From the IMG/VR virus record IMGVR_UViG_3300025543_000034, positions 1-54,412 of that record: a stretch of 54,412 bases of DNA; one strand, given 5' to 3'. Below are positions 1 through 54,412 of this stretch, piece by piece. This stretch comes from a virus (lineage: Duplodnaviria; Caudoviricetes). The number at the start of each line of letters is the position of its first letter. Within the stretch, counting starts at the first letter, position 1. The notes under the pieces are model-generated. The model worked only from the letters and a program-made list of their open reading frames with translations. It was not told where the DNA came from and did not search any database. A program made the position numbers and the translations under genes.

Positions 1-40
1 TTACAGGAATGTTTGGGTATGGTGCCCATTTTGTTATTCC

Positions 41-370
41 TTACTGTGTGGTTATCATTATTAACTCGGCTCGTGCGTAATAACTACCACTTTTCTTTGC
101 CCAATCCATAGCATTATAGCCTTCATCGCACATATCTACATAAGGCTGTGCTCCTCTTAAACATAATAAGTAAACAATATCAGCTTTATCCGCTATAATA
201 GCATGGATTAGCAATGGTTTACCATCAATAATTTCAGTCGCATGGATTCGATTTACTATCAACATTGAATTTACTTTGTTGTAATTTCCTTCATTAATAG
301 CTTTTAACAGTTCTGTTTCAATATCGTTTGACATATTGAAAAATAACAAGAAAGATAAAATTAAGTTCAT
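41..370 (-). CDS. Small ankyrin-repeat-like protein with hydrophobic N-terminus
   Basis: GKPLLIHAIIADKADIVYLLCLRGA and GYNAMDWAK resemble the ankyrin consensus (G-TPLH-A---G--EIV--LL--GA); N-terminal MNLILSFLLFF. Confidence 0.65.
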   Translation of the reverse strand: MNLILSFLLFFNMSNDIETELLKAINEGNYNKVNSMLIVNRIHATEIIDGKPLLIHAIIADKADIVYLLCLRGAQPYVDMCDEGYNAMDWAKKSGSYYARAELIMITTQ

Positions 371-396
371 TTATAATAATTAAAGCGTTACATTAT

Positions 397-424
397 TATA
401 ATCACTTGATTCCCTGTTATTTAC
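397..424 (-). promoter_or_regulatory. Putative late promoter
   Basis: GTAA-N15-GTGATTATA. Confidence 0.45.
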
Positions 425-451
425 ACCCTTAAAATCACTTTTGCAAATGTC

Positions 452-805
452 TTAATTTGTCGATCTTCTTGTTGAGGGATTAGCAGCTTCTTGGGCTATT
501 AATTTATCAATATGATCTTGAACATCTTGTTTTGTTATCTTTAATTTTAATGCAATACCTCCATTCCAAAGACCTCTAGTCTTTTTATTCTTATCTAAAA
601 CTAGTATAGTTGGCACAGACTTGATTTGCTGTTTAAAAGAAGGTGGTTGATCTTCTAAAAACACATATTTTACCTTAGCATGTTTAAGCCCACTTAAATC
701 TAAATTATGTCTAGAGTTCCATGCGCTGTTGATGTGTAATACTTCGTATTGTGCACTTGAAAAATAACCACACATTAAAGTAAATATAATTAAAAGCTTT
801 TTCAT
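452..805 (-). CDS. Exported thioredoxin-fold-like protein lacking CxxC
   Basis: Signal peptide MKKLLIIFTLMCGYFSSA; VLHINSAWN at the usual F-A-WC position; IKSVPTILVLD cis-Pro motif. Confidence 0.55.
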   Translation of the reverse strand: MKKLLIIFTLMCGYFSSAQYEVLHINSAWNSRHNLDLSGLKHAKVKYVFLEDQPPSFKQQIKSVPTILVLDKNKKTRGLWNGGIALKLKITKQDVQDHIDKLIAQEAANPSTRRSTN

Positions 806-809
806 TTGA

Positions 810-1094
810 TTATTTGTTGTTTATAATTGTGAACAGTTTGTCGTCGATTTTATCTAGCTTTTCACTATTGTCTTGAACTTTTTCGTCAATGTCCATGATA
901 GTAGATCTTACTAGCTCATCTTTAAGATCGTATTCTGTTCTACTTACCTCTGGTTTAGGTAGTTCTTTTGCAAGATCAATATCTTTTTGCAAAGTAAAGT
1001 ACATAGCAGCTAAACTAACTGCACCTGCAACTAGCATACCAATTGTTTTTAAGTCTAGTTGTACCTCTGTGTTTTCTGAAATTTTTTGAGCCAT
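810..1094 (-). CDS. Single-TM coiled-coil protein (possible inner spanin or holin-like)
   Basis: TM segment IGMLVAGAVSLAAMYFTL followed by a charged coiled-coil; adjacent to a lipoprotein gene. Confidence 0.4.
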   Translation of the reverse strand: MAQKISENTEVQLDLKTIGMLVAGAVSLAAMYFTLQKDIDLAKELPKPEVSRTEYDLKDELVRSTIMDIDEKVQDNSEKLDKIDDKLFTIINNK

Positions 1095-1466
1095 TTAATT
1101 TTTCATTTTCAGTTTAGAGTTGTTGACATCTAATCTTGATATATCTTTAGATTCAGCTTTACCCTTACTATTATTGTTGTTATTATTGTTATTAGAATTG
1201 TTATTGCTAGGTACATAAATAGGTTCACTCCTATGTCTGTAATAGCCTTCATTGTACCAGTTGTTATAATATCTAGGATAACTGGGATACGATACAATAT
1301 TATAATAAACATTTGGTTTAATCATGTTTATAGGTAATCTCAAGGTGTCACCTTGCTCTGTTACAGCTAACACGTGAGTTATCTGTATTTTAGGTTTTTT
1401 AGTGTGTGTTCCGCAACTACTTACAATAGCAGCTAGAACAAAAAGGACAATTTTCCATAATTTCAT
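1095..1466 (-). CDS. Predicted lipoprotein (possible outer spanin)
   Basis: MKLWKIVLFVLAAIVSSC lipobox-like signal; Tyr/Pro-rich middle; poly-Asn tract. Confidence 0.5.
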   Translation of the reverse strand: MKLWKIVLFVLAAIVSSCGTHTKKPKIQITHVLAVTEQGDTLRLPINMIKPNVYYNIVSYPSYPRYYNNWYNEGYYRHRSEPIYVPSNNNSNNNNNNNNSKGKAESKDISRLDVNNSKLKMKN

Positions 1467-1467
1467 A

Positions 1468-4400
1468 TTATTTATTTGTTAATTCAATTATTTTATTAAC
1501 TCTATCATCTTCGTATTTAAGCTCTTTTATTTCTTTTTTAGTTAAACCTAGATTTATTAAAGATTTTACTTGATCAGATTTATTAGTATCAACTATAGAG
1601 TCTCTACGTTTCATCTGTTTTATTTCTTCTTTAGTTTTACCTTTATACTTTTCAAGTTCTTTTAGCCTTTTTCTTTCGGCTCTATCATCTATAACTTTTT
1701 GTTTTCTAGCTTTTTCTTTAGCTTCTTTAGATTCTATCTTGACAAGATCTCTTTCTTCATTTTTAGTACCAACATCCCATGTTCTATAACCTAATGCTAA
1801 TGCTATCCTTTGAAATGTAGTGTTTCTAGCATCTAATGTTTCTACAATAGCGTCTATTTCTACAACCGCTCTTTCAAGTGGTAAGTTAGTTATTGCTTCA
1901 GCAAGTGATGCTACAACTTGATACGAAGGGCTAAGGTTTACTTTACCTTTTAGTGTTATATCCCAACCTTGCTCTTTTATAACTTCTTTATTATAATCTT
2001 TAGCTTTTATAGCGTTGTTAATTTTTCTAAGCTTAGAACCAACAGGTGGACTTAAATTTAAAGCTTCTAATAATGTATTTCTATGATCTTTACCAAATGC
2101 ATCTTTTTTCTCTTCTTTAAAATATGTCATTATAGTATTTTTAAGAGTAGCTACAATAGCTCCATATACTCCAGAACCTCTAAGCATAGTGTCAACCATA
2201 CTGTTAACTATTCTTTCTCCTTTTTTATCAAGAGTTTGTTTTTTCTTTTCTTCATCTTCTTCATCACTAAATCCAGGTATAGTAGCAAATAAAGCATTTT
2301 GCAATGTAGCAAATATCATACCTTGAATAGCACCGTAGTATATCATTTTAGATACATTAGTTTTTTGATCACCTCTTCTATTGATAAAGTCTCTTGATGC
2401 TTTGTTAAATATTCTAGTAACCTGAGCAGGTGTATTTTGAAATGCTAAAAGTAATCTACCTAATGTGCTAGCTTGTTGTTGCGATATTAACATAGGATCA
2501 GCTGACTGTTGCGACACGTCTGATGTTGCAGAAAAATCTTCAAAAGCTTTATTAGCAGCTTCTTGCTCTGATAAACCTTGTTTTTTATAAGTATTTAGTC
2601 TGTTTCTATAAAACGTAGCACCACCTGATGCAATAGCAAAACTATCCGCAAGCTGTGTTGGTGTAAAACCTATTTTAAGTAAATAACTTAATATTGCTTG
2701 TGGCTTGTTTAAAGCACCTTTAGCAGCATTAGCTAGTTCAGCTTCATTAACATCTTTTCTTAATCCTGATCTTCTTTGTTTTAGCTTAGGTGAGTTCCAC
2801 AATGTAGCAAAATCTTTCCAATACTGAGGTTGATTTCCAAAAGCTAAAGCAGCTTTATATGGATTGTTATCTGACCAGTTTAAAAAATTCACAGAAGATA
2901 TGGTTTGTAACAATGCTGATTTTCTGTTAAAAAACATTATAGCACCAATAGAGTTGTTTACCCAGTTGTTAAATTGATTAGTTAATTTATTGGTACCAGA
3001 AGGTCTGTTAGTACCATTTTTCATACGATACAATGAGTCTTCCATTGCTTCTCTCCAATTTGTACCTAAAGCAACTTCCATTTTATTTAGGTTTTCTTTA
3101 GAAAATATTACATCAGAGTTTGCTATAAATTCAGCTAAAAATTGTTTTCTACCAACTTTGTTTGTTAAATTATTTAAATCAGATATTAAACTTTCAGAAT
3201 CCCAATAAGCACTAGGTTCAACCCATTTATCTCTTTTACTAATTAATAGAGTTGAGTCGTTAAATAAATTTAACTGAGGGTCATTTGTAACAACACTATT
3301 TAATTTTTTAATATCACGTTTAGATAAACCTGGTATTTCAAAACCAGCTCTGGTCCAAAGATTAACTCTCAAAGCCTGATCAAAAGTAAACTCAGTACCT
3401 GGTACAATTTTACCTAGTTTTTTAGCTACTTTAGGATTTTGTTTTAATAAAGTGGCATAATCATTTTTTAAAGCTTGCCTATACTTGTCTATATCTGCAA
3501 TACCTTTTTGATATGGTTTTACTAAATTATCTTGTACCCATTTTTGTTGTTGTTCACCTTTTCTACCTTTACCATATAAATCATACATTAAACCTTGAAA
3601 ATCCTGAGCACCTGAAGCAATTAATTTAAAGTTTCTTACCCCTGCGCCACGTCTTTTAGCTACAATATCAGAAAACCTTTTTCTTGCATCAATACCTTTA
3701 GTATCGCTAATTATATTGTTTATATCCACATCTAACTGAACAGTATCTGGTAATGAAGGTTTTAGTTTAGGGTTTTTAGCTAAAGCATCTTGACCTTTTT
3801 TTATTGTATTGTTTGCTTTTTGTATAGAAGGAGCTATTTTTATAAAATTATTTAAAGATTCTGCATTATCTAAACTTACATCTGATTCTACTACATTAAA
3901 TGTTACTCCTTTTATAGCCTGAGGAACAACTCTCATAGTTATTTTAGCAGTTCCTTTGCTTTTACCCGTCACACCTGGTCTTATATAAGCATTTAAAGGT
4001 TGTTTACTAATGTCTGGTAGATTATAAATATTATTTTGACCCATGTTAAAAGTTCCTAAACCTTGAAACTGTATATCGTGTACTGGTATTTTTTTAGCAG
4101 CGTAAACATCACCAACATTTCCAAAATTTAAACCTAAAGAACCACTAGCATCATCAAAACTAATTAATCTTAAAGCTCCTTCAGCTTTTAGTTGATCATA
4201 TACTTTAGCTGGTATAGGATCTCCAATTTTATTCATTGTAACTCCATATTTAGCAGCAGCAGCTTGAAAACCTTTAAAGTCTAAATTTTTTATTTTTTCT
4301 ATTACAGCATCTGGCAAACCATTAGATTTTTTTATAGTTACTTTACCAGTATTTATATCAACATCATTTATTGTCCAACTACTATATTGAGCATTGGTCA

Positions 4401-7400
4401 TTTTTATTTCTACATTCCAAGGTGTGCCTTCTATTGTTGACTTAAAGTCTGGATCAAATGAACTTTTTGGAGGTGTTATACTTAATACTTTAAAAGCAGG
4501 ATTTTTTTTAGAAACATCTATTGCTACAGCTATATTTTGAGCTTCATATATAGTTCCTTTAATTCCTTTTTCAGCTAATCTTAAAACTTCAGTTACAAAT
4601 TCAGGAGTTCCTTGTAAAATATCCATGTTTTTAGCTGAATCTTGTAAAATATTTTCTACTATATCTCTTGCATCTTTTTTAGATAAATTAGCATCATTAG
4701 CTAAACTAAACATTAGTTTAGATTTACCTCTTTCAAGATTAGCTTTAGCTAAAATAGTTCTACTAACTTGAGGTTTTGTTTCAATTATATTTCTAGCACC
4801 TCTGTTAGCCATCTGTTCTGCAACACCTTTTAACAATCCTTTTATTGTTTGTGACTCAGAAGCTCTAGGAACATAATTAGGATCAACCTTACCATCCTTA
4901 ATACCTATAGCGGCATCGTAAACCTTGTTATCAAACTTTTTAGGAGTTCTAACTAAATTATTACCAACTCTTTTAGGTGGATTAAAAAATGTATTTAATA
5001 TGTTTCTACCTAGACCTAAACTTTCACCACCTACTTTTACAGGTTTACCACCTTTCTTTTTAGACGCAACAGTTTGTACTTGTTTATTAGCTTGGCCTAA
5101 AACTACATTTTTAATAAATGGTTTAGCAGTTAGTAATATTCTTTGTGCTTTTAAAGATTCAGACTTAGATAAGTTGTCTGCAGCATTAGATAATTTATTT
5201 GCAGGTATACCTATGGCTTTTGCTAAAACGTCATAAGGTGTTATAGCTTGTAATTGTTTAGATGTTAAGTTAGGACTAGTTATATCAATACCTTTTTCTT
5301 GTGCTAGTTTGTTTACACCATCTGTAAAATTTTTTTCAAATTGTTTTACATCAATTGATGGATCAGCTTTTTTAGCAAAATTCATTACATCAATTATAGG
5401 CTTAGTATCTGGAGTTGTTTCTGTTTCTGTTGTAGTATCCGCAACTTGTTGTGCTTGTGGACTATCTAAACTCTGTGTAACACCTTGTTCTGATGATTCA
5501 ACACCTAGTTTAGTTGCTAAAGCATTTAATCTTTGCATACCTGTGTTAGCCATATATCTATCAAAAGAAACTTGATTACCGTCTTTATCTTTTTTAGTTG
5601 GATCATATTTTTGTGCAATTTCAGCCAACTCTGTTTTAGCACTATCTAAATATGTTGCTTTATCTAATCCAGCTTTTTCTCTTATGTTTTTAGGTATACC
5701 TCTATAATATTTTGCAACAGCTCTATTAGCTACTTTACCAACCATTGTTTCAACTTGTGTAGCATCTACACCTTTAACTGTAGGTAAACTAGCTTTAGTT
5801 GTTGTTTTAGTTTGAGTTGCTGGTTTAGTTAATTTACCTTTTGCACCTTCTTTAGCGACTTGTAATGTTTGAGTACTTAATTTACCTTTGCTAATATCTT
5901 TTTGAAAGTTTTTAACAAAACTAACTACATCACTACCTTTATTAAATTTAGTTTGCCAGCCTAATTTACCAGCTGCATCAGTAATTAGTTTACCTATTTT
6001 TCCTAAAAAAGTTTCAGGTAATTTAATATCTTTTGTAGCTATAGCATCACCTAATAAGTTCATAGCTTCTTCATAAGCATCTGCTTCACTTATTTTACCA
6101 GCTTCTACAGCTCTTTGATATTGATCTATTCTACCAGCAAACTTAGATGTATCTATACCTTCTATTTTACCTAATTCAGATAAAACACTTTTACCAAAAG
6201 CTTTTTGTGCAGCAGGGTTACCTTTAAAGGTCTGAGCCATAATACCATGTAAAAACTCATGAGCAGCAACATTTACCTGTTTGTTTTTAAGCGCAGCGGC
6301 TTTGTTTATTATTATCTCACCTGTTTCTGGATTAAATGAACCAGGTAAGTTAGGATCTAACATGTCTTCTAATTCTACTGAATCAGAGTCTTTTGCCATA
6401 GATAGCTTTTGATTATTTCTTTTTTGTCTTTCTATATTTTCTTTACTTACATCTTCTATTTCTGTAACACTAACTCCATCAATATCTTGAGCCATGTCTT
6501 GTATAGTTTCAGTAGTAGCTTTATAATGTGCTTCAATAGCTGGTTCCATTATAGCATCTCTTTCTTGTGAAAGCTTACCATTTTCAAACTCTAAGCCATT
6601 GATTATTTCACTTTTCGCTGCACCATCTAAATTATTATCTGCTCTTATTATTTCAATAGATCTATTGTTATCAAACTCTTTTTTATGTATACTTATTAAT
6701 TCAGACTTTTGTTCTGGAGCTAAATAATCAGTGGACATAGCTTGATCAACTCTTATTTCTGAATTAGCAACAACTAAGTCATCTATTTTAGTTTCTATTA
6801 TATTTTTTGTTTTTGGATCAAGATTTTTATTTTTTAACTGATCAGATAAATTTATTATACTTGCAGCGTTAGCATCAAAACTAGCGTTTAAATTTTTAGT
6901 TTTAAAAGGCGCTAACATTTTGTTACCAATAGATGGTGCTCTAAATAATACACCACTCATGAATACACCACCAACGTACATCTCTTCTAAACCATCATAA
7001 AGATTTACATCTTTACCAAGAATATATCTATCTGCTAAGTTTTCAGAAAATCCAGCAAACATTTCACCTAAACCTTCTTCATTTACATCAAAAGCAAGCG
7101 CTTTGGCTTTGTTAAAATTGAAAATATTTTTCTTTAATCCTTCTGTAAAACTAGTTTTAACTTTATTTACTGGTATGTTTTTTACTTTTAATCTTTTTAA
7201 TTGGCCTAAAGTTAATCTTTCAGATAAAATTTCACCACCCGCAGTCATTAAAGCACCTCCATACATTTGCCAAGGTGAATAAGTGGCACCATCTTTCATT
7301 TCAAGTTCCATAGATCTAAACTTACCACCACCTGAAGCGGCACCTAATAAAGGTAATGCAGCTTGTGGTGCAAGAACCATAAGACCTATTTGAGGACCTT

Positions 7401-8994
7401 GAGTAGCGGCAAACTGTAAACCCCAATTAGCCCAATCTTTAGCACCATTTATATCATCATAAGATATAGGTTCAGCTACAGCAGATCTTAAATAATCACT
7501 ATAACCATATAATTCATCAAACTTATCTTCATCATTCCATAGTTTATCAAATTCAGGACTAGCTTTTGCTAAAGCATTAACAGCCATTTGAGCTGGACCA
7601 AACTTTTCTGGCAATGCAGAACTCATAGCTGGTAAAATTATATTTTTAACTATATTTTTAGTACTAAATTTATCAGCAAATTTTGTTATATTTATTCCTA
7701 AATCAAGAGCAGACGCACCAAGTAAACCGCCTAATTGAGTTATTCCGTTATGGTTTCTACCTATTAAATTACCATACTCTGCTATCTCTTCTACATTATT
7801 TACAATAAACTCATTATCTAATTGATTTTGCTCTAACACAGCCATGTGTTTATTTCTTTCTTTAGCTAGTTTCTCTAAATCAATTTTTAATTGTAAGTAC
7901 TCTTCTGTTGTTTCAGGCTTTTTCTTTGTTAATTTTTCAAATTTTTTGTTTATTAAATTTATATTATTAGCAGCATTTTTACTTGTAACTGTTAACTCAG
8001 CAGATGCTTTTTCCATCTTTCCGCTTAACATATCATACATTTCGCTTAACTCTTCCTGTTCTTCTGGCATACCTAAACCATATTTACCATCTGAGTTTTT
8101 AGCTTTTATAATATTATCAACAACATTTTTTTTATATTTTTTTACAGTTAAATCATCTGTATAAAGCTTGCGAGCTTCCATTAATATTTCTTGCTCCGTA
8201 AACTCTTTTTTAGGATCAGATAATTTTAATTTTTCTTTTGCTTTTTTTATAAAATCTTTTTGAGTATCTATTTTGTCTTGTGACTCTGAATCTAACGCAA
8301 TATCTTCACTACGGAATAAATCACCTACATCATCAATTAATTCACTAAGACCCGCTGCAATTCCGAAAGCCTCGTAATCATCACCTTTAACTTGTTCATC
8401 ATAATAATCTTGATCTCTTAAATTCTTAGGATTTAAATCAACATTATTAACACTACCGTCTTCATTTAGTTTAAATATTTCGTTAACACTATTATTAACT
8501 TCTTTTACTTGATCAAGTGTTAAATCACTTTCAGATTCAGCTTCTTGAAACGCTTTCCATTTATCATAATCTTCACCAAATATTTTTTTATTTAATTTTT
8601 CTGGATCTAATTTTGCTTTAGAAACATACTCTTCTAGTTTTATCTCTGGTACACTGGGTTTTGTTGGTACAAAATAATTAGCTTGTTGGCCAAAAGCACC
8701 TTGTTCTATATTAGATAAACCATATTGTCCTGGTAAATCTCCAAAAACCATATTATCAGGATTATTAGTTTCTACAGCTTGTTGATTAACAGTATCTTGC
8801 TCTTGTTGTTGTTCTTTTTCTTCAGTTGTTTGAACATCGCTAAAACTATTTATGTTTAGTGGCTCTGCACCAAGGTTTTTAGTTAAAAAACTATTTATGT
8901 TTAGTGGCTCTGCACCAAGGTTTTTAGTTAAAAAACTATCTACCTTTTCATCAGGAATATTGTATGTCTTACCATTAAACGTGTATCTTGGCAT
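1468..8994 (-). CDS. Giant internal/ejected virion protein, polyvalent (zincin HEFLH, sigma region-2-like, PD-(D/E)xK-like segments)
   Basis: 2508 aa, last of three genes after the nozzle; Gly/Ala hydrophobic helices in the N-terminal third; AAHEFLH..EE; YDPTKK..SFDRY..SLD; YE..DPDF..VEIK. Confidence 0.75.
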   Translation of the reverse strand: MPRYTFNGKTYNIPDEKVDSFLTKNLGAEPLNINSFLTKNLGAEPLNINSFSDVQTTEEKEQQQEQDTVNQQAVETNNPDNMVFGDLPGQYGLSNIEQGAFGQQANYFVPTKPSVPEIKLEEYVSKAKLDPEKLNKKIFGEDYDKWKAFQEAESESDLTLDQVKEVNNSVNEIFKLNEDGSVNNVDLNPKNLRDQDYYDEQVKGDDYEAFGIAAGLSELIDDVGDLFRSEDIALDSESQDKIDTQKDFIKKAKEKLKLSDPKKEFTEQEILMEARKLYTDDLTVKKYKKNVVDNIIKAKNSDGKYGLGMPEEQEELSEMYDMLSGKMEKASAELTVTSKNAANNINLINKKFEKLTKKKPETTEEYLQLKIDLEKLAKERNKHMAVLEQNQLDNEFIVNNVEEIAEYGNLIGRNHNGITQLGGLLGASALDLGINITKFADKFSTKNIVKNIILPAMSSALPEKFGPAQMAVNALAKASPEFDKLWNDEDKFDELYGYSDYLRSAVAEPISYDDINGAKDWANWGLQFAATQGPQIGLMVLAPQAALPLLGAASGGGKFRSMELEMKDGATYSPWQMYGGALMTAGGEILSERLTLGQLKRLKVKNIPVNKVKTSFTEGLKKNIFNFNKAKALAFDVNEEGLGEMFAGFSENLADRYILGKDVNLYDGLEEMYVGGVFMSGVLFRAPSIGNKMLAPFKTKNLNASFDANAASIINLSDQLKNKNLDPKTKNIIETKIDDLVVANSEIRVDQAMSTDYLAPEQKSELISIHKKEFDNNRSIEIIRADNNLDGAAKSEIINGLEFENGKLSQERDAIMEPAIEAHYKATTETIQDMAQDIDGVSVTEIEDVSKENIERQKRNNQKLSMAKDSDSVELEDMLDPNLPGSFNPETGEIIINKAAALKNKQVNVAAHEFLHGIMAQTFKGNPAAQKAFGKSVLSELGKIEGIDTSKFAGRIDQYQRAVEAGKISEADAYEEAMNLLGDAIATKDIKLPETFLGKIGKLITDAAGKLGWQTKFNKGSDVVSFVKNFQKDISKGKLSTQTLQVAKEGAKGKLTKPATQTKTTTKASLPTVKGVDATQVETMVGKVANRAVAKYYRGIPKNIREKAGLDKATYLDSAKTELAEIAQKYDPTKKDKDGNQVSFDRYMANTGMQRLNALATKLGVESSEQGVTQSLDSPQAQQVADTTTETETTPDTKPIIDVMNFAKKADPSIDVKQFEKNFTDGVNKLAQEKGIDITSPNLTSKQLQAITPYDVLAKAIGIPANKLSNAADNLSKSESLKAQRILLTAKPFIKNVVLGQANKQVQTVASKKKGGKPVKVGGESLGLGRNILNTFFNPPKRVGNNLVRTPKKFDNKVYDAAIGIKDGKVDPNYVPRASESQTIKGLLKGVAEQMANRGARNIIETKPQVSRTILAKANLERGKSKLMFSLANDANLSKKDARDIVENILQDSAKNMDILQGTPEFVTEVLRLAEKGIKGTIYEAQNIAVAIDVSKKNPAFKVLSITPPKSSFDPDFKSTIEGTPWNVEIKMTNAQYSSWTINDVDINTGKVTIKKSNGLPDAVIEKIKNLDFKGFQAAAAKYGVTMNKIGDPIPAKVYDQLKAEGALRLISFDDASGSLGLNFGNVGDVYAAKKIPVHDIQFQGLGTFNMGQNNIYNLPDISKQPLNAYIRPGVTGKSKGTAKITMRVVPQAIKGVTFNVVESDVSLDNAESLNNFIKIAPSIQKANNTIKKGQDALAKNPKLKPSLPDTVQLDVDINNIISDTKGIDARKRFSDIVAKRRGAGVRNFKLIASGAQDFQGLMYDLYGKGRKGEQQQKWVQDNLVKPYQKGIADIDKYRQALKNDYATLLKQNPKVAKKLGKIVPGTEFTFDQALRVNLWTRAGFEIPGLSKRDIKKLNSVVTNDPQLNLFNDSTLLISKRDKWVEPSAYWDSESLISDLNNLTNKVGRKQFLAEFIANSDVIFSKENLNKMEVALGTNWREAMEDSLYRMKNGTNRPSGTNKLTNQFNNWVNNSIGAIMFFNRKSALLQTISSVNFLNWSDNNPYKAALAFGNQPQYWKDFATLWNSPKLKQRRSGLRKDVNEAELANAAKGALNKPQAILSYLLKIGFTPTQLADSFAIASGGATFYRNRLNTYKKQGLSEQEAANKAFEDFSATSDVSQQSADPMLISQQQASTLGRLLLAFQNTPAQVTRIFNKASRDFINRRGDQKTNVSKMIYYGAIQGMIFATLQNALFATIPGFSDEEDEEKKKQTLDKKGERIVNSMVDTMLRGSGVYGAIVATLKNTIMTYFKEEKKDAFGKDHRNTLLEALNLSPPVGSKLRKINNAIKAKDYNKEVIKEQGWDITLKGKVNLSPSYQVVASLAEAITNLPLERAVVEIDAIVETLDARNTTFQRIALALGYRTWDVGTKNEERDLVKIESKEAKEKARKQKVIDDRAERKRLKELEKYKGKTKEEIKQMKRRDSIVDTNKSDQVKSLINLGLTKKEIKELKYEDDRVNKIIELTNK
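8842..8939. repeat. Perfect 45-bp tandem duplication (2.2 copies), in frame
   Basis: 8842-8886 identical to 8887-8931, plus 8 bp; encodes SFLTKNLGAEPLNIN twice. Confidence 0.95.
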
Positions 8995-9005
8995 AAAATT
9001 ATATT

Positions 9006-10082
9006 TTAATTTTCTACAAACTCAGCAAATTCATCAACTTCTTCAACCACTTCTTGGCTTTTAGGTTGTTGTTTTGGTTTAGGATCACCTAGTGGAAACT
9101 CTGTTCCTACTTGTGTTTCTAAAAACCATTTTTTATAATCTTCTTGAAATCTTTTTTGTTGGTTATCTTTCAATGCTTTAGCTGGTTGTAAATAGTTATC
9201 TGTAACTTCAGCTAATATATTGTTGTTAAAAGCTATAACTTGATCAAAACTTTGAAACTCTTCAAGTAAACCAGATGTTATTTTATCCATTTCAGTATTA
9301 AACTGTAAACTATTACCTATTAAATCTTTATCTACAATGTAAAAGTCTTGAACCATGTTAGCATCTAGATCTTTTGTTTTTATTTCTAATTGACCATCAG
9401 CTTTCTTTTTTCTATAAACTTCAGTAACACCACCTGTTAATGTTTTATTTTCTTGATCACCACCAACTTGTTTTTGTTCAAATATTTCAGGGCTAGCTAA
9501 TTTAAAACCTTCATTTTGATCTAACGTGTTAGGTATGCTTACAAACATATCTTGAGTTTCCGACAACTCATTGAGTTTATTTAAATATATTCTTTCAACA
9601 AACGAACCGTCTTTTTCATATATTTCCCAAGCTAGTTTATTTATATCACCATCAACTGCTTTTATATCTACTTTACCTCCAAGATCTCCATTTAATATGC
9701 TTAAAGCTAAAAATCTACTTACAGGTGTACCCATTAAATCAAGACCACCCATTAAACCTGCGCTTTGTACCATTTCATTCCAAACCTCGGTATTACCAAG
9801 CATGTTTTCTAAACTAACTTTTATGTTCTCAACACTAGCCATTATTAAATCGCTAAACTTTCTGTCATATACAGGATTTTCACTAGTACCATTTGTAAGT
9901 GCTAGTTGCATATCTGCATATTGTTTTATAAAAGGATCAAACAAAGATGCATAATCAATAGGCTCTACCTTACTATCACTATAACCAAGTTCATAAGAAA
10001 GTCTAGATTGTTGTTCTGATATAGCAAACTTAATCTGCTCGTTGGTTTTTTTGTTTTCTATTAGTTTTTCTTTTAATGCCAT
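9006..10082 (-). CDS. Probable internal/ejected virion protein
   Basis: 358-aa acidic ORF between the pilot-like gene and the giant protein. Confidence 0.5.
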   Translation of the reverse strand: MALKEKLIENKKTNEQIKFAISEQQSRLSYELGYSDSKVEPIDYASLFDPFIKQYADMQLALTNGTSENPVYDRKFSDLIMASVENIKVSLENMLGNTEVWNEMVQSAGLMGGLDLMGTPVSRFLALSILNGDLGGKVDIKAVDGDINKLAWEIYEKDGSFVERIYLNKLNELSETQDMFVSIPNTLDQNEGFKLASPEIFEQKQVGGDQENKTLTGGVTEVYRKKKADGQLEIKTKDLDANMVQDFYIVDKDLIGNSLQFNTEMDKITSGLLEEFQSFDQVIAFNNNILAEVTDNYLQPAKALKDNQQKRFQEDYKKWFLETQVGTEFPLGDPKPKQQPKSQEVVEEVDEFAEFVEN

Positions 10083-10088
10083 AGTTTG

Positions 10089-10946
10089 TTATATTAAGGC
10101 TGTTAACGCTTTACTTGTTTCATCAGACATTGGATTAGCTGCATCATATGATTTAAAACCACCGGCAGCACCAACCGCACCAATTTGTGTTAAACCACCA
10201 ATTGCACCCATCATAGCTTTTGTACCTTGATTATATGCGGCAGTTTCTCTTTGTTGTGCACCTGTTATTTGTTGTCTTGTGTATCCAATTTTACTATCTT
10301 CTCTTCTTTCTTGAGCGTTAAACATAAATGTTTTACCCATAGCATCAGCTTGTTGTGTTCTTCTGCCTTCTTGAATATCTACGTTTTGTAATCTTCTTTG
10401 TTCTTGTATTTGAGCTTGTTGTAAATACTGTTCACCTTGCGCTCTTAGTTTTTCATTAGCAGCTTCTTGTTGTTCTATACTTGCAGCAACACCTTTTTTA
10501 CTTTGTAAAGCAGCTTGAGCTAAAGCGGTTGCTCCACCAGCGCTAGCACCTGTAGCTCTTAATGTATCTAATGTATTAGCCAAAGCAATGTCAGCTTCTT
10601 CTACTTGCATAGCTGCACCAGCTGTAGAAACACTTAAATTACCGTATGGATTACTTAAATTACCACTAAGATCTTTAGCTAATGAACTTAAATCTTTTGT
10701 GTTTGAATATGGGTTTACTATTTTTTGCCTGCTTTTTTCTAAACTGTTTAGTTCACCTTTTAACCTTCTTTTTTCAGCAGCAGCTCTTCTTCTGGCTCTT
10801 CTAGCTCTACCAGCGCCAAATAAACCACCAACCAATGATCCAACACCTTTTACTATACCTGCAGCAGCTAAAGGTCCTATCCCCATGGTCACACCATCAG
10901 GCCCAACAAATAAAAATTCGTATAATATATTTAAAACTTCTTCCAT
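10089..10946 (-). CDS. Probable ejection/pilot protein
   Basis: Gly/Ala-rich hydrophobic ends (GIVKGVGSLVGGLFGAG; GAIGGLTQIGAVGAAGG) flanking a Gln-rich coiled-coil, typical of podophage ejection proteins. Confidence 0.6.
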   Translation of the reverse strand: MEEVLNILYEFLFVGPDGVTMGIGPLAAAGIVKGVGSLVGGLFGAGRARRARRRAAAEKRRLKGELNSLEKSRQKIVNPYSNTKDLSSLAKDLSGNLSNPYGNLSVSTAGAAMQVEEADIALANTLDTLRATGASAGGATALAQAALQSKKGVAASIEQQEAANEKLRAQGEQYLQQAQIQEQRRLQNVDIQEGRRTQQADAMGKTFMFNAQERREDSKIGYTRQQITGAQQRETAAYNQGTKAMMGAIGGLTQIGAVGAAGGFKSYDAANPMSDETSKALTALI

Positions 10947-10952
10947 AATATT

Positions 10953-12284
10953 TTAATATGATGATTCAACAGTGTCAGAAGATACTGCAAACAATTCTCT
11001 TTTTTGGTTTATACTATTGTCTAAGTTAAACTTAAACGTGCTAAAAAATCCTTTTACACCTGTCATACTTGCTCCCCACAATATCTCTCCTTTCCCTGGT
11101 GATGAATTATTTATAATATTAGCAAAGTATTTATTTTCTTTTCTTTTAAATTTATTAGAAAACATTTCGCTTTCTAAATCAGTTAGGTTACTTGGTAAAC
11201 TGTATTTAGATATTGGTACTAAAGCTATGTCACCAGAACTAGCAACTATACTACTAACGGTCCAGTCATTATTACCTTCATAATTAACTGTTTTAAATAC
11301 TTTTACCGTAGATGGTGAAGAGTTTAAAACAACTGTTACATCAGATGGAAATATATTGTCAGGCGCATCGTAAAAACGACCATATGCACTATTGCCATAA
11401 TGACTATATAACTTACCAGCGTTTGTAGAAAAGAAAGTAGATGTTAAACTAAACATAAAGCTTGGTTTAAAACTAAAGAAACTAGTCCAACCTTGCACGC
11501 CTTCATCAAACGAAGTTGTTTTATAACTTGAAGCGGTTTGTATAGACAGCATATAATTTTTAGTATGATTATCCCAACCACCTACTATTCTAGTTATACC
11601 GTCTTGTGTAAGTTGATCTCTAAAGAAATCATGCATACCATAACCTGATATTTCTATAATTTCACCACCTGTTGTTAATCTTAATACACAACCTCTTTTT
11701 CTATCTGTAAAGTATTTTCTATAACCATAAACAGCAAAACTAAAAGGATCTGTAGCTATACCATACTTACCAGCAAATGGAACTATTTGTCCTATAACCA
11801 TTCTACCTGAAGCTGTTAAAGCTTGACCTTCAGCTGTATATATAGCATCTTTATCTATTAAAGCTCTATTAACTTTATCTTCTTGAAATATAATTAAGTT
11901 AGTATCTTCTGCAAATAACTTCTGTATAGAGCCATGTGCTGGATCTACGCTTCTAGTTATGTCTTCACCTACTGAAAATTCATTTGTTTGATTAATACCT
12001 GTTCTAGAGTTAAACACTCCTGAGTATATGATTGTGTTAAACCTATTTTGATTATTAGGATTATCTTCAACTATATGAGCTTTAACGCCTAGATCAGTTA
12101 TAGTGTTGTTATAACCACCTCTTATTCTAGCTTCTTCAATAAACCAATCAGTTGCATTGTCATTAGCATAAGCTTGAGGTACAGTTGCATAAGGCGCTGT
12201 TGGTTGTGGATTAGCATCTACAACGTTTGACATCTTCTTCAACCAGTATGAGTTAAAATATTTTAGTTCTAAAGTAGCGCCCAT
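10953..12284 (-). CDS. Tail nozzle/stabilisation protein, C-terminal-type part (P22 gp10 / crAss muzzle-like)
   Basis: Beta-propeller-like motifs HGSIQKL..DTNLIIFQEDK, YGIATDP, YFTDRKRG, GWTSFFSF, KRKENKYFA. Confidence 0.65.
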   Translation of the reverse strand: MGATLELKYFNSYWLKKMSNVVDANPQPTAPYATVPQAYANDNATDWFIEEARIRGGYNNTITDLGVKAHIVEDNPNNQNRFNTIIYSGVFNSRTGINQTNEFSVGEDITRSVDPAHGSIQKLFAEDTNLIIFQEDKVNRALIDKDAIYTAEGQALTASGRMVIGQIVPFAGKYGIATDPFSFAVYGYRKYFTDRKRGCVLRLTTGGEIIEISGYGMHDFFRDQLTQDGITRIVGGWDNHTKNYMLSIQTASSYKTTSFDEGVQGWTSFFSFKPSFMFSLTSTFFSTNAGKLYSHYGNSAYGRFYDAPDNIFPSDVTVVLNSSPSTVKVFKTVNYEGNNDWTVSSIVASSGDIALVPISKYSLPSNLTDLESEMFSNKFKRKENKYFANIINNSSPGKGEILWGASMTGVKGFFSTFKFNLDNSINQKRELFAVSSDTVESSY

Positions 12285-12291
12285 ATTCTTT

Positions 12292-12320
12292 TATTATCAC
12301 TTATTTTTATATATTATTAC
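12292..12320 (-). promoter_or_regulatory. Putative late promoter
   Basis: GTAA-N16-GTGATAATA. Confidence 0.55.
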
Positions 12321-15300
12321 TATGGCCAAACATAATCACCTGGCACTGGTCTAGCGCAAGAAGTATTACCTGATACACAACCTCTTGCATACGTATCACT
12401 ACACGTATTACTATCACCACTAATCTTTATGCCATCAGTTCCAAATTTAGCACTTACTCTTATCTGATCAAAAGGTTTTTTAGGTGAAGTAGTTGAAACC
12501 TTAAAGCTTAAAAAGTTAGGGAAATTAGAACCAACCGTAGCACTTGTCCAAGGGCTTGATAACGTGGAATTCGTATAAAATAAATCAACATACTGCGCAT
12601 AAGGCATTGGTGCATATCCAGATGTGTTTCCAGTAGCACAATTATAACTAGTTTGAAAACCAGAAACATCATACTTGTAATACTTAGGATTAGCTGTACT
12701 TACTTCATTTACTCCATTTTCAATAACACAAGTACTATAATATAAATCATTAGAGTTTACCCATAAACATAATGAATCTGAATAAGCACCAGCGGTTTGA
12801 TTGTAGGCATCTTTTGCAATAATTACATATTCACCGGGTTGATCAAAAGCAAAAGCTGTAGAAGCATACTTAGTTGTATTAAGCGAGCTGTTTAATAAAT
12901 TAGCATCAGCCTCTATATTAGAATTATTTACATCATTTATTCGTGAGCTATTTAAACTAGTCCAATCACCAGATCCGCTTGATCTATGAAAAACAAGCCA
13001 TTCAACATAAGAGTTAGTAAAGTTAGTTCCACCAGCTCCAGTATATGTTTGCTGCATGTTACATTGAAATACCACTGTACCTTGTGTAAGTGCGCTTCCT
13101 AGTTTGTAGACATAATTTGAATTACTGTTATCTGCTGGTATATTATTAATACCTGGTAAACTATTAAAATTTGTTCTAGTATAGGTGTTATTAGAAATAT
13201 ACCAAGCTGCAGAAATAGGAGCTGAACTTGTAACAGTATCAGGTATTATAGATTGTTGTGTAGCTGGTATTCCAGCACTTACAACACCTTGAGCTTTACA
13301 ATTTGAGATAATACCACTATTAACAGCTACAGCACCTACAGTTATAACCTGTGGTTTAGTTACGCTTAAAGAATTACTCTGCGCAACTCCATTTACAATT
13401 GCATCTTCTATTTTTAAACTTAAAGTATAAACACCTATAGGTGTAGATGTATTTTTGGTCACAATACCTGTTGTTGAGTCAACTGAAAAATATGAACCAG
13501 GAGACTGTGAAACTATACTATATTTTAATTGAGCAGCACTATTTGTTGCTGAGCCATTATATCCATTTCTAGTAACACCAGTTGCATCACCAGCGCTAAC
13601 CGTAACATTTGGTAAACTAGAACCAACCGCGAAAACTGGTGGTAAATTAGTAAGCGATTCAGTTACTACAGTAGAACTAGTGTCGCCACCTACAGTTGTC
13701 CATGTAAATGTAAAAGTATAAGTTTCTTTTGAATTACCATTATTTTCATAACCTGCGTTAGAATAAACGAATGTATTAACAGCTGTTTGTAGTTTATATC
13801 CTGTTCCAGATGTTATTAATTTAAAATCACCTGTAAAACCATCAGCTAAGTTTCCTGTAGCTCTAGTTTGCTGAGCACCATCAATCACCGTCATACTAAC
13901 AGCGCTTATATTTGTATTAGAAAAATTACTACCTTGATTGTTTTGTGGATAAAAAATAGCAGTTATATCTGTGTTAGCAGCCATACCTTCATTGTGTGAA
14001 TAACTTAAAGCAGATAAAGCAGATACACCATCAAACCCAGTATTTATGTCAGCATTTAAATCAGCTATTAAACCAGCTGTAGATGTTTCATAAAATAATT
14101 GTAATAAGCTTTCAACAGGTTCTGTTTCAACAATAGAAAGAAAAGGTGTAGTTAAATTTGCTGTTAAAACACCTATGTTAGTTGTTCCTGCGTTAGAACT
14201 AGCTAATCTACTTATTAAAGGGTTTGTATCTAACTGATAAAAATTATCTATACCTGAGTTTGATAATTCATTGAAACCCATGTTTAAATCTACAGCTGTA
14301 GCAATTGTATCAGCTGTCATATTTAATGGTAGTATTTGAGTACCACTTATGCTTACTGGAAAGTATTGAACATTGTCTGTTGCGGTATTGTTTACTCTAC
14401 CATATAATCTAACAGAACTTCTAAATTGTTTTTGTTGATCAGAGGTTTCATTTAAATCTCTAGGTATTTTGTTTATGTTATCATTAAGTAAAACAACATG
14501 AGCGGTTTTATTATTTTCATTCGTGGGATAAGGTGATGTTCCGCCGTGATCCGGATAACCATTTAAAAATCCTGGTAAATAGCAATTGTAATAATCTTGC
14601 TCTTGTTGTTTAACAACAACTTTATATGAATACCAACCTAAAGTATTAGGTAAAGTATAAGCAAATTTTGTATCAGGATCATTAGTTGTAGCAGAATATA
14701 AAAAATCATTTACTCTTCCTTCTGTTGTAACAACATATGGAGCTGTTCCAGTTACATTAGTTACTTTTACAAAATCTACATATTGACCTCTTAAGTATGA
14801 ATTGACAGTTGGTATACCAGTTGTTGGTGCACCACCAGCTAAAGTAAAACTATATGTAGTATCTGTTATTGTTGGAGTTCCCGTTATATTAAAACCATTA
14901 CTCATTTGTTCAGCATACAAACCTGGTGTTCCAGTAGTTGAATCAGCCGTACTTGATATAGCTGTGTTTATAACAACTTTTAAAGCATCACCAAACCACT
15001 GTTTTAAGTTTTGAGTTGTTGAAGAATAAGGGTGATAAAAAGTTGAACCACCAAAAAAGTCAGAACCAACAGTGGTTCCTTGATCAACAGAAGATAATAT
15101 AACTGAAGATTGTCTACCAAACTTATCTGATAAAATAAAACCTACTTGATAGTTTCTATTTTGTTTTAACGTGTGGTTAGGATATTCAGCCCAGTTAGTA
15201 AAAACTGTAGAGTTTTTTACACTAGCACCAACGTTATAATCTAATGTTGCAGGTGGAGTATGTTGGCTTTGAAAATTACCATACATAACTCTATTACCAG

Positions 15301-16537
15301 CTATTTCTTGAGATAAAGCTCTTACGGGAACTCTATCATAAACTCTTACAGTTTGTCTTTCTGGTAGTGTTTTATATGGTTTTCTGGATTGATAATCATA
15401 CGTGTAAATATTAGAGCTTGAAGATAAGTTTTCAGTTTTAACAGTATCTAAAACTTTTACAGCTCGACCATCTGACTCTTTATATAGTATATCTATTTCA
15501 GTTATTTTATATGTATCACTTGCTTGAGCTCCAAGTTTATTTTGCGCATCGGGTAAAGGTATTAATAACTCTACATTTTGTACACCATTTTGCATAAATC
15601 TTAATATGGTACTTCTATAAGCAGCATCCTCATCTTCAGCTAAAAAATAACCTTTTTGTTGTGGAATAAAAGCTGGTTGAGTAAACGGTGCCATTAAAGA
15701 ATATTCCTTATCATCAAACTTAAATCTATAACTAAATCTTACAAATAAATCTTCTAAAAAATCTGGATCACCAGGCCAATCTGCACCACCATTAAAATCG
15801 TAAGTAATATCTTTACCTGTCATGGTTGTAGTCAAAAATGTTAAAACATCTAAGTTTGCTACTGTTGCTGCGGCGTTTATAGTTATAGTTACACCAGATA
15901 CATTTGTTACATATATGTATTGATCAGCTGTTATACTAGGACCAATAACGTTCATGCCTTTAGTTATAGCTGTGTTAGCTGCTGATAACGTTATAGTTGT
16001 AGAAGAACTAGCTGCTCCAGCTATACTAGTTGTAGACTTTAATAATTCTAATGGTTTGTATGGATTATATTTAGCAACTGATATTTGATTTTCTTTTGTA
16101 TAATAACCTAATTGTTTATTAACATTTATTTTTCTAGGTTGATTTCTATTATCTGTAAAAAACAATAAATCTTCTACAAGATTAATACCACTTATTAAAT
16201 TTTCATTACTAAAGTTTAAAAAAGCACCTTCAACTATTTTTGTGTATGAGTTGTTAAAATATTTATATATTCTATGGTCATTAACACTGTCTGTTAAAAA
16301 TAAATAAATAGTTTCAGAGTTGTTATCTTTTAAATAACCTATAACTTCTAAAGCTCCAACATTAGTTCCAGGAACTAAAGTATTACCTTTTACGTTTTCT
16401 AATGCACCTATATCATCATCTTCAGATTTACCTACAGATATATTATTTGCATCTCTATACTCACCGTTAGGAATTAGTCTATCGTCTAAGTCCTTATTCA
16501 TTTTGGACTTTAGAAAACTATTTTTAATTTCTGCCAT
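12320..16537 (-). CDS. Tail nozzle/stabilisation protein, N-terminal-type part with beta-rich appended domains
   Basis: KMNKDLDDRLIPNGEYRDANNI start, FTDNRNQPRKIN, RFSYRFKF, QEIAGNRVMYGNF, DKFGRQS. Confidence 0.65.
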   Translation of the reverse strand: MAEIKNSFLKSKMNKDLDDRLIPNGEYRDANNISVGKSEDDDIGALENVKGNTLVPGTNVGALEVIGYLKDNNSETIYLFLTDSVNDHRIYKYFNNSYTKIVEGAFLNFSNENLISGINLVEDLLFFTDNRNQPRKINVNKQLGYYTKENQISVAKYNPYKPLELLKSTTSIAGAASSSTTITLSAANTAITKGMNVIGPSITADQYIYVTNVSGVTITINAAATVANLDVLTFLTTTMTGKDITYDFNGGADWPGDPDFLEDLFVRFSYRFKFDDKEYSLMAPFTQPAFIPQQKGYFLAEDEDAAYRSTILRFMQNGVQNVELLIPLPDAQNKLGAQASDTYKITEIDILYKESDGRAVKVLDTVKTENLSSSSNIYTYDYQSRKPYKTLPERQTVRVYDRVPVRALSQEIAGNRVMYGNFQSQHTPPATLDYNVGASVKNSTVFTNWAEYPNHTLKQNRNYQVGFILSDKFGRQSSVILSSVDQGTTVGSDFFGGSTFYHPYSSTTQNLKQWFGDALKVVINTAISSTADSTTGTPGLYAEQMSNGFNITGTPTITDTTYSFTLAGGAPTTGIPTVNSYLRGQYVDFVKVTNVTGTAPYVVTTEGRVNDFLYSATTNDPDTKFAYTLPNTLGWYSYKVVVKQQEQDYYNCYLPGFLNGYPDHGGTSPYPTNENNKTAHVVLLNDNINKIPRDLNETSDQQKQFRSSVRLYGRVNNTATDNVQYFPVSISGTQILPLNMTADTIATAVDLNMGFNELSNSGIDNFYQLDTNPLISRLASSNAGTTNIGVLTANLTTPFLSIVETEPVESLLQLFYETSTAGLIADLNADINTGFDGVSALSALSYSHNEGMAANTDITAIFYPQNNQGSNFSNTNISAVSMTVIDGAQQTRATGNLADGFTGDFKLITSGTGYKLQTAVNTFVYSNAGYENNGNSKETYTFTFTWTTVGGDTSSTVVTESLTNLPPVFAVGSSLPNVTVSAGDATGVTRNGYNGSATNSAAQLKYSIVSQSPGSYFSVDSTTGIVTKNTSTPIGVYTLSLKIEDAIVNGVAQSNSLSVTKPQVITVGAVAVNSGIISNCKAQGVVSAGIPATQQSIIPDTVTSSAPISAAWYISNNTYTRTNFNSLPGINNIPADNSNSNYVYKLGSALTQGTVVFQCNMQQTYTGAGGTNFTNSYVEWLVFHRSSGSGDWTSLNSSRINDVNNSNIEADANLLNSSLNTTKYASTAFAFDQPGEYVIIAKDAYNQTAGAYSDSLCLWVNSNDLYYSTCVIENGVNEVSTANPKYYKYDVSGFQTSYNCATGNTSGYAPMPYAQYVDLFYTNSTLSSPWTSATVGSNFPNFLSFKVSTTSPKKPFDQIRVSAKFGTDGIKISGDSNTCSDTYARGCVSGNTSCARPVPGDYVWP

Positions 16538-16539
16538 GT

Positions 16540-17949
16540 TTAATATTTAATCCATTTAGATTGGTTTCTAAACACTTGAACTATTTGATCTAGTTTTATA
16601 TTTGATAATCTTATCTTAGCATTTCTCAATTTAGCACTTCTTTCTCTTTTAAATCTTTGTACAATATATTCTTGAACCCCTACACTAGTTGAAAGTATAG
16701 AATATAATATGTGAGAATATAAAGCTTCTTCAGCTAGTTTAGGTATTTTAACATCTAAGTCATAAGCATTACCATCAGATATGTATTCTAACACTATTAA
16801 CTTGTCTTTTAAGTCACTAGAAAAACCAAACTGACCTCTTCTGTCATCTATAACAAACCAACCGTTTCTTTGGCTTGTAACAGGGTTTAAACCATATCTT
16901 TGGCCTAACGCATTGTTGTAATAGTTTTGCCAATATAAATCAGCTACATTATAATCATTTAGAAACGCACCGCTTAATTTTCTAGGATTATTATCATTCC
17001 AAGCTTTTTCTGTTTGTGATGTGCCTTCTAAATTAGAATCAAAATTATCTTGTGTTGGTGAACCTGAATCATCTTGTACAGGATTCATATAAGGTCTAAG
17101 TGTTAATTCATTAGCTGGATATATAGTGTGTTGAACACCCATTTGATCTATCCATGAAAACCTAACATAATTAACATAATCTTGAGGTATAGTTAAAGTT
17201 AAACTTAAAGGTACTGTTAACTCTTGTGAACGCACACTTTTTAATGTGTCATAACTAAATTCTTGCAAACCACGTTTAGCGTGAAATATAACATCAGTTC
17301 TTTTTACACTAGGTATAAGTTTACCAGCTCCTACGTATGCAATTAAAAAATTATCAATTACATCATCAAGACTAGTGTACTCATAATTACCGTAGTTATT
17401 TTCTATAGAAGATTCTACTAATTGTATTTTTAAATATGTACCTAATGGTAAATAAGATTTTACAGTAACTATATTATTAATTTCTGTGTATGGTTCTGCA
17501 AATTTAAACACTAGTGCTGCGTTTGCAGGTATTTGAATAGCTACAGCGCATGTAAATGTTGTTGTAGATAAAACTTGAGTTACAGTTCCATATGTTTGTG
17601 TTCCTGCTGAGTTTTGTATTAACATACCAGCTACAATGTTTACATTAGCAACTGTAATTGTTAAGGTTTGATTACCTACGACAACGTTAGCATTTACATT
17701 AATAGCTGTTGTTTGAGAACTGTCAGATGTTAATTCAGTCCAAGTTAAAGCATCTGGACTAGTAAATATGTGAAAGTTGTTTAATCCGTATTGTGCGCTA
17801 GCTTTATCTGAACTACCATATATTAAATCAGTATTAAAAGTACTAGTAAATGTTTTACCTGCACCTGCTGCGTCTATATAAAACTGCTGAGCTCCAGCGT
17901 AGTATTGTCTATTAGTTTCGGTGATTAATCCACCATCTGGTCTAGGCAT
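16540..17949 (-). CDS. Tail ring/tubular structural protein
   Basis: Position in the head-tail cluster; IPQDYVNYVRFSW and LEYISDG motifs; internal beta insertion. Confidence 0.55.
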   Translation of the reverse strand: MPRPDGGLITETNRQYYAGAQQFYIDAAGAGKTFTSTFNTDLIYGSSDKASAQYGLNNFHIFTSPDALTWTELTSDSSQTTAINVNANVVVGNQTLTITVANVNIVAGMLIQNSAGTQTYGTVTQVLSTTTFTCAVAIQIPANAALVFKFAEPYTEINNIVTVKSYLPLGTYLKIQLVESSIENNYGNYEYTSLDDVIDNFLIAYVGAGKLIPSVKRTDVIFHAKRGLQEFSYDTLKSVRSQELTVPLSLTLTIPQDYVNYVRFSWIDQMGVQHTIYPANELTLRPYMNPVQDDSGSPTQDNFDSNLEGTSQTEKAWNDNNPRKLSGAFLNDYNVADLYWQNYYNNALGQRYGLNPVTSQRNGWFVIDDRRGQFGFSSDLKDKLIVLEYISDGNAYDLDVKIPKLAEEALYSHILYSILSTSVGVQEYIVQRFKRERSAKLRNAKIRLSNIKLDQIVQVFRNQSKWIKY

Positions 17950-17955
17950 ATTTTA

Positions 17956-18882
17956 TTAACTTTTTTGATTCATTTCTTGTTGTTGCACTTGTGAAGCTGC
18001 AACTTGTACTATTTCAGGATCTCTAATTACAACCCCAGCATATAATAATATTTTTAATATTAATTCAGTTTGTTCTGAACTATGTAATTCAAAGTTATTA
18101 GATGACGTAGGGCTAAATACATATTGATTTGTTCCTGTAAAATTCCATATAGGAGTAATTGGTTTTCTTAAGTAATTAACTGATATTCCGCTTTGTATAC
18201 TTGTAGGATAAACGTTTATATAATTGTTTTTATAAGTATATATTGGGTATTTAGTAGAAGGTTTGGTAAGATTAGATCCCAGTAAATGATATAATTCACT
18301 TGAACCAACTCTTTGCAACTCTTGTATAGGTAAAGCTCCTGCAGAATAAATGACTGTTCCTAATCTATAAAACTGTTTAGGATATATATTTATAACAATT
18401 ATTTGTCCAGCGGTTGGTTGAGAATTTAAAGTTAATGTTGCTCCGCTTAATGAAAAATCATTATTAGAAAGTTGAACATTATTTAAAAACACAACTGGTA
18501 CACCACCAGAGTTTGATAAAGCTAAAGTATCTCCAGTTAATGTATATGTTAAACCAGGGTTAGTTGCTGTAAATTGTTGACTCGAGGAAGAAAGTCCTGA
18601 GTATTGTGAAGGAATTTGAAAGCCACTTGTTGTATAAGTAGCTGTATCTATTTCTTTAAATATAGATATTTTTTCATCTATATTAATTTGTCTATCAGAA
18701 TAATCTAAATCGACTTGCGGCACACGCAATTGCTGATTCATATCTTCAGCGTATTTTTCAAATATTTCTAATTGAACTTGACCACCTATTTTATTAAACT
18801 CAACAGGCGTCATATAACCTCTCTGCTCTTTATTTAGTATTAATAAAACGGTTTGATATACAGTGTTTACGTTTATTGCCAT
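17956..18882 (-). CDS. Head-tail adaptor / tail ring protein
   Basis: NKEQRGYMTPVEFN N-terminus, YLRKP..P.W, helical C-terminus; position after the capsid genes. Confidence 0.6.
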   Translation of the reverse strand: MAINVNTVYQTVLLILNKEQRGYMTPVEFNKIGGQVQLEIFEKYAEDMNQQLRVPQVDLDYSDRQINIDEKISIFKEIDTATYTTSGFQIPSQYSGLSSSSQQFTATNPGLTYTLTGDTLALSNSGGVPVVFLNNVQLSNNDFSLSGATLTLNSQPTAGQIIVINIYPKQFYRLGTVIYSAGALPIQELQRVGSSELYHLLGSNLTKPSTKYPIYTYKNNYINVYPTSIQSGISVNYLRKPITPIWNFTGTNQYVFSPTSSNNFELHSSEQTELILKILLYAGVVIRDPEIVQVAASQVQQQEMNQKS

Positions 18883-18900
18883 TTTAATATTTTAGTTAAT

Positions 18901-18932
18901 AGTGATTTGGGCCACCTAAGTGACCCTTCACT
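18901..18932 (-). other. Intergenic stem-loop in the leader of the adaptor gene
   Basis: AGTGA..GGG.CAC-CTAA-GTG.CCC..TCACT imperfect inverted repeat; no U-tract. Confidence 0.55.
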
Positions 18933-18937
18933 ATAAT

Positions 18938-18966
18938 TATAGTTACATATTATTGTAACTTTTTAT
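18938..18966 (-). promoter_or_regulatory. Putative late promoter
   Basis: ATAA-N16-GTAACTATA. Confidence 0.45.
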
Positions 18967-19714
18967 TTATTGTTTTAAAAACTTCAACACCTTCATCAGT
19001 TTTAAACCAAGCAGCTAAAGCTGAATATGGTTGTTCATCAAAAGGTATTGTCATTAGTTTTCTATCATTAGTTCCCCAGTGGAACGTTCTTTGATCTTGA
19101 GATATTTTAATTATCCCTTGTTCTACAGCTTTAATACCTACGTTTCTTAATCCAACATTTTCGTCATTAGCTATTGCTATAAATCCTGCTGGATTTTTCT
19201 TAGCCATTAAAAGTAAATCTCTTTTAATCTCTTTAGAACTCATTTCACTAACCGCAGATCCTTTCTCTACTCTTAACACAGATTCTGCTTGATCAATATC
19301 CATTTGTTTAGCAGCTAATAAAGCTTCTATTTCAAAGTTTATTTCATCTATTTCATCAGTTGCTACAACCTCTGGTTTAAACTCTGCATAAACATGATCT
19401 TTTCTTGGGTGATATAATGAAAGTAATTTTTGTAAATTTTGTTTTTGCTTTGGAACAAACAACATTCCTTCTTCAAATATAACGTGACCTAATGTAACCT
19501 CTCCTTTTTGTTCATCTACAAATGGTGAGTTTTGATTGGTTGCGTATCTTAATTCTCTTTGTTCACCTGTTGATTCATCAAAATGTAACAACGGGTATCT
19601 TCTTGAGTGTCTTGTTCCTAAAGTATATGTTAAAGGTGATATATTATTTGTTAAAAAATATGTTCTATCCTTGATCTCCCATTCAGGGGCTAATTTTTGT
19701 TTTGTCTTTGACAT
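18950..19714 (-). CDS. Hypothetical protein downstream of the major capsid gene (virion-associated?)
   Basis: 254-aa ORF; called from position only. Confidence 0.5.
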   Translation of the reverse strand: MSKTKQKLAPEWEIKDRTYFLTNNISPLTYTLGTRHSRRYPLLHFDESTGEQRELRYATNQNSPFVDEQKGEVTLGHVIFEEGMLFVPKQKQNLQKLLSLYHPRKDHVYAEFKPEVVATDEIDEINFEIEALLAAKQMDIDQAESVLRVEKGSAVSEMSSKEIKRDLLLMAKKNPAGFIAIANDENVGLRNVGIKAVEQGIIKISQDQRTFHWGTNDRKLMTIPFDEQPYSALAAWFKTDEGVEVFKTINKKLQ

Positions 19715-19735
19715 GATATAATATAATATAATTAA

Positions 19736-19777
19736 TAAAAAAAATAAAGGGCTAGGCGCCGAAGCGCCTAACTCTTT
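19736..19777 (-). terminator. Rho-independent terminator after the major capsid gene
   Basis: Minus strand TAGGCGC-TTCG-GCGCCTA (cUUCGg loop) in an extended stem, then TTTATTTTTTTT. Confidence 0.9.
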
Positions 19778-19787
19778 AAAAGTAATT

Positions 19788-21266
19788 CTAGCTTTGGAAT
19801 AACACGAAGTTATTAGCAGCTTGAGTAACTAAACATCTCTCTGATAACCAGTTTACGATCATCGAGTCAATTTCAGAAGTGTAAGCACCACCAGCAGTAC
19901 CAGTGATCCAGTTTTTGTATCTTCTGTCATCTCCTTGAGAAGCTCTATATCTTACGTGTAAGAATGGTCTTCTAATGTTTGTACCTAAAATTTGGTCATA
20001 AACTGTAGAAGTTCCCGCAGGAATTAATACACCATCGATATTGTTTACAGCTACTGCACCTCTTGTTGAAGCATCATTTAAGTATTTCCAGCTAGTTTTG
20101 TAGAAGTCATAAGAACCTCTTCTGAAACCAGAGAAACCTAAATTTAAAGCCATATCCTCAGAATTTTCAAATAAACCGTAAGCAGTTCCACCAGATTGTC
20201 CAGCAGAAATTTGGCTTAGCATATCATCGAATTCTAAGTCTGTATCTCTATTTAAGAATAACATGTTTTCTTCAATAGCACCTTGTGTATCAAGGTTTTT
20301 AAGTATTTGATCGAAATCAGAAATACCCGTAGCACCTTGGAATCCACTCATGATATTACCTCTATTAGTAATAGCTTGGAAAAGACCTTCAGTACCGTGA
20401 GCGTTGATAGTAGCTGAGAATCCAGGTACGTTAGCTGCTTGAGCAACAAAACCACCATTAGCATCAGCTAGTTCACCTTCAACCATTGCCATTTCTAAGT
20501 AATCGTCGAAACGTAATCTTGTTTCAGACTCAGACTTTAAATACCATAAGTATCCCGATGTTCCATCCTCTGTAGCAACTTCTACCCATCCAATCTGTGC
20601 CATATCAGAACCATTGATTTCAAATCTATCTTTGATAATGATTGGTTGATTAGAGTATTGAGTAAATTGTGGCTGTACTGAGAAGTTTCCGCTTCCAGTT
20701 CCTTTAGCAAATAAAGAACCATAAACGAATATCTTTAATCCAGCAGCACCTGCAGCAGCAGCAATACCTAAAGTATCCCAGTTAGCAGCAGTAAATGGAT
20801 AAGCAGTAACGTTAGTTAAAGCACCATTTGCAGCTACGGCACCAACAATACCTTTTAATGTAACGCCAGTAGTTGGGTTCATTACAACGATAGTATCGTT
20901 AGGAGCAATTGCATTTTTAATAGAAGTTGCACCAACAGCAGCGTTAGTAGGTACACTGAAAACAAAAGTTCCAGCACCAGGTCCTGTTAATGTACACCCT
21001 GTATAAGAGATGTGTAATCTATTTTGTTCTGACCAGATAACTTGATCAGACGTCATTGGCATTTCAGCGCCAACCATTTTTAAGAAACCACCTAAAGTTC
21101 TGTTTCCATATCTTTCTACCTCAGCTTCATATACTTCAGGTAAATACTGTTGTGCGAAATCGTTTGCACCTGCAGCAGCAGTGTTAAACGCTAGGTAGTT
21201 ATTAGCTAGCGGTAGTTGAGTTTGAGAAGGTACTATACTTCCAAACACCGGAGCGATTTGTCCCAT
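19788..21266 (-). CDS. Major capsid protein
   Basis: 492 aa after portal and scaffold; strongly biased codons (TTC, AAC, GCT); ERYGNRT, GTEGLF, LGFSGFRRG, WLSERCL; followed by a strong terminator. Confidence 0.85.
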   Translation of the reverse strand: MGQIAPVFGSIVPSQTQLPLANNYLAFNTAAAGANDFAQQYLPEVYEAEVERYGNRTLGGFLKMVGAEMPMTSDQVIWSEQNRLHISYTGCTLTGPGAGTFVFSVPTNAAVGATSIKNAIAPNDTIVVMNPTTGVTLKGIVGAVAANGALTNVTAYPFTAANWDTLGIAAAAGAAGLKIFVYGSLFAKGTGSGNFSVQPQFTQYSNQPIIIKDRFEINGSDMAQIGWVEVATEDGTSGYLWYLKSESETRLRFDDYLEMAMVEGELADANGGFVAQAANVPGFSATINAHGTEGLFQAITNRGNIMSGFQGATGISDFDQILKNLDTQGAIEENMLFLNRDTDLEFDDMLSQISAGQSGGTAYGLFENSEDMALNLGFSGFRRGSYDFYKTSWKYLNDASTRGAVAVNNIDGVLIPAGTSTVYDQILGTNIRRPFLHVRYRASQGDDRRYKNWITGTAGGAYTSEIDSMIVNWLSERCLVTQAANNFVLFQS

Positions 21267-21280
21267 AATTAATAATTGTT

Positions 21281-22468
21281 TTAGTTAAATTTTCTTGTTT
21301 TAATTTTCAATTTTGAAGAATCAAGACCACTGATCGATTTAACTTTTAATCCGCCAATATAAACATCACTTGGAGCAGTAGCTCTAGCTTCATTGCTTAT
21401 ATTTTTAGATTTAGCAGCAACATCTCTTATAGCATCGGCTTTACCTTGCTCGTAAAAATGTTGTGCAATAGTATCTGCATTTTCAGCGGCATACATAGCT
21501 TTGTGATAACCCTGAACATCTGTTACATCTCCTTTATCGTTTAAGAACTTCTTAATTATATTAGAAATGTTTGATTGGTTATCCGCAACTTCACTAGGGT
21601 TTTTAACTCCATATCTAAATTTCTTTTCTCCTAATTTAAAATCAAAACCTTTGAATTCATTAGTAAAATAATCTTTAGTATTAGATTTAAAAGTTTCATG
21701 CTGTTGCTGAGCTACATCTTGCTCTTCGTTGTAGCGATTGAAAAAATCCATAGCCTTTTTTTGTTCTTGAGTTACTCCGGGTCTCAACTTGATTTCGTCG
21801 TAATATTGACTCTTTAAACCATCTAAATGCTTGCGGGCTTTTGCAACCTCTTCTTTGTATGCAAGTTTCTTCTTTCGAATATCTCTTGCTTCATCTAACT
21901 CTTCATCATATTTAAAATTATCTTCCATAAGGAAACTAATTTCTTCTGAATCTAAGTGAGATTTAGTTTGTTTATAATACTCTCTTAATAAAGTATCATT
22001 GTCTACATTAGAATAATCAGCGTTTAATCTTACGTAATCTTCTAACGTTCCACCTGTTTCTTTCATAAAGTCTACGACTTTTTCAATGTTTTCAGGTAGA
22101 TTAATATCTTGTTTAGGTAACTCATCAGATACTTTAGCCACTGGCTTTTCTGATGTTTGTACCATTTCTTCGCCTATGTTTACGATCTCTTCTTCAGGTT
22201 TTTCTTCAATTATTTCTTCAATAACTGGTTTTACTTCTTCGGTGGACCGTACTTCTTTAGCCACTTCTTTGCTGTCGACACTGTTTTCTTGCTTTTCGAC
22301 AACAACATCGCTATCATTTGTCTCTTGTGTTTGAATGGCATCTTGTTCTTCTATTTTAGGTTGTGATAAATCTACTTTTATAGGTTCATCATTTCTTGAT
22401 AAATTTTTAGGTTTAAGCATTTTAGCTTTTACCTTAAGCTTTCCAGCTTTTTCTTGTGTTTGTGACAT
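21281..22468 (-). CDS. Capsid scaffolding protein
   Basis: Acidic low-complexity N-terminus and helical C-terminus; lies between portal and MCP. Confidence 0.7.
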   Translation of the reverse strand: MSQTQEKAGKLKVKAKMLKPKNLSRNDEPIKVDLSQPKIEEQDAIQTQETNDSDVVVEKQENSVDSKEVAKEVRSTEEVKPVIEEIIEEKPEEEIVNIGEEMVQTSEKPVAKVSDELPKQDINLPENIEKVVDFMKETGGTLEDYVRLNADYSNVDNDTLLREYYKQTKSHLDSEEISFLMEDNFKYDEELDEARDIRKKKLAYKEEVAKARKHLDGLKSQYYDEIKLRPGVTQEQKKAMDFFNRYNEEQDVAQQQHETFKSNTKDYFTNEFKGFDFKLGEKKFRYGVKNPSEVADNQSNISNIIKKFLNDKGDVTDVQGYHKAMYAAENADTIAQHFYEQGKADAIRDVAAKSKNISNEARATAPSDVYIGGLKVKSISGLDSSKLKIKTRKFN

Positions 22469-22496
22469 AATAAAATAATATAAAAATTAATATAAA

Positions 22497-24866
22497 TTAC
22501 GCAGGTATTTCTCCTTGCGTTTCAAAATTAGTAGGCGGAAGATCATTTTGTCTTTGACTAATTAATTTTGACTGTTGTGTAGCTTGCATTTCAGTTCGTT
22601 TATCTTTACGATCCTCTATTTGAGCTTCTTTTTTGGTGTTTGTATCTACATCCATTTGTTTAAGTTTCATATCATACTCAAATTCTTGAGCCATTAATTG
22701 TAACTTAAGTTGGTTTTCAGTTTGCATTCTTTGAATTTCAAACTGGGATTTTGCTTGTTCTATTTGTGTTTGAGTTTGAGCTAAGGCTTCACCTTTCTGC
22801 ACCTCTTGCATAGATGCTCTTTCAGATGCTTCAGCATTTGAATCAGCTTGTGCTTGTATATTAGCCATTTGAGCTTGTTGATCAGCTTCTTGCTTTTTAA
22901 CTCTTTTGTATTTTAATACTTGATTAGCTAATGTTAAGTTTCTTATTTCTCTAATATCAATAGCATCTTCAAGATATATTTGATTTTGTTGCAAAGCCAT
23001 TTGAATATTTTGTTCAAGCATAGCTTTTTCTTCTTCTTCTGGTTCTAAATCTAAGTATATACCAAAATCATAAAGATGTAAATCATCTATTTCATGTAAA
23101 GTTGCTACATTAAATTTACCTATTGCCGCTTTTAAAGCATTATTAGTTAAATCAAAATCAAGCATATCAGCTATTCTTAGCGATATATTTTCACATGTTC
23201 TTAATGTTAGATATAAACTAGCATTTAAAATATGTTTAGTAGCTATATTAGAAGCATTGGCAGCCATTTTTTGCAATCCGACTAAAGCGTCTTTGTCTGG
23301 TAAACTGCCGTCTCGCGCTTCATTAAGACCTGTTACGTCTCTTATCATCTGTAAATAATACTGATAAGTATTAATTAATGATGCTATTTTTCCATTAGCA
23401 CTAGATGTTTGTAATTCTTGAATAGGTACTTTACCTCTGTTAGGATCACCATCTTGTGTTAATGATCTACCAACTATACTACCAGTTTGAAAATACATGT
23501 TTAATGCCTCCTGTGGATTGTAATTAGTACCATTACCTAAATCAACCTCTGCTAAACCATCTACATCTACAAACACACCATCTGGAACCATTCTAGCAAT
23601 CACCTGTTGTAATTTAAGTGATGTAAGCTGTATCATATCAGCAAAACCAGTTATACGTCCCACAAGTGAATCTATACGACCTTGATACATATGAGGTGCA
23701 ACAATGTTGTAATTCATATTTACCTTAGTTAAATCACTTTTAGGTCTTGTCATGTTCTCTGACATTTCCCATCTTAACATTTGTTCAACACCCATAACTT
23801 TAGCTCCAGTAAACAATACCTCTATTGTTCTTGAAACTCTTTCAAAGTTATCATTTTCAGGTGGATTAAACGTATCTGGTTTTTCTAACACTTTTTCTAA
23901 ACCATTATCTGTATTTTTAACTTTAAATACTTGGTCTATGTAAGATTTATATTCAAAATAAATAACCTGAACTAAATCATTATCTGAATTAGGAGATCTC
24001 ATGTAAGCTTCTCTACCAGGATATTTTTGTATTTTTTTAAGTTCTTCGTTAGTTAAATTAGGAAATTCCTTTTTTAACTCAGGTATTGTAATAGATTTTA
24101 TTTCACCTACATAATAAAGATCTTGAAAATTAGGATCATTTGTATATGAATAAACTAAATTAGCAGGATCAACATAGTCAATTACCACTCCTTCAGCTTT
24201 GTTAAAACTAGTTTTTACAGCTCCAATACCTACTGTAACTATATCTTCTGTAACTCTTTTGTTAATTAATTCGTATTTATTAAAATCTAATACGTTGTTA
24301 ATAACTTCTTCTTCAGCAATTTCTACAGATTGTTTATAGTTTAATTGCATATGCACCTCAAGTTCTTCTTTTGACTGTGGTAAATTAGTAGGATCAACTA
24401 CATTATAAACATCCACACCTAAATTTTGCTTTATATTATCAAGTAAAGGCTTTGATAACATGTCTCTTAATATAGACGAAGCATAGTTAGTTCTTTGTTT
24501 TTGTGAAAAAGGATCTTGAGCGTAAGCTTTTATATCATAATTTTTTGATGATATACCGTTAACAACTATATCCACAAATTTTGGGATAATAGGTACTGGC
24601 TTCCAGTCTAAATTTAAATAAGATAAATCACCGTTAATTGATAATTCATCTTTATATTTTTGTACAGGTTGTTCACCTCTAGCGTATAATCTTAATCTAT
24701 TAAAGTTTTGAAAACCTTTTTGCCATCTCGTCCCGTTAACTCTTCCACCTCTAAACCATTCATATTCAATGGCTTGCCCTACTTGCAGACCATACTCTAA
24801 ACTAAGCTTTTCTGCGACAGGTACCACCTGACTAGGAAAGGAACTATTAGTACTCGTATTAATCAT
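22497..24866 (-). CDS. Portal protein
   Basis: 789 aa directly after TerL; PIIPKFVDIVVNG, IRDVTGLNEARDG, Gln-rich coiled-coil C-terminus. Confidence 0.85.
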   Translation of the reverse strand: MINTSTNSSFPSQVVPVAEKLSLEYGLQVGQAIEYEWFRGGRVNGTRWQKGFQNFNRLRLYARGEQPVQKYKDELSINGDLSYLNLDWKPVPIIPKFVDIVVNGISSKNYDIKAYAQDPFSQKQRTNYASSILRDMLSKPLLDNIKQNLGVDVYNVVDPTNLPQSKEELEVHMQLNYKQSVEIAEEEVINNVLDFNKYELINKRVTEDIVTVGIGAVKTSFNKAEGVVIDYVDPANLVYSYTNDPNFQDLYYVGEIKSITIPELKKEFPNLTNEELKKIQKYPGREAYMRSPNSDNDLVQVIYFEYKSYIDQVFKVKNTDNGLEKVLEKPDTFNPPENDNFERVSRTIEVLFTGAKVMGVEQMLRWEMSENMTRPKSDLTKVNMNYNIVAPHMYQGRIDSLVGRITGFADMIQLTSLKLQQVIARMVPDGVFVDVDGLAEVDLGNGTNYNPQEALNMYFQTGSIVGRSLTQDGDPNRGKVPIQELQTSSANGKIASLINTYQYYLQMIRDVTGLNEARDGSLPDKDALVGLQKMAANASNIATKHILNASLYLTLRTCENISLRIADMLDFDLTNNALKAAIGKFNVATLHEIDDLHLYDFGIYLDLEPEEEEKAMLEQNIQMALQQNQIYLEDAIDIREIRNLTLANQVLKYKRVKKQEADQQAQMANIQAQADSNAEASERASMQEVQKGEALAQTQTQIEQAKSQFEIQRMQTENQLKLQLMAQEFEYDMKLKQMDVDTNTKKEAQIEDRKDKRTEMQATQQSKLISQRQNDLPPTNFETQGEIPA

Positions 24867-27071
24867 CTAATTAATTATTTTTGATTTATAACCTTTGTTG
24901 TCATATTTAGAAAAATTTAAACTTACTTTTTCTTTTATAATTTCAGGCACAGGTCTATATTTATTTTTATTACAAGCCATGATAGCTAAGCCAGAGCTTA
25001 TAGATGCATCATGTTTTGTTCTTTTGTTTATATCAAATGCAGCCCAGTCTTCTAATGTTCTTTGAAAATACATTGTTCCATATTGTTCGTTATTATAACC
25101 AACAAACATTTCAATATAAGATTCAATAGCCGCAGCGTGAGCTTGCTTAACATCTTCACTTGAATTAGGTATACCACCTATTTCTTTTTCAGTTACAGAT
25201 AATTTATACATTGTTTTATCTGGTCTGTTCATAGAGTAACCTCTATAACCTCTTCTTTTTAAATGATATAATAATCTAGGTTTATTATTTTCAGCAAGTA
25301 TTGGCATACCATAAAAATGTAATGCCATAAGTACATCTTCAAAAAATGTTTCAGCTGTTTGTGGTCTAGCTATATATTCTAAAAAAAATAAGTTAGGTGG
25401 ACAAGTGTCCATAGTAAACTTAGTTAAACCATGTAATGCACCTTTTGATCCTCTACCATCTACTGTTCCTGATATATCATATGAGTCACATCCAAACGCT
25501 CCCATGTGTTCATTAGCAGGATATTTCATACCATTTTTAACAATAAATCTATTTTGTTGTTGAACATCTGGTACCCAAGAAACTAAAAATCTACCTTGTT
25601 TGCTAGGAACAAACTGAACGCTTGTATCTCTAATCCCACCTTCCCACATAAAATTACCTTGTGTAACAACATTAGAATTTTTTAAATCTTCATTATAATC
25701 TATTTGTTCGTAGATTTTTGTTAAATTAAATAAAGATTGTTTTGTCTCATCTCTAAAAGCATGTTTTTCTGTACGTGGAAACTGTCTATATAATTCATTA
25801 AGTGCATCAGGATCATTCTTAAGGCCATCTACTTCATTTTCCCAGTGTTCGATAACACCGATTTCAATGGGGAAACCATCTGGCCCTTTTTTAGGTTTTT
25901 CCGGTGTCTCAAAGACAGGTAATCCATAAGAATCAATGTATCCTTCGTAATTCCACTCCATAGGAATGAACAGGCTATATAATCCCGAGCTAGTCTGCCC
26001 GTTGCGGTTTCTTCTGGTAACGTCTGAGTCATCATATAATTTTTTATAATTTCTACCTCCTTTATCTAAAGCATTTGACGTTGAGCCCATCATACACTTA
26101 CCTATAATTCTAGAACCTAATCGTAAACAAGTTTTTGTAACCCTCCAGTTATTTAGTATATTGTCAGGTTTTTCCCATTTACCAGACTCATCGTGTACAA
26201 GTAGTTTTAATTTTTCACCATCATAACTGTTGTCTCCTGTATTTTTCCAGTCAATAGTTGTATCTAATCCTTCTAATTCTTCAAGTTGTTCGTTACTATC
26301 TAGTTTACGTCTTGTAAACCTACTAGCAGGAACCCTGTAAGCAAGTTCTGTTTTTGGTCGATCCATACCGTCTTGAATCGGTTTGAAGAAAAACGGATAG
26401 TTGACGGAAATTGGTACGATTTTATCGGTAAACATTTTTTTCGCATCAGCCCCTGACTTTGATAAGACACCGTATCTAGCATCACTAGAGATAGTGGCAA
26501 GGTTGACAGTTTCGCCTGATGCCATGAATGAAAAACCAGACCGTCTGTTTTTGAGGTAGCACATTCCGTAGCAACGTTTATCTGCTTTACAAGCTTCCCA
26601 GAATATAAAGAATAATCTGTTTGCTTCCCTAAAATCTGCTTGCCCAACATCAATCTTGGACCACTGCAGGTACATGTAATGAGTACCAGTAATATAAGTA
26701 GCTTTACCTTTATTAGTGAACCAATAGCCTTCGTGGCGCCTGGCAAATTCTCTATCAATATACGCATACCATTTTTCTTTAAAATCATCTGGATATTGTT
26801 TCCAGTCAAATATTGTTTTAATTTTTTTTAATGCTTTTGGATACTCATGTACTTGCCATTTATCGTAATCCTTATTAACATCTTTTTCTTTTGGTAATGC
26901 TATTTTTAAATTTTGTATTTCATAAACTTCACCTATTTGACCACTCTTAGATATAACTATAACATCGTGTTCTTTGTTATAACCGTACTCCCATTTTTTA
27001 GATTTATTTAATCTTTTTATTACATGGGGTTTTATATGGTCAATTACCTTATATAAAGTTTGCTTATACAT
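24867..27071 (-). CDS. terL: Terminase large subunit
   Basis: Walker A-like KNRRSGFS, Walker B LLVHDESGK, motif III MGST, RNase H-like GCDSYD..ENN..HD. Confidence 0.9.
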   Translation of the reverse strand: MYKQTLYKVIDHIKPHVIKRLNKSKKWEYGYNKEHDVIVISKSGQIGEVYEIQNLKIALPKEKDVNKDYDKWQVHEYPKALKKIKTIFDWKQYPDDFKEKWYAYIDREFARRHEGYWFTNKGKATYITGTHYMYLQWSKIDVGQADFREANRLFFIFWEACKADKRCYGMCYLKNRRSGFSFMASGETVNLATISSDARYGVLSKSGADAKKMFTDKIVPISVNYPFFFKPIQDGMDRPKTELAYRVPASRFTRRKLDSNEQLEELEGLDTTIDWKNTGDNSYDGEKLKLLVHDESGKWEKPDNILNNWRVTKTCLRLGSRIIGKCMMGSTSNALDKGGRNYKKLYDDSDVTRRNRNGQTSSGLYSLFIPMEWNYEGYIDSYGLPVFETPEKPKKGPDGFPIEIGVIEHWENEVDGLKNDPDALNELYRQFPRTEKHAFRDETKQSLFNLTKIYEQIDYNEDLKNSNVVTQGNFMWEGGIRDTSVQFVPSKQGRFLVSWVPDVQQQNRFIVKNGMKYPANEHMGAFGCDSYDISGTVDGRGSKGALHGLTKFTMDTCPPNLFFLEYIARPQTAETFFEDVLMALHFYGMPILAENNKPRLLYHLKRRGYRGYSMNRPDKTMYKLSVTEKEIGGIPNSSEDVKQAHAAAIESYIEMFVGYNNEQYGTMYFQRTLEDWAAFDINKRTKHDASISSGLAIMACNKNKYRPVPEIIKEKVSLNFSKYDNKGYKSKIIN

Positions 27072-27346
27072 TATTTAGATCTTCTTTCTGCAAATCCTCC
27101 AAAAGCTTCTTTTTTCTTTTCTTCTTTTGGTTTATCATTTAACATATCTTCTTCTTCTTTAATACGATTAAGTATTTCAAAAGCATCAAATATAGCTAGC
27201 TTTTTTGTTGCCGCTGCATTTTTTAATCTATCAGCTGATATGTCATCATCAGAATCAACTATAGCTTCTTTAGCTACCTTTATAAGTTCTTCAACCGCTC
27301 TGTGCCCAGCTTGGATTATATTCTTTTTCGTTTCCTTGACGTTCAT
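27071..27346 (-). CDS. Probable terminase small subunit
   Basis: 91-aa helical ORF coupled (TAATG) to TerL. Confidence 0.55.
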   Translation of the reverse strand: MNVKETKKNIIQAGHRAVEELIKVAKEAIVDSDDDISADRLKNAAATKKLAIFDAFEILNRIKEEEDMLNDKPKEEKKKEAFGGFAERRSK

Positions 27347-27896
27347 ATTTAATTACAATATCATTTGATTTCATACAATAAAGACGCTTGCCATCCACTA
27401 TAAAATCATATTCACCAAACGGTGTGTAACCAACTAGGTCTCCCTCGTATATTTCTAACGCTTCTAAGGAACTATTACCATATTTTAGTATACCAATGAG
27501 TCTTTCTTCTAAATTAGCGTCTAGATCGTCATTGTTATGAATCGGATTTATAAAGCATCTATCACCAAAAGCTTTCCATTTGTCTTTAGATTTATATAAA
27601 TAAACTTGATTTAATTGAACAAAATACATACCGTCTTTAAAATAAGACTTACTATTTTTCTCTTGCCCTCTTATATCAAAAAATCTTCTAAACACATTAT
27701 GATGAATCATAATTAAATCACCTGGTTTTACAGGTGTTTTATAAGCTTTGGGTACAGCTATAACTTTAGCTATGTTATTAACAGATTTAAAACTTTCTGA
27801 TTTAGTGTTAATTATTAGGCTTTTGTCACCTACCTTAACTTCATTATTATATCGCTGGCCGTAAGGCTCAACGATAAAATCAAAAATACTTTTCAT
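27291..27896 (-). CDS. Tandem GroES-like (double co-chaperonin domain) protein
   Basis: Two GroES-like halves: FIVEP..AKVIAVP..VKPGDLI and AFGDRCFINP..IYEGDLVGY..VDGKRLYCMKSNDIV. Confidence 0.55.
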   Translation of the reverse strand: MKSIFDFIVEPYGQRYNNEVKVGDKSLIINTKSESFKSVNNIAKVIAVPKAYKTPVKPGDLIMIHHNVFRRFFDIRGQEKNSKSYFKDGMYFVQLNQVYLYKSKDKWKAFGDRCFINPIHNNDDLDANLEERLIGILKYGNSSLEALEIYEGDLVGYTPFGEYDFIVDGKRLYCMKSNDIVIKYERQGNEKEYNPSWAQSG

Positions 27897-28123
27897 TAGT
27901 ATTCTAAATCATACTCAACGGATATAGCCATGTTAGAATTAAATTTCTTCCATGGCAATACCTCGTTGTTTTTTTTAATGTAAATGTTATAAGAATTATC
28001 TTCTGAGTCAAAAAGTATATGAGATATAGTGTGACCTCCATATACTGATTGAGTTAGAGAATAATGCATTGCATCAGTTTTATAATCAGATCCAATGCTG
28101 ATCTTTCTAATAACAGATGACAT
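27896..28123 (-). CDS. Hypothetical protein
   Basis: 75 aa, TAATG-coupled on both sides. Confidence 0.7.
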   Translation of the reverse strand: MSSVIRKISIGSDYKTDAMHYSLTQSVYGGHTISHILFDSEDNSYNIYIKKNNEVLPWKKFNSNMAISVEYDLEY

Positions 28124-28377
28124 TACTCCTTAACTTCTTCTTCTTTTTCGATAGGAGTATAAGAACCGTCTTCAAGATTAATGTTAATCGAACCGTATTC
28201 TTCTTCTAGTTCTTTTTTAAAGTCTTCAGTTTTTTTGTTAACTTCATGGAACTTAGCTAATACTGCGGTTTTTTGGGCTTCTAAGAAACCTGTTTCATTT
28301 AAAAGTTTGTTTAACTCTTTTTGAAAATCTTGAATCTTTTCTAATTGGTCTTTGGAAATTGATTTTACTTCACTCAT
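28123..28377 (-). CDS. Small coiled-coil protein
   Basis: 84 aa, charged heptads, EEEYGSININLEDGS end. Confidence 0.7.
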   Translation of the reverse strand: MSEVKSISKDQLEKIQDFQKELNKLLNETGFLEAQKTAVLAKFHEVNKKTEDFKKELEEEYGSININLEDGSYTPIEKEEEVKE

Positions 28378-28411
28378 TTTAATTTAATTTAATTGGTTAT
28401 TAATGTATTAA

Positions 28412-28440
28412 TATAGTTACAGGTTTTATTTATTTTTTAA
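28412..28440 (-). promoter_or_regulatory. Putative late promoter
   Basis: TTAA-N16-GTAACTATA. Confidence 0.5.
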
Positions 28441-28891
28441 ATATACTTGTAACTTTTTCACTACTTCGTCCACCGAAATAAGCTAAAACAACAGCCATCA
28501 TTACTTTTTCAAACGTGTCGTTCCAGGTTACTCCTATGTGAAATGGTATTGATTCAACGCTGTCTAATATACCAGCTAATGAAAATATAACAATACACCA
28601 CACTAATACTAATGGGCGTACGTTTTTAGAAAGCCATGAATCTGATATTGAATCGGCTTGCCATCTTGATGTAACAGCTTCCATTTCTTTATTTTGTTGT
28701 TCAAATATAAGCTGTTGTAGTTTTATTTTATCTTCACCACTTGCATCAGATTTACCGATAGCAGCAATAGCTTCAGCTGGTGAAGTTACACCACTTAGTA
28801 CACTACCTAATGCAGGGTTGACTAATGATGCGGCACCAAACAATAGTTTACCTACTGTTGTATCTTTAAATTTTTTTTTAGGATCTGGCAT
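28430..28891 (-). CDS. Holin-like protein (GTA-type 3TM holin family)
   Basis: RWQADSISDSWLSKNVRPLVL and YFGGRSSEK motifs with two C-terminal TMs; start reassigned to MPDPKK at 28891. Confidence 0.7.
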   Translation of the reverse strand: MPDPKKKFKDTTVGKLLFGAASLVNPALGSVLSGVTSPAEAIAAIGKSDASGEDKIKLQQLIFEQQNKEMEAVTSRWQADSISDSWLSKNVRPLVLVWCIVIFSLAGILDSVESIPFHIGVTWNDTFEKVMMAVVLAYFGGRSSEKVTSIFKK

Positions 28892-29186
28892 AAGCTTCTT
28901 TTTCCCAAGGAAGATTTTTAGCACCTTCCTCCATTGTTTTTCTTGAGTAACGTTTACCTCTCCAGTAAACATTATTATCATCATAATCCAAATCACCTCG
29001 CTTCATTTGATCTATATGAATCTTTTCATGAGCGACTACACCTTGTATTTGCTTTGGATCTTTAATATCTTTATTAATTAAAATACTTCCGTTTCTGTCT
29101 GCTTTTCCTAATACACCTTCTTCTAAACTTACATTGTAAATTGGAGTGTTATCGATAACGTATGGTGGATTTATTTTAAAAGCCAT
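28878..29186 (-). CDS. Small zincin metallopeptidase-like protein
   Basis: VVAHEKIH (HExxH) plus downstream PWEKEAY; N-terminus MAFKINPPY. Confidence 0.7.
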   Translation of the reverse strand: MAFKINPPYVIDNTPIYNVSLEEGVLGKADRNGSILINKDIKDPKQIQGVVAHEKIHIDQMKRGDLDYDDNNVYWRGKRYSRKTMEEGAKNLPWEKEAYARS

Positions 29187-29338
29187 TACTTTCCAGGAAA
29201 TAATTTATTAAGTTTTTCTTTACGCTGTTGACAGCCACAGGGTATGTTTAAACCCTGTGATACTGAATCAACAACTTTTTTAATTCCAGTTGCCTTAGTG
29301 AAATCTTCTATTCTATCACCTAAGCCTTTTGGTTTCAT
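29186..29338 (-). CDS. Small protein with CGC motif (not in ORF track)
   Basis: MKPKGLGDRIEDFTKATGIKKVVDSVSQGLNIPCGCQQRKEKLNKLFPGK; TAATG overlaps on both sides. Confidence 0.75.
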   Translation of the reverse strand: MKPKGLGDRIEDFTKATGIKKVVDSVSQGLNIPCGCQQRKEKLNKLFPGK

Positions 29339-29625
29339 TACGACCAAACAACGTTTGAAACTTCTATTCCTGATGGAAGCTTAACTTTAGCTTTTACACC
29401 ACCTGGATTAGCAGTTAATGCGTAGTTGATCGCGTCTCTTACAGACGGAGTAGTTCCTGTTGAACCGTGAGTAATTGTACATTCGTCGATTACACCACCG
29501 TCTAATTTGATAACTGTACTTGTTCCTGAAGCTGCGTCAACACCTACGATGCCGTCAACTCCGATTAAAACATCACCTCCATCAAGACCTGATCCTGATG
29601 AATGAATTGAGATAAATTTTGCCAT
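29338..29625 (-). CDS. Small beta-rich probable structural protein
   Basis: 95 aa, Gly/Val/Ser-rich, codon bias like the MCP gene. Confidence 0.55.
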   Translation of the reverse strand: MAKFISIHSSGSGLDGGDVLIGVDGIVGVDAASGTSTVIKLDGGVIDECTITHGSTGTTPSVRDAINYALTANPGGVKAKVKLPSGIEVSNVVWS

Positions 29626-29667
29626 AATAATTGATTTTTGTTTGTTGTTAATGTTTATTGATTGTTG

Positions 29668-30360
29668 TTATTTCTTATGTTTATACATACTATATGGGCT
29701 TGATCCATATTTTTTACTATATTTTTTTTCTTTCTTTTCAAGTTTGTCTTCTACTCTACCTAGTTTATCCATATCTACTTTTTGACCTTGCTCGTAAGCA
29801 TCATAAAGTTTTTTATGTTTTCCTGAAAGTTTATTTATTTTACCTTTTAGTTTTTTTTTAGGATCACCTTCCATTTTATATGGAGACTTAGATCCACCAC
29901 CACTTGTGCAACCAGATTTTTCTAATGGAGTATCTGGATATACGGTTCTCACCATTGTCGCCCGCTTTGGCTGTTTAGCCGGCATCACTGGAGCAGTTTT
30001 TGCACTTAAACCTTTCATATTACCTTTTGGTTCAGAAGCTTTAGAATCTACTCCATGAACTTGATGCTTTCTTTTATACATTGGCGATCCTTTCATCTCT
30101 AACATAGATTTTGCTTTTTCATAATCACCTCCAGCTTTTTGCATAGCATGACCAAAAGCATTACCATGTAAAGGTCCGTACTTTTCCATAGGTGAACTAT
30201 ACCTTTGTTTAAATGCACTTCCGTTATATTTATAATTTGGACTGTTTGAATCACCCATAGCATTATAACCACCAGACATATCTTTAAACAAGTCTTTTCT
30301 TTCTTGGCCACCACTTACTGAGATGTTTCGGCCTTTTCCTTCGTGTTTATATTTTCCCAT
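29668..30360 (-). CDS. Basic low-complexity protein with repeated SP-hydrophobic motifs
   Basis: SPNYK, SPMEK, SPMYK, TPLEK, SPYKM, SPYSM; Lys-rich. Confidence 0.7.
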   Translation of the reverse strand: MGKYKHEGKGRNISVSGGQERKDLFKDMSGGYNAMGDSNSPNYKYNGSAFKQRYSSPMEKYGPLHGNAFGHAMQKAGGDYEKAKSMLEMKGSPMYKRKHQVHGVDSKASEPKGNMKGLSAKTAPVMPAKQPKRATMVRTVYPDTPLEKSGCTSGGGSKSPYKMEGDPKKKLKGKINKLSGKHKKLYDAYEQGQKVDMDKLGRVEDKLEKKEKKYSKKYGSSPYSMYKHKK

Positions 30361-30362
30361 GA

Positions 30363-30521
30363 CTATGAACTCATATGTTTAGAAATCCAAGAACCGTGTT
30401 TTGAATCAGATTTAGAACCTGCTTGTGCGTTTTCTGCGTAATGTTTTCTTGCACTTTTAGAAAGTGATTGATTGCTAGCTTCTTTTACGTCGTAAGCTAC
30501 TTTTTTACTAATGTTTGGCAT
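30363..30521 (-). CDS. Small basic protein (not in ORF track)
   Basis: MPNISKKVAYDVKEASNQSLSKSARKHYAENAQAGSKSDSKHGSWISKHMSS fills the gap exactly. Confidence 0.7.
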   Translation of the reverse strand: MPNISKKVAYDVKEASNQSLSKSARKHYAENAQAGSKSDSKHGSWISKHMSS

Positions 30522-30538
30522 AATATTGTTTTTTTTAT

Positions 30539-30709
30539 TTATTTTTTAGACATTTTTCTAAAGGTCTTTGCTAAGTTGTATCTTTTACTTCCTGGAGGAC
30601 AAGATGGTCCACCAAATTTAGATCCCGTGCAAACACCTTTTGTACCTCTTTTTTTTATACTTTTAGTTACATCTTGTATCCAACCGGTTTTGTAAAATGG
30701 TTGATTCAT
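30539..30709 (-). CDS. Small basic Cys-containing protein (not in ORF track)
   Basis: MNQPFYKTGWIQDVTKSIKKRGTKGVCTGSKFGGPSCPPGSKRYNLAKTFRKMSKK. Confidence 0.75.
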   Translation of the reverse strand: MNQPFYKTGWIQDVTKSIKKRGTKGVCTGSKFGGPSCPPGSKRYNLAKTFRKMSKK

Positions 30710-30713
30710 GATA

Positions 30714-31232
30714 TTAACTTAATGCAATTAGATCTGTTACACCACCGCTTGTACCAGTTGAATAAACTTGTACAACGCTAACTGGTAATACAAAACCTTG
30801 AGCAGGTTTTACAAATGTTACCACTTCATCGTTTACAGTGTGTACTTTTAAAATAGCCTCTGTATCATAACTATATGTAAGAGTTGCATCAGCAGCTATA
30901 GTGTCAGCTTGTGCTAAAACGTAATTACTAGCATCTGTTACGCTAGCTATTAAAAGACCATCAGCTGGTAAACCAGCACCTGTTACTCTCATACCAACCT
31001 TAATTTGTGGGTTAGGTGATTTTAAACCAACGTTAGCTGAGTTACTTACAGCATTGTTATCGCTAGTTGTTGTTACAGGTAGTGTAGTTGGTGAATTACC
31101 AACATATAAGTTATATTGTTTCCACGAGCTTTGCGGTGTTGTTGATTTTGTTCTGCCGTCCAATAATAATGTATCACTTGGTGTTACAGCTATTCCAGAC
31201 TTATAAGAATCAGTGTAATAATTTCTAATCAT
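30714..31232 (-). CDS. Head spike-base-like protein (RcGTA Rcc01079-like) with inserted beta domain
   Basis: AVTPSDT..LYVG..LKV..VTF..GFVLPVSVVQVYSTGT pattern, interrupted after LYVG by about 70 aa. Confidence 0.55.
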   Translation of the reverse strand: MIRNYYTDSYKSGIAVTPSDTLLLDGRTKSTTPQSSWKQYNLYVGNSPTTLPVTTTSDNNAVSNSANVGLKSPNPQIKVGMRVTGAGLPADGLLIASVTDASNYVLAQADTIAADATLTYSYDTEAILKVHTVNDEVVTFVKPAQGFVLPVSVVQVYSTGTSGGVTDLIALS

Positions 31233-31252
31233 TTTTTTTTATTTTTTTTTAT

Positions 31253-31528
31253 TTAACATTTCCACCTTCTTCTAGCAGCTCTACCTCTTTCACCGGTCCA
31301 GCCTTTTGATCTAGCGCAGAATGATTTTCTTCTTTTAGCAGCTTTGCTTCCTGGTTTAACTTTACCAGTTACTGCAGTTTTTAATTTACTTCCAGGGTTT
31401 TCTCTTCTATATTGTTTAACACCTGTTTTAGTCATACCAGCACCCTCTTCTGTTTTTCTAAAAGTTCTACCTTTGCCTTGGGTAGTTTTTCTCATTTCAA
31501 ATGGACTGCCTGGTAATTTAAATGCCAT
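31253..31528 (-). CDS. Small highly basic protein
   Basis: MAFKLPGSPF start; GSKAAKRRKSFCARSKG..ARRRWKC. Confidence 0.75.
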   Translation of the reverse strand: MAFKLPGSPFEMRKTTQGKGRTFRKTEEGAGMTKTGVKQYRRENPGSKLKTAVTGKVKPGSKAAKRRKSFCARSKGWTGERGRAARRRWKC

Positions 31529-31653
31529 TACTTTTTCTTTTTCTTAGGAACACAGTTAGGTACTTTTCTACCGTTTTTAGTTTTCATACCATAAGCCTCA
31601 TAGCCTTTCCAGCACGGGTTTTTCATCATTTTTTTAAAAAAAGGTGAGTTCAT
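31528..31653 (-). CDS. Small basic CWKGY-motif protein (not in ORF track)
   Basis: MNSPFFKKMMKNPCWKGYEAYGMKTKNGRKVPNCVPKKKKK; overlaps both neighbours by coupling. Confidence 0.75.
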   Translation of the reverse strand: MNSPFFKKMMKNPCWKGYEAYGMKTKNGRKVPNCVPKKKKK

Positions 31654-32114
31654 ATTATTTTGTATTTAGTTTTACCGTTTTCTTTATAAGCTTGTAAACA
31701 TCTTCTTCTGTTAGCATCTTCAGATACGTAACTCACATGTACCCAATTAGGGTTTTCCTCTGTGCCAAATTCCCAAATAATCTGATCGAAATCTAAATTA
31801 TTTTTTATATACTCATACATCTCTGCATTAGTCTTATAACCATAGTTATCATCTAGGTCAAGTGCGCAACCTATACAATGTTGTGAGGTTGTGCTTCCGC
31901 CAATAGCAGAATTTAATTTGGGTGAGCGATAGAAACTATTAATAGCAATTGGACCACCTACCCATTTACGTAGAGGTTCAAACACTTGTTCTGCAATAGT
32001 TTTCATGTTAATTAAATCTATTTCTCTAGGTGTGTTATCAATACCAAGCCTAGTAGCTGTGTGAGATTTAATCCCTTCTTTAAGCGAGATGTGTTCACTT
32101 ATTCTATCACTCAT
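31650..32114 (-). CDS. Peptidase M15-family endolysin
   Basis: INSFYRS..NSAIGG..SQH..ALD (SxHxxxxAxD) and WVHVSY zinc-ligand motifs. Confidence 0.85.
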   Translation of the reverse strand: MSDRISEHISLKEGIKSHTATRLGIDNTPREIDLINMKTIAEQVFEPLRKWVGGPIAINSFYRSPKLNSAIGGSTTSQHCIGCALDLDDNYGYKTNAEMYEYIKNNLDFDQIIWEFGTEENPNWVHVSYVSEDANRRRCLQAYKENGKTKYKII

Positions 32115-32129
32115 TTTAGTGAAATTTTA

Positions 32130-32294
32130 CTATCTTTTAGCAATACTGCTAATTGGTCCTGCTTTATATGGAAGATCTGCTTTTAAAACCTGCATTGGAT
32201 CCATACCATATCTTGGATTACCTTTTTTTAAGTTTGATGGTGTATGAGGTCCACTCCATACCGCATCGCTACCATATTGTCCTTTTTTGCTCAT
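32130..32294 (-). CDS. Small protein (not in ORF track)
   Basis: MSKKGQYGSDAVWSGPHTPSNLKKGNPRYGMDPMQVLKADLPYKAGPISSIAKR. Confidence 0.65.
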   Translation of the reverse strand: MSKKGQYGSDAVWSGPHTPSNLKKGNPRYGMDPMQVLKADLPYKAGPISSIAKR

Positions 32295-32298
32295 AATA

Positions 32299-32913
32299 TT
32301 ATGTTTTATTTACGTCTTTTGCAAAATCTTCAAAATCACTTTCATCAATCATTTCACCCACTTTGTAATCTCTACCTGTATAGTGTTTTGCACCTCTAGG
32401 AAATCTTAATGTATCTTTAGATGATCCTGTTTTCATTTCATCAGAATTAACAACGTATTTACCTTTTTTATCAGACTTAACTCTTCCCATATCTTCTAAA
32501 TCTTGCACGTTTACTCTTTTGTACTTAGGATCGTTTTGGTTTAAAGGTGGATTTTTTTTAGAATATCTTTTTACTTTACCGTATTCTATATCATCACCTT
32601 TTTTATTATATCTACCTTTTTCATAACCATCATAGCTATAATTTTCTTGACCTTGTTCTTTTACACCTTTAGCTCTTTCTCTTCTTGAACTACGTAAAGC
32701 TTTATTAGCCATTCTAATGTTTTTTCTTTCTTGTCTTCTAGCTTCTCTACTTTCTTTGTTCATTATAGGATTCATATCACCATAAGGACCTGGAGGAGGA
32801 ACCGGTTGATCCAATTGCTTGTTAGCCATTTGCTGAGCCATTTCTTCTCCTTGAAAAAGACTTTTACCTAATTCTTGGATTTTTTGATTAGCAAATTTAT
32901 TAGGATTAATCAT
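32299..32913 (-). CDS. Basic low-complexity protein
   Basis: 204 aa, Pro/Gln-rich N-terminus, Arg/Lys-rich middle. Confidence 0.65.
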   Translation of the reverse strand: MINPNKFANQKIQELGKSLFQGEEMAQQMANKQLDQPVPPPGPYGDMNPIMNKESREARRQERKNIRMANKALRSSRRERAKGVKEQGQENYSYDGYEKGRYNKKGDDIEYGKVKRYSKKNPPLNQNDPKYKRVNVQDLEDMGRVKSDKKGKYVVNSDEMKTGSSKDTLRFPRGAKHYTGRDYKVGEMIDESDFEDFAKDVNKT

Positions 32914-32917
32914 ATCT

Positions 32918-33022
32918 TTATTTTTTAGATTTTAAAACTTTGATTTTAGCTTCTAACTTAGCAATCTTTTTGTCAATAGGAGATAATTCTTTTACCTCTA
33001 CTTTTTTTTCTTTTTTTCCCAT
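32918..33022 (-). CDS. 34-aa Lys-rich peptide (not in ORF track)
   Basis: MGKKEKKVEVKELSPIDKKIAKLEAKIKVLKSKK fills the intergenic gap. Confidence 0.55.
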   Translation of the reverse strand: MGKKEKKVEVKELSPIDKKIAKLEAKIKVLKSKK

Positions 33023-33024
33023 GA

Positions 33025-33468
33025 TTATCGGTTTTTATCTTTGTTAACGTTGTTAATGGATGTGATCATTACTTTATCCATATAGGTTTTACCTTTCATT
33101 ATTTTATTACGATGTAAACTTGTAGGTATATCCTCTGTTCCTAGCATAATTCGGTACATACGACTTATTAGTTGTTTACACTTGAAGGAAACTTTATAAA
33201 TATTATACTTTTGGGTTGTGCGATTATGTTTTCTCCAAACCGTTATCCAACCTTCTTTAAGTAATCTGTTCCAGCGTCTATTGTCCCAACTATAAGAATA
33301 CGTACCGATTTTAAAATCTTCTCGTGTAAAAAGATCCATGCAATCGAAATATATTAATAACTCTAAGTCTGCATCATTTAACTCGTAATTTTTACAAGCC
33401 CACTTTCTAATAATTCTATAATGTTTTAAAAGGTTTAACTCTCTTATGTCACTAGGTTCTATTCTCAT
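33025..33468 (-). CDS. Possible winged-helix (MarR-like) DNA-binding protein
   Basis: LNDADLELLIYF..RLLKEGWITVW..YKVSFKCKQL pattern. Confidence 0.45.
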   Translation of the reverse strand: MRIEPSDIRELNLLKHYRIIRKWACKNYELNDADLELLIYFDCMDLFTREDFKIGTYSYSWDNRRWNRLLKEGWITVWRKHNRTTQKYNIYKVSFKCKQLISRMYRIMLGTEDIPTSLHRNKIMKGKTYMDKVMITSINNVNKDKNR

Positions 33469-33725
33469 AAAACAATAACTACATGATCTAGCTTAACTAC
33501 ATTATAGATTTCGTCTTTAACTTCTATTTGATGTGAATTATTTTTATCAAAATAAATAACATCATTTGTTTTTAAACCACCTGCATCAGCTCCCGCTGAT
33601 ACTACAGTTCCTTCAGCATATCTTATATCTTCTCTTTGTTTTTCACCTAATAGTAAACCACCTTGAGTTTTAGATATACCGGCTTTTGATATTTTAACCA
33701 CTAAGTTTTTACCTATTGCTTTCAT
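33465..33725 (-). CDS. groES: Co-chaperonin GroES
   Basis: KTQGGLLL mobile loop, GTVVSAG, DVIYFDK; directly after GroEL. Confidence 0.85.
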   Translation of the reverse strand: MKAIGKNLVVKISKAGISKTQGGLLLGEKQREDIRYAEGTVVSAGADAGGLKTNDVIYFDKNNSHQIEVKDEIYNVVKLDHVVIVL

Positions 33726-35268
33726 CACCTATTCTTAAGTTATTGATTACACAATCAGTTGATAAAATAGTAGTAGCTACAGAAGCTGCATTGTTTAAAG
33801 CACTTTTAGTTACAAGTAAAGGATCAATAATCCCTGACTCAATCATATTTACCATATTTCCTGTAACAACATTTATTCCATATCCTGTAACACTAGGCGT
33901 TTCATATTGTTCTATACCTGCATTATGTAATATGGTCTTAAAAGGCGCCTTAATAGCTTCTAGTAGCGCTTCTTCTGACTTATCACTAGCTTCTATATCA
34001 TTAGCTGCGTTTAACAAAGCGATACCACCACCAGAAACTATACCTTGTTTGATAGCAGCTTTAGTTGCGCATATAGCATCTTCAACTCTAGCTTGTTTTT
34101 CTTGTAGTTCAACCTCTGAATTAGCACCTACTTTTACAATAGCTACTTTAGCTGATAATCTAGCTAATCTTTTTTCTAATTTAACAGTTAAGACAGGATC
34201 AGTACATTCTACTAATTCTTTTTCCATCTTGTTAATCATAGATTTAACCTCTTCAGTTGTTTCTATTAAATGTAAAACTGTTTCATTTTCTTCAGTAACA
34301 CTTTTTTTAATTTCACCTAAATGCTCAGGGCCAATTAAATCAATGTCATCACCTAGGTCTTCGTTTATAATTGTTGCTCCTGTTAACATAGCAAGATCAT
34401 CTAATGTTTCTTTCTTACTTATACCGTATACAGGTGCATCTATTACGTTTACTTTTATATTACCTTTAACTTTATTCATAGCTAAAGCTGATAACACTTG
34501 TTGGCTAACGTCAGCTATAATAAGTAAAGATCTGTTATTTTTAATAGCATGTTCTAAGACATTTTGTATTTTTCTTATGTTTTCTATTTCTGATTCAACT
34601 AATAATACTAATGGCTTATCTAGTTCAGCAGTTTTAGATTCTTTGTTTGTTACAAAATGTATATTCTTTAATCCTCTATTATAAGGAACACCATCAACTA
34701 ATTCAAATGTAGTTTCTGGTAATTCTGTTGGTTCTAACACAACAACCCCGTTTTTACCTACAGATCGAAATGCATCAGCTATAATTTTACCAAGCTCTGG
34801 ATCGTTGTTTGTAGATATAGTTGCAACTTGATCTATCATATCTCCTTTAACAGGTATAGAGTTTTCTTTTAAATGATCAATTACTTTTTGTGTTGTTGAT
34901 AAAATACCTTGTTTTATTTCTCTGGATGTAAACTTTTTTTCTAGTTTATAAGCTTCTTCTAGTATTGAATGAGCTAATACTGTAGCTGTTGTAGTTCCAT
35001 CTCCAGCTTCTTTAACAGTTTTTCTTGCAGCTTCTTTTAATAAAGTCGCACCCATGTTTTCTACTGGATCTAAAAGTATAACTGATTCTGCTACTGTTAC
35101 ACCATCTTTTGTAATAATTGGTTTGCCTGTTGTATCTTCTAAAATAACACACTTACCGCTAGCCCCTAATGTGGAGCTAACAGCTTGTGTAAGTTTCGTA
35201 ATACCAGCAAACACATTGTTTTTAGCATCCGAACCAAAGTTCAGATTTTTTACAATTGCATTTGACAT
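33709..35268 (-). CDS. groEL: Phage chaperonin GroEL
   Basis: ITKDGVTVA, AGDGTTTATVLA, VEDAICAT, GIVSGGG, GIIDP motifs; no GGM tail. Confidence 0.95.
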   Translation of the reverse strand: MSNAIVKNLNFGSDAKNNVFAGITKLTQAVSSTLGASGKCVILEDTTGKPIITKDGVTVAESVILLDPVENMGATLLKEAARKTVKEAGDGTTTATVLAHSILEEAYKLEKKFTSREIKQGILSTTQKVIDHLKENSIPVKGDMIDQVATISTNNDPELGKIIADAFRSVGKNGVVVLEPTELPETTFELVDGVPYNRGLKNIHFVTNKESKTAELDKPLVLLVESEIENIRKIQNVLEHAIKNNRSLLIIADVSQQVLSALAMNKVKGNIKVNVIDAPVYGISKKETLDDLAMLTGATIINEDLGDDIDLIGPEHLGEIKKSVTEENETVLHLIETTEEVKSMINKMEKELVECTDPVLTVKLEKRLARLSAKVAIVKVGANSEVELQEKQARVEDAICATKAAIKQGIVSGGGIALLNAANDIEASDKSEEALLEAIKAPFKTILHNAGIEQYETPSVTGYGINVVTGNMVNMIESGIIDPLLVTKSALNNAASVATTILSTDCVINNLRIGDESNR

Positions 35269-35297
35269 AATTTAATTTAATTTAATTTGATTTAGTA

Positions 35298-35618
35298 TTA
35301 TTTGAATGTTTTGACAACTTTAGGTCCTTTGATAAAGTCCACTTTCTTTTGATAGTGATCAACACTACCGTCGATAGCAGCTTCAGCAGATTCTAAAGTT
35401 TCACGTCTAGTTACATCGAACCATCTGTCGCAACATTCGTCTTCGTTACAATCACAGCTGGGGTCTTTGTACTCGGTTTGAAAATAACCATTAGGTAACT
35501 GAACTATTCTCCAGTTTTTCTTTTCAGCTAAATGCTTCCAAGCTTTAATAGTTTCTTCTGAAATTTGTGGTGTTTTGGGTTGACCCATTGAAGAGGTCAA
35601 CGAATAAAAATAAGTCAT
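35298..35618 (-). CDS. Hypothetical protein with Cys cluster
   Basis: 106 aa; WRIVQLPNGYFQTE..CDCNEDECC..DVTRRET. Confidence 0.7.
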   Translation of the reverse strand: MTYFYSLTSSMGQPKTPQISEETIKAWKHLAEKKNWRIVQLPNGYFQTEYKDPSCDCNEDECCDRWFDVTRRETLESAEAAIDGSVDHYQKKVDFIKGPKVVKTFK

Positions 35619-35656
35619 CGTTTTTTGGTTTTAAGGGTTAAACATTATTTTTGGTT

Positions 35657-35679
35657 TATATCACTACCACAGTGATATA
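35657..35679 (-). other. Perfect 9-bp stem-loop in the chaperonin operon leader
   Basis: TATATCACT-ACCAC-AGTGATATA. Confidence 0.6.
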
Positions 35680-35689
35680 GGTTTAGTTA

Positions 35690-35718
35690 TACTATCACTT
35701 GTTTTTTACAAAACTTAC
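35690..35718 (-). promoter_or_regulatory. Putative late promoter
   Basis: GTAA-N16-GTGATAGTA. Confidence 0.55.
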
Positions 35719-35719
35719 A

Positions 35720-36079
35720 CTACTCAGCTGGTGGTGGTGTTGGGTTTTGCCATGTAAAGTATAAATCTTCATTTACAGGTGTAATTTGTTTTGCTATTTG
35801 TGCTTCAATACTAGCTGCCATTGAAGCTACATCTAACGCATCTTCAAGCCATCCTATTACTACATTTTCAAAAGCTTCAGTATTTTCATAAGGTGTAAAA
35901 GGTTCACCAGCCACATAAGTAAAGCTTTGAGCACCTATTTGTGATGCGCTGTAAGTTTGCCCTCCAGATTCTTCAGAACCTGAGTAAGTCCAATGCACTG
36001 TGTATATCACGTTATCCTCACCTTCAGATTGGATATGTGCATTCATTTGGTTAATCGTCCATTTGTAAGTAATTGCCAT
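35720..36079 (-). CDS. Tail-fibre-associated small protein (assembly chaperone-like)
   Basis: MAITYKWTI..VHW..FTPYE..VIGWL..TW; follows the fibre genes. Confidence 0.55.
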   Translation of the reverse strand: MAITYKWTINQMNAHIQSEGEDNVIYTVHWTYSGSEESGGQTYSASQIGAQSFTYVAGEPFTPYENTEAFENVVIGWLEDALDVASMAASIEAQIAKQITPVNEDLYFTWQNPTPPPAE

Positions 36080-36083
36080 AGTT

Positions 36084-39000
36084 TTAATTTTCTAATTGTT
36101 CTATTCTTAATTTTAAATTATCTATTATCTCTTGTTGTTCTTGCATAGCTTTTACAAGCATTGGAACTAAAACAGAGTATTTTACAGATTTATATACTTC
36201 ACCTTCTGGTCCATTTTCTATATCAGGTTGTTTATCTTCATCAACTAAACCAGGAAAAACATCTTCTACTTCTTGTGCTATTAAACCTATTTGTTTTAAA
36301 TTATCACCTCTAAAATTAAAGTTTTTAACTCTTAATTTTTTAATATCTTCTAGTTTTGGGGTAGCATCAACAACGTTTTCTTTTAATCTTATATCTGACA
36401 ATTGACCATAGCTGTTATTAAGGTTATTTATATTACCATTACCGTATATAATAATTGTATTTACGCTATTAGCTTGGTTAACCATCCAATACCAATTAGT
36501 TGCTGCGGTTTTAGAGGTATACATTAACATTTGCTCTACAGTTGTATTAGAATGTCCTTGTAATTTAAAAGGAACACCATTACTGGCTGTAGCTGTTAAA
36601 TGTAATGTGGCACTTGGAGACGCGTTATTTATACCAACTTCACCATTTGACTCAATATAAACTCTTCCTGAGCCATTAGTTCCTAATGTCATTTTGTTAT
36701 TACTGTGATCATAATCCACATAACCACCTAACCCATTTTCGTCTTCAAAATGAAAATGACCAACTGTTGAAGAGCTAGAGTTTAATATTAAATCAGAAGT
36801 ACCAGAAGTTGTCCCACATATTAAATTACCTGAAACCTGCAGTTTAGCATTAGGACTTGTCACACCTATTCCAACATCCCCATTTTGATCAATAGTTAAT
36901 CTTTGTTGAGGACTAGAACCTATACTGTTGCTAGAAGTAAAAAATTTTAATATACCACCACCACTAGATCCTTGACCGGGTCCTTGTGCTACTGAAGCTA
37001 TTATTTGAGAACTACAATATCCGTTTGTTGAGTCATCTTTTCCAACAAATTGAATAACTCCTAAATCATCACCTGCTGATATAACCGTTTCTTGATTTAC
37101 AAAAGTAGCAACCCCGGCAAAACCTCCTAAACCACTACTCATAAAACCTCCTATAACAAGATCACCATTACCATTAGCCCAATTAGTAGGAGAATATCCA
37201 TATGTTGGCTTATTTAATAATGTACTTTTTATAGATATAGAACCTGTATTTGTAGAACCAACTGATGAATTACCACTTGCAAATATTCTTCCGTTAACTT
37301 CTAACTCTCTACTAGGACTCGATGTTTGAATACCTAAACGCTTGTTGCTGTTGTCCCAATAAAAATCATTATCACCTGAAATATTGGTAGAGCTTGTCCA
37401 AAATGAAGCTTGACCAGCAGCACCTGTTCCTGTAACCGTTCCAGTGTTATTTGTAAAAGGTAAATCAGAAACATTAGCTCTAGATATTATTTCTTGATTA
37501 CTCGTTCCTAAATAAATAATTTCACCTTGTGTTGGCACTGTTGTTCCTCTATCATCTGCTGGACCATTTTTTATAAAGTTATTACTACCACTATAACTTA
37601 TATAATTTATATCAGCATTTATTTGAGTTGCTGGATTACCACTAAAATTAATTCCATTACCCGCTGTATATGTTGTATTATTATCTGTCCAAGGAACATT
37701 GACAAACATTTTTTCACTACTCAACTCAACAGGGTAATTTTTTCCGTTTTCAGAATAACCTATTTGGACGCCTCCTCTAGTTCCATTAGCAGCTAAAGGT
37801 AATGAGTAAACTGTATCAGGTGATGTTAGTGTCATTACAAATGGATCACTTGTACTGCCCACACCTGTAAGGTTTGTGCTTAACGCACCTGTTGCTGTTA
37901 CAAATTTTAAATATTTTGCGTCGTTAATAGTTTTATCATCATCACCAGAATCTCTTACATACCATTTTGTATTTTCTTGAGTATTTTCATATTCAGGTAT
38001 ATTTAAAACACCTGCGCTAAGCGTTGAAGCCCCTGAAGTTCCTGTTGTTGTTAAACTTGTTACAAGACCATCTCCAGTTCCAGCACCAATTTTTGTTCTA
38101 ATAGTCGCAGCTGTTACATTTGCGTTTCCAAACGACATATTTCCCTGCGCATCATCTACTATTATAGCTGGTAAACCTGTATCACTTATTGCTGTACTTG
38201 CTATTGTTATCGTGCCATTATTACCAGATATTGATATATCATTACCATCAGCAAAAGTAACTGTACTAGTAGAACTATCACTACCTGTTAAAGTTATTAC
38301 TTTAGTATTACCACTTCCTATAGTATATGTTGTATTATCATTATCTGAATAGCTAGGCACGTCCCACGTATTGTCTTTGCTTAAAAATCTTGTAGATGTA
38401 CTAGAAGTTCCATCAACAGCTGATAAATCTATAGTACCCATTGTTACAGCTCCTGTGGCTGTTGAATTTTCAGTAGCTGAAATATAAGTTCCATTAGTAT
38501 TTGTAAAAGTTTCTACACCTTGGTTGTCAGGTGGAGTAGCCCAAGTACCATCACCTTTTAAAAATTTAACATTATCCGCAGCTGCGGGAGCAGGCACTAA
38601 ACCTGATGTACCCGCGTTTGTACCATCAGCACCTGTAAACGCACTATATGTTGTTTCATTTACCCACGTGGCATCTCCTCTTAAAAATTTACCTTCTGCA
38701 CCAGCTGGTGGGGCTACAACTAAACCGCTTGTTCCAGCCGTATTAGCACTAGCTCCTGTAAAATTACTATATGTTGTGTTTGTATCTGGCGATGTCAATG
38801 TCATTACAAAATTACCAGCACTAGGTTCTGTTAATACTGTACCTAAAGGTCCTGTCGCAGTTACAAATTGTATTGTTTCTCCACTATCAACTACACTTGA
38901 AGCTGGATTTGTCGCATTGTCTTTTATAGTCCAATTATATGTTCCACCACTTGACCAAGGCACGTTAACAACCAATTGATCACTAGCATTTTTTGTTACA

Positions 39001-41105
39001 CCATAAGTTCTACCTGCCGTTTCTGATTGAGCTTCTGCAGCTGGTGTAGAACCAAAATCGTATCTAATTTTACCAAGACCAAGTGTGCTAGTAGTCATTG
39101 CACTGTATGTGGTATCTGTATCTACCCAAGGTACGTTAACAACTAAGTTACTACTATTGTTATCTAATTGTACTGCATAAGTTCTGTTAGCCGTTGTAGA
39201 TAAGCTTTCAGGTGCGTTACCAGCTGTTGCATCTACATTAACATCAAACTCTAATGTGTTTAATGTTAAACCAGTTCCAGCTGTATATTCTGTATTAGTA
39301 TCTGAAGCTGCAATAGTAAAGTTATTAGCATCAGTATATGTAAAAGTTATATTAGCACCTTTAACTATTTTTATGTCTTGCGTTCCACTTCCAGCACCAC
39401 TTAAAACTTTTCTTAATATTATATCGTTTGTAGATTGTTGCCAAGAGTTTGTATATATGTTTTGTGTATTAGTGTCTGTTGTATAAGCAGGCACCGCCCA
39501 AGTATTATTTTTTGTTAAGAATCTTTGTGATGTACCAGTATTGTTTCCATCAGCAGCACTTAGATCAGCTGTAACTGTTACAGCGCCTGTTGTTGCATTA
39601 TTAGGTGTTAAATCAATAAAAGTGCCATCAGTAGTTGTTATACTAGTTACACCGGAGTTTGTAGCCGGTACTCTAGTCCAAGCGGTTCCATCATAAACAG
39701 CCCAATCACCTAAATTCCACGTGCTAGGTGGGTTTGTACCACCATTAGGATATGCAGTTCCAGCCACATCACATATCCATAAAAAACCAGCACCTTTATT
39801 GGAAGCATCAGTTAAATCTGGTGTTCCACCGCCACCGCCTGAAGCATCCCAAGTTCCTTTAAACTGTAAACCAGTAGGTATTGCAGCCCAAGTTCCATCA
39901 CCTTTTAAATAAGTTGTTCCAGTTCCACCCTCTGGTACGTAACCTACGTTAGCCCCACCAACGTATTTTGCCGATGTTAATGTTAATTCTCTATTTGTTA
40001 TACTTTCCGAAAGAGGTGCACCTGTAGAATCTGCTGTAGCTAAAGTAACTCCAGTTACACCAGTGTCTGTACCAGTTAAAGTTATTGTATTTCCCGTTTG
40101 TGAAGCTGCAACATTTCCAGAACCTAGTATTAAAACAGTTCCACCACTATCACTTAATAATACACCAGAGTCAGTGTTGTCTGATCCAGTACCTGTAATA
40201 GTTTGAACAGTTTGAGTATCTGTCCAAGGTACGTTAACATACATTTGATCTGAGTCAAGCTCTACGGGATAATTTTTAGCATTTTCTGTATATCCAATTT
40301 TAACACCACCTAAATCTGAAGATGTAGCAACCGGTAATACATAAGGTGTGTCAGTCCAAGGAACGTTAACAAACATTTTTTCACTACTAAGTTCTACAGG
40401 ATAATTTTTACCGTTTTCTACATAACCTATTTGTACACCACCTCTTGTACCATCAGCAGCTAAAGGTAAAACATATGGTGTATCAGTCCAAGGAACATTT
40501 ACATAAGCTTGTTCATTGCTTAATACAACAGGGTAGTTTTTTGCATTTTGAGTGTAACCTATTTTTATACCACCAAGTGCTACAGTTGTTGCAACTGGTA
40601 AAACATATGGTGTTGGTATAGTTGGAAAAGTAACTAAGTTACCTAAACCATTTATATATTGAGCAGCTGTACCCGCACCTGTAACTGTTAACGTTCCAGA
40701 CTGAGTTATTGGTGAATTAGCCACTGTAAATGCAGCTGGCATTGACAAACCAACACTTGTCACACCTTGAGCAGCAACATTGACCCATTGCGTTCCTGTA
40801 GCTGTAGAACTTAACAACTGACCTGCTGTCCCTGGTTGATTGCTTGAATCATAGTATCCACCTGCAACTTTTAAACTATTAGATATAACAATAGAGTTAG
40901 TTGTTGTATTACCTATATTCGTAACTTGTTGCAGATTTTGTGCTGCACCTTGGGCCGCAACTAAATCAAGCAATGACCCAACCGTAAAACTAACTGTAGG
41001 ATTACCAACAACTGGATCCTGCGCATTTTCATCATAAGTTACAGTACCTATAAGTAAATCATCTCTTTTCGGTGTGTTTAAAGGATACGAATATATTATT
41101 GCCAT
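36084..41105 (-). CDS. Long tail fibre with C-terminal peptidase S74 intramolecular chaperone
   Basis: Thr/Gly-rich repeats, FLKGDGTW motifs, SDIRLKEN..GLIAQEVE..coiled-coil end. Confidence 0.85.
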   Translation of the reverse strand: MAIIYSYPLNTPKRDDLLIGTVTYDENAQDPVVGNPTVSFTVGSLLDLVAAQGAAQNLQQVTNIGNTTTNSIVISNSLKVAGGYYDSSNQPGTAGQLLSSTATGTQWVNVAAQGVTSVGLSMPAAFTVANSPITQSGTLTVTGAGTAAQYINGLGNLVTFPTIPTPYVLPVATTVALGGIKIGYTQNAKNYPVVLSNEQAYVNVPWTDTPYVLPLAADGTRGGVQIGYVENGKNYPVELSSEKMFVNVPWTDTPYVLPVATSSDLGGVKIGYTENAKNYPVELDSDQMYVNVPWTDTQTVQTITGTGSDNTDSGVLLSDSGGTVLILGSGNVAASQTGNTITLTGTDTGVTGVTLATADSTGAPLSESITNRELTLTSAKYVGGANVGYVPEGGTGTTYLKGDGTWAAIPTGLQFKGTWDASGGGGGTPDLTDASNKGAGFLWICDVAGTAYPNGGTNPPSTWNLGDWAVYDGTAWTRVPATNSGVTSITTTDGTFIDLTPNNATTGAVTVTADLSAADGNNTGTSQRFLTKNNTWAVPAYTTDTNTQNIYTNSWQQSTNDIILRKVLSGAGSGTQDIKIVKGANITFTYTDANNFTIAASDTNTEYTAGTGLTLNTLEFDVNVDATAGNAPESLSTTANRTYAVQLDNNSSNLVVNVPWVDTDTTYSAMTTSTLGLGKIRYDFGSTPAAEAQSETAGRTYGVTKNASDQLVVNVPWSSGGTYNWTIKDNATNPASSVVDSGETIQFVTATGPLGTVLTEPSAGNFVMTLTSPDTNTTYSNFTGASANTAGTSGLVVAPPAGAEGKFLRGDATWVNETTYSAFTGADGTNAGTSGLVPAPAAADNVKFLKGDGTWATPPDNQGVETFTNTNGTYISATENSTATGAVTMGTIDLSAVDGTSSTSTRFLSKDNTWDVPSYSDNDNTTYTIGSGNTKVITLTGSDSSTSTVTFADGNDISISGNNGTITIASTAISDTGLPAIIVDDAQGNMSFGNANVTAATIRTKIGAGTGDGLVTSLTTTGTSGASTLSAGVLNIPEYENTQENTKWYVRDSGDDDKTINDAKYLKFVTATGALSTNLTGVGSTSDPFVMTLTSPDTVYSLPLAANGTRGGVQIGYSENGKNYPVELSSEKMFVNVPWTDNNTTYTAGNGINFSGNPATQINADINYISYSGSNNFIKNGPADDRGTTVPTQGEIIYLGTSNQEIISRANVSDLPFTNNTGTVTGTGAAGQASFWTSSTNISGDNDFYWDNSNKRLGIQTSSPSRELEVNGRIFASGNSSVGSTNTGSISIKSTLLNKPTYGYSPTNWANGNGDLVIGGFMSSGLGGFAGVATFVNQETVISAGDDLGVIQFVGKDDSTNGYCSSQIIASVAQGPGQGSSGGGILKFFTSSNSIGSSPQQRLTIDQNGDVGIGVTSPNAKLQVSGNLICGTTSGTSDLILNSSSSTVGHFHFEDENGLGGYVDYDHSNNKMTLGTNGSGRVYIESNGEVGINNASPSATLHLTATASNGVPFKLQGHSNTTVEQMLMYTSKTAATNWYWMVNQANSVNTIIIYGNGNINNLNNSYGQLSDIRLKENVVDATPKLEDIKKLRVKNFNFRGDNLKQIGLIAQEVEDVFPGLVDEDKQPDIENGPEGEVYKSVKYSVLVPMLVKAMQEQQEIIDNLKLRIEQLEN
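37680..40620 (-). repeat. Repeated ~43-aa fibre module GGxxIGYxxNxKNYPVxLxxxxxxVNVPWTD
   Basis: Three tandem copies at about 40220-40610 and one at about 37685-37805; degenerate VNVPW copies near 38960 and 39130. Confidence 0.85.
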
Positions 41106-41106
41106 A

Positions 41107-44100
41107 TTATTTATTTTCTAATTCTTTTACTCTTGCTTCTAATTCTTGTACTGCCGCTACCAATAGTGGTACTAATTTAGCTTGATCTATACCTTGTGGT
41201 ATAATACCACCTTCTTCATCAACTTCATCTTTTTCTCCTACAATAGCTTCAGGAACTATATCTTGCACTTCATGTGCTATAAATCCATCTACTACTTTAC
41301 CAGGCTCTTCTATAAAATTAAATCTACTTGGTTTTAATTGATTAAGTCTAGATATAGAATCACTTATTGGAATAATATTTTCCTTTAATCTATAATCAGA
41401 ACTTGTAACATATGAAGTTGCTGAACCGGATGTAGATATTCGCCCTACATAAGCTTGACTTGTTCCTGGATTTTTATGGTAAAATTCTATTTGATTAGTT
41501 CCAAATTGATTACTACCAAACATCATTATATTTGCAGCTGTATCAGGAACATAAAACATACTATTTCCACCACTAGCAAAAAAGTTACTTGCAGCAAATC
41601 TAGCTGTAAATACATTAGTAATTGTGGTTGTAGGCCCAGTATGTAAAGTTGTTTGCGGAGATGTATTTCCAATCCCTACGTTTCCATCATTCAACACGGT
41701 CATTTTTGTAGAATAAGTAGTTCCATCATAGCTACCAATAGTTAATACACCTTGCCCAGTTGAGGTTTTGTTTGGAAAATAAATACTATGTTCATAAGCA
41801 GCACCACCCATATCTGTACCTAAACCCATCCAAGCATCTGCATCCGCATCTAAACCATAAGTTTGTATTCTTGGGCCACCAAAGAAAGCTCCACTGACCA
41901 TAATAGCAGGTGTAGCAGCATTAACTTTAGCTACTGATAATCTATAATCTGGACTTGTATCTCCAATCCCGACATTACCGCCAGATAGTATAGACATTCT
42001 TTGTATGCCAGATGTAGCAAAAACTAAATTTTGAGCTTCAGTGGTCCACAAAAAAGCATGAGAATCATTAACACCTAATCTTAATCCGTGAGTTTGTGTA
42101 CCTCTTGTAATCTTCATTCCAATATTACCACTAGCGGATGAAGTATGTAAATTTAATTTATCTTGAGGCGAATTCGTCCCGATTCCTACGTTGCCTCCAC
42201 CTTTAACTACCATTCTTGCAACACCACTTGTTCCTAAAACAACAAAGTCTTGTCCATTTCTAGGCTCAACAACTAAATTACCAGATGTTCCCGTAAATGG
42301 ATATGCACTACCCGTATTTTCAGTAGAGTATATTGTAGAATATGTTAAATTAGAAGCCGCTACTATATTATTTCTAATACCTATTCTTCCTCCATTTATA
42401 TCTAATTTACTAGCAGGCGAAGAAACTCCAATTCCTAAGTTCCCTCCTAATACATTTATAAAACTATTAGCACCATCATTTGTTAATCTATAAGCGTAAT
42501 TACCTTGTGGACTTGTGTCAAAACCTGCTAAATATCCAGAAACAAAAATACTTCCTCTAACGTCTAATTTAGTTAGTGGACCAGTCGTTCCAATTCCTAC
42601 ATTATAATCAGAAGCAAATTTACCCATTGTAAGCATATTGGTTATATTACCACCTGATGAAATTACATCAAAATATGCAACCTCTCTATCGCCATCTTTT
42701 CTTCCAGCTTTTATTAATAAACCTCTGTCATTTGAATGATTAATAAGTATTGCTGAACCAGTATTATTACTATCGTTTCCTGCTTGAAATCTAGCTGCTA
42801 AATTATAAGTGCCTGCTGTGCTTGGGCCAACAACGTGTAGCTTTGGGACATTTATTGTTAAATCACCATCATTAGGCGATGTAGTTCCGATTCCTACGTT
42901 ACCATCACCGTTGATACGCATTCTTTCTGCATTATTAGTTCTAAAAGCCATATGGTTGTCAGCGTGGTCATAACTAATTCTACCAATATCATTATCACTT
43001 GCATCACCAAAATCAATAAAAGTTTCTAAGCCGTCAGCACAATTAAATCTTAAACCATCTTGGTCAGCGTGGCTAATGTTTAATTTCATATTTGGCGAAG
43101 GAGTTCCAATTCCTACGTTTCCAGAACTGTCTATACGCATTCTTTCTGAACCATTTGTTACTATTCTATAAGGATGATTAGATAAAGTACCATTAGTCAT
43201 TCCATTAGTCGAATCAGGATAAATATAAGCATCGACAGAATTATCTGAACTTCTTAATCTTATTCCCCCTGCTTTTGAAGTGACTGTACCTTTTATATGT
43301 AAAGTTGTAGCACCAGATGAAATTGAAGATGGGTCTGTTTCATTTATTCCTACATTCCCTCCAGAAGCTATACGCATTCTTTCTGCTCCCCCAGTATAAA
43401 ATTTCATTGGTACACTTCCGTCAGCAAGCAAACTTACTTCATCACTATCAGTATATACTCTAAAAAATCTTGTACCATCGCCGAATCTTGCAACATTACC
43501 TGAAACTTGTACGTCTAATTTATGTGCAGGCGAAGTCGTTCCGATACCTACGTTCTGATTAAAATAAGTATTACCATTTTGCAGCATTACCATATGATAG
43601 TAATTAGCAGTACCTAATCTATACGATTCATCAGCTAAAACTAAAGCAGAACCCATTACAGTATCGGTTGCTGGTTTTGTAATAAATAAACCTGATCTTG
43701 TGTTTTCTGACCTTAATTGCAAAGAAGCATCTGTATTTCTTTTTAAATAATTTAAACCATTTGCTGTTATAGGTCCATAAAAAGTAGATGTAGCACTAGT
43801 GCCATATGCAAAATTTGAACCACCATAAACTGAAAGACCTTGGTTAGGGGTACTAGTTTCTCCTTGGCCCCAACCTGCCGGATTTCCAATACCTACTTTG
43901 TTATATAAATGCATGAACTCATTGGTAAATTGGCCTCTAGCACCTTTAAAATGTATAGATTCAGAAGCTGTAAATGAAGTTAATGTTGAAAAAGTTTTAT
44001 TGGCGGTTATTGTTTGAGCTGTACCAATGGTTACATAAGGACCACCTGGTGGACTCAAATTGTCTACATAATCTTTAGTTGCAAAATTTGCAGCAGCAGT

Positions 44101-44613
44101 AGGTGTTATACCACTTACTAATCCTGTAAAAGTTGTAGTGCCTCCAGTGGTCATCTCCATTATGTTTGTAGTGTTATGCCTTATACTAAACAAATTAGAG
44201 TTTGCTGCTGGATACCTAACTAATGTCCATTGACCAACGCCACTTCCACTTGTTCCACTAACTGCACCAAGAACTAAACTAGAATAATCATTAGAACCAG
44301 GAAACATTCTAATGTTTTCATTATAACTATTACCATTTGATATTTGAACCGTTGAAAAGGTTGCGGTTGTTCCAGTTAAAACTCCACCAACAGTAAATGA
44401 TATACCAGAAGCCGTAGCTGTAGCACCAGTAAGCGTACCTCCAGATAAAGGTAAATACGGTCCACCAATAACGGTTGAAGCGTCAACCCAAGTTGGGGCT
44501 GCATTACCGTTTGATTTTAATATCTGTCCACTAGTTCCATGAGATGTACTGAATAGTATAGCCCCAGTGGAATGGACGTCAAATAATCCGTTTATATTAG
44601 ATAATGATGCCAT
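41107..44613 (-). CDS. Tail fibre with GNVGIGT modules and S74 chaperone
   Basis: About nine GNVGIG-type repeats; SDYRLKEN..GFIAHEVQ. Confidence 0.85.
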   Translation of the reverse strand: MASLSNINGLFDVHSTGAILFSTSHGTSGQILKSNGNAAPTWVDASTVIGGPYLPLSGGTLTGATATASGISFTVGGVLTGTTATFSTVQISNGNSYNENIRMFPGSNDYSSLVLGAVSGTSGSGVGQWTLVRYPAANSNLFSIRHNTTNIMEMTTGGTTTFTGLVSGITPTAAANFATKDYVDNLSPPGGPYVTIGTAQTITANKTFSTLTSFTASESIHFKGARGQFTNEFMHLYNKVGIGNPAGWGQGETSTPNQGLSVYGGSNFAYGTSATSTFYGPITANGLNYLKRNTDASLQLRSENTRSGLFITKPATDTVMGSALVLADESYRLGTANYYHMVMLQNGNTYFNQNVGIGTTSPAHKLDVQVSGNVARFGDGTRFFRVYTDSDEVSLLADGSVPMKFYTGGAERMRIASGGNVGINETDPSSISSGATTLHIKGTVTSKAGGIRLRSSDNSVDAYIYPDSTNGMTNGTLSNHPYRIVTNGSERMRIDSSGNVGIGTPSPNMKLNISHADQDGLRFNCADGLETFIDFGDASDNDIGRISYDHADNHMAFRTNNAERMRINGDGNVGIGTTSPNDGDLTINVPKLHVVGPSTAGTYNLAARFQAGNDSNNTGSAILINHSNDRGLLIKAGRKDGDREVAYFDVISSGGNITNMLTMGKFASDYNVGIGTTGPLTKLDVRGSIFVSGYLAGFDTSPQGNYAYRLTNDGANSFINVLGGNLGIGVSSPASKLDINGGRIGIRNNIVAASNLTYSTIYSTENTGSAYPFTGTSGNLVVEPRNGQDFVVLGTSGVARMVVKGGGNVGIGTNSPQDKLNLHTSSASGNIGMKITRGTQTHGLRLGVNDSHAFLWTTEAQNLVFATSGIQRMSILSGGNVGIGDTSPDYRLSVAKVNAATPAIMVSGAFFGGPRIQTYGLDADADAWMGLGTDMGGAAYEHSIYFPNKTSTGQGVLTIGSYDGTTYSTKMTVLNDGNVGIGNTSPQTTLHTGPTTTITNVFTARFAASNFFASGGNSMFYVPDTAANIMMFGSNQFGTNQIEFYHKNPGTSQAYVGRISTSGSATSYVTSSDYRLKENIIPISDSISRLNQLKPSRFNFIEEPGKVVDGFIAHEVQDIVPEAIVGEKDEVDEEGGIIPQGIDQAKLVPLLVAAVQELEARVKELENK

Positions 44614-46728
44614 TTATACTTTTCTTGTTAATCTTAATATCTGACCACTACCAACTGTTCCTGCATAACCACTTACTGTTAAATAAATAACTGATTGGTC
44701 TTTATTAGCAATTGATTGCTCATCACTAGCACTTCCATTATATAACATATAAACATTTAAATTTAATTGAATATTACTTGATCCTCCTCCGTCTTGTGCA
44801 GTTACATGTTTTGTTATTCTTAAAAACACTGATTTTGCAAATGTATAATCAACTGCAATAGTAATTAAACCTGCTTGTAAACTTCTGTAAGCGGCTGAAC
44901 CAGCTGCATTTGGATTTCCTTGTAGATAATATTCATAAATTCCTGGTTCTGGTATTAAAGTGGTTTGTACGACAGAAGATGAACCACTCGTTGCTGTTTG
45001 AGGCCAAAGTCTATTAAAAGTTCCACCATTAGAATCTATAGAAAATAATGCTGTTCCATCACTATAACCTAAACCATTCTTTAAAAAAGTAAAACTCCTT
45101 CCAGTTGCTCCCGCACTTCCTACTTGAAATGCCATAGATTGTTGTGTTGAAATAGTTGCATTATCCGCACCAGTTGCTCCACCTCTTAACTCTAAAGTTG
45201 AAGTTGTACTTCCTCCACCATAAACAGTTAATGTACTGCTAGGCGATGTCGTTCCGATTCCTACAGATATACTTCCAGCGCCAGAGTTTGTAAAATTAAC
45301 TGTTCTTGGTTGGCCACTACTCCATCCTATTTGTGCTATTGTTCCTTGTGATTGTATTTGAAATATACTTGAACCGTAAGTATACATCAATAATGATGTT
45401 GAATTACCCGCGGTTGTTTCTAATAAAAGCTGTCCAGAAGTAGGGTTTATAACAGCCGAATCAGTTCCAAAATGAACTGAACCATTCACGTGCAATTTAG
45501 CATTAGGGGATGTCGTCCCGATCCCGACGTTGCCGCCTGATAGGATAGTCATTTTTGGTGAATTATTTGTTCCAAAAGTTAATGGATGGTTTGATATTGC
45601 AGTTAAATTTAATCCTCCAGTATCCATTGCCAAATACCCTTTAGTAGAATCTGTAAAACCTGAAAGCCATATACTTGAACCTGACGATGGATTACTTACT
45701 TCTAAAGCTGTATACCCACTTCCTACTGGTCTTGGCGAAGTTGTTCCGATCCCGACGTTGCCTGATGAGTCTATTACCATAACATTAGAACCACCTCCGT
45801 TGACTCTAAATCTAACTCCATTGCCTGTTGCTGCATTTATGTAAATTCCGTCAGTTGTATTTGTTGCTGCAAAAATTCTATTGTAACCATTTGCATTGCT
45901 TCCAAAAGCAAATGTTCTATATGGATTTCCAAATGTTTGGTCACTTCCTATTATTGTTCCGTTTACTGCAACGTTACCTGTAAAATTACCGGTTGTTCCA
46001 TTTAAAGCTCCCCCAAAAGTTACATTTCCTGAAAAAGTTGCGTTTTGACTATCATCTAAAAGTAATGCTCTTGTTAATGCTGATCCTGATTCTGTAAAAA
46101 ATCCTAAGCTACTTTTAGCTGAAGTTGTTCTAAGTGCTTGTATTCTTGACATAAATCTGTTAGCAGTGTCATTAGAGCTTGATTTAAAATCAATATTATA
46201 ACCTCCACTATCATCTATATTGTTATTGTCAAAAAGAAGTTGTGTTTCAGGAGATGTTTGTGATCCTGATATATTTGCTATTGTAACAGCTTTTGCAAAA
46301 GTTGCGTTTCCAACGCTATTTATAGTTAATCTTGTAGTTGAACTTGTTTCTAGTTTTAAATTAGCCGAAGATGAATTTGATGTTATTTTAAAATCAGTGC
46401 CATCAAAATGTAAATTTGCATTTCCTGAAGAAGCAGTTGGAATATTAATATTGCCACTATTACCTACGGTTACATTTCCTCCAAAAGTAGAGTTTCCAGA
46501 ACTGTCTATAACTAATCTATCTGCATTTGCTGCAACATCAAATAAACTAAAAGCACTAGCACCAGATATAGCAAATCTATATGTTTTTTGACCAGTTCTA
46601 GTCATATCAATCATATCAGCTCCAGCTGACTCAATATCTAATTCACTTGGCCCTGTATTGTTTTTATTTATTCCTACGCCTGAGCTAGATACTCGTAATA
46701 TATTATTTATATTTGATAAATTTGCCAT
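44614..46728 (-). CDS. Tail fibre/spike with GNVGIGT modules, no S74
   Basis: MANLSNINN start; three VGIGTTSP repeats; distinct beta C-terminal domain. Confidence 0.75.
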   Translation of the reverse strand: MANLSNINNILRVSSSGVGINKNNTGPSELDIESAGADMIDMTRTGQKTYRFAISGASAFSLFDVAANADRLVIDSSGNSTFGGNVTVGNSGNINIPTASSGNANLHFDGTDFKITSNSSSANLKLETSSTTRLTINSVGNATFAKAVTIANISGSQTSPETQLLFDNNNIDDSGGYNIDFKSSSNDTANRFMSRIQALRTTSAKSSLGFFTESGSALTRALLLDDSQNATFSGNVTFGGALNGTTGNFTGNVAVNGTIIGSDQTFGNPYRTFAFGSNANGYNRIFAATNTTDGIYINAATGNGVRFRVNGGGSNVMVIDSSGNVGIGTTSPRPVGSGYTALEVSNPSSGSSIWLSGFTDSTKGYLAMDTGGLNLTAISNHPLTFGTNNSPKMTILSGGNVGIGTTSPNAKLHVNGSVHFGTDSAVINPTSGQLLLETTAGNSTSLLMYTYGSSIFQIQSQGTIAQIGWSSGQPRTVNFTNSGAGSISVGIGTTSPSSTLTVYGGGSTTSTLELRGGATGADNATISTQQSMAFQVGSAGATGRSFTFLKNGLGYSDGTALFSIDSNGGTFNRLWPQTATSGSSSVVQTTLIPEPGIYEYYLQGNPNAAGSAAYRSLQAGLITIAVDYTFAKSVFLRITKHVTAQDGGGSSNIQLNLNVYMLYNGSASDEQSIANKDQSVIYLTVSGYAGTVGSGQILRLTRKV

Positions 46729-48566
46729 TATTTGCTTTTAAGTAATTCTATTTCAGCTTTTAGTTCTTGTATTGCTTTTATAAGCATAGGAACGAATACT
46801 GAATACTTAACTGATTTTGTTATTTCCTCACTATTTTTTTCTTTTGTATTTTCTACTAAACTTGGAAAAACTTTTTCAATTTCCTGCGCTATAACCCCTA
46901 TCTGTTTATTGTCATCTCCTATTAAATTAAAGTTCCGAATCTTAACTTTCATTAAATCATTTAATTTAGGGGTAGCATCAACTATGTTTTCTTTTAACCT
47001 TGCATCTGAAATAGCTCCATACGAGTTATTTTGATTTTGAACATTACCATTTCCCCAAATAATAAGCCTATTAGCAGAGCTATCACTACAAAGGAAAAAA
47101 TAATTATCTGTTATATTTGGAGCTACTTGAGAATATCTTATTTGTAGTCCATAAGGAACAGTTCCTTTGTGTGTGAATTTAGCTATTTGACCTCCATTAG
47201 AATTACTTACTAACTCATGCACAGTTGAGGTAGCGTTGTCATACGAACCATTATTACTTGCTTTTAAAAACCCCGCAGAATTTATACGCATTTTTTCTGT
47301 TGCCGCTGTTGTTTGCGTACCACCGGGATTTGTCCAAAAACTTAAAGCTGTAGCTGAGTTTCTTGAACTACCAGCTTCATTAACAATTGCAATTCTTCCT
47401 GCATCTAATTGACCTTGATTATTAGAATCATCTACTGTAGAAAATCCTAAATAACCATTTGAAGCATTACCTGTTGTTAAGCTTTGTCGAACAGCAACTA
47501 ATTGTAAAATAGAATGATAAGCATTATCAGTCATTTCTTTAGAAATAATACTTACTGTTGATGTTTGGATTGTAGAATTAAATCCACTACCAGTATCTCT
47601 TACTACGAATTTATTTTGAACTGTAGTCGTCCCGATCCCGACATTGCCGGAATTTAAAACTGTTACAAAAGCATTATTAGCTCTTGCAGCTTCTGTATTT
47701 AAAGAAGCATTTGTTGCACGACCAATAATAAACCTGTCTGCGTTATTATAAGTAGTTCCTGTGTACCAAGTTGTGTCTGTTCCTTGATTATACATAAATA
47801 CTCCTTGACCTCTAACTTCTGGAGTAGATTCATTAGAACTTTGTAATGTAATAGCACCTTGTGTATAATTTGATCCATTTCCGTTAAAATAAGCTGCTAT
47901 ACCACCGCCAGTGTTTACCGTAAGCCTTCCTGTTGCAGTTACATTTCCTGCAAAAGTTGCTCCCCCTGTATGTGTAAAAGTTATTTTTGGTGTTGTAGCT
48001 GCATTATGGTAAAAGTTTAGAATAGTACTTGCACCATTTGTTGCGCCTATATCCCAATAACTTGATGCGCCAGTATTTTCTATTATTCTTAATGCAGAAT
48101 GTAACCCAGCTGAAACTGTTGTAGAATAAGCATTAATTGTTGCTGCCGCGGTTGATCCTGTGCCTGCTACAACTTTTCCTGATAGGTATATGTCTTTAAA
48201 ACGTATAAGATCTCTACCTAAGCTGATATTAGAACTATAAGCATTAGTAGTCATGTTATGAGGGGTAAGAACGTCTCTAATTGAATCAAAGAAAACACCA
48301 GTAGTACCAGAACCAATTGCTATTCTTCCTGATAAAGAATTTATTGCCCCGTCTGTTAAGGTGTCGTGTTGAAATCTTATGATTTCACCATCAGTGCCTA
48401 ACCTATTAAATCTAGCTACAGTATCTCCACTAACAGTTGGATTAATATCACCCGTACTCATTATTTGAGTACCAACGGTTGCATTATTTGCAGCTGTTTT
48501 ACCAATTAATACATTACCTCCAGTTGTTACTAGGAACTTATTATTTATATTAGATAAATTAGCCAT
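46728..48566 (-). CDS. Tail fibre with S74 chaperone
   Basis: MANLSNINN start; SDARLKENIVDATPKL..GVIAQEIE. Confidence 0.85.
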   Translation of the reverse strand: MANLSNINNKFLVTTGGNVLIGKTAANNATVGTQIMSTGDINPTVSGDTVARFNRLGTDGEIIRFQHDTLTDGAINSLSGRIAIGSGTTGVFFDSIRDVLTPHNMTTNAYSSNISLGRDLIRFKDIYLSGKVVAGTGSTAAATINAYSTTVSAGLHSALRIIENTGASSYWDIGATNGASTILNFYHNAATTPKITFTHTGGATFAGNVTATGRLTVNTGGGIAAYFNGNGSNYTQGAITLQSSNESTPEVRGQGVFMYNQGTDTTWYTGTTYNNADRFIIGRATNASLNTEAARANNAFVTVLNSGNVGIGTTTVQNKFVVRDTGSGFNSTIQTSTVSIISKEMTDNAYHSILQLVAVRQSLTTGNASNGYLGFSTVDDSNNQGQLDAGRIAIVNEAGSSRNSATALSFWTNPGGTQTTAATEKMRINSAGFLKASNNGSYDNATSTVHELVSNSNGGQIAKFTHKGTVPYGLQIRYSQVAPNITDNYFFLCSDSSANRLIIWGNGNVQNQNNSYGAISDARLKENIVDATPKLNDLMKVKIRNFNLIGDDNKQIGVIAQEIEKVFPSLVENTKEKNSEEITKSVKYSVFVPMLIKAIQELKAEIELLKSK

Positions 48567-48574
48567 ATTTTATT

Positions 48575-51500
48575 TTAATTCATTACAACTGTTGCATTGT
48601 TTTGTCCAAAACCTAAGTCAATTGTAATACCTATTTTCTGTGCACCAAGACCAGTTGGTGTTATAGTACATTTTATTCTTGTATTAGATGTGTCATCTTC
48701 AAAAGCTACTGTAAAATCATTTGAACCATCTGGTCCTGTATCTAATATTTTATTATATATTGGAAATCCTGGTCCATATGTGCAAACAACTGTATATTTT
48801 TTTGCAACAGCACAAACTGTAGATGTATCACTAGTAAGCATTACATCAAATACCATAGAACCTGTTGTTGCTCTATCTATTGTAAAAGCGACTCCTGCTA
48901 CACCAGCATTTCCAGTTGTATATAGTTTAGTAAATTGTCCGCCTTTACCTGTTCCACCACCACCACCACCATGGATTATATGACCATCAACAGTTAAGTT
49001 ACCGTCGATTTCTACGTTACCTGTAAAAGTTGAATCCTTGTAAAAAGTTATAGTGTCAGCAGTGTCTTCTGTAAATCTCATAAATTCAGAACCACCAACG
49101 AAAAATCTTAATCTATCAGCTATGTCTTCAGAAATATAAGTATTACCTCCATTATCAAAAAATAGTTGACTACCAGTTGCTATATTTACATTTCCTGTAA
49201 AAGTACCAGCTCCTGTTACAGTAACCCCTGTACTTGTAGTTGCAAACTTTACTACATTATTAAAATAAAGTTGTACTGCATCATCTGTGTCAGCCCTTAA
49301 CATTTGCTCACTACCTGCTGCGTTTAATACCCTAAAAGTATCTGTTTTAATTAAAAGACCACCTGTACTATTTATTATTTGGCTATTAGTTCCATCGTGG
49401 TAGATTTGAAGGTCTTGCGATGCGCCAAATTTAATCTTACCATTAGCACCGTCATTGTACATCAATATATCTTTATTGACCATTAATGATGTAATTCCAC
49501 CATCTAATCTTAAGTATTCAGTAACACCACCACTACCATCATCGTTTCTAAATATTATATCTCCGTCATCAGTATTTTGTGTAAAATATAAATCACCTGT
49601 ATAATTTTCTATGTTACTGTTATTTGTAGTACCGTTGTGATATAATCTAAGATCATCAGAAGTACCAAATTTAGCTTTTTTATCATCATCCCACTTTACA
49701 TCTTGTAAAAACCTACTTTGAGCTTGACCACCATCTAATTGAAAATAAATAGTATCTCCACCTGATCCATCATCTGAAGCAAAGCTAATATCTCCATCAT
49801 CTTGCAATTGTGTAAACTGTAAGTTACCTGTTAGGTTTGTTATTTGAGAGTCTGTTCCATTATGTTGAATACTTAAATCATTTCCAGCGCCAAACTTTAC
49901 AGCTTGACTATCAGCCATAAGTATATCATTAGCACCTGATGTATTACCAACAGCTAATACTGCTGATAAAGATCTAGCAGGGTCTAATGCAATTAAGTTT
50001 GCAACTGTAGTTTTCTTTATGTTATTATCTGTAGCATCACTAAACCAAACCGTGTCTGTTGTAGCAATCGCATTTTCTTGAGGCGCTGATAATATAGCAT
50101 TGTCAGTACCTAAATAATCTATAGCTACAGTAGGATCTGCAGCGGTACCACCAATTGTAATACCAGTTCCAGCTGTTACACTTGTAACTGTACCTGTAGT
50201 AGGTGTTGTCCATGTGTTAACTGAAGCAGAGCCACCACCTGATGTTAGTACTTGACCAGCTGTACCGTAAGTGTTAGCGCCTAAACTAATTCCTTCGTTT
50301 ATTCTAACCGCTTCTTCAAATACAGCAGGACCTTTAACAGTTGTACTATCTGTATCAGCATCACCAAGCGTTGTATTACCTTCAACTACTAAATTACCAG
50401 AGTTGCCTATAGTAACAGTAGAACCATCATCAGCTATTAGACCAGTTGCTAAAGTATTAGATCCAGTCCATTTAGCTATTTTATTTGCTGTACCACTTCC
50501 AAGTATAGCAGAAGTGTTATCTATTTTTTGCCAAGTATCAGTTGCCCCGACTTCTACAAATATAGCCCAGTCACCAACTTGCCAATCTGTAATACCATCT
50601 AAGTTCGTAGTACCAGCAACGCTTACAATATAAAATTCACCTGTAACACCAGTACCACTAGTAAGCGTCGGTGTATTAGTACTAGCATTCCATGTTCCTT
50701 TATATACAAGACCTTGTGGTATACCAGTGATTTGACCTTGTAATTTTGCCATTGCATCAAGTATGCTATCAGACGCGGCGATTGCAGCAGATGTTGGAGT
50801 AGGTAAGTTTGTTAAAACTTTACTAGTAACAGTTGTATCAGCTATTGTAGTTGCTATATTAAGTGCACCACCTGATGTATAAGTATAAGGACCACCGGTT
50901 GATGTTGTGTCACCCGTAAGCGCTATTGCTCCAGAAGTAGCTAAAGCTGTCGCTGTACTCGCATTACCAGTTAAAGCACCTACAAAAACAGTGGATGTAA
51001 TACTTGCATAACCTGTGTATGTACCAGCTGAACCAGTAAATGTACCATCTGTTAATACACCACCAACTTCTAATTCACCACCTATAGCTACTTTACCAGT
51101 TGCACCACCTGCAAACGTAAAACCTGCAGCACCTGTCAATGTATCAGTGTCAGACCAGTATGTAACTTGATTAGCTGCACCAGAACCATCTGGCACACCT
51201 GTGGTAGCAATTGTTAAATCATAGTTAGCAGCATCCCAAGTTGTTGTTATATTAGTACCATCGGTTACAGTCATTGCTGTACCGCTTGGTATACTAGTTC
51301 CTTCGTAACTCCAAGTGTATAAAGGTAGTTCAGTCACCCAGTTTGTACCAGAACCTGTAGAAGATAATATTTGACCTGCAGTTCCTACATCACCACTTGA
51401 ATCTGTATATGTACCTGAGTTTACTAAGCTAGCAAATGTACCTGATGTTGTAGCTTGAAAAGCTCCAGTTACCTTAGCACCACCTGCTAATGTTTCTATT

Positions 51501-52285
51501 TTCTTATCACCCGCATGGTATAATTCTACAGCACCAGCAGCGCTAGCACTTATTGTTTGAGTTGTATCTGCTTCATCTCTTACAGATAATAAACTAGTTT
51601 GTAATTTTAAAGCACCAGGACTTCTGTCTATTACTATACTATTAGCACTATCACTGTATATTTCAAAGTTATCAACAGCTGTAGTACCCATTAATATTTT
51701 CGATGTGTCAGTAAAAGTAATATCGTCACCTGCAGAAACCACTATATCAGAACCACCAGTCGTATTACCATTAGCTAATACCTCTTGTAATGTATCGTAC
51801 AGCCCTACTTTATTATCTACATATGTTTTAATAGCTAGCGTACTTACTACATTGTCATTTTGAGCTCCAGTTAAATTAGAGTTAGTTATTAAACCAGTTC
51901 CAGATATTGGACCACTTATAACTAAAGCGCTTAATGTACCTAGCGATGTAATGTTTGGTTGAGCAGGTGTTGCTATCGTACCTGTAAATTCAGTAGATGT
52001 TATGTTTGTAAATCCAGTACCTGTTGTTCCAGATACTGTTACGCCTCCTGTTGTCACAAAACCTCCACCTCTAAAAGAGTTGTTTGTTAAGTTTATATCT
52101 ACACCTGTAGCTGTATTACCAAGATTTAAAACAAACTGCAAATCTCCAGTTGCTGTTGTTACAAGATCAATAATACTTTGTACTGTGAAATTTTTTGTGG
52201 GTTTACCAGGCACACTAACATCTGTTCCTAATACAAGGTCTGTTTTTTCTGGAGTAACCGTAGGATATGAATATATTATCGCCAT
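48575..52285 (-). CDS. Long tail fibre/spike
   Basis: MAIIYSYP start; LQEVLANGNTT, KGTWNASTNTPTL and FG...DL.IYH.GT.S.I repeats. Confidence 0.8.
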   Translation of the reverse strand: MAIIYSYPTVTPEKTDLVLGTDVSVPGKPTKNFTVQSIIDLVTTATGDLQFVLNLGNTATGVDINLTNNSFRGGGFVTTGGVTVSGTTGTGFTNITSTEFTGTIATPAQPNITSLGTLSALVISGPISGTGLITNSNLTGAQNDNVVSTLAIKTYVDNKVGLYDTLQEVLANGNTTGGSDIVVSAGDDITFTDTSKILMGTTAVDNFEIYSDSANSIVIDRSPGALKLQTSLLSVRDEADTTQTISASAAGAVELYHAGDKKIETLAGGAKVTGAFQATTSGTFASLVNSGTYTDSSGDVGTAGQILSSTGSGTNWVTELPLYTWSYEGTSIPSGTAMTVTDGTNITTTWDAANYDLTIATTGVPDGSGAANQVTYWSDTDTLTGAAGFTFAGGATGKVAIGGELEVGGVLTDGTFTGSAGTYTGYASITSTVFVGALTGNASTATALATSGAIALTGDTTSTGGPYTYTSGGALNIATTIADTTVTSKVLTNLPTPTSAAIAASDSILDAMAKLQGQITGIPQGLVYKGTWNASTNTPTLTSGTGVTGEFYIVSVAGTTNLDGITDWQVGDWAIFVEVGATDTWQKIDNTSAILGSGTANKIAKWTGSNTLATGLIADDGSTVTIGNSGNLVVEGNTTLGDADTDSTTVKGPAVFEEAVRINEGISLGANTYGTAGQVLTSGGGSASVNTWTTPTTGTVTSVTAGTGITIGGTAADPTVAIDYLGTDNAILSAPQENAIATTDTVWFSDATDNNIKKTTVANLIALDPARSLSAVLAVGNTSGANDILMADSQAVKFGAGNDLSIQHNGTDSQITNLTGNLQFTQLQDDGDISFASDDGSGGDTIYFQLDGGQAQSRFLQDVKWDDDKKAKFGTSDDLRLYHNGTTNNSNIENYTGDLYFTQNTDDGDIIFRNDDGSGGVTEYLRLDGGITSLMVNKDILMYNDGANGKIKFGASQDLQIYHDGTNSQIINSTGGLLIKTDTFRVLNAAGSEQMLRADTDDAVQLYFNNVVKFATTSTGVTVTGAGTFTGNVNIATGSQLFFDNGGNTYISEDIADRLRFFVGGSEFMRFTEDTADTITFYKDSTFTGNVEIDGNLTVDGHIIHGGGGGGTGKGGQFTKLYTTGNAGVAGVAFTIDRATTGSMVFDVMLTSDTSTVCAVAKKYTVVCTYGPGFPIYNKILDTGPDGSNDFTVAFEDDTSNTRIKCTITPTGLGAQKIGITIDLGFGQNNATVVMN

Positions 52286-52286
52286 G

Positions 52287-52910
52287 TTATTGTAATTTTG
52301 TTATGATTAGTTGTGCAGGTGGTACATCTGTTCCCCACGCAGCGTCAGTAACTTGATTAGCTAACTGACCAGCAGCACCTGATGTTGGGTTTTGCATCCA
52401 TAAATAGTAGTATGCTGTAGAAGGTATCTGTATATAACTGTTTATTTCTATACGATGCCTTTCTAGTGTATTATTTGATAAGAACCTTGTTGTGGATGTT
52501 GGTCCTACTTGAGTACCATTTGAATCCACCATTTTAAAGTTTAGTATAACATTGTTATTAATAGCTCCTTGGCCATAATATATCTGTTGTATGCTGTATG
52601 CACCTTTAAGGTTGAACGTTATTCTACCATCAGCTCCCAACATGACTGCACTTGTGCCCGTACCCTGCGCTGCACCAAACGTAATTATAGATCCAGTGTT
52701 GTTATTTCCTGGGTCAAACGTATTGTTTGGATTAAATGCTGATAATTGCTGTACATACTGTTGATCAACTAGTAGTTTTATGTCGTTTAGAGTGTATTGT
52801 ACCGTGGGATTGCCTTCTACTGGTTGCCCAATGGAATCTACGGTGTTAGATCCTAGTACTTTGTCGCCAAGTTGTGGAGTTAATACAGGATATGAGGAGA
52901 TTATTGCCAT
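52287..52910 (-). CDS. Short fibre/spike-related protein
   Basis: MAIISSYP N-terminus and V.GNPTV motif shared with 36084-41105; C1q/BclA-like beta C-terminus (inference). Confidence 0.6.
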   Translation of the reverse strand: MAIISSYPVLTPQLGDKVLGSNTVDSIGQPVEGNPTVQYTLNDIKLLVDQQYVQQLSAFNPNNTFDPGNNNTGSIITFGAAQGTGTSAVMLGADGRITFNLKGAYSIQQIYYGQGAINNNVILNFKMVDSNGTQVGPTSTTRFLSNNTLERHRIEINSYIQIPSTAYYYLWMQNPTSGAAGQLANQVTDAAWGTDVPPAQLIITKLQ

Positions 52911-52970
52911 TTTTCTTTTTTTTATTGCATTATTCTAAAACGGGCTTGTGTTGAAGCGCGCTATGGTTAG

Positions 52971-52999
52971 TAATATTACAGGTTTTGCACTGATTTTAC
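52971..52999 (-). promoter_or_regulatory. Putative late promoter at the head of the structural block
   Basis: GTAA-N16-GTAATATTA. Confidence 0.55.
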
Positions 53000-53216
53000 T
53001 ACTATATAGAGACGTATATCCCAATAGTGTGACAATAGCCTGTTACTATTATACCTTAATAGCCTTATGTCACAGTTTTCATTCTGAAAAGCTGTTATTT
53101 ATATAGAAGTATTGTGTTGCTACTATCCTCCTGACTATCAGCCTGTTACGGAAAACGCATATTTTTTAGCCCACGGGCCTCTTTTTCTCACTATTTCACA
53201 AAAATGTTTTACCTTT

Positions 53217-53252
53217 TTACAAACATAATACGACTACATGTAGATAATATAA
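53217..53252 (+). promoter_or_regulatory. Putative early promoter, copy 1
   Basis: TTACAAAC-AT-AATACGA-CTACATGT-AGATAATATAA. Confidence 0.8.
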
Positions 53253-53277
53253 ATGTAACTAAAAAACAATATACAAT

Positions 53278-53415
53278 ATGACTAATCATTTAAACAATCA
53301 AGATATTCTCACTCAAATCAGAATACTATTTCCATACGACAATACAATGTGTAAAGAAAAGTACAATGAAACAATACAAGATTATCTATATGAAGAAATA
53401 ATAAGTAAATTGTAG
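53278..53415 (+). CDS. Small early protein (not in ORF track)
   Basis: MTNHLNNQDILTQIRILFPYDNTMCKEKYNETIQDYLYEEIISKL downstream of motif copy 1. Confidence 0.55.
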   Translation: MTNHLNNQDILTQIRILFPYDNTMCKEKYNETIQDYLYEEIISKL

Positions 53416-53503
53416 TAATTAATTAAATATAATGTAAGTTAATTAGCACTCGCGTGCCATACCTCTTACACACTAATGTTAACTAAACAAATATACACTA
53501 ACA

Positions 53504-53539
53504 TTACAAACTAAATACGACAACAACAAGATAATATAA
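53504..53539 (+). promoter_or_regulatory. Putative early promoter, copy 2
   Basis: TTACAAAC-TA-AATACGA-CAACAACA-AGATAATATAA. Confidence 0.8.
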
Positions 53540-53570
53540 ATGTAAACTAATAATAAATAAATATAATAAT

Positions 53571-53798
53571 ATGAGTAATTTAATTTCAAAAAGATTTGTC
53601 ATCAGACAGTCACTAGTAGGTAAAAATGTAACTATCGAATTCACTAACAAAAAAGGTAAAAAGTATGTGTACAATCACGACAAAGCGTACAACATTATGA
53701 AAAGTAATCTAGAAAAAATGGCGTGTTTCAACAAATACAAGTCTTACACTGCAACTAATAATATTCCAGTTGTACTACGTGATAAAGAATTAGTGTAG
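53571..53798 (+). CDS. Small basic early protein
   Basis: 75-aa ORF after motif copy 2 with an A-rich leader. Confidence 0.75.
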   Translation: MSNLISKRFVIRQSLVGKNVTIEFTNKKGKKYVYNHDKAYNIMKSNLEKMACFNKYKSYTATNNIPVVLRDKELV

Positions 53799-53850
53799 TC
53801 ACTACTGCGAGTTCCACTTGTTTCTAACAGTATAAATTGCGAACAAGTAA

Positions 53851-53891
53851 TGACATAATGGTTTATGTGAGTTCGATTCTCACCATGTCAA
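53851..53891 (+). ncRNA. tRNA-like minihelix (acceptor-like stem plus T-arm)
   Basis: TGACAT/ATGTCA stem enclosing GTGAG-TTCGATT-CTCAC. Confidence 0.55.
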
Positions 53892-53913
53892 CTAACAATA
53901 TAAATATAATAAT

Positions 53914-54048
53914 ATGAGATGGACACTTAATACCCATTACGCTAAAGATATAGATCTTACTTGGGCAATAGTTCGCCAAATGTCTGGTGAACTAACAAGA
54001 GCAGACGTAGAAGGCATAATTTTAACACACCAATTTAATTCAATATAA
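53914..54048 (+). CDS. Small early protein (not in ORF track)
   Basis: MRWTLNTHYAKDIDLTWAIVRQMSGELTRADVEGIILTHQFNSI; same 18-nt start context as 53571. Confidence 0.6.
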   Translation: MRWTLNTHYAKDIDLTWAIVRQMSGELTRADVEGIILTHQFNSI

Positions 54049-54049
54049 T

Positions 54050-54244
54050 ATGGAAGAAATAAAAACATTTACAGGTGCAGAACTAGAAACGATGTTAAAA
54101 ATGGATGAAGCGATCAACGCTGTTCATAATCATGAAGTATTTATGCATCACTTACCAGATAACGGTTCACTAATACTATCAATAATAAACACTATTGCAT
54201 TAATATATGTAATTTACAAACAGAATACGAATAAAGTAAGATAA
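54050..54244 (+). CDS. Small early protein with C-terminal TM segment
   Basis: LILSIINTIALIYVIY hydrophobic stretch. Confidence 0.6.
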   Translation: MEEIKTFTGAELETMLKMDEAINAVHNHEVFMHHLPDNGSLILSIINTIALIYVIYKQNTNKVR

Positions 54245-54249
54245 TATAA
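54214..54249 (+). promoter_or_regulatory. Putative early promoter, copy 3
   Basis: TTACAAAC-AG-AATACGA-ATAAAGTA-AGATAATATAA. Confidence 0.8.
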
Positions 54250-54251
54250 GT

Positions 54252-54412
54252 ATGAATAAACAATTTAAAGACTATCCCGCTTCACAAATCAAAGCAAAGT
54301 TACAACAATGTCTTGACTATGAAGCAAAATACGGTGAAATACCACAAGTTACTGCTGTGAAAAAATGGTGTCAAAGCTATGAGTATCGCAAGCGTGAGTG
54401 GCAATGGCGACA
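54252..54412 (+). CDS. Early protein, truncated by the window end
   Basis: MNKQFKDYPASQIKAKLQQCLDYEAKYGEIPQVTAVKKWCQSYEYRKREWQWR.. open to the end. Confidence 0.65.
   Translation, partial: MNKQFKDYPASQIKAKLQQCLDYEAKYGEIPQVTAVKKWCQSYEYRKREWQWR

What the first reader, a model, noticed from the sequence alone, without database searches (positions are those of the whole stretch)
5430..5765. Sigma-70 region-2-like domain inside the giant ejected virion protein: candidate injected sigma factor
Seen: the 2508-aa protein contains VETMVGKVANRAVAKYY...YLDSAKTELAEIAQKYDPTKKDKDGNQVSFDRYMANTGMQRLNAL, followed by QSLDSPQAQQVAD. Known: sigma-70 regions 2.2-2.4 read roughly GL..A..KFDP..G..FSTYA...I, and an SLD linker follows in group 3/4 sigmas; N4 and crAss-like phages inject a whole RNA polymerase. 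I found no DxDGD/DFDID polymerase motif here. Inference: this phage may inject a sigma-like module, perhaps released by the neighbouring zincin, that redirects host RNAP to the strict early motif at 53.2-54.2 kb before any phage gene is expressed.
Basis: partly seen in the sequence, partly recalled or inferred. Interest (0 to 1): 0.85.

Follow-up and report, generated by a model that had tools for sequence, protein, structure and literature searches.

The report
Sigma-like module inside giant virion protein
A giant virion protein of a marine flavobacterial phage holds a small helical domain that folds like the core-binding part of bacterial sigma factors, so the phage may deliver a transcription factor with its DNA, but no test here shows that it does this job.

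Summary
The quoted peptide is real: residues 1081-1186 of a 2508-aa ORF (1468-8994, minus strand). By sequence alone it is not a sigma factor. Pfam Sigma70_r2 finds nothing in the window, and profile searches of PDB sequences find no sigma.

At fold level the sigma reading holds up moderately. The domain (aa 1066-1165) is modelled at pLDDT 90. In PDB and BFVD no match reaches E 0.001, but the well-superposing hits are almost all sigma region 2 (TM 0.45-0.53). Language-model neighbours are viral Sigma70_r2 clusters (score 0.92). A disordered linker and a second helical domain with faint sigma-4 hints follow.

The giant is probably a virion protein. It ends the structural operon, and its N-terminal third is homologous to the MS/MS-proven virion protein gp123 of Cellulophaga phage phi18:3.

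The proposed link to the early motif is not supported. The motif is almost unchanged across the phage family and the relatives' stand-alone sigma is well conserved, while this module diverges strongly.

Verdict: a probable sigma-derived module in a polyvalent virion protein. Its function is inferred. An injected sigma remains possible (about 0.2).

The parts
1468..8994 (-). Giant ORF, 2508 aa, last large gene of the structural operon; a polyvalent-type virion protein
   Evidence: ORF list and translation. 87 homologues in the protein collection. At least 592 related stretches in IMG/VR. 27 loci in genome contigs, mostly Flavobacteriaceae/Bacteroidota MAGs.
6601..7452 (-). aa 515-798, homologous to Cellulophaga phage phi18:3 gp123 and to a Tenacibaculum phage Gundel_1 'structural protein'
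   Evidence: BLASTP of P0001 aa 515-798 against gp123 aa 259-539: 23% identity, E 8e-9. Family profile A1 positions 200-828 against gp123 aa 22-611: E 4e-25. gp123 is annotated 'virion structural protein, experimental MS/MS'. Gundel_1 match: aa 511-697, 32% identity, E 3e-6.
6247..6261 (-). HEFLH zincin-type metal-binding motif (aa 912-916)
   Evidence: H912, E913 and H916 are kept in at least 90% of 26 sequences. Weak Pfam hits to putative metallopeptidase families on the piece 5755-6504: DUF6782 E 0.014, DUF3267 E 0.083.
5500..5799 (-). Sigma-region-2-like helical domain, aa 1066-1165 (helices at 1078-1097, 1102-1108, 1112-1128, 1144-1156, 1159-1162)
   Evidence: AF2 model of aa 1062-1170: pLDDT 90.4, pTM 0.80. 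Foldseek PDB: 11 of the 12 listed hits with rmsd <=5 A are sigma factors, TMq 0.40-0.53. BFVD: 13 of 50 listed rows are named sigma factors, top hit prob 0.97. hhalign against 20 ECF sigmas: P 0.0031 over 61 columns.
5395..5499 (-). Low-confidence acidic, Thr-rich linker, aa 1166-1200, holding SLDSPQAQQVAD (aa 1174-1186, nt 5437-5475)
   Evidence: pLDDT below 50 for model residues 116-149. By my reading of the rows printed, a clear S-x-D...A-x-Q-[VI] form recurs in about 10 of the 41 aligned relatives; the loose pattern of that script matched 17 of 41.
5089..5394 (-). Second helical domain, aa 1201-1302, a possible HTH with faint sigma-region-4 likeness
   Evidence: pLDDT 61-88 over model residues 151-240. 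The full-length Foldseek alignments to WhiG, SigI, sigma-H and sigma-D span 220-270 columns. In the hhalign window test, aa 1211-1320 aligns to sigma-4 columns 158-176, P 0.013. ESM hits to Sigma70_r4 clusters score only 0.75-0.76.
1765..3747 (-). Most conserved part of the giant (aa ~1750-2410); function unknown
   Evidence: More than 100 invariant columns among 26 sequences. No Pfam or PHROG family on the whole protein.
53219..54245 (+). Context only: three copies of the promoter-like motif ACAAAC-N3-ATACGA-N9-GATAAT (53219-53248, 53506-53535, 54216-54245) ahead of small + strand ORFs.
   Evidence: Found in 30 of 50 related records and 18 of 19 that are at least 90% complete.

Best explanation
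Residues ~1066-1300 of the giant protein form a sigma-derived module. It has a well-folded sigma-2-like helical domain, a disordered acidic linker and a second, HTH-like helical domain. The module is embedded about 150 aa behind a conserved zincin motif, in the middle of a ~2500-aa polyvalent virion protein of a Flavobacteriia-infecting podovirus-type phage (relatives: Pachyviridae-like Cellulophaga, Flavobacterium and Tenacibaculum phages).

Shown: the domain exists, folds with high confidence, and its nearest structural and embedding neighbours are sigma factors. It is present in nearly all relatives. The giant shares homology with a proteomically proven virion protein.

Inferred: the giant is packed in the head and leaves with the DNA. 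The module, free or still tethered, engages host RNA polymerase core and/or the entering DNA in the first minutes of infection. It could compete for core or recruit it to the phage genome.

A conserved stand-alone phage sigma, encoded in the part of the genome missing from this window, fits that role better.
For: Fold:
- AF2 pLDDT 90.4 and pTM 0.80 for aa 1062-1170.
- Foldseek PDB, domain alone: WhiG TMq 0.51, rmsd 3.0, prob 0.82; sigma-D 0.53/3.1; sigma-S 0.45/4.0; SigE N-domain TMt 0.55; RpoS region 2 TMt 0.50. 16 of 40 listed rows are sigma, and 11 of the 12 rows with rmsd <=5 A.
- Foldseek PDB, 255-aa model: 17 of 46 listed rows are sigma, including ranks 1-5.
- BFVD: the top hit is a phage sigma-70 factor (E 0.10, prob 0.97); 13 of 50 rows are named sigma.
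- ESM Atlas: 24 of 30 named hits are Sigma70_r2 sets, score 0.92.
- Pfam Sigma70_r2 is the weak hit in 2 of 41 relatives' modules (best E 0.014). It also hits a relative's giant ORF of 2683 aa (E 0.03), which I place at the homologous spot from the tblastn match.
- hhalign puts the module on sigma regions 2.1-2.4 in one register (P 0.0031).

Spread: profile iteration finds the module in 73 locus ORFs. Among the 19 near-complete relatives, 13 show it with the standard search and 4 more of the 6 others with a sensitive search. It sits 154-258 aa behind HExxH.

Virion: synteny and homology with phi18:3 gp123, which was identified by MS/MS.

Dependence on host RNAP: PF00623 in 0 of 19 relatives, with controls positive in 14 of 14.
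Against: - No single test is significant. No Foldseek hit reaches E<=0.001 in either library.
- TM around 0.5 is borderline for a shared fold.
- hhalign P 0.0031 is close to the best unrelated windows of the same protein (0.0059 and 0.0066 among 44 windows). With the 255-aa alignment P is only 0.047.
- Against the phage's own sigma, P is 0.065 and 0.29.
- Pfam and PDB sequence profiles are negative.
- An ESM score of 0.92 is reached by 4-10 in 100 shuffled proteins, and only 143 of 256 features are shared.
- In the hhalign alignment, the polar region-2.2 residues kept in the ECF sigmas used for comparison (AEDxxQE) are not kept here. That these residues contact the beta-prime clamp helices is recalled.
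- The module evolves fast: median identity 23%, and 20% for its first 110 aa, across 8 genomes. That is unusual for a factor that must fit a conserved polymerase.
- No control fold of another helical piece of the giant could be run.
Confidence: 0.5

Rival explanations
1. The module is an injected sigma factor, perhaps cut free by the zincin. It loads host core RNAP onto the strict early motif (ACAAAC-N3-ATACGA-N9-GATAAT) before any phage gene is expressed. The stand-alone phage sigma made from those transcripts then takes over.
For: - All the fold evidence listed under the best explanation.
- The early genes in the window are preceded only by the phage motif. No TAnnTTTG (the Bacteroidota -7 element as I recall it) occurs on the + strand beyond 52800.
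- The relatives show no multisubunit-type RNA polymerase: PF00623 in 0 of 19. The T7-type search is uninformative.
- In 2 of 10 relatives the stand-alone sigma gene sits directly behind a motif copy; in the other 8 no motif copy lies within the 1300 nt upstream. Something present at time zero must therefore read the motif.
- Motif, module and zincin are all near-universal in the family.
Against: - There is no co-variation. The motif is almost unchanged in genomes whose modules share 13-47% identity, while the stand-alone sigma in the same 8 genomes shares 57-92%.
- Two near-complete relatives (G031 and G033) have the motif but no detectable module.
- The sigma-4 part is only faintly supported.
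- The host promoter consensus is recalled, not tested.
- Co-occurrence is what shared ancestry alone would give.
Confidence: 0.2
2. The domain is an ordinary helical spacer or structural unit of an internal virion or ejection protein. It could act in packing, in ejection-channel assembly or as a protease substrate. Its likeness to sigma would then be convergence of a small helical bundle.
For: - All similarity scores are below significance.
- Small helical bundles often give TM around 0.5; one non-sigma protein, NttA, reaches TMq 0.47.
- Sequence conservation is low: mean column identity 19% in A5.
- Unrelated windows of the giant score hhalign P about 0.006 against sigma.
Against: Four separate tools all pick sigma rather than any other helical family: Foldseek on PDB, Foldseek on BFVD, ESM features, and Pfam weak hits in relatives. 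The second domain's faint hits are again sigma, region 4.
Confidence: 0.22
3. The module is a DNA-binding unit rather than an RNAP-binding one. It holds the leading genome end or the motif-rich region, either to organise ejection or to protect the entering DNA.
For: The second domain is HTH-like. Polyvalent proteins are described as carrying DNA-binding domains (passages of PMC5512222).
Against: No DNA-binding family is detected by Pfam. The best-folded part resembles sigma-2, which in sigma factors binds core and melted DNA only in the holoenzyme (recalled knowledge).
Confidence: 0.08

Closest known systems
Sigma-70 family, region 2 (Pfam PF04542), especially group 3/4 and phage sigmas
   Same: Helical domain of about 100 aa with the same helix order. 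Best structural neighbours are WhiG, sigma-D, sigma-H, sigma-S, SigE and phage sigma-70-like proteins. A K[YF]DP...F..Y......R stretch aligns with regions 2.2-2.4. An acidic linker and a second helical domain follow, as in two-domain sigmas.
   Different: It is embedded in a 2508-aa virion protein instead of standing alone. No Pfam match on this sequence. The polar 2.2 residues kept in the ECF sigmas used for comparison are not kept. A 7-residue helix lies between the first two long helices, and a beta-hairpin insert of about 15 residues lies between the 2.2-like and 2.3-like helices. The 2.3/2.4-like helix is only 13+4 residues. It evolves much faster than the phage's own sigma.
Polyvalent proteins of phages and conjugative elements (Iyer et al. 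2017, PMC5512222; abstract and passages read)
   Same: Giant multidomain protein in the structural module. It has a conserved zincin-like metallopeptidase motif, variable middle modules (EAD9 in relative P0017) and predicted delivery with the DNA. The paper names 'jump-start transcription' as a theme.
   Different: The word 'sigma' occurs 0 times in that paper's main text. [quoted passage not shown] No domain of that paper's catalogue was detected here by Pfam.
Virion RNA polymerases of N4-like and crAss-like phages (recalled; N4 ejection papers seen only as search listings)
   Same: Giant virion protein at the end of the structural region of a podovirus. The idea is the same: bring the transcription start machinery in with the DNA.
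   Different: No polymerase motif (no D.D.D) and no RNAP Pfam family in the relatives: PF00623 in 0 of 19, while the PF00940 search is uninformative because its control did not ring. At most a specificity factor would be delivered, not an enzyme.
Cellulophaga phage phi18:3 gp123
   Same: Same position, as the last gene of the structural operon. Its N-terminal ~600 aa are homologous to the giant family (E 4e-25). Identified in virions by MS/MS according to the record.
   Different: 1935 aa. No HExxH motif and no convincing sigma-like module (best domain E 0.0012-0.004 at scattered places). The conserved C-terminal region is matched only faintly (domain E 0.0072, profile positions 1464-1593).

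Membership tests
Sigma-70 family | Sequence match to Sigma70_r2 (PF04542) over the curated cut-off | tested here: not met
   No hit on the protein or its pieces at E<=10. Six-frame search of the window: 0 candidates. 2 of 41 relatives' modules hit, best E 0.014, far below significance.
Sigma-70 family | Sigma-2 helical fold | tested here: inconclusive
   Confident model (pLDDT 90.4). Best-superposing PDB hits are sigma-2 at TMq 0.40-0.53 and rmsd 3.0-4.8 A, but no hit reaches E<=0.001.
Sigma-70 family | Conserved region 2.2 polar residues that contact the beta-prime clamp helices | tested here: not met
   In the hhalign alignment the ECF consensus AEDxxQE aligns with DKATYLDSAK. The A5 consensus shows no conserved polar residues there.
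Sigma-70 family | Region 2.3/2.4 aromatic and basic residues | tested here: inconclusive
   An aromatic residue (Y/F) and an Arg 8 residues later are among the only majority-conserved columns of A5. Equivalence to the sigma residues is not shown.
Sigma-70 family | Region 4 HTH (PF04545/PF08281) | tested here: inconclusive
   No Sigma70_r4 family appears in the Pfam lists. hhalign window 1211-1320 against sigma-4 columns gives P 0.013. ESM hits to Sigma70_r4 clusters score only 0.75-0.76, below the tool's 0.9 mark.
Sigma-70 family | Binds RNAP core and confers promoter-specific initiation | not testable with these tools
   Needs biochemistry.
Polyvalent virion proteins (Iyer et al. 2017) | Very large multidomain protein encoded in the phage structural module | tested here: met
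   2508 aa, downstream of terminase, portal and structural genes on the same strand.
Polyvalent virion proteins (Iyer et al. 2017) | Zincin-like metallopeptidase domain | tested here: inconclusive
   HExxH is kept in at least 90% of 26 relatives, but Pfam peptidase hits are only weak (E 0.014 and 0.083).
Polyvalent virion proteins (Iyer et al. 2017) | Packaged in the virion and delivered with the DNA | not testable with these tools
   Indirect only: homology and synteny with the MS/MS-identified phi18:3 gp123.

The most novel reading that the evidence does not exclude
A phage with no RNA polymerase of its own carries a sigma factor inside its capsid, as one module of a giant ejected polyprotein. 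At time zero this module loads host core polymerase onto non-host promoters. One product of those promoters is the phage's conventional sigma, which then takes over. That would be a two-sigma relay whose first member is delivered as protein.
Probability: 0.2. Interest if true: 0.85.

Novelty: new variant of a known kind. Interest (0 to 1): 0.58.

Why it matters
Phages that start infection with non-host promoters are known to bring in a whole polymerase (N4, crAss-like, phiKZ-like) or to modify the host enzyme (T4 Alt). I found no report of a sigma-type specificity factor delivered as virion protein. The five literature searches gave none. The polyvalent-protein paper and the flavophage paper each contain the word 'sigma' 0 times in their main text.

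The phage group is large. At least 592 related stretches occur in IMG/VR, and the early motif occurs in at least 119 stretches. It infects ecologically important marine Flavobacteriia. If the module binds RNAP, it would explain how these phages fire a promoter class unlike the host's. It would also add a new domain type to polyvalent proteins. If it does not, the finding is a fold curiosity inside an otherwise unexplained giant protein.

Tried and rejected
- Whole-protein Pfam and PHROG scans gave nothing useful.
- A PDB sequence search with the full-length profile gave only coiled-coil noise (SMC, CFAP). Region profiles gave no sigma.
- tblastn of the giant against cultured phages matched only Gundel_1, aa 511-697. 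megablast of the first 25 kb found no match.
- The giant of the closest complete record by terminase, MW202828.1 (3859 aa), is not related by any of my profiles.
- Complex prediction of the module (A5) with residues 1-400 of a Flavobacteriaceae MAG beta-prime (A7) scored 0.00 twice. The verdict was 'no answer' and the controls were not run. I draw nothing from it either way.
- hhalign against the phage family's own stand-alone sigma gave P 0.29 (A5) and 0.065 (A4), so no evidence of paralogy.
- A crAss- or N4-like polymerase reading is rejected: no D.D.D motif and PF00623 in 0 of 19 relatives. The PF00940 search is uninformative because its control rang nowhere.
- The co-occurrence test of motif, module and stand-alone sigma discriminates nothing, because all three are near-universal.
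- A look for a shared late-promoter motif upstream of the minus-strand genes gave only a loose TGTAAC recurrence, and I did not pursue it.
- My first motif pattern had the wrong spacing and found nothing; one search corrected it.
Full report
**Observation.** The window is a 54,412-bp linear virus record that CheckV rates 85% complete. All large genes lie on the minus strand. The finding lies in one ORF at 1468-8994 (minus strand), 2508 aa. The quoted peptide runs from residue 1081 to 1186, nt 5437-5754. HEFLH is at aa 912, and the giant has no D.D.D motif.

**Setting.**
- PHROG and Pfam scans place the giant at the end of a structural operon. Upstream on the same strand lie tail fibres with Peptidase_S74 chaperone ends (36084-52285) and a GroEL (33709-35268).
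- Closer to the giant come the large terminase (24867-27071), the portal (22497-24866) and several 'virion structural protein' families (9006-21266).
- By terminase, the nearest cultured phages are podoviruses of Flavobacterium, Cellulophaga (phi18:3, phi38:1), Tenacibaculum and Maribacter.
- In phi18:3 the last gene of the same operon is gp123 (1935 aa), annotated as a virion structural protein from MS/MS.
- gp123 aa 22-611 match the giant family profile (E 4e-25), and P0001 aa 515-798 match it by BLASTP (E 8e-9). This is the basis for calling the giant a virion protein. That it is ejected is inference by analogy with other podovirus internal proteins.

**The family.**
- 87 homologues of 1400-3200 aa were found with the region query.
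- At least 592 related stretches occur in IMG/VR, and 27 loci in bacterial MAG assemblies, mostly Flavobacteriaceae/Bacteroidota.
- In an alignment of 26 full-length proteins the C-terminal ~660 aa are extremely conserved and HExxH is kept in at least 90%. The N-terminal and middle parts vary.
- One relative carries an EAD9 effector-associated domain.
- This architecture matches the 'polyvalent protein' concept of Iyer et al. 2017 (PMC5512222; abstract and passages read).

**Is the segment sigma-like? Sequence level: no.**
- Pfam finds no sigma family on the protein or on pieces at E<=10. PF04542 finds nothing in six frames of the window.
- Profiles of 14 and 41 family members find no sigma among PDB sequences.
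- Scanned one by one, 2 of 41 relatives' modules give Sigma70_r2 as a weak hit, best E 0.014.
- In one relative record the Pfam model touches a giant ORF of 2683 aa at E 0.03. From the tblastn match I place this at the homologous spot.
- I built a comparison set of 20 ECF sigmas from three Bacteroidota MAGs.
- hhalign of the 41-sequence domain alignment (A5) against that set aligns 61 columns across regions 2.1-2.4.
- With the 255-aa alignment P is 0.047.
- As a control I slid 44 windows of 110 aa along the giant family alignment. Two unrelated overlapping windows scored P 0.0059 and 0.0066. The third best, aa 1211-1320, aligned to sigma-4 columns at P 0.013.
- The profile-profile signal is therefore at the edge of noise.

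**Fold level: moderately yes.**
- AF2 with the 41-row alignment models aa 1066-1165 at pLDDT above 90. A linker follows at pLDDT below 50, then a second helical domain at 61-88.
- The domain alone (aa 1062-1170) gives pLDDT 90.4 and pTM 0.80, with a helix order that fits sigma-2.
- Foldseek of the 255-aa model against PDB gives no E<=0.001. Even so, ranks 1-5 are WhiG, SigI1, sigma-H, SigL and sigma-D, and 17 of 46 listed rows are sigma factors, aligned over 220-270 columns.
- The domain alone again gives no E<=0.001. Of the 12 listed rows with rmsd <=5 A, 11 are sigma-2 domains:
  - WhiG: TMq 0.51, 3.0 A, prob 0.82.
  - sigma-D: 0.53, 3.1 A.
  - SigE N-domain: TMt 0.55.
  - RpoS region 2: TMt 0.50.
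  - The one exception is NttA.
- Against BFVD the top hit is a cyanophage sigma-70 factor (E 0.10, prob 0.97), and 13 of 50 rows are named sigma factors.
- ESM-Atlas features of the 255-aa piece give 24 of 30 named hits in Sigma70_r2 sets of viral clusters at 0.92. The tool states that 4-10 in 100 shuffled proteins reach 0.9.
- The second domain alone scores only 0.75-0.78, with Sigma70_r4 clusters at ranks 2-3.
- No test is significant alone, but every tool picks the same family. I put a true sigma-2-like fold or descent at about 0.8, and a complete sigma-2 plus sigma-4 arrangement at about 0.5.

**How general is the module?**
- Three rounds of local profile search found it in 73 locus ORFs.
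- Among the 19 near-complete relatives the standard search found it in 13. A sensitive local search added G005, G010, G028 and G032. G031 and G033 remain without it.
- It always lies 154-258 aa behind HExxH.

**The proposed target.**
- The motif ACAAAC-N3-ATACGA-N9-GATAAT occurs three times at the right end of the window on the + strand, ahead of small ORFs.
- It is found in at least 119 IMG/VR stretches.
- With up to 2 mismatches it occurs in 30 of 50 giant-bearing records and in 18 of 19 that are at least 90% complete. There are 1-13 copies per genome, on one strand in all but one record, and none for the reversed control pattern.
- No TAnnTTTG lies on the + strand of the early region. The host consensus is recalled, not tested.
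- The relatives show no multisubunit-type RNA polymerase: PF00623 in 0 of 19, with the control positive in 14 of 14. The T7-type search is uninformative because its control did not ring.

**A stand-alone sigma in the relatives.**
- The relatives encode a stand-alone sigma in an open frame of 251-271 aa. PF04542 is over its cut-off in 10 of 19 and hits 14 of 19 at E<=1.
- Of the 5 records that PF04542 missed, a profile of this sigma finds the gene in 2.
- The gene lies in the motif-driven module. In 2 of 10 genomes it sits directly behind a motif copy.
- The window ends before that region.
- In the same 8 genomes this sigma is 57-92% identical (median 65%). The giant's module is 13-47% identical (median 23%).
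- A nearly invariant promoter fits a conserved reader better than a fast-evolving one.
- It does not remove the problem that something must read the motif before the phage sigma exists.

**Conclusion.**
- The injected-sigma-reads-early-motif mechanism is unproven and is weakened by the lack of co-variation.
- I found no published description of a sigma-like module in a virion protein. The word 'sigma' is absent from the main text of PMC5512222 and PMC8776804, and the jumbo-phage review treats sigma factors and polyvalent proteins separately (passages).

Noticed in passing
window 53219-53248, 53506-53535, 54216-54245 (+): Promoter-like motif ACAAAC-N3-ATACGA-N9-GATAAT, three copies ahead of small + strand ORFs. 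The third copy ends a few bases before an ATG, so that transcript may be leaderless. The motif is near-universal and strand-specific in the phage family, with up to 13 copies per genome.
   Followed up: yes
relatives only: L284-L293, L296, L297 (e.g. L289:1375-2133): A conserved stand-alone sigma factor of about 253 aa (regions 2, 3 and 4 visible) in the early/middle module of 16 of 19 near-complete relatives. The window ends before this region, so its own copy is not seen.
   Followed up: partly
window 1765-3747 (-), aa ~1750-2410 of the giant: The most conserved part of the giant family, with more than 100 invariant columns in 26 sequences, rich in invariant N, Q, S, G and R. It has no Pfam, PHROG or PDB sequence match. 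Its function is unknown and it may be the real core of the protein.
   Followed up: no
window 8848-8937 (-), aa 20-49: Exact tandem duplication of a 15-aa unit (SFLTKNLGAEPLNIN twice) near the N-terminus of the giant. It could be real or an assembly effect.
   Followed up: no
window 33709-35268 (-): Phage-encoded GroEL-type chaperonin (Pfam Cpn60_TCP1 E 3e-55; PHROG 5725 E 3e-134). The related record MW202828.1 has GroEL and GroES at the same place.
   Followed up: no
window 36084-41105, 41107-44613, 46728-48566 (-): Three large tail-fibre proteins, each ending in a Peptidase_S74 intramolecular chaperone domain. Two further fibre-like ORFs lie at 44614-46728 and 48575-52285.
   Followed up: no
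window, upstream of the minus-strand genes ending at 370, 18882, 28377, 35618 and 52910: Short TGTAA(C)-containing AT-rich stretches recur upstream of several minus-strand genes. This may be a late promoter element. It was seen by eye only.
   Followed up: no
MW202828.1 741-12320 (L161): The closest complete genome by terminase carries a 3859-aa giant at the syntenic place. It is unrelated by my profiles and has two HExxH motifs. Giants at this position are swapped or diverge beyond recognition between lineages.
   Followed up: partly
P0017 aa 739-779: A close relative of the giant (80% identical in the query region) carries an EAD9 effector-associated domain (PF19962, E 1e-7) that the window's protein lacks.
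   Followed up: no

Follow-up and report, generated by a model that had tools for sequence, protein, structure and literature searches.

Putative capping-loop motifs coincide with breakpoints of natural module exchange in the tail-fibre genes of a podovirus-like phage

Fibre genes and their recurrent motif

The window analyzed here is the whole 54,412-nt stretch of virus record IMGVR_UViG_3300025543_000034 (Caudoviricetes), which is about 85% complete as a record. The fibres belong to a podovirus-like phage with Flavobacteriia-type hosts. Three adjacent fibre genes are encoded on the minus strand. Gene 1 (P0001; 1168 aa; 41107-44613) begins with the anchor MASLSNIN, carries nine motif-bounded modules from residue 353, and ends in a C-terminal Peptidase_S74 chaperone (PF13884, E 2.9e-10, residues 1072-1123). 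Its C-terminal cassette, comprising the tip and this chaperone (41107-41655), shares 92-99% DNA identity with many contigs. Gene 2 (P0002; 704 aa; 44614-46728) combines the anchor MANLSNIN with three strong GNVGIGT-type motifs and with a shaft that bears a second repeat motif; it is without S74. Gene 3 (P0003; 612 aa; 46728-48566) shares the MANLSNIN anchor and has one motif, at residue 307, as well as a C-terminal Peptidase_S74 chaperone (E 9.8e-12). The neighbouring fibre genes on the same strand both begin with MAIIYSYP: P0004 (1673 aa; 36084-41105) carries an S74 chaperone along with two degenerate copies of the motif, and P0005 (1236 aa; 48575-52285) has no motif. PF13884 scores above its cut-off in P0001, P0003, and P0004, and is absent from P0002 and P0005.

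The full motif consensus is (E-R-M-R-I-x3-)G-N-V-G-I-G-T-x-S-P-x2-K-L, spaced at 54-99 residues along the fibres. We define a 30-nt core and a 57-nt extended motif, which consists of the ERMRI part plus the core. The initial annotation had listed 12 junctions, and G-N-V-G-I-G-T-x-S-P is indeed encoded at all 12, each as a minus-strand core within the three fibre genes. There are 13 strong copies in these genes. Gene 1 contains motif 1 (QNVGIGTTSP, with ACG and TCG; 43528-43557), motif 2 (GNVGINETDP, a variant absent from the initial list; 43330-43359), extended motif 3 (ERMRIDSS plus GNVGIGTPSP, with CGT and TCG; 43093-43149, core 43093-43122), extended motif 4 (ERMRINGD plus GNVGIGTTSP, with CGT and TCG; 42874-42930, core 42874-42903), motif 5 (YNVGIGTTGP, with ACG; 42577-42606), motif 6 (GNLGIGVSSP, with TCG; 42415-42444), motif 7 (GNVGIGTNSP, with ACG and TCG; 42166-42195), motif 8 (GNVGIGDTSP; 41950-41979), and motif 9 (GNVGIGNTSP; 41656-41685), the junction ahead of the C-terminal cassette. 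The gene 2 copies are ISVGIGTTSP (with ACG and TCG; 45241-45270) and two of GNVGIGTTSP, one with the G/C-rich haplotype GTC, GGG, ATC, GGG, ACG (45505-45534) and one with GTC, GGG, ATC, and TCG (45733-45762). The gene 3 copy (GNVGIGTTTV; 47619-47648) also has the G/C-rich haplotype. Further copies beyond the initial list are a weak one at 46654-46683 and degenerate ones at 36852-36881 and 36615-36644 in the next gene.

A degenerate DNA pattern of the motif has 10 matches, against 0.08 expected from shuffled sequences. All copies are direct repeats and none is inverted. Within the window, the cores share a mean identity of 66%, and identical runs between them reach 18 nt at most (median 8, none of 23 or more). 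Between the window and some partner contigs, the motif is fully identical (L021). The segments between motifs look unrelated to one another, as first reported: 64 of 66 pairs have z < 3 at the level of pairwise sequence comparison, and the motif is common to all. These genes thus have conserved short motifs that separate unrelated variable segments. The quasi-palindrome described in the initial annotation did not hold up as a general feature, being complete in only two copies (45534 and 47648), and it arises because the V-G-I-G-T codons dictate it. No RNA fold was found at the motif (z -1.7 to +1.7 across 12 copies), and an RNA family search gave no match.

Judged by sequence, the motif is first of all a protein feature, the putative capping loop of trimeric beta-helix fibres. 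The Bdellovibrio fibre Bd2133 (PDB 8OND_A) matches P0001 with E 5.7e-8 across ERMRI...G-N-x-G-x-G-T, with the loops aligned residue by residue. In the part of PMC10769870 drawn on here, capping loops are described as sitting on beta-helix edges with the consensus V-G-..-G/N-small-x-x-P-x-x-x-L, and with a 96-residue spacing in Bd3182. This capping-loop consensus recurs along the shafts of all three fibre genes. The C-terminal S74 chaperone that also marks the family is present in P0001, P0003, and P0004; the mosaic adhesive trimer (MAT) fibre family includes members without S74, according to the same excerpts. From the 8OND_A match and that description, we infer that the fibres would fold as intertwined trimeric beta-helices in which the motif would lie at the edges of modules. 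A capping loop at the edge of each beta-helix module would mark the module borders.

Codon use within the motif

Rare G/C-ending, CpG-rich codons in the motif are real and motif-specific. The serine of SP is TCG at 7 of 12 sites and the first threonine is ACG at 6 of 12, exactly as initially counted. In the background, TCG accounts for 40 of 1298 serine codons, ACG for 79 of 1438 threonine, ATC for 69 of 1060 isoleucine, and GTC for 37 of 1070 valine codons. Overall GC3 is 0.16 and the genome CpG observed/expected ratio is 0.53. Across motif codons 0-8 of 16 loose copies, 55 of 144 codons end in G or C, against 19.8 expected (motif rarity score z -10.5). The eight codons on each side are at background (15 versus 16.4 and 16 versus 16.9 expected), and junction codon use thus differs strongly from the genome background. 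Control blocks are also at expectation, both for the S74 invariant columns (10 versus 10.6) and for an N-terminal block (4 versus 4.5). The description of the junctions as conserved at the DNA level is overstated in view of the 66% core identity and the short shared runs. Codon agreement between window copies is 0.445, compared with 0.436 for random draws from the genome's own usage, and is therefore not above chance.

The rare haplotype also occurs in relatives L012, L010, L009, and L030 (z -12.9 to -5.6). Choice of the Val codon goes with that of the Gly codon (GTC-GGG versus GTA-GGA, 18/5/2/27, p 2e-7). Position-specific codon preferences hold in 118 independent loci comprising 209 copies; these loci have very different GC3 and share a recurrent nucleotide consensus. 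For example, the first Gly is GGC at a frequency of 0.45 versus 0.20, and the first Thr is ACG at 0.32 versus 0.14, with ACC depleted. The three Gly codons of the motif each prefer different codons, as do the two Thr codons, which argues against a tRNA-level cause. Background dipeptide context accounts only for GGA before Thr.

Among 13 loci with at least seven copies, 12 deviate from their own codon usage; the deviation is upward in 8 of these and downward in 4. In clades L003, L005, and L088, the motif uses common A/T-ending codons, which rules out a universal G/C-directed force. In L003 and L005, copies resemble one another in their motif codons far more than chance would give (z 16-19). 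We find that the rare codons are part of position-specific haplotypes present in more than 100 unrelated viral contigs and decoupled from each genome's codon usage. The likeliest cause of this pattern would be recurrent exchange or conversion within the motif.

Breakpoints in natural fibre mosaics

Matches of at least 85% identity to related contigs gave 61 usable ends, representing 50 distinct junction events. Half of these events (25 of 50) fall inside the extended motif, a region that makes up 10.7% of positions (p about 5e-12), and 28 of 50 lie within 6 nt of it, counts to be read with the caveat that local alignments may run through the conserved motif and draw ends toward it by up to ~30 nt. 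The other 22 lie more than 6 nt from a motif, mostly in motif-free N-terminal parts. An earlier, smaller set had 15 of 39 ends within 10 nt of a core. Mosaic breakpoints are thus not placed at random with respect to the motif, and this check, like that of codon use, left the initial proposal unrefuted.

At base level, identity jumps from random to 90-100% inside the motif. The junctions are scattered across the conserved 57 nt (the ERMRI part and the start, middle, and end of the core), sparing the adjoining non-conserved codons. Motif length and register are kept at the junctions and there are no border indels. Junctions at extended motif 4 lie at 42931, 42927, 42914, 42901, and 42903; at extended motif 3, a 97.6% match to L021 starts at 43123 and junctions lie at 43089 and 43157. 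Matches to L162 (93%) end at 42176 for motif 7 and start at 42435 for motif 6. Those to L016, L028, and L175 end at 42577-42587 (motif 5), and a 94% match to L159 ends at 43516 (motif 1). In gene 3, the cassette at 47260-47645 has matches to L029 (93.5%) and L030 (90.6%) that start at 47645, with identity upstream at random level. A second type of junction motif (S-V-G-N-A-T-F type) lies in the gene 2 shaft at 46282-46311, with a sister copy at 46468-46497; match ends fall at 46305-46312 (four loci) and 46482-46492 (two loci).

At motif 9, the cassette at 41104-41685 (92-99% identity) occurs behind at least 15 distinct upstream flanks. Cassette identity begins at the codon after SP, and silent sites and some residues within the motif vary among the 15 contexts. 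A fixed structural border and crossover within the motif would account equally well for this pattern. Where silent sites were compared at junctions, 6 of 30 in the motif differ, versus about 5% in the flank.

The breakpoints of natural chimeras therefore concentrate in or next to the motifs, as expected for exchange of the T-even His-box/GRM kind. Such comparisons support the motifs as probable crossover points for fibre-module swaps between phages. This part of the initial proposal stands; its extension to addition and deletion of modules within a phage gained no support. No direct recombinant molecule was seen in metagenome contigs: candidate joints had sides shorter than 31 nt, which makes them unreliable, and unitigs overlap at 45512-45541 at one gene 2 motif. 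In sum, the initial observation is confirmed and its interpretation is partly supported.

Routes of exchange and biological meaning

No recombinase, reverse transcriptase, or nuclease was detected in the window (PHROGs on 30 ORFs, Pfam on 11), in agreement with the initial annotation for the first two. Profiles for RecA, RecT, ERF, Rad52, and YqaJ had no match in the record. RecA was not found in five related records, nor were RecT, Rad52, and YqaJ in four related records. In contrast to the window, ERF (PF04404) was found in two of four complete relatives searched (93 and 100 bits), including the closest relative; the profile search did not find it in the two others. Given this distribution and the ~85% completeness, a missing recombinase gene in the window tells little. 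Rad52-like annealing proteins (Red-beta, Erf, and Sak) are described in the consulted part of PMC3945230 as recombining short, diverged sequences and creating mosaics, with Erf recombining 78%-identical substrates as well as Red-beta does. The minimal pairing segments given there are 23-27 bp for Red-beta and 31-34 bp for RecA. The shared runs here, at no more than 18 nt, are below the Red-beta range and make the motif a poor substrate for classical homologous recombination in this window.

We think it probable that the capping-loop motif is a module border where related phages exchange fibre modules, and that the codon pattern is a by-product of exchange or conversion. The motif is the only stretch common to otherwise unrelated modules, so exchange would occur, or at least survive, there. 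Related phages that co-occupy one cell could exchange DNA at the motif, and a homology-guided crossover within the ~57-nt extended motif would join entire modules, or the cassette of tip and chaperone, to a new shaft in register. This step would likely be carried out by a phage Erf-type single-strand annealing protein, tolerant of short diverged homology, with host RecA as a possible helper. Selection would then retain only chimeras able to fold. Copying of junction DNA among modules and between phages may outpace its recoding by mutation pressure, allowing rare codons to persist.

Illegitimate recombination, with selection afterwards for proteins that fold, would likewise be expected to leave breakpoints at domain borders. 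The motif might be kept purely for trimeric beta-helix folding, with illegitimate or random recombination leaving in-register border chimeras as survivors and the codons reflecting a founder effect or some preference in translation. In favour of this reading, the motif has a documented structural role, window copies have short shared runs and chance-level codon agreement, and in 15 contexts the motif 9 border lies exactly behind the motif, whose own silent sites vary. The different shaft motif of gene 2 also coincides with match ends, as a structure-defined border predicts. Yet we regard this account as rather unlikely, since every junction preserves motif length and register without border indels, and junctions span the conserved 57 nt but not the neighbouring non-conserved codons. 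Also against it are a codon anomaly that is confined to the motif and absent from other invariant blocks, synonymous variants linked as haplotypes, and codon choices that differ among three Gly and two Thr positions, which tRNA or accuracy effects would not predict.

The opposite possibility, that synonymous conservation reflects a DNA-level role as initially suggested, is a step that our results do not support: the motif is structural, its copies agree at chance level, and silent sites vary among the 15 contexts. A nucleotide string selected as a recombination signal, acting as a shared adaptor that eases module acquisition and resists A/T pressure, would suit the G/C- and CpG-rich codons in a CpG-poor genome, the same haplotype in relatives with an equally A/T-rich background, and the consensus recurring across 118 loci. 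The ~30-nt core is also near the minimal pairing segment of annealing proteins (as given in the PMC3945230 excerpts). However, motif silent sites at junctions diverge more than the adjoining cassette, window copies are only 66% identical, and entire clades carry another, A/T-rich allele. Moreover, theory predicts only weak second-order selection for evolvability. We therefore consider selection for such a signal improbable, and similarly doubt that the motif string is a shared adaptor of which one or two haplotypes are kept against codon bias across phages of different hosts. If that were true, phages with the common haplotype could draw fibre modules from a pool shared by the community, and the structural motif would double as a crossover signal. 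A dedicated site-specific system, such as a shufflon-type invertase, a diversity-generating retroelement, or a motif-cutting nuclease, is suggested by a short repeat in many copies within receptor-binding genes. We judge this highly improbable: copies are direct with none inverted, they are too divergent to be one recognition site, no RNA family or fold was found, and recombinase, reverse transcriptase, and nuclease families are absent among the window ORFs scanned. Shufflon or retroelement hallmarks (an adjacent recombinase or reverse transcriptase; inverted or template repeats) were likewise not found in the window.

Exchange at capping-loop borders places the locus, by analogy, with the known T-even His-box/GRM type. 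In T-even adhesin genes, as far as the accounts used here describe them, short conserved peptide motifs (gp37 His boxes and gp38 glycine-rich motifs) likewise separate hypervariable receptor-binding segments. The motif, fold, and phage group differ, since here we are dealing with S74-type beta-helix fibres of a Flavobacteriia-type podovirus, in which whole 54-99-residue modules and the tip-plus-chaperone cassette are exchanged. Exchange here is known from natural mosaics alone, and the T-even accounts consulted do not mention an anomalous silent-site pattern. In phages of Klebsiella and E. coli, short high-identity segments common to otherwise dissimilar receptor-binding proteins have also been read as preferred recombination substrates (bioRxiv 10.64898/2026.05.12.724579, citing Pas et al.). 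In the portion of that work drawn on, these putative hotspots sit at the anchor border, within the first 100 residues, whereas here the motif recurs up to nine times per gene, deep in the shaft. Similar at the protein level are the MAT fibres of Bdellovibrio (PDB 8OND and 8OML) and the S74 phage fibres named in PMC10769870 (T5 pb1 and K1F endosialidase), which, in the sections consulted, have in common the capping-loop consensus, trimeric beta-helix modules, and an optional S74 chaperone. The MAT family is described there as mosaic or chimeric. These are, however, bacterial surface fibres studied at the protein level, and DNA breakpoints and codon use do not feature in those sections.

Tail fibres determine which bacteria a phage infects. 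Our results provide a base-level map of natural fibre-module exchange sites in a widespread aquatic phage group, tied to a defined structural element. The map yields a rule for where fibre modules of this family can be joined, and the locus can serve to test whether recombination shapes the silent sites of a structural motif.

The phage and its row of fibre genes

The window (54,412 bases; estimated completeness ~85%; G+C ~0.32) contains 37 called ORFs, all on the minus strand, and encodes portal, large terminase, virion proteins, holin, endolysin, GroEL, and GroES-like genes. The terminase is nearest to that of an uncultured virus (63% identity), followed by those of Flavobacterium, Cellulophaga, Tenacibaculum, and Maribacter phages (~44%). 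Judged by these terminase relationships, the virus is a phage of Flavobacteriia-type hosts. GroEL and the two GroES-like genes (33709-35268, 33465-33725, and 27291-27896) adjoin the lysis and fibre genes. Elsewhere, a 2508-aa ORF at 1468-8994 matches nothing in PHROGs or Pfam, the last 1.5 kb of the record (52911-54412) holds small plus-strand ORFs only, and no tRNA genes were found in the window. CpG is strongly depleted across the whole window (observed/expected 0.53), and GpC is not (1.25).

Five large fibre genes lie consecutively at 36084-52285, and the motif described here concerns the middle three (41107-44613, 44614-46728, and 46728-48566; genes 1 to 3). The five have N termini of only two kinds, MAIIYSYP (twice) and MA(S/N)LSNIN (three times), and three carry a C-terminal Peptidase_S74 chaperone domain. 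The N-terminal 200-250 nt (44373-44617 and 46482-46738) are conserved, with DNA 85-90% identical to that of relatives that differ farther downstream. A neighbouring fibre gene, P0004 (36084-41105, 1673 aa), shows in translation at least four copies of a ~45-residue repeat, P-Y-V-L-P...G-G-x-x-I-G-Y...N-Y-P-V...V-N-V-P-W-T-D, and further internal repeats. Searching a phage collection with the three fibre genes returned 22 records, none with 80% coverage, and thus no close relative. The closest relative, L012, is 87-94% identical in conserved parts and shares the fibre region as islands only.

Motif copies and module borders

The initial annotation listed about 12 junctions with a shared coding-strand consensus. 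All 12 sites are real and encode the peptide G-N-V-G-I-G-T-x-S-P. A degenerate DNA pattern found 10 copies, against 0.08 expected. A peptide search, applied loosely, found 16: 13 strong copies in the three genes, one weak copy, and a degenerate pair in the adjacent P0004. The motif also extends past its first description: several copies have E-R-M-R-I-x3 ahead of them and x2-K-L-x-V behind.

Across ERMRI...G-N-x-G-x-G-T, the product of gene 1 is an exact match to Bd2133, a Bdellovibrio fibre of solved structure (8OND_A, E 5.7e-8); its match to 8OML is weaker. PMC10769870 describes Bdellovibrio fibres as intertwined trimeric beta-helices with “capping loops” on the helix edges. The capping-loop consensus fits the window motif; the loops are spaced 96 residues apart in Bd3182 and are found in fibres with or without an S74 chaperone. 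Motif spacing in the window is 54-99 residues. The segments between motifs, which had been thought unrelated to each other, are indeed so for 64 of 66 interior pairs, yet they align to a common outline. Given this spacing and these unrelated interiors with a shared outline, each segment is best read, from the Bd2133 match and PMC10769870, as one beta-helix module, with the motif as its border. Recent tandem duplication is an unlikely source of the shared DNA, because the module interiors are unrelated.

Breakpoints between relatives

Relatives for DNA comparison were drawn from viral and metagenome contigs. Match ends were used where identity was at least 85% over at least 100 nt, excluding those at locus edges or gene termini (n = 61), and gave 50 junction events with distinct outside flanks. 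The suggestion that mosaic breakpoints map to the motif was borne out: 25 of the 50 events fell inside the 57-nt extended motif, which occupies 10.7% of three-gene positions (p ~5e-12), a count to be read knowing that local alignments tend to extend through a conserved motif and that module borders are also the likeliest place for chimeras to fold. Within 6 nt of the extended motif the number rises to 28 of 50, and no event in the part of gene 1 that bears the repeats is more than 12 nt away from a motif.

The remaining events are mostly in motif-free N-terminal parts, where three clusters fall on another shaft motif, G-N-(A/S)-T-F. In gene 2 (minus strand), this motif reads S-x-G-N-A/S-T-F-x-G-x-V at 46282-46311 and 46468-46497, and six loci have 82-88% DNA matches that end there, at 46305-46312 and 46482-46492. 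A third string resembling it occurs near 46019-46028.

At base level, identity passes at the motif from random to 90-100% in related loci (L009-L012, L029, L030, L021, and L016). Many contigs share the cassette encoding the gene 1 tip plus chaperone (41104-41685) at 92-99% identity, and at motif 9 of gene 1 (41656-41685) it meets at least 15 different upstream flanks; here cassette identity begins only past the motif, and silent sites within the motif vary among contexts. Junction positions vary too, falling in the ERMRI part or at the start, interior, or end of the 30-nt core.

The stretch is contained in 20 listed metagenome runs from 10 studies; four of these runs were examined, all as Logan contigs. 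Joints between motif positions in these four runs were not counted as excised circles or deletions, because their sides measured 21-30 nt, under the reliability mark of the tool. Loose ends sat at motif edges in 13 of the 24 listed (642 in all), although unitigs break at shared words anyway. Summed contig depth in bins 43099-43347 and 44344-44592 was 4-20x that of neighbouring bins in the four runs; thus, the module at 42931-43089 and the N-terminal anchor appear to be common to many other community members.

Silent sites and a possible route of exchange

The reported codon counts were right: TCG is used at 7 of 12 sites and ACG at 6 of 12, in a genome (GC3 0.16) where TCG makes up 3% of Ser, ACG 5% of Thr, ATC 7% of Ile, and GTC 3% of Val codons. 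Junction codons do differ from background, with 55 of 144 G/C-ending in codons 0-8 (expected 19.8), and the eight codons on either side at expectation. The codon rarity score of the motif lies 10.5 standard deviations below random draws, and CGT encodes the second Arg of ERMRI in all 3 copies, although it makes up just 32 of the 536 Arg codons in the genome. Neither the invariant S74 columns of three domains (10 G/C-ending versus 10.6 expected, n = 78) nor the shared N terminus (4 versus 4.5) has an excess. Therefore, the anomaly is specific to the motif, and codon bias as a general property of conserved residues is ruled out. Codon use given the next amino acid accounts for GGA before Thr only, leaving AAC before Val, GTC/ATC before Gly, and ACG before Thr unaccounted for.

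The rare haplotype recurs in the relatives L012, L010, L009, and L030, whose background is equally A/T-rich (z -12.9 to -5.6). L003, L005, and L001 carry a very uniform allele of common codons (homogeneity z 16-19 for L003 and L005, 5.5 for L001). The choice of Val codon goes with that of the Gly codon, in linked haplotypes (p 2e-7). A pattern scan blind to third positions found 120 further loci (L034-L153), of which 118 independent loci of widely differing GC3, with 209 exact copies, formed the codon-preference set and showed two main nucleotide haplotypes. In this set, the first Gly favours GGC (0.45 versus 0.20), GGG is preferred and GGT avoided at the third Gly, ACG is preferred at the first Thr (0.32 versus 0.14) with ACC depleted, and Ser is AGT (0.53 versus 0.22) or TCG (0.16 versus 0.08). 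That one amino acid takes different codons by motif position speaks against an explanation through tRNAs or translational accuracy. Among the 13 loci with at least seven copies, 8 lie above and 4 below their own GC3. Departures in both directions, with some clades using common A/T-ending codons and departing downward, speak against a universal rare-codon or G/C-directed force, which we reject, and point to mobile or copied haplotypes.

As initially remarked, no recombinase was found in the window (a ~85% complete record) among the ORFs scanned. ERF (PF04404) scored above cut-off in two of four complete relatives searched, including the closest (G001, the record of L012), whose sequence runs ~10 kb past the end of the window (G001 1-10000) and carries an ERF-family gene (L033) ~7 kb beyond that point. 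According to PMC3945230, an Erf is as able as Red-beta to recombine DNA of 78% identity, and the shortest segments that pair measure 23-27 bp with Red-beta and 31-34 bp with RecA; runs shared between window copies are below both.

We are fairly confident that the motif both marks the edge of a structural module and is a site of module exchange between phages. A reading in which protein constraint alone shapes the motif would suit the codon agreement between copies (0.445 versus 0.436 for random draws), which is no more than protein and codon bias give and does not sustain the claim of conservation at the DNA level; the motif-specific codons and linked haplotypes sit poorly with it, and we regard it as unlikely. 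Those same codons would suit a strong DNA signal. The cores, however, average only 66% identity, with shared runs of 18 nt at longest and 8 nt at the median. The proposed quasi-palindrome is complete in two copies, in no others, and forms no fold: twelve 60-nt stretches around the motif show no more folding than their shuffled versions (z -1.7 to +1.7) and have no common RNA structure, and 41000-48600 has no Rfam matches. We find a DNA signal improbable. A dedicated site-specific system is very unlikely.

The exchange would be guided by the short stretches of DNA held in common and by a protein of the Erf type. Recurrent exchange or conversion may have left the odd codons behind as a by-product; this is a best guess, tentatively held. 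Taken as a whole, this account of border, guided exchange, and codon by-product is one that we favour on balance.

Fibre genes of T-even phages are known to undergo exchange at conserved motifs (PMC3157838). A preprint proposes “recombination hotspots” for other receptor-binding proteins (bioRxiv 10.64898/2026.05.12.724579), and the capping-loop motif was already known at the protein level (PMC10769870). A full-text search of the literature library used, with the motif peptide string, found no paper, and so no earlier description under that spelling. What is added here is a clean map of junctions in natural sequences, together with an anomalous pattern at silent sites.
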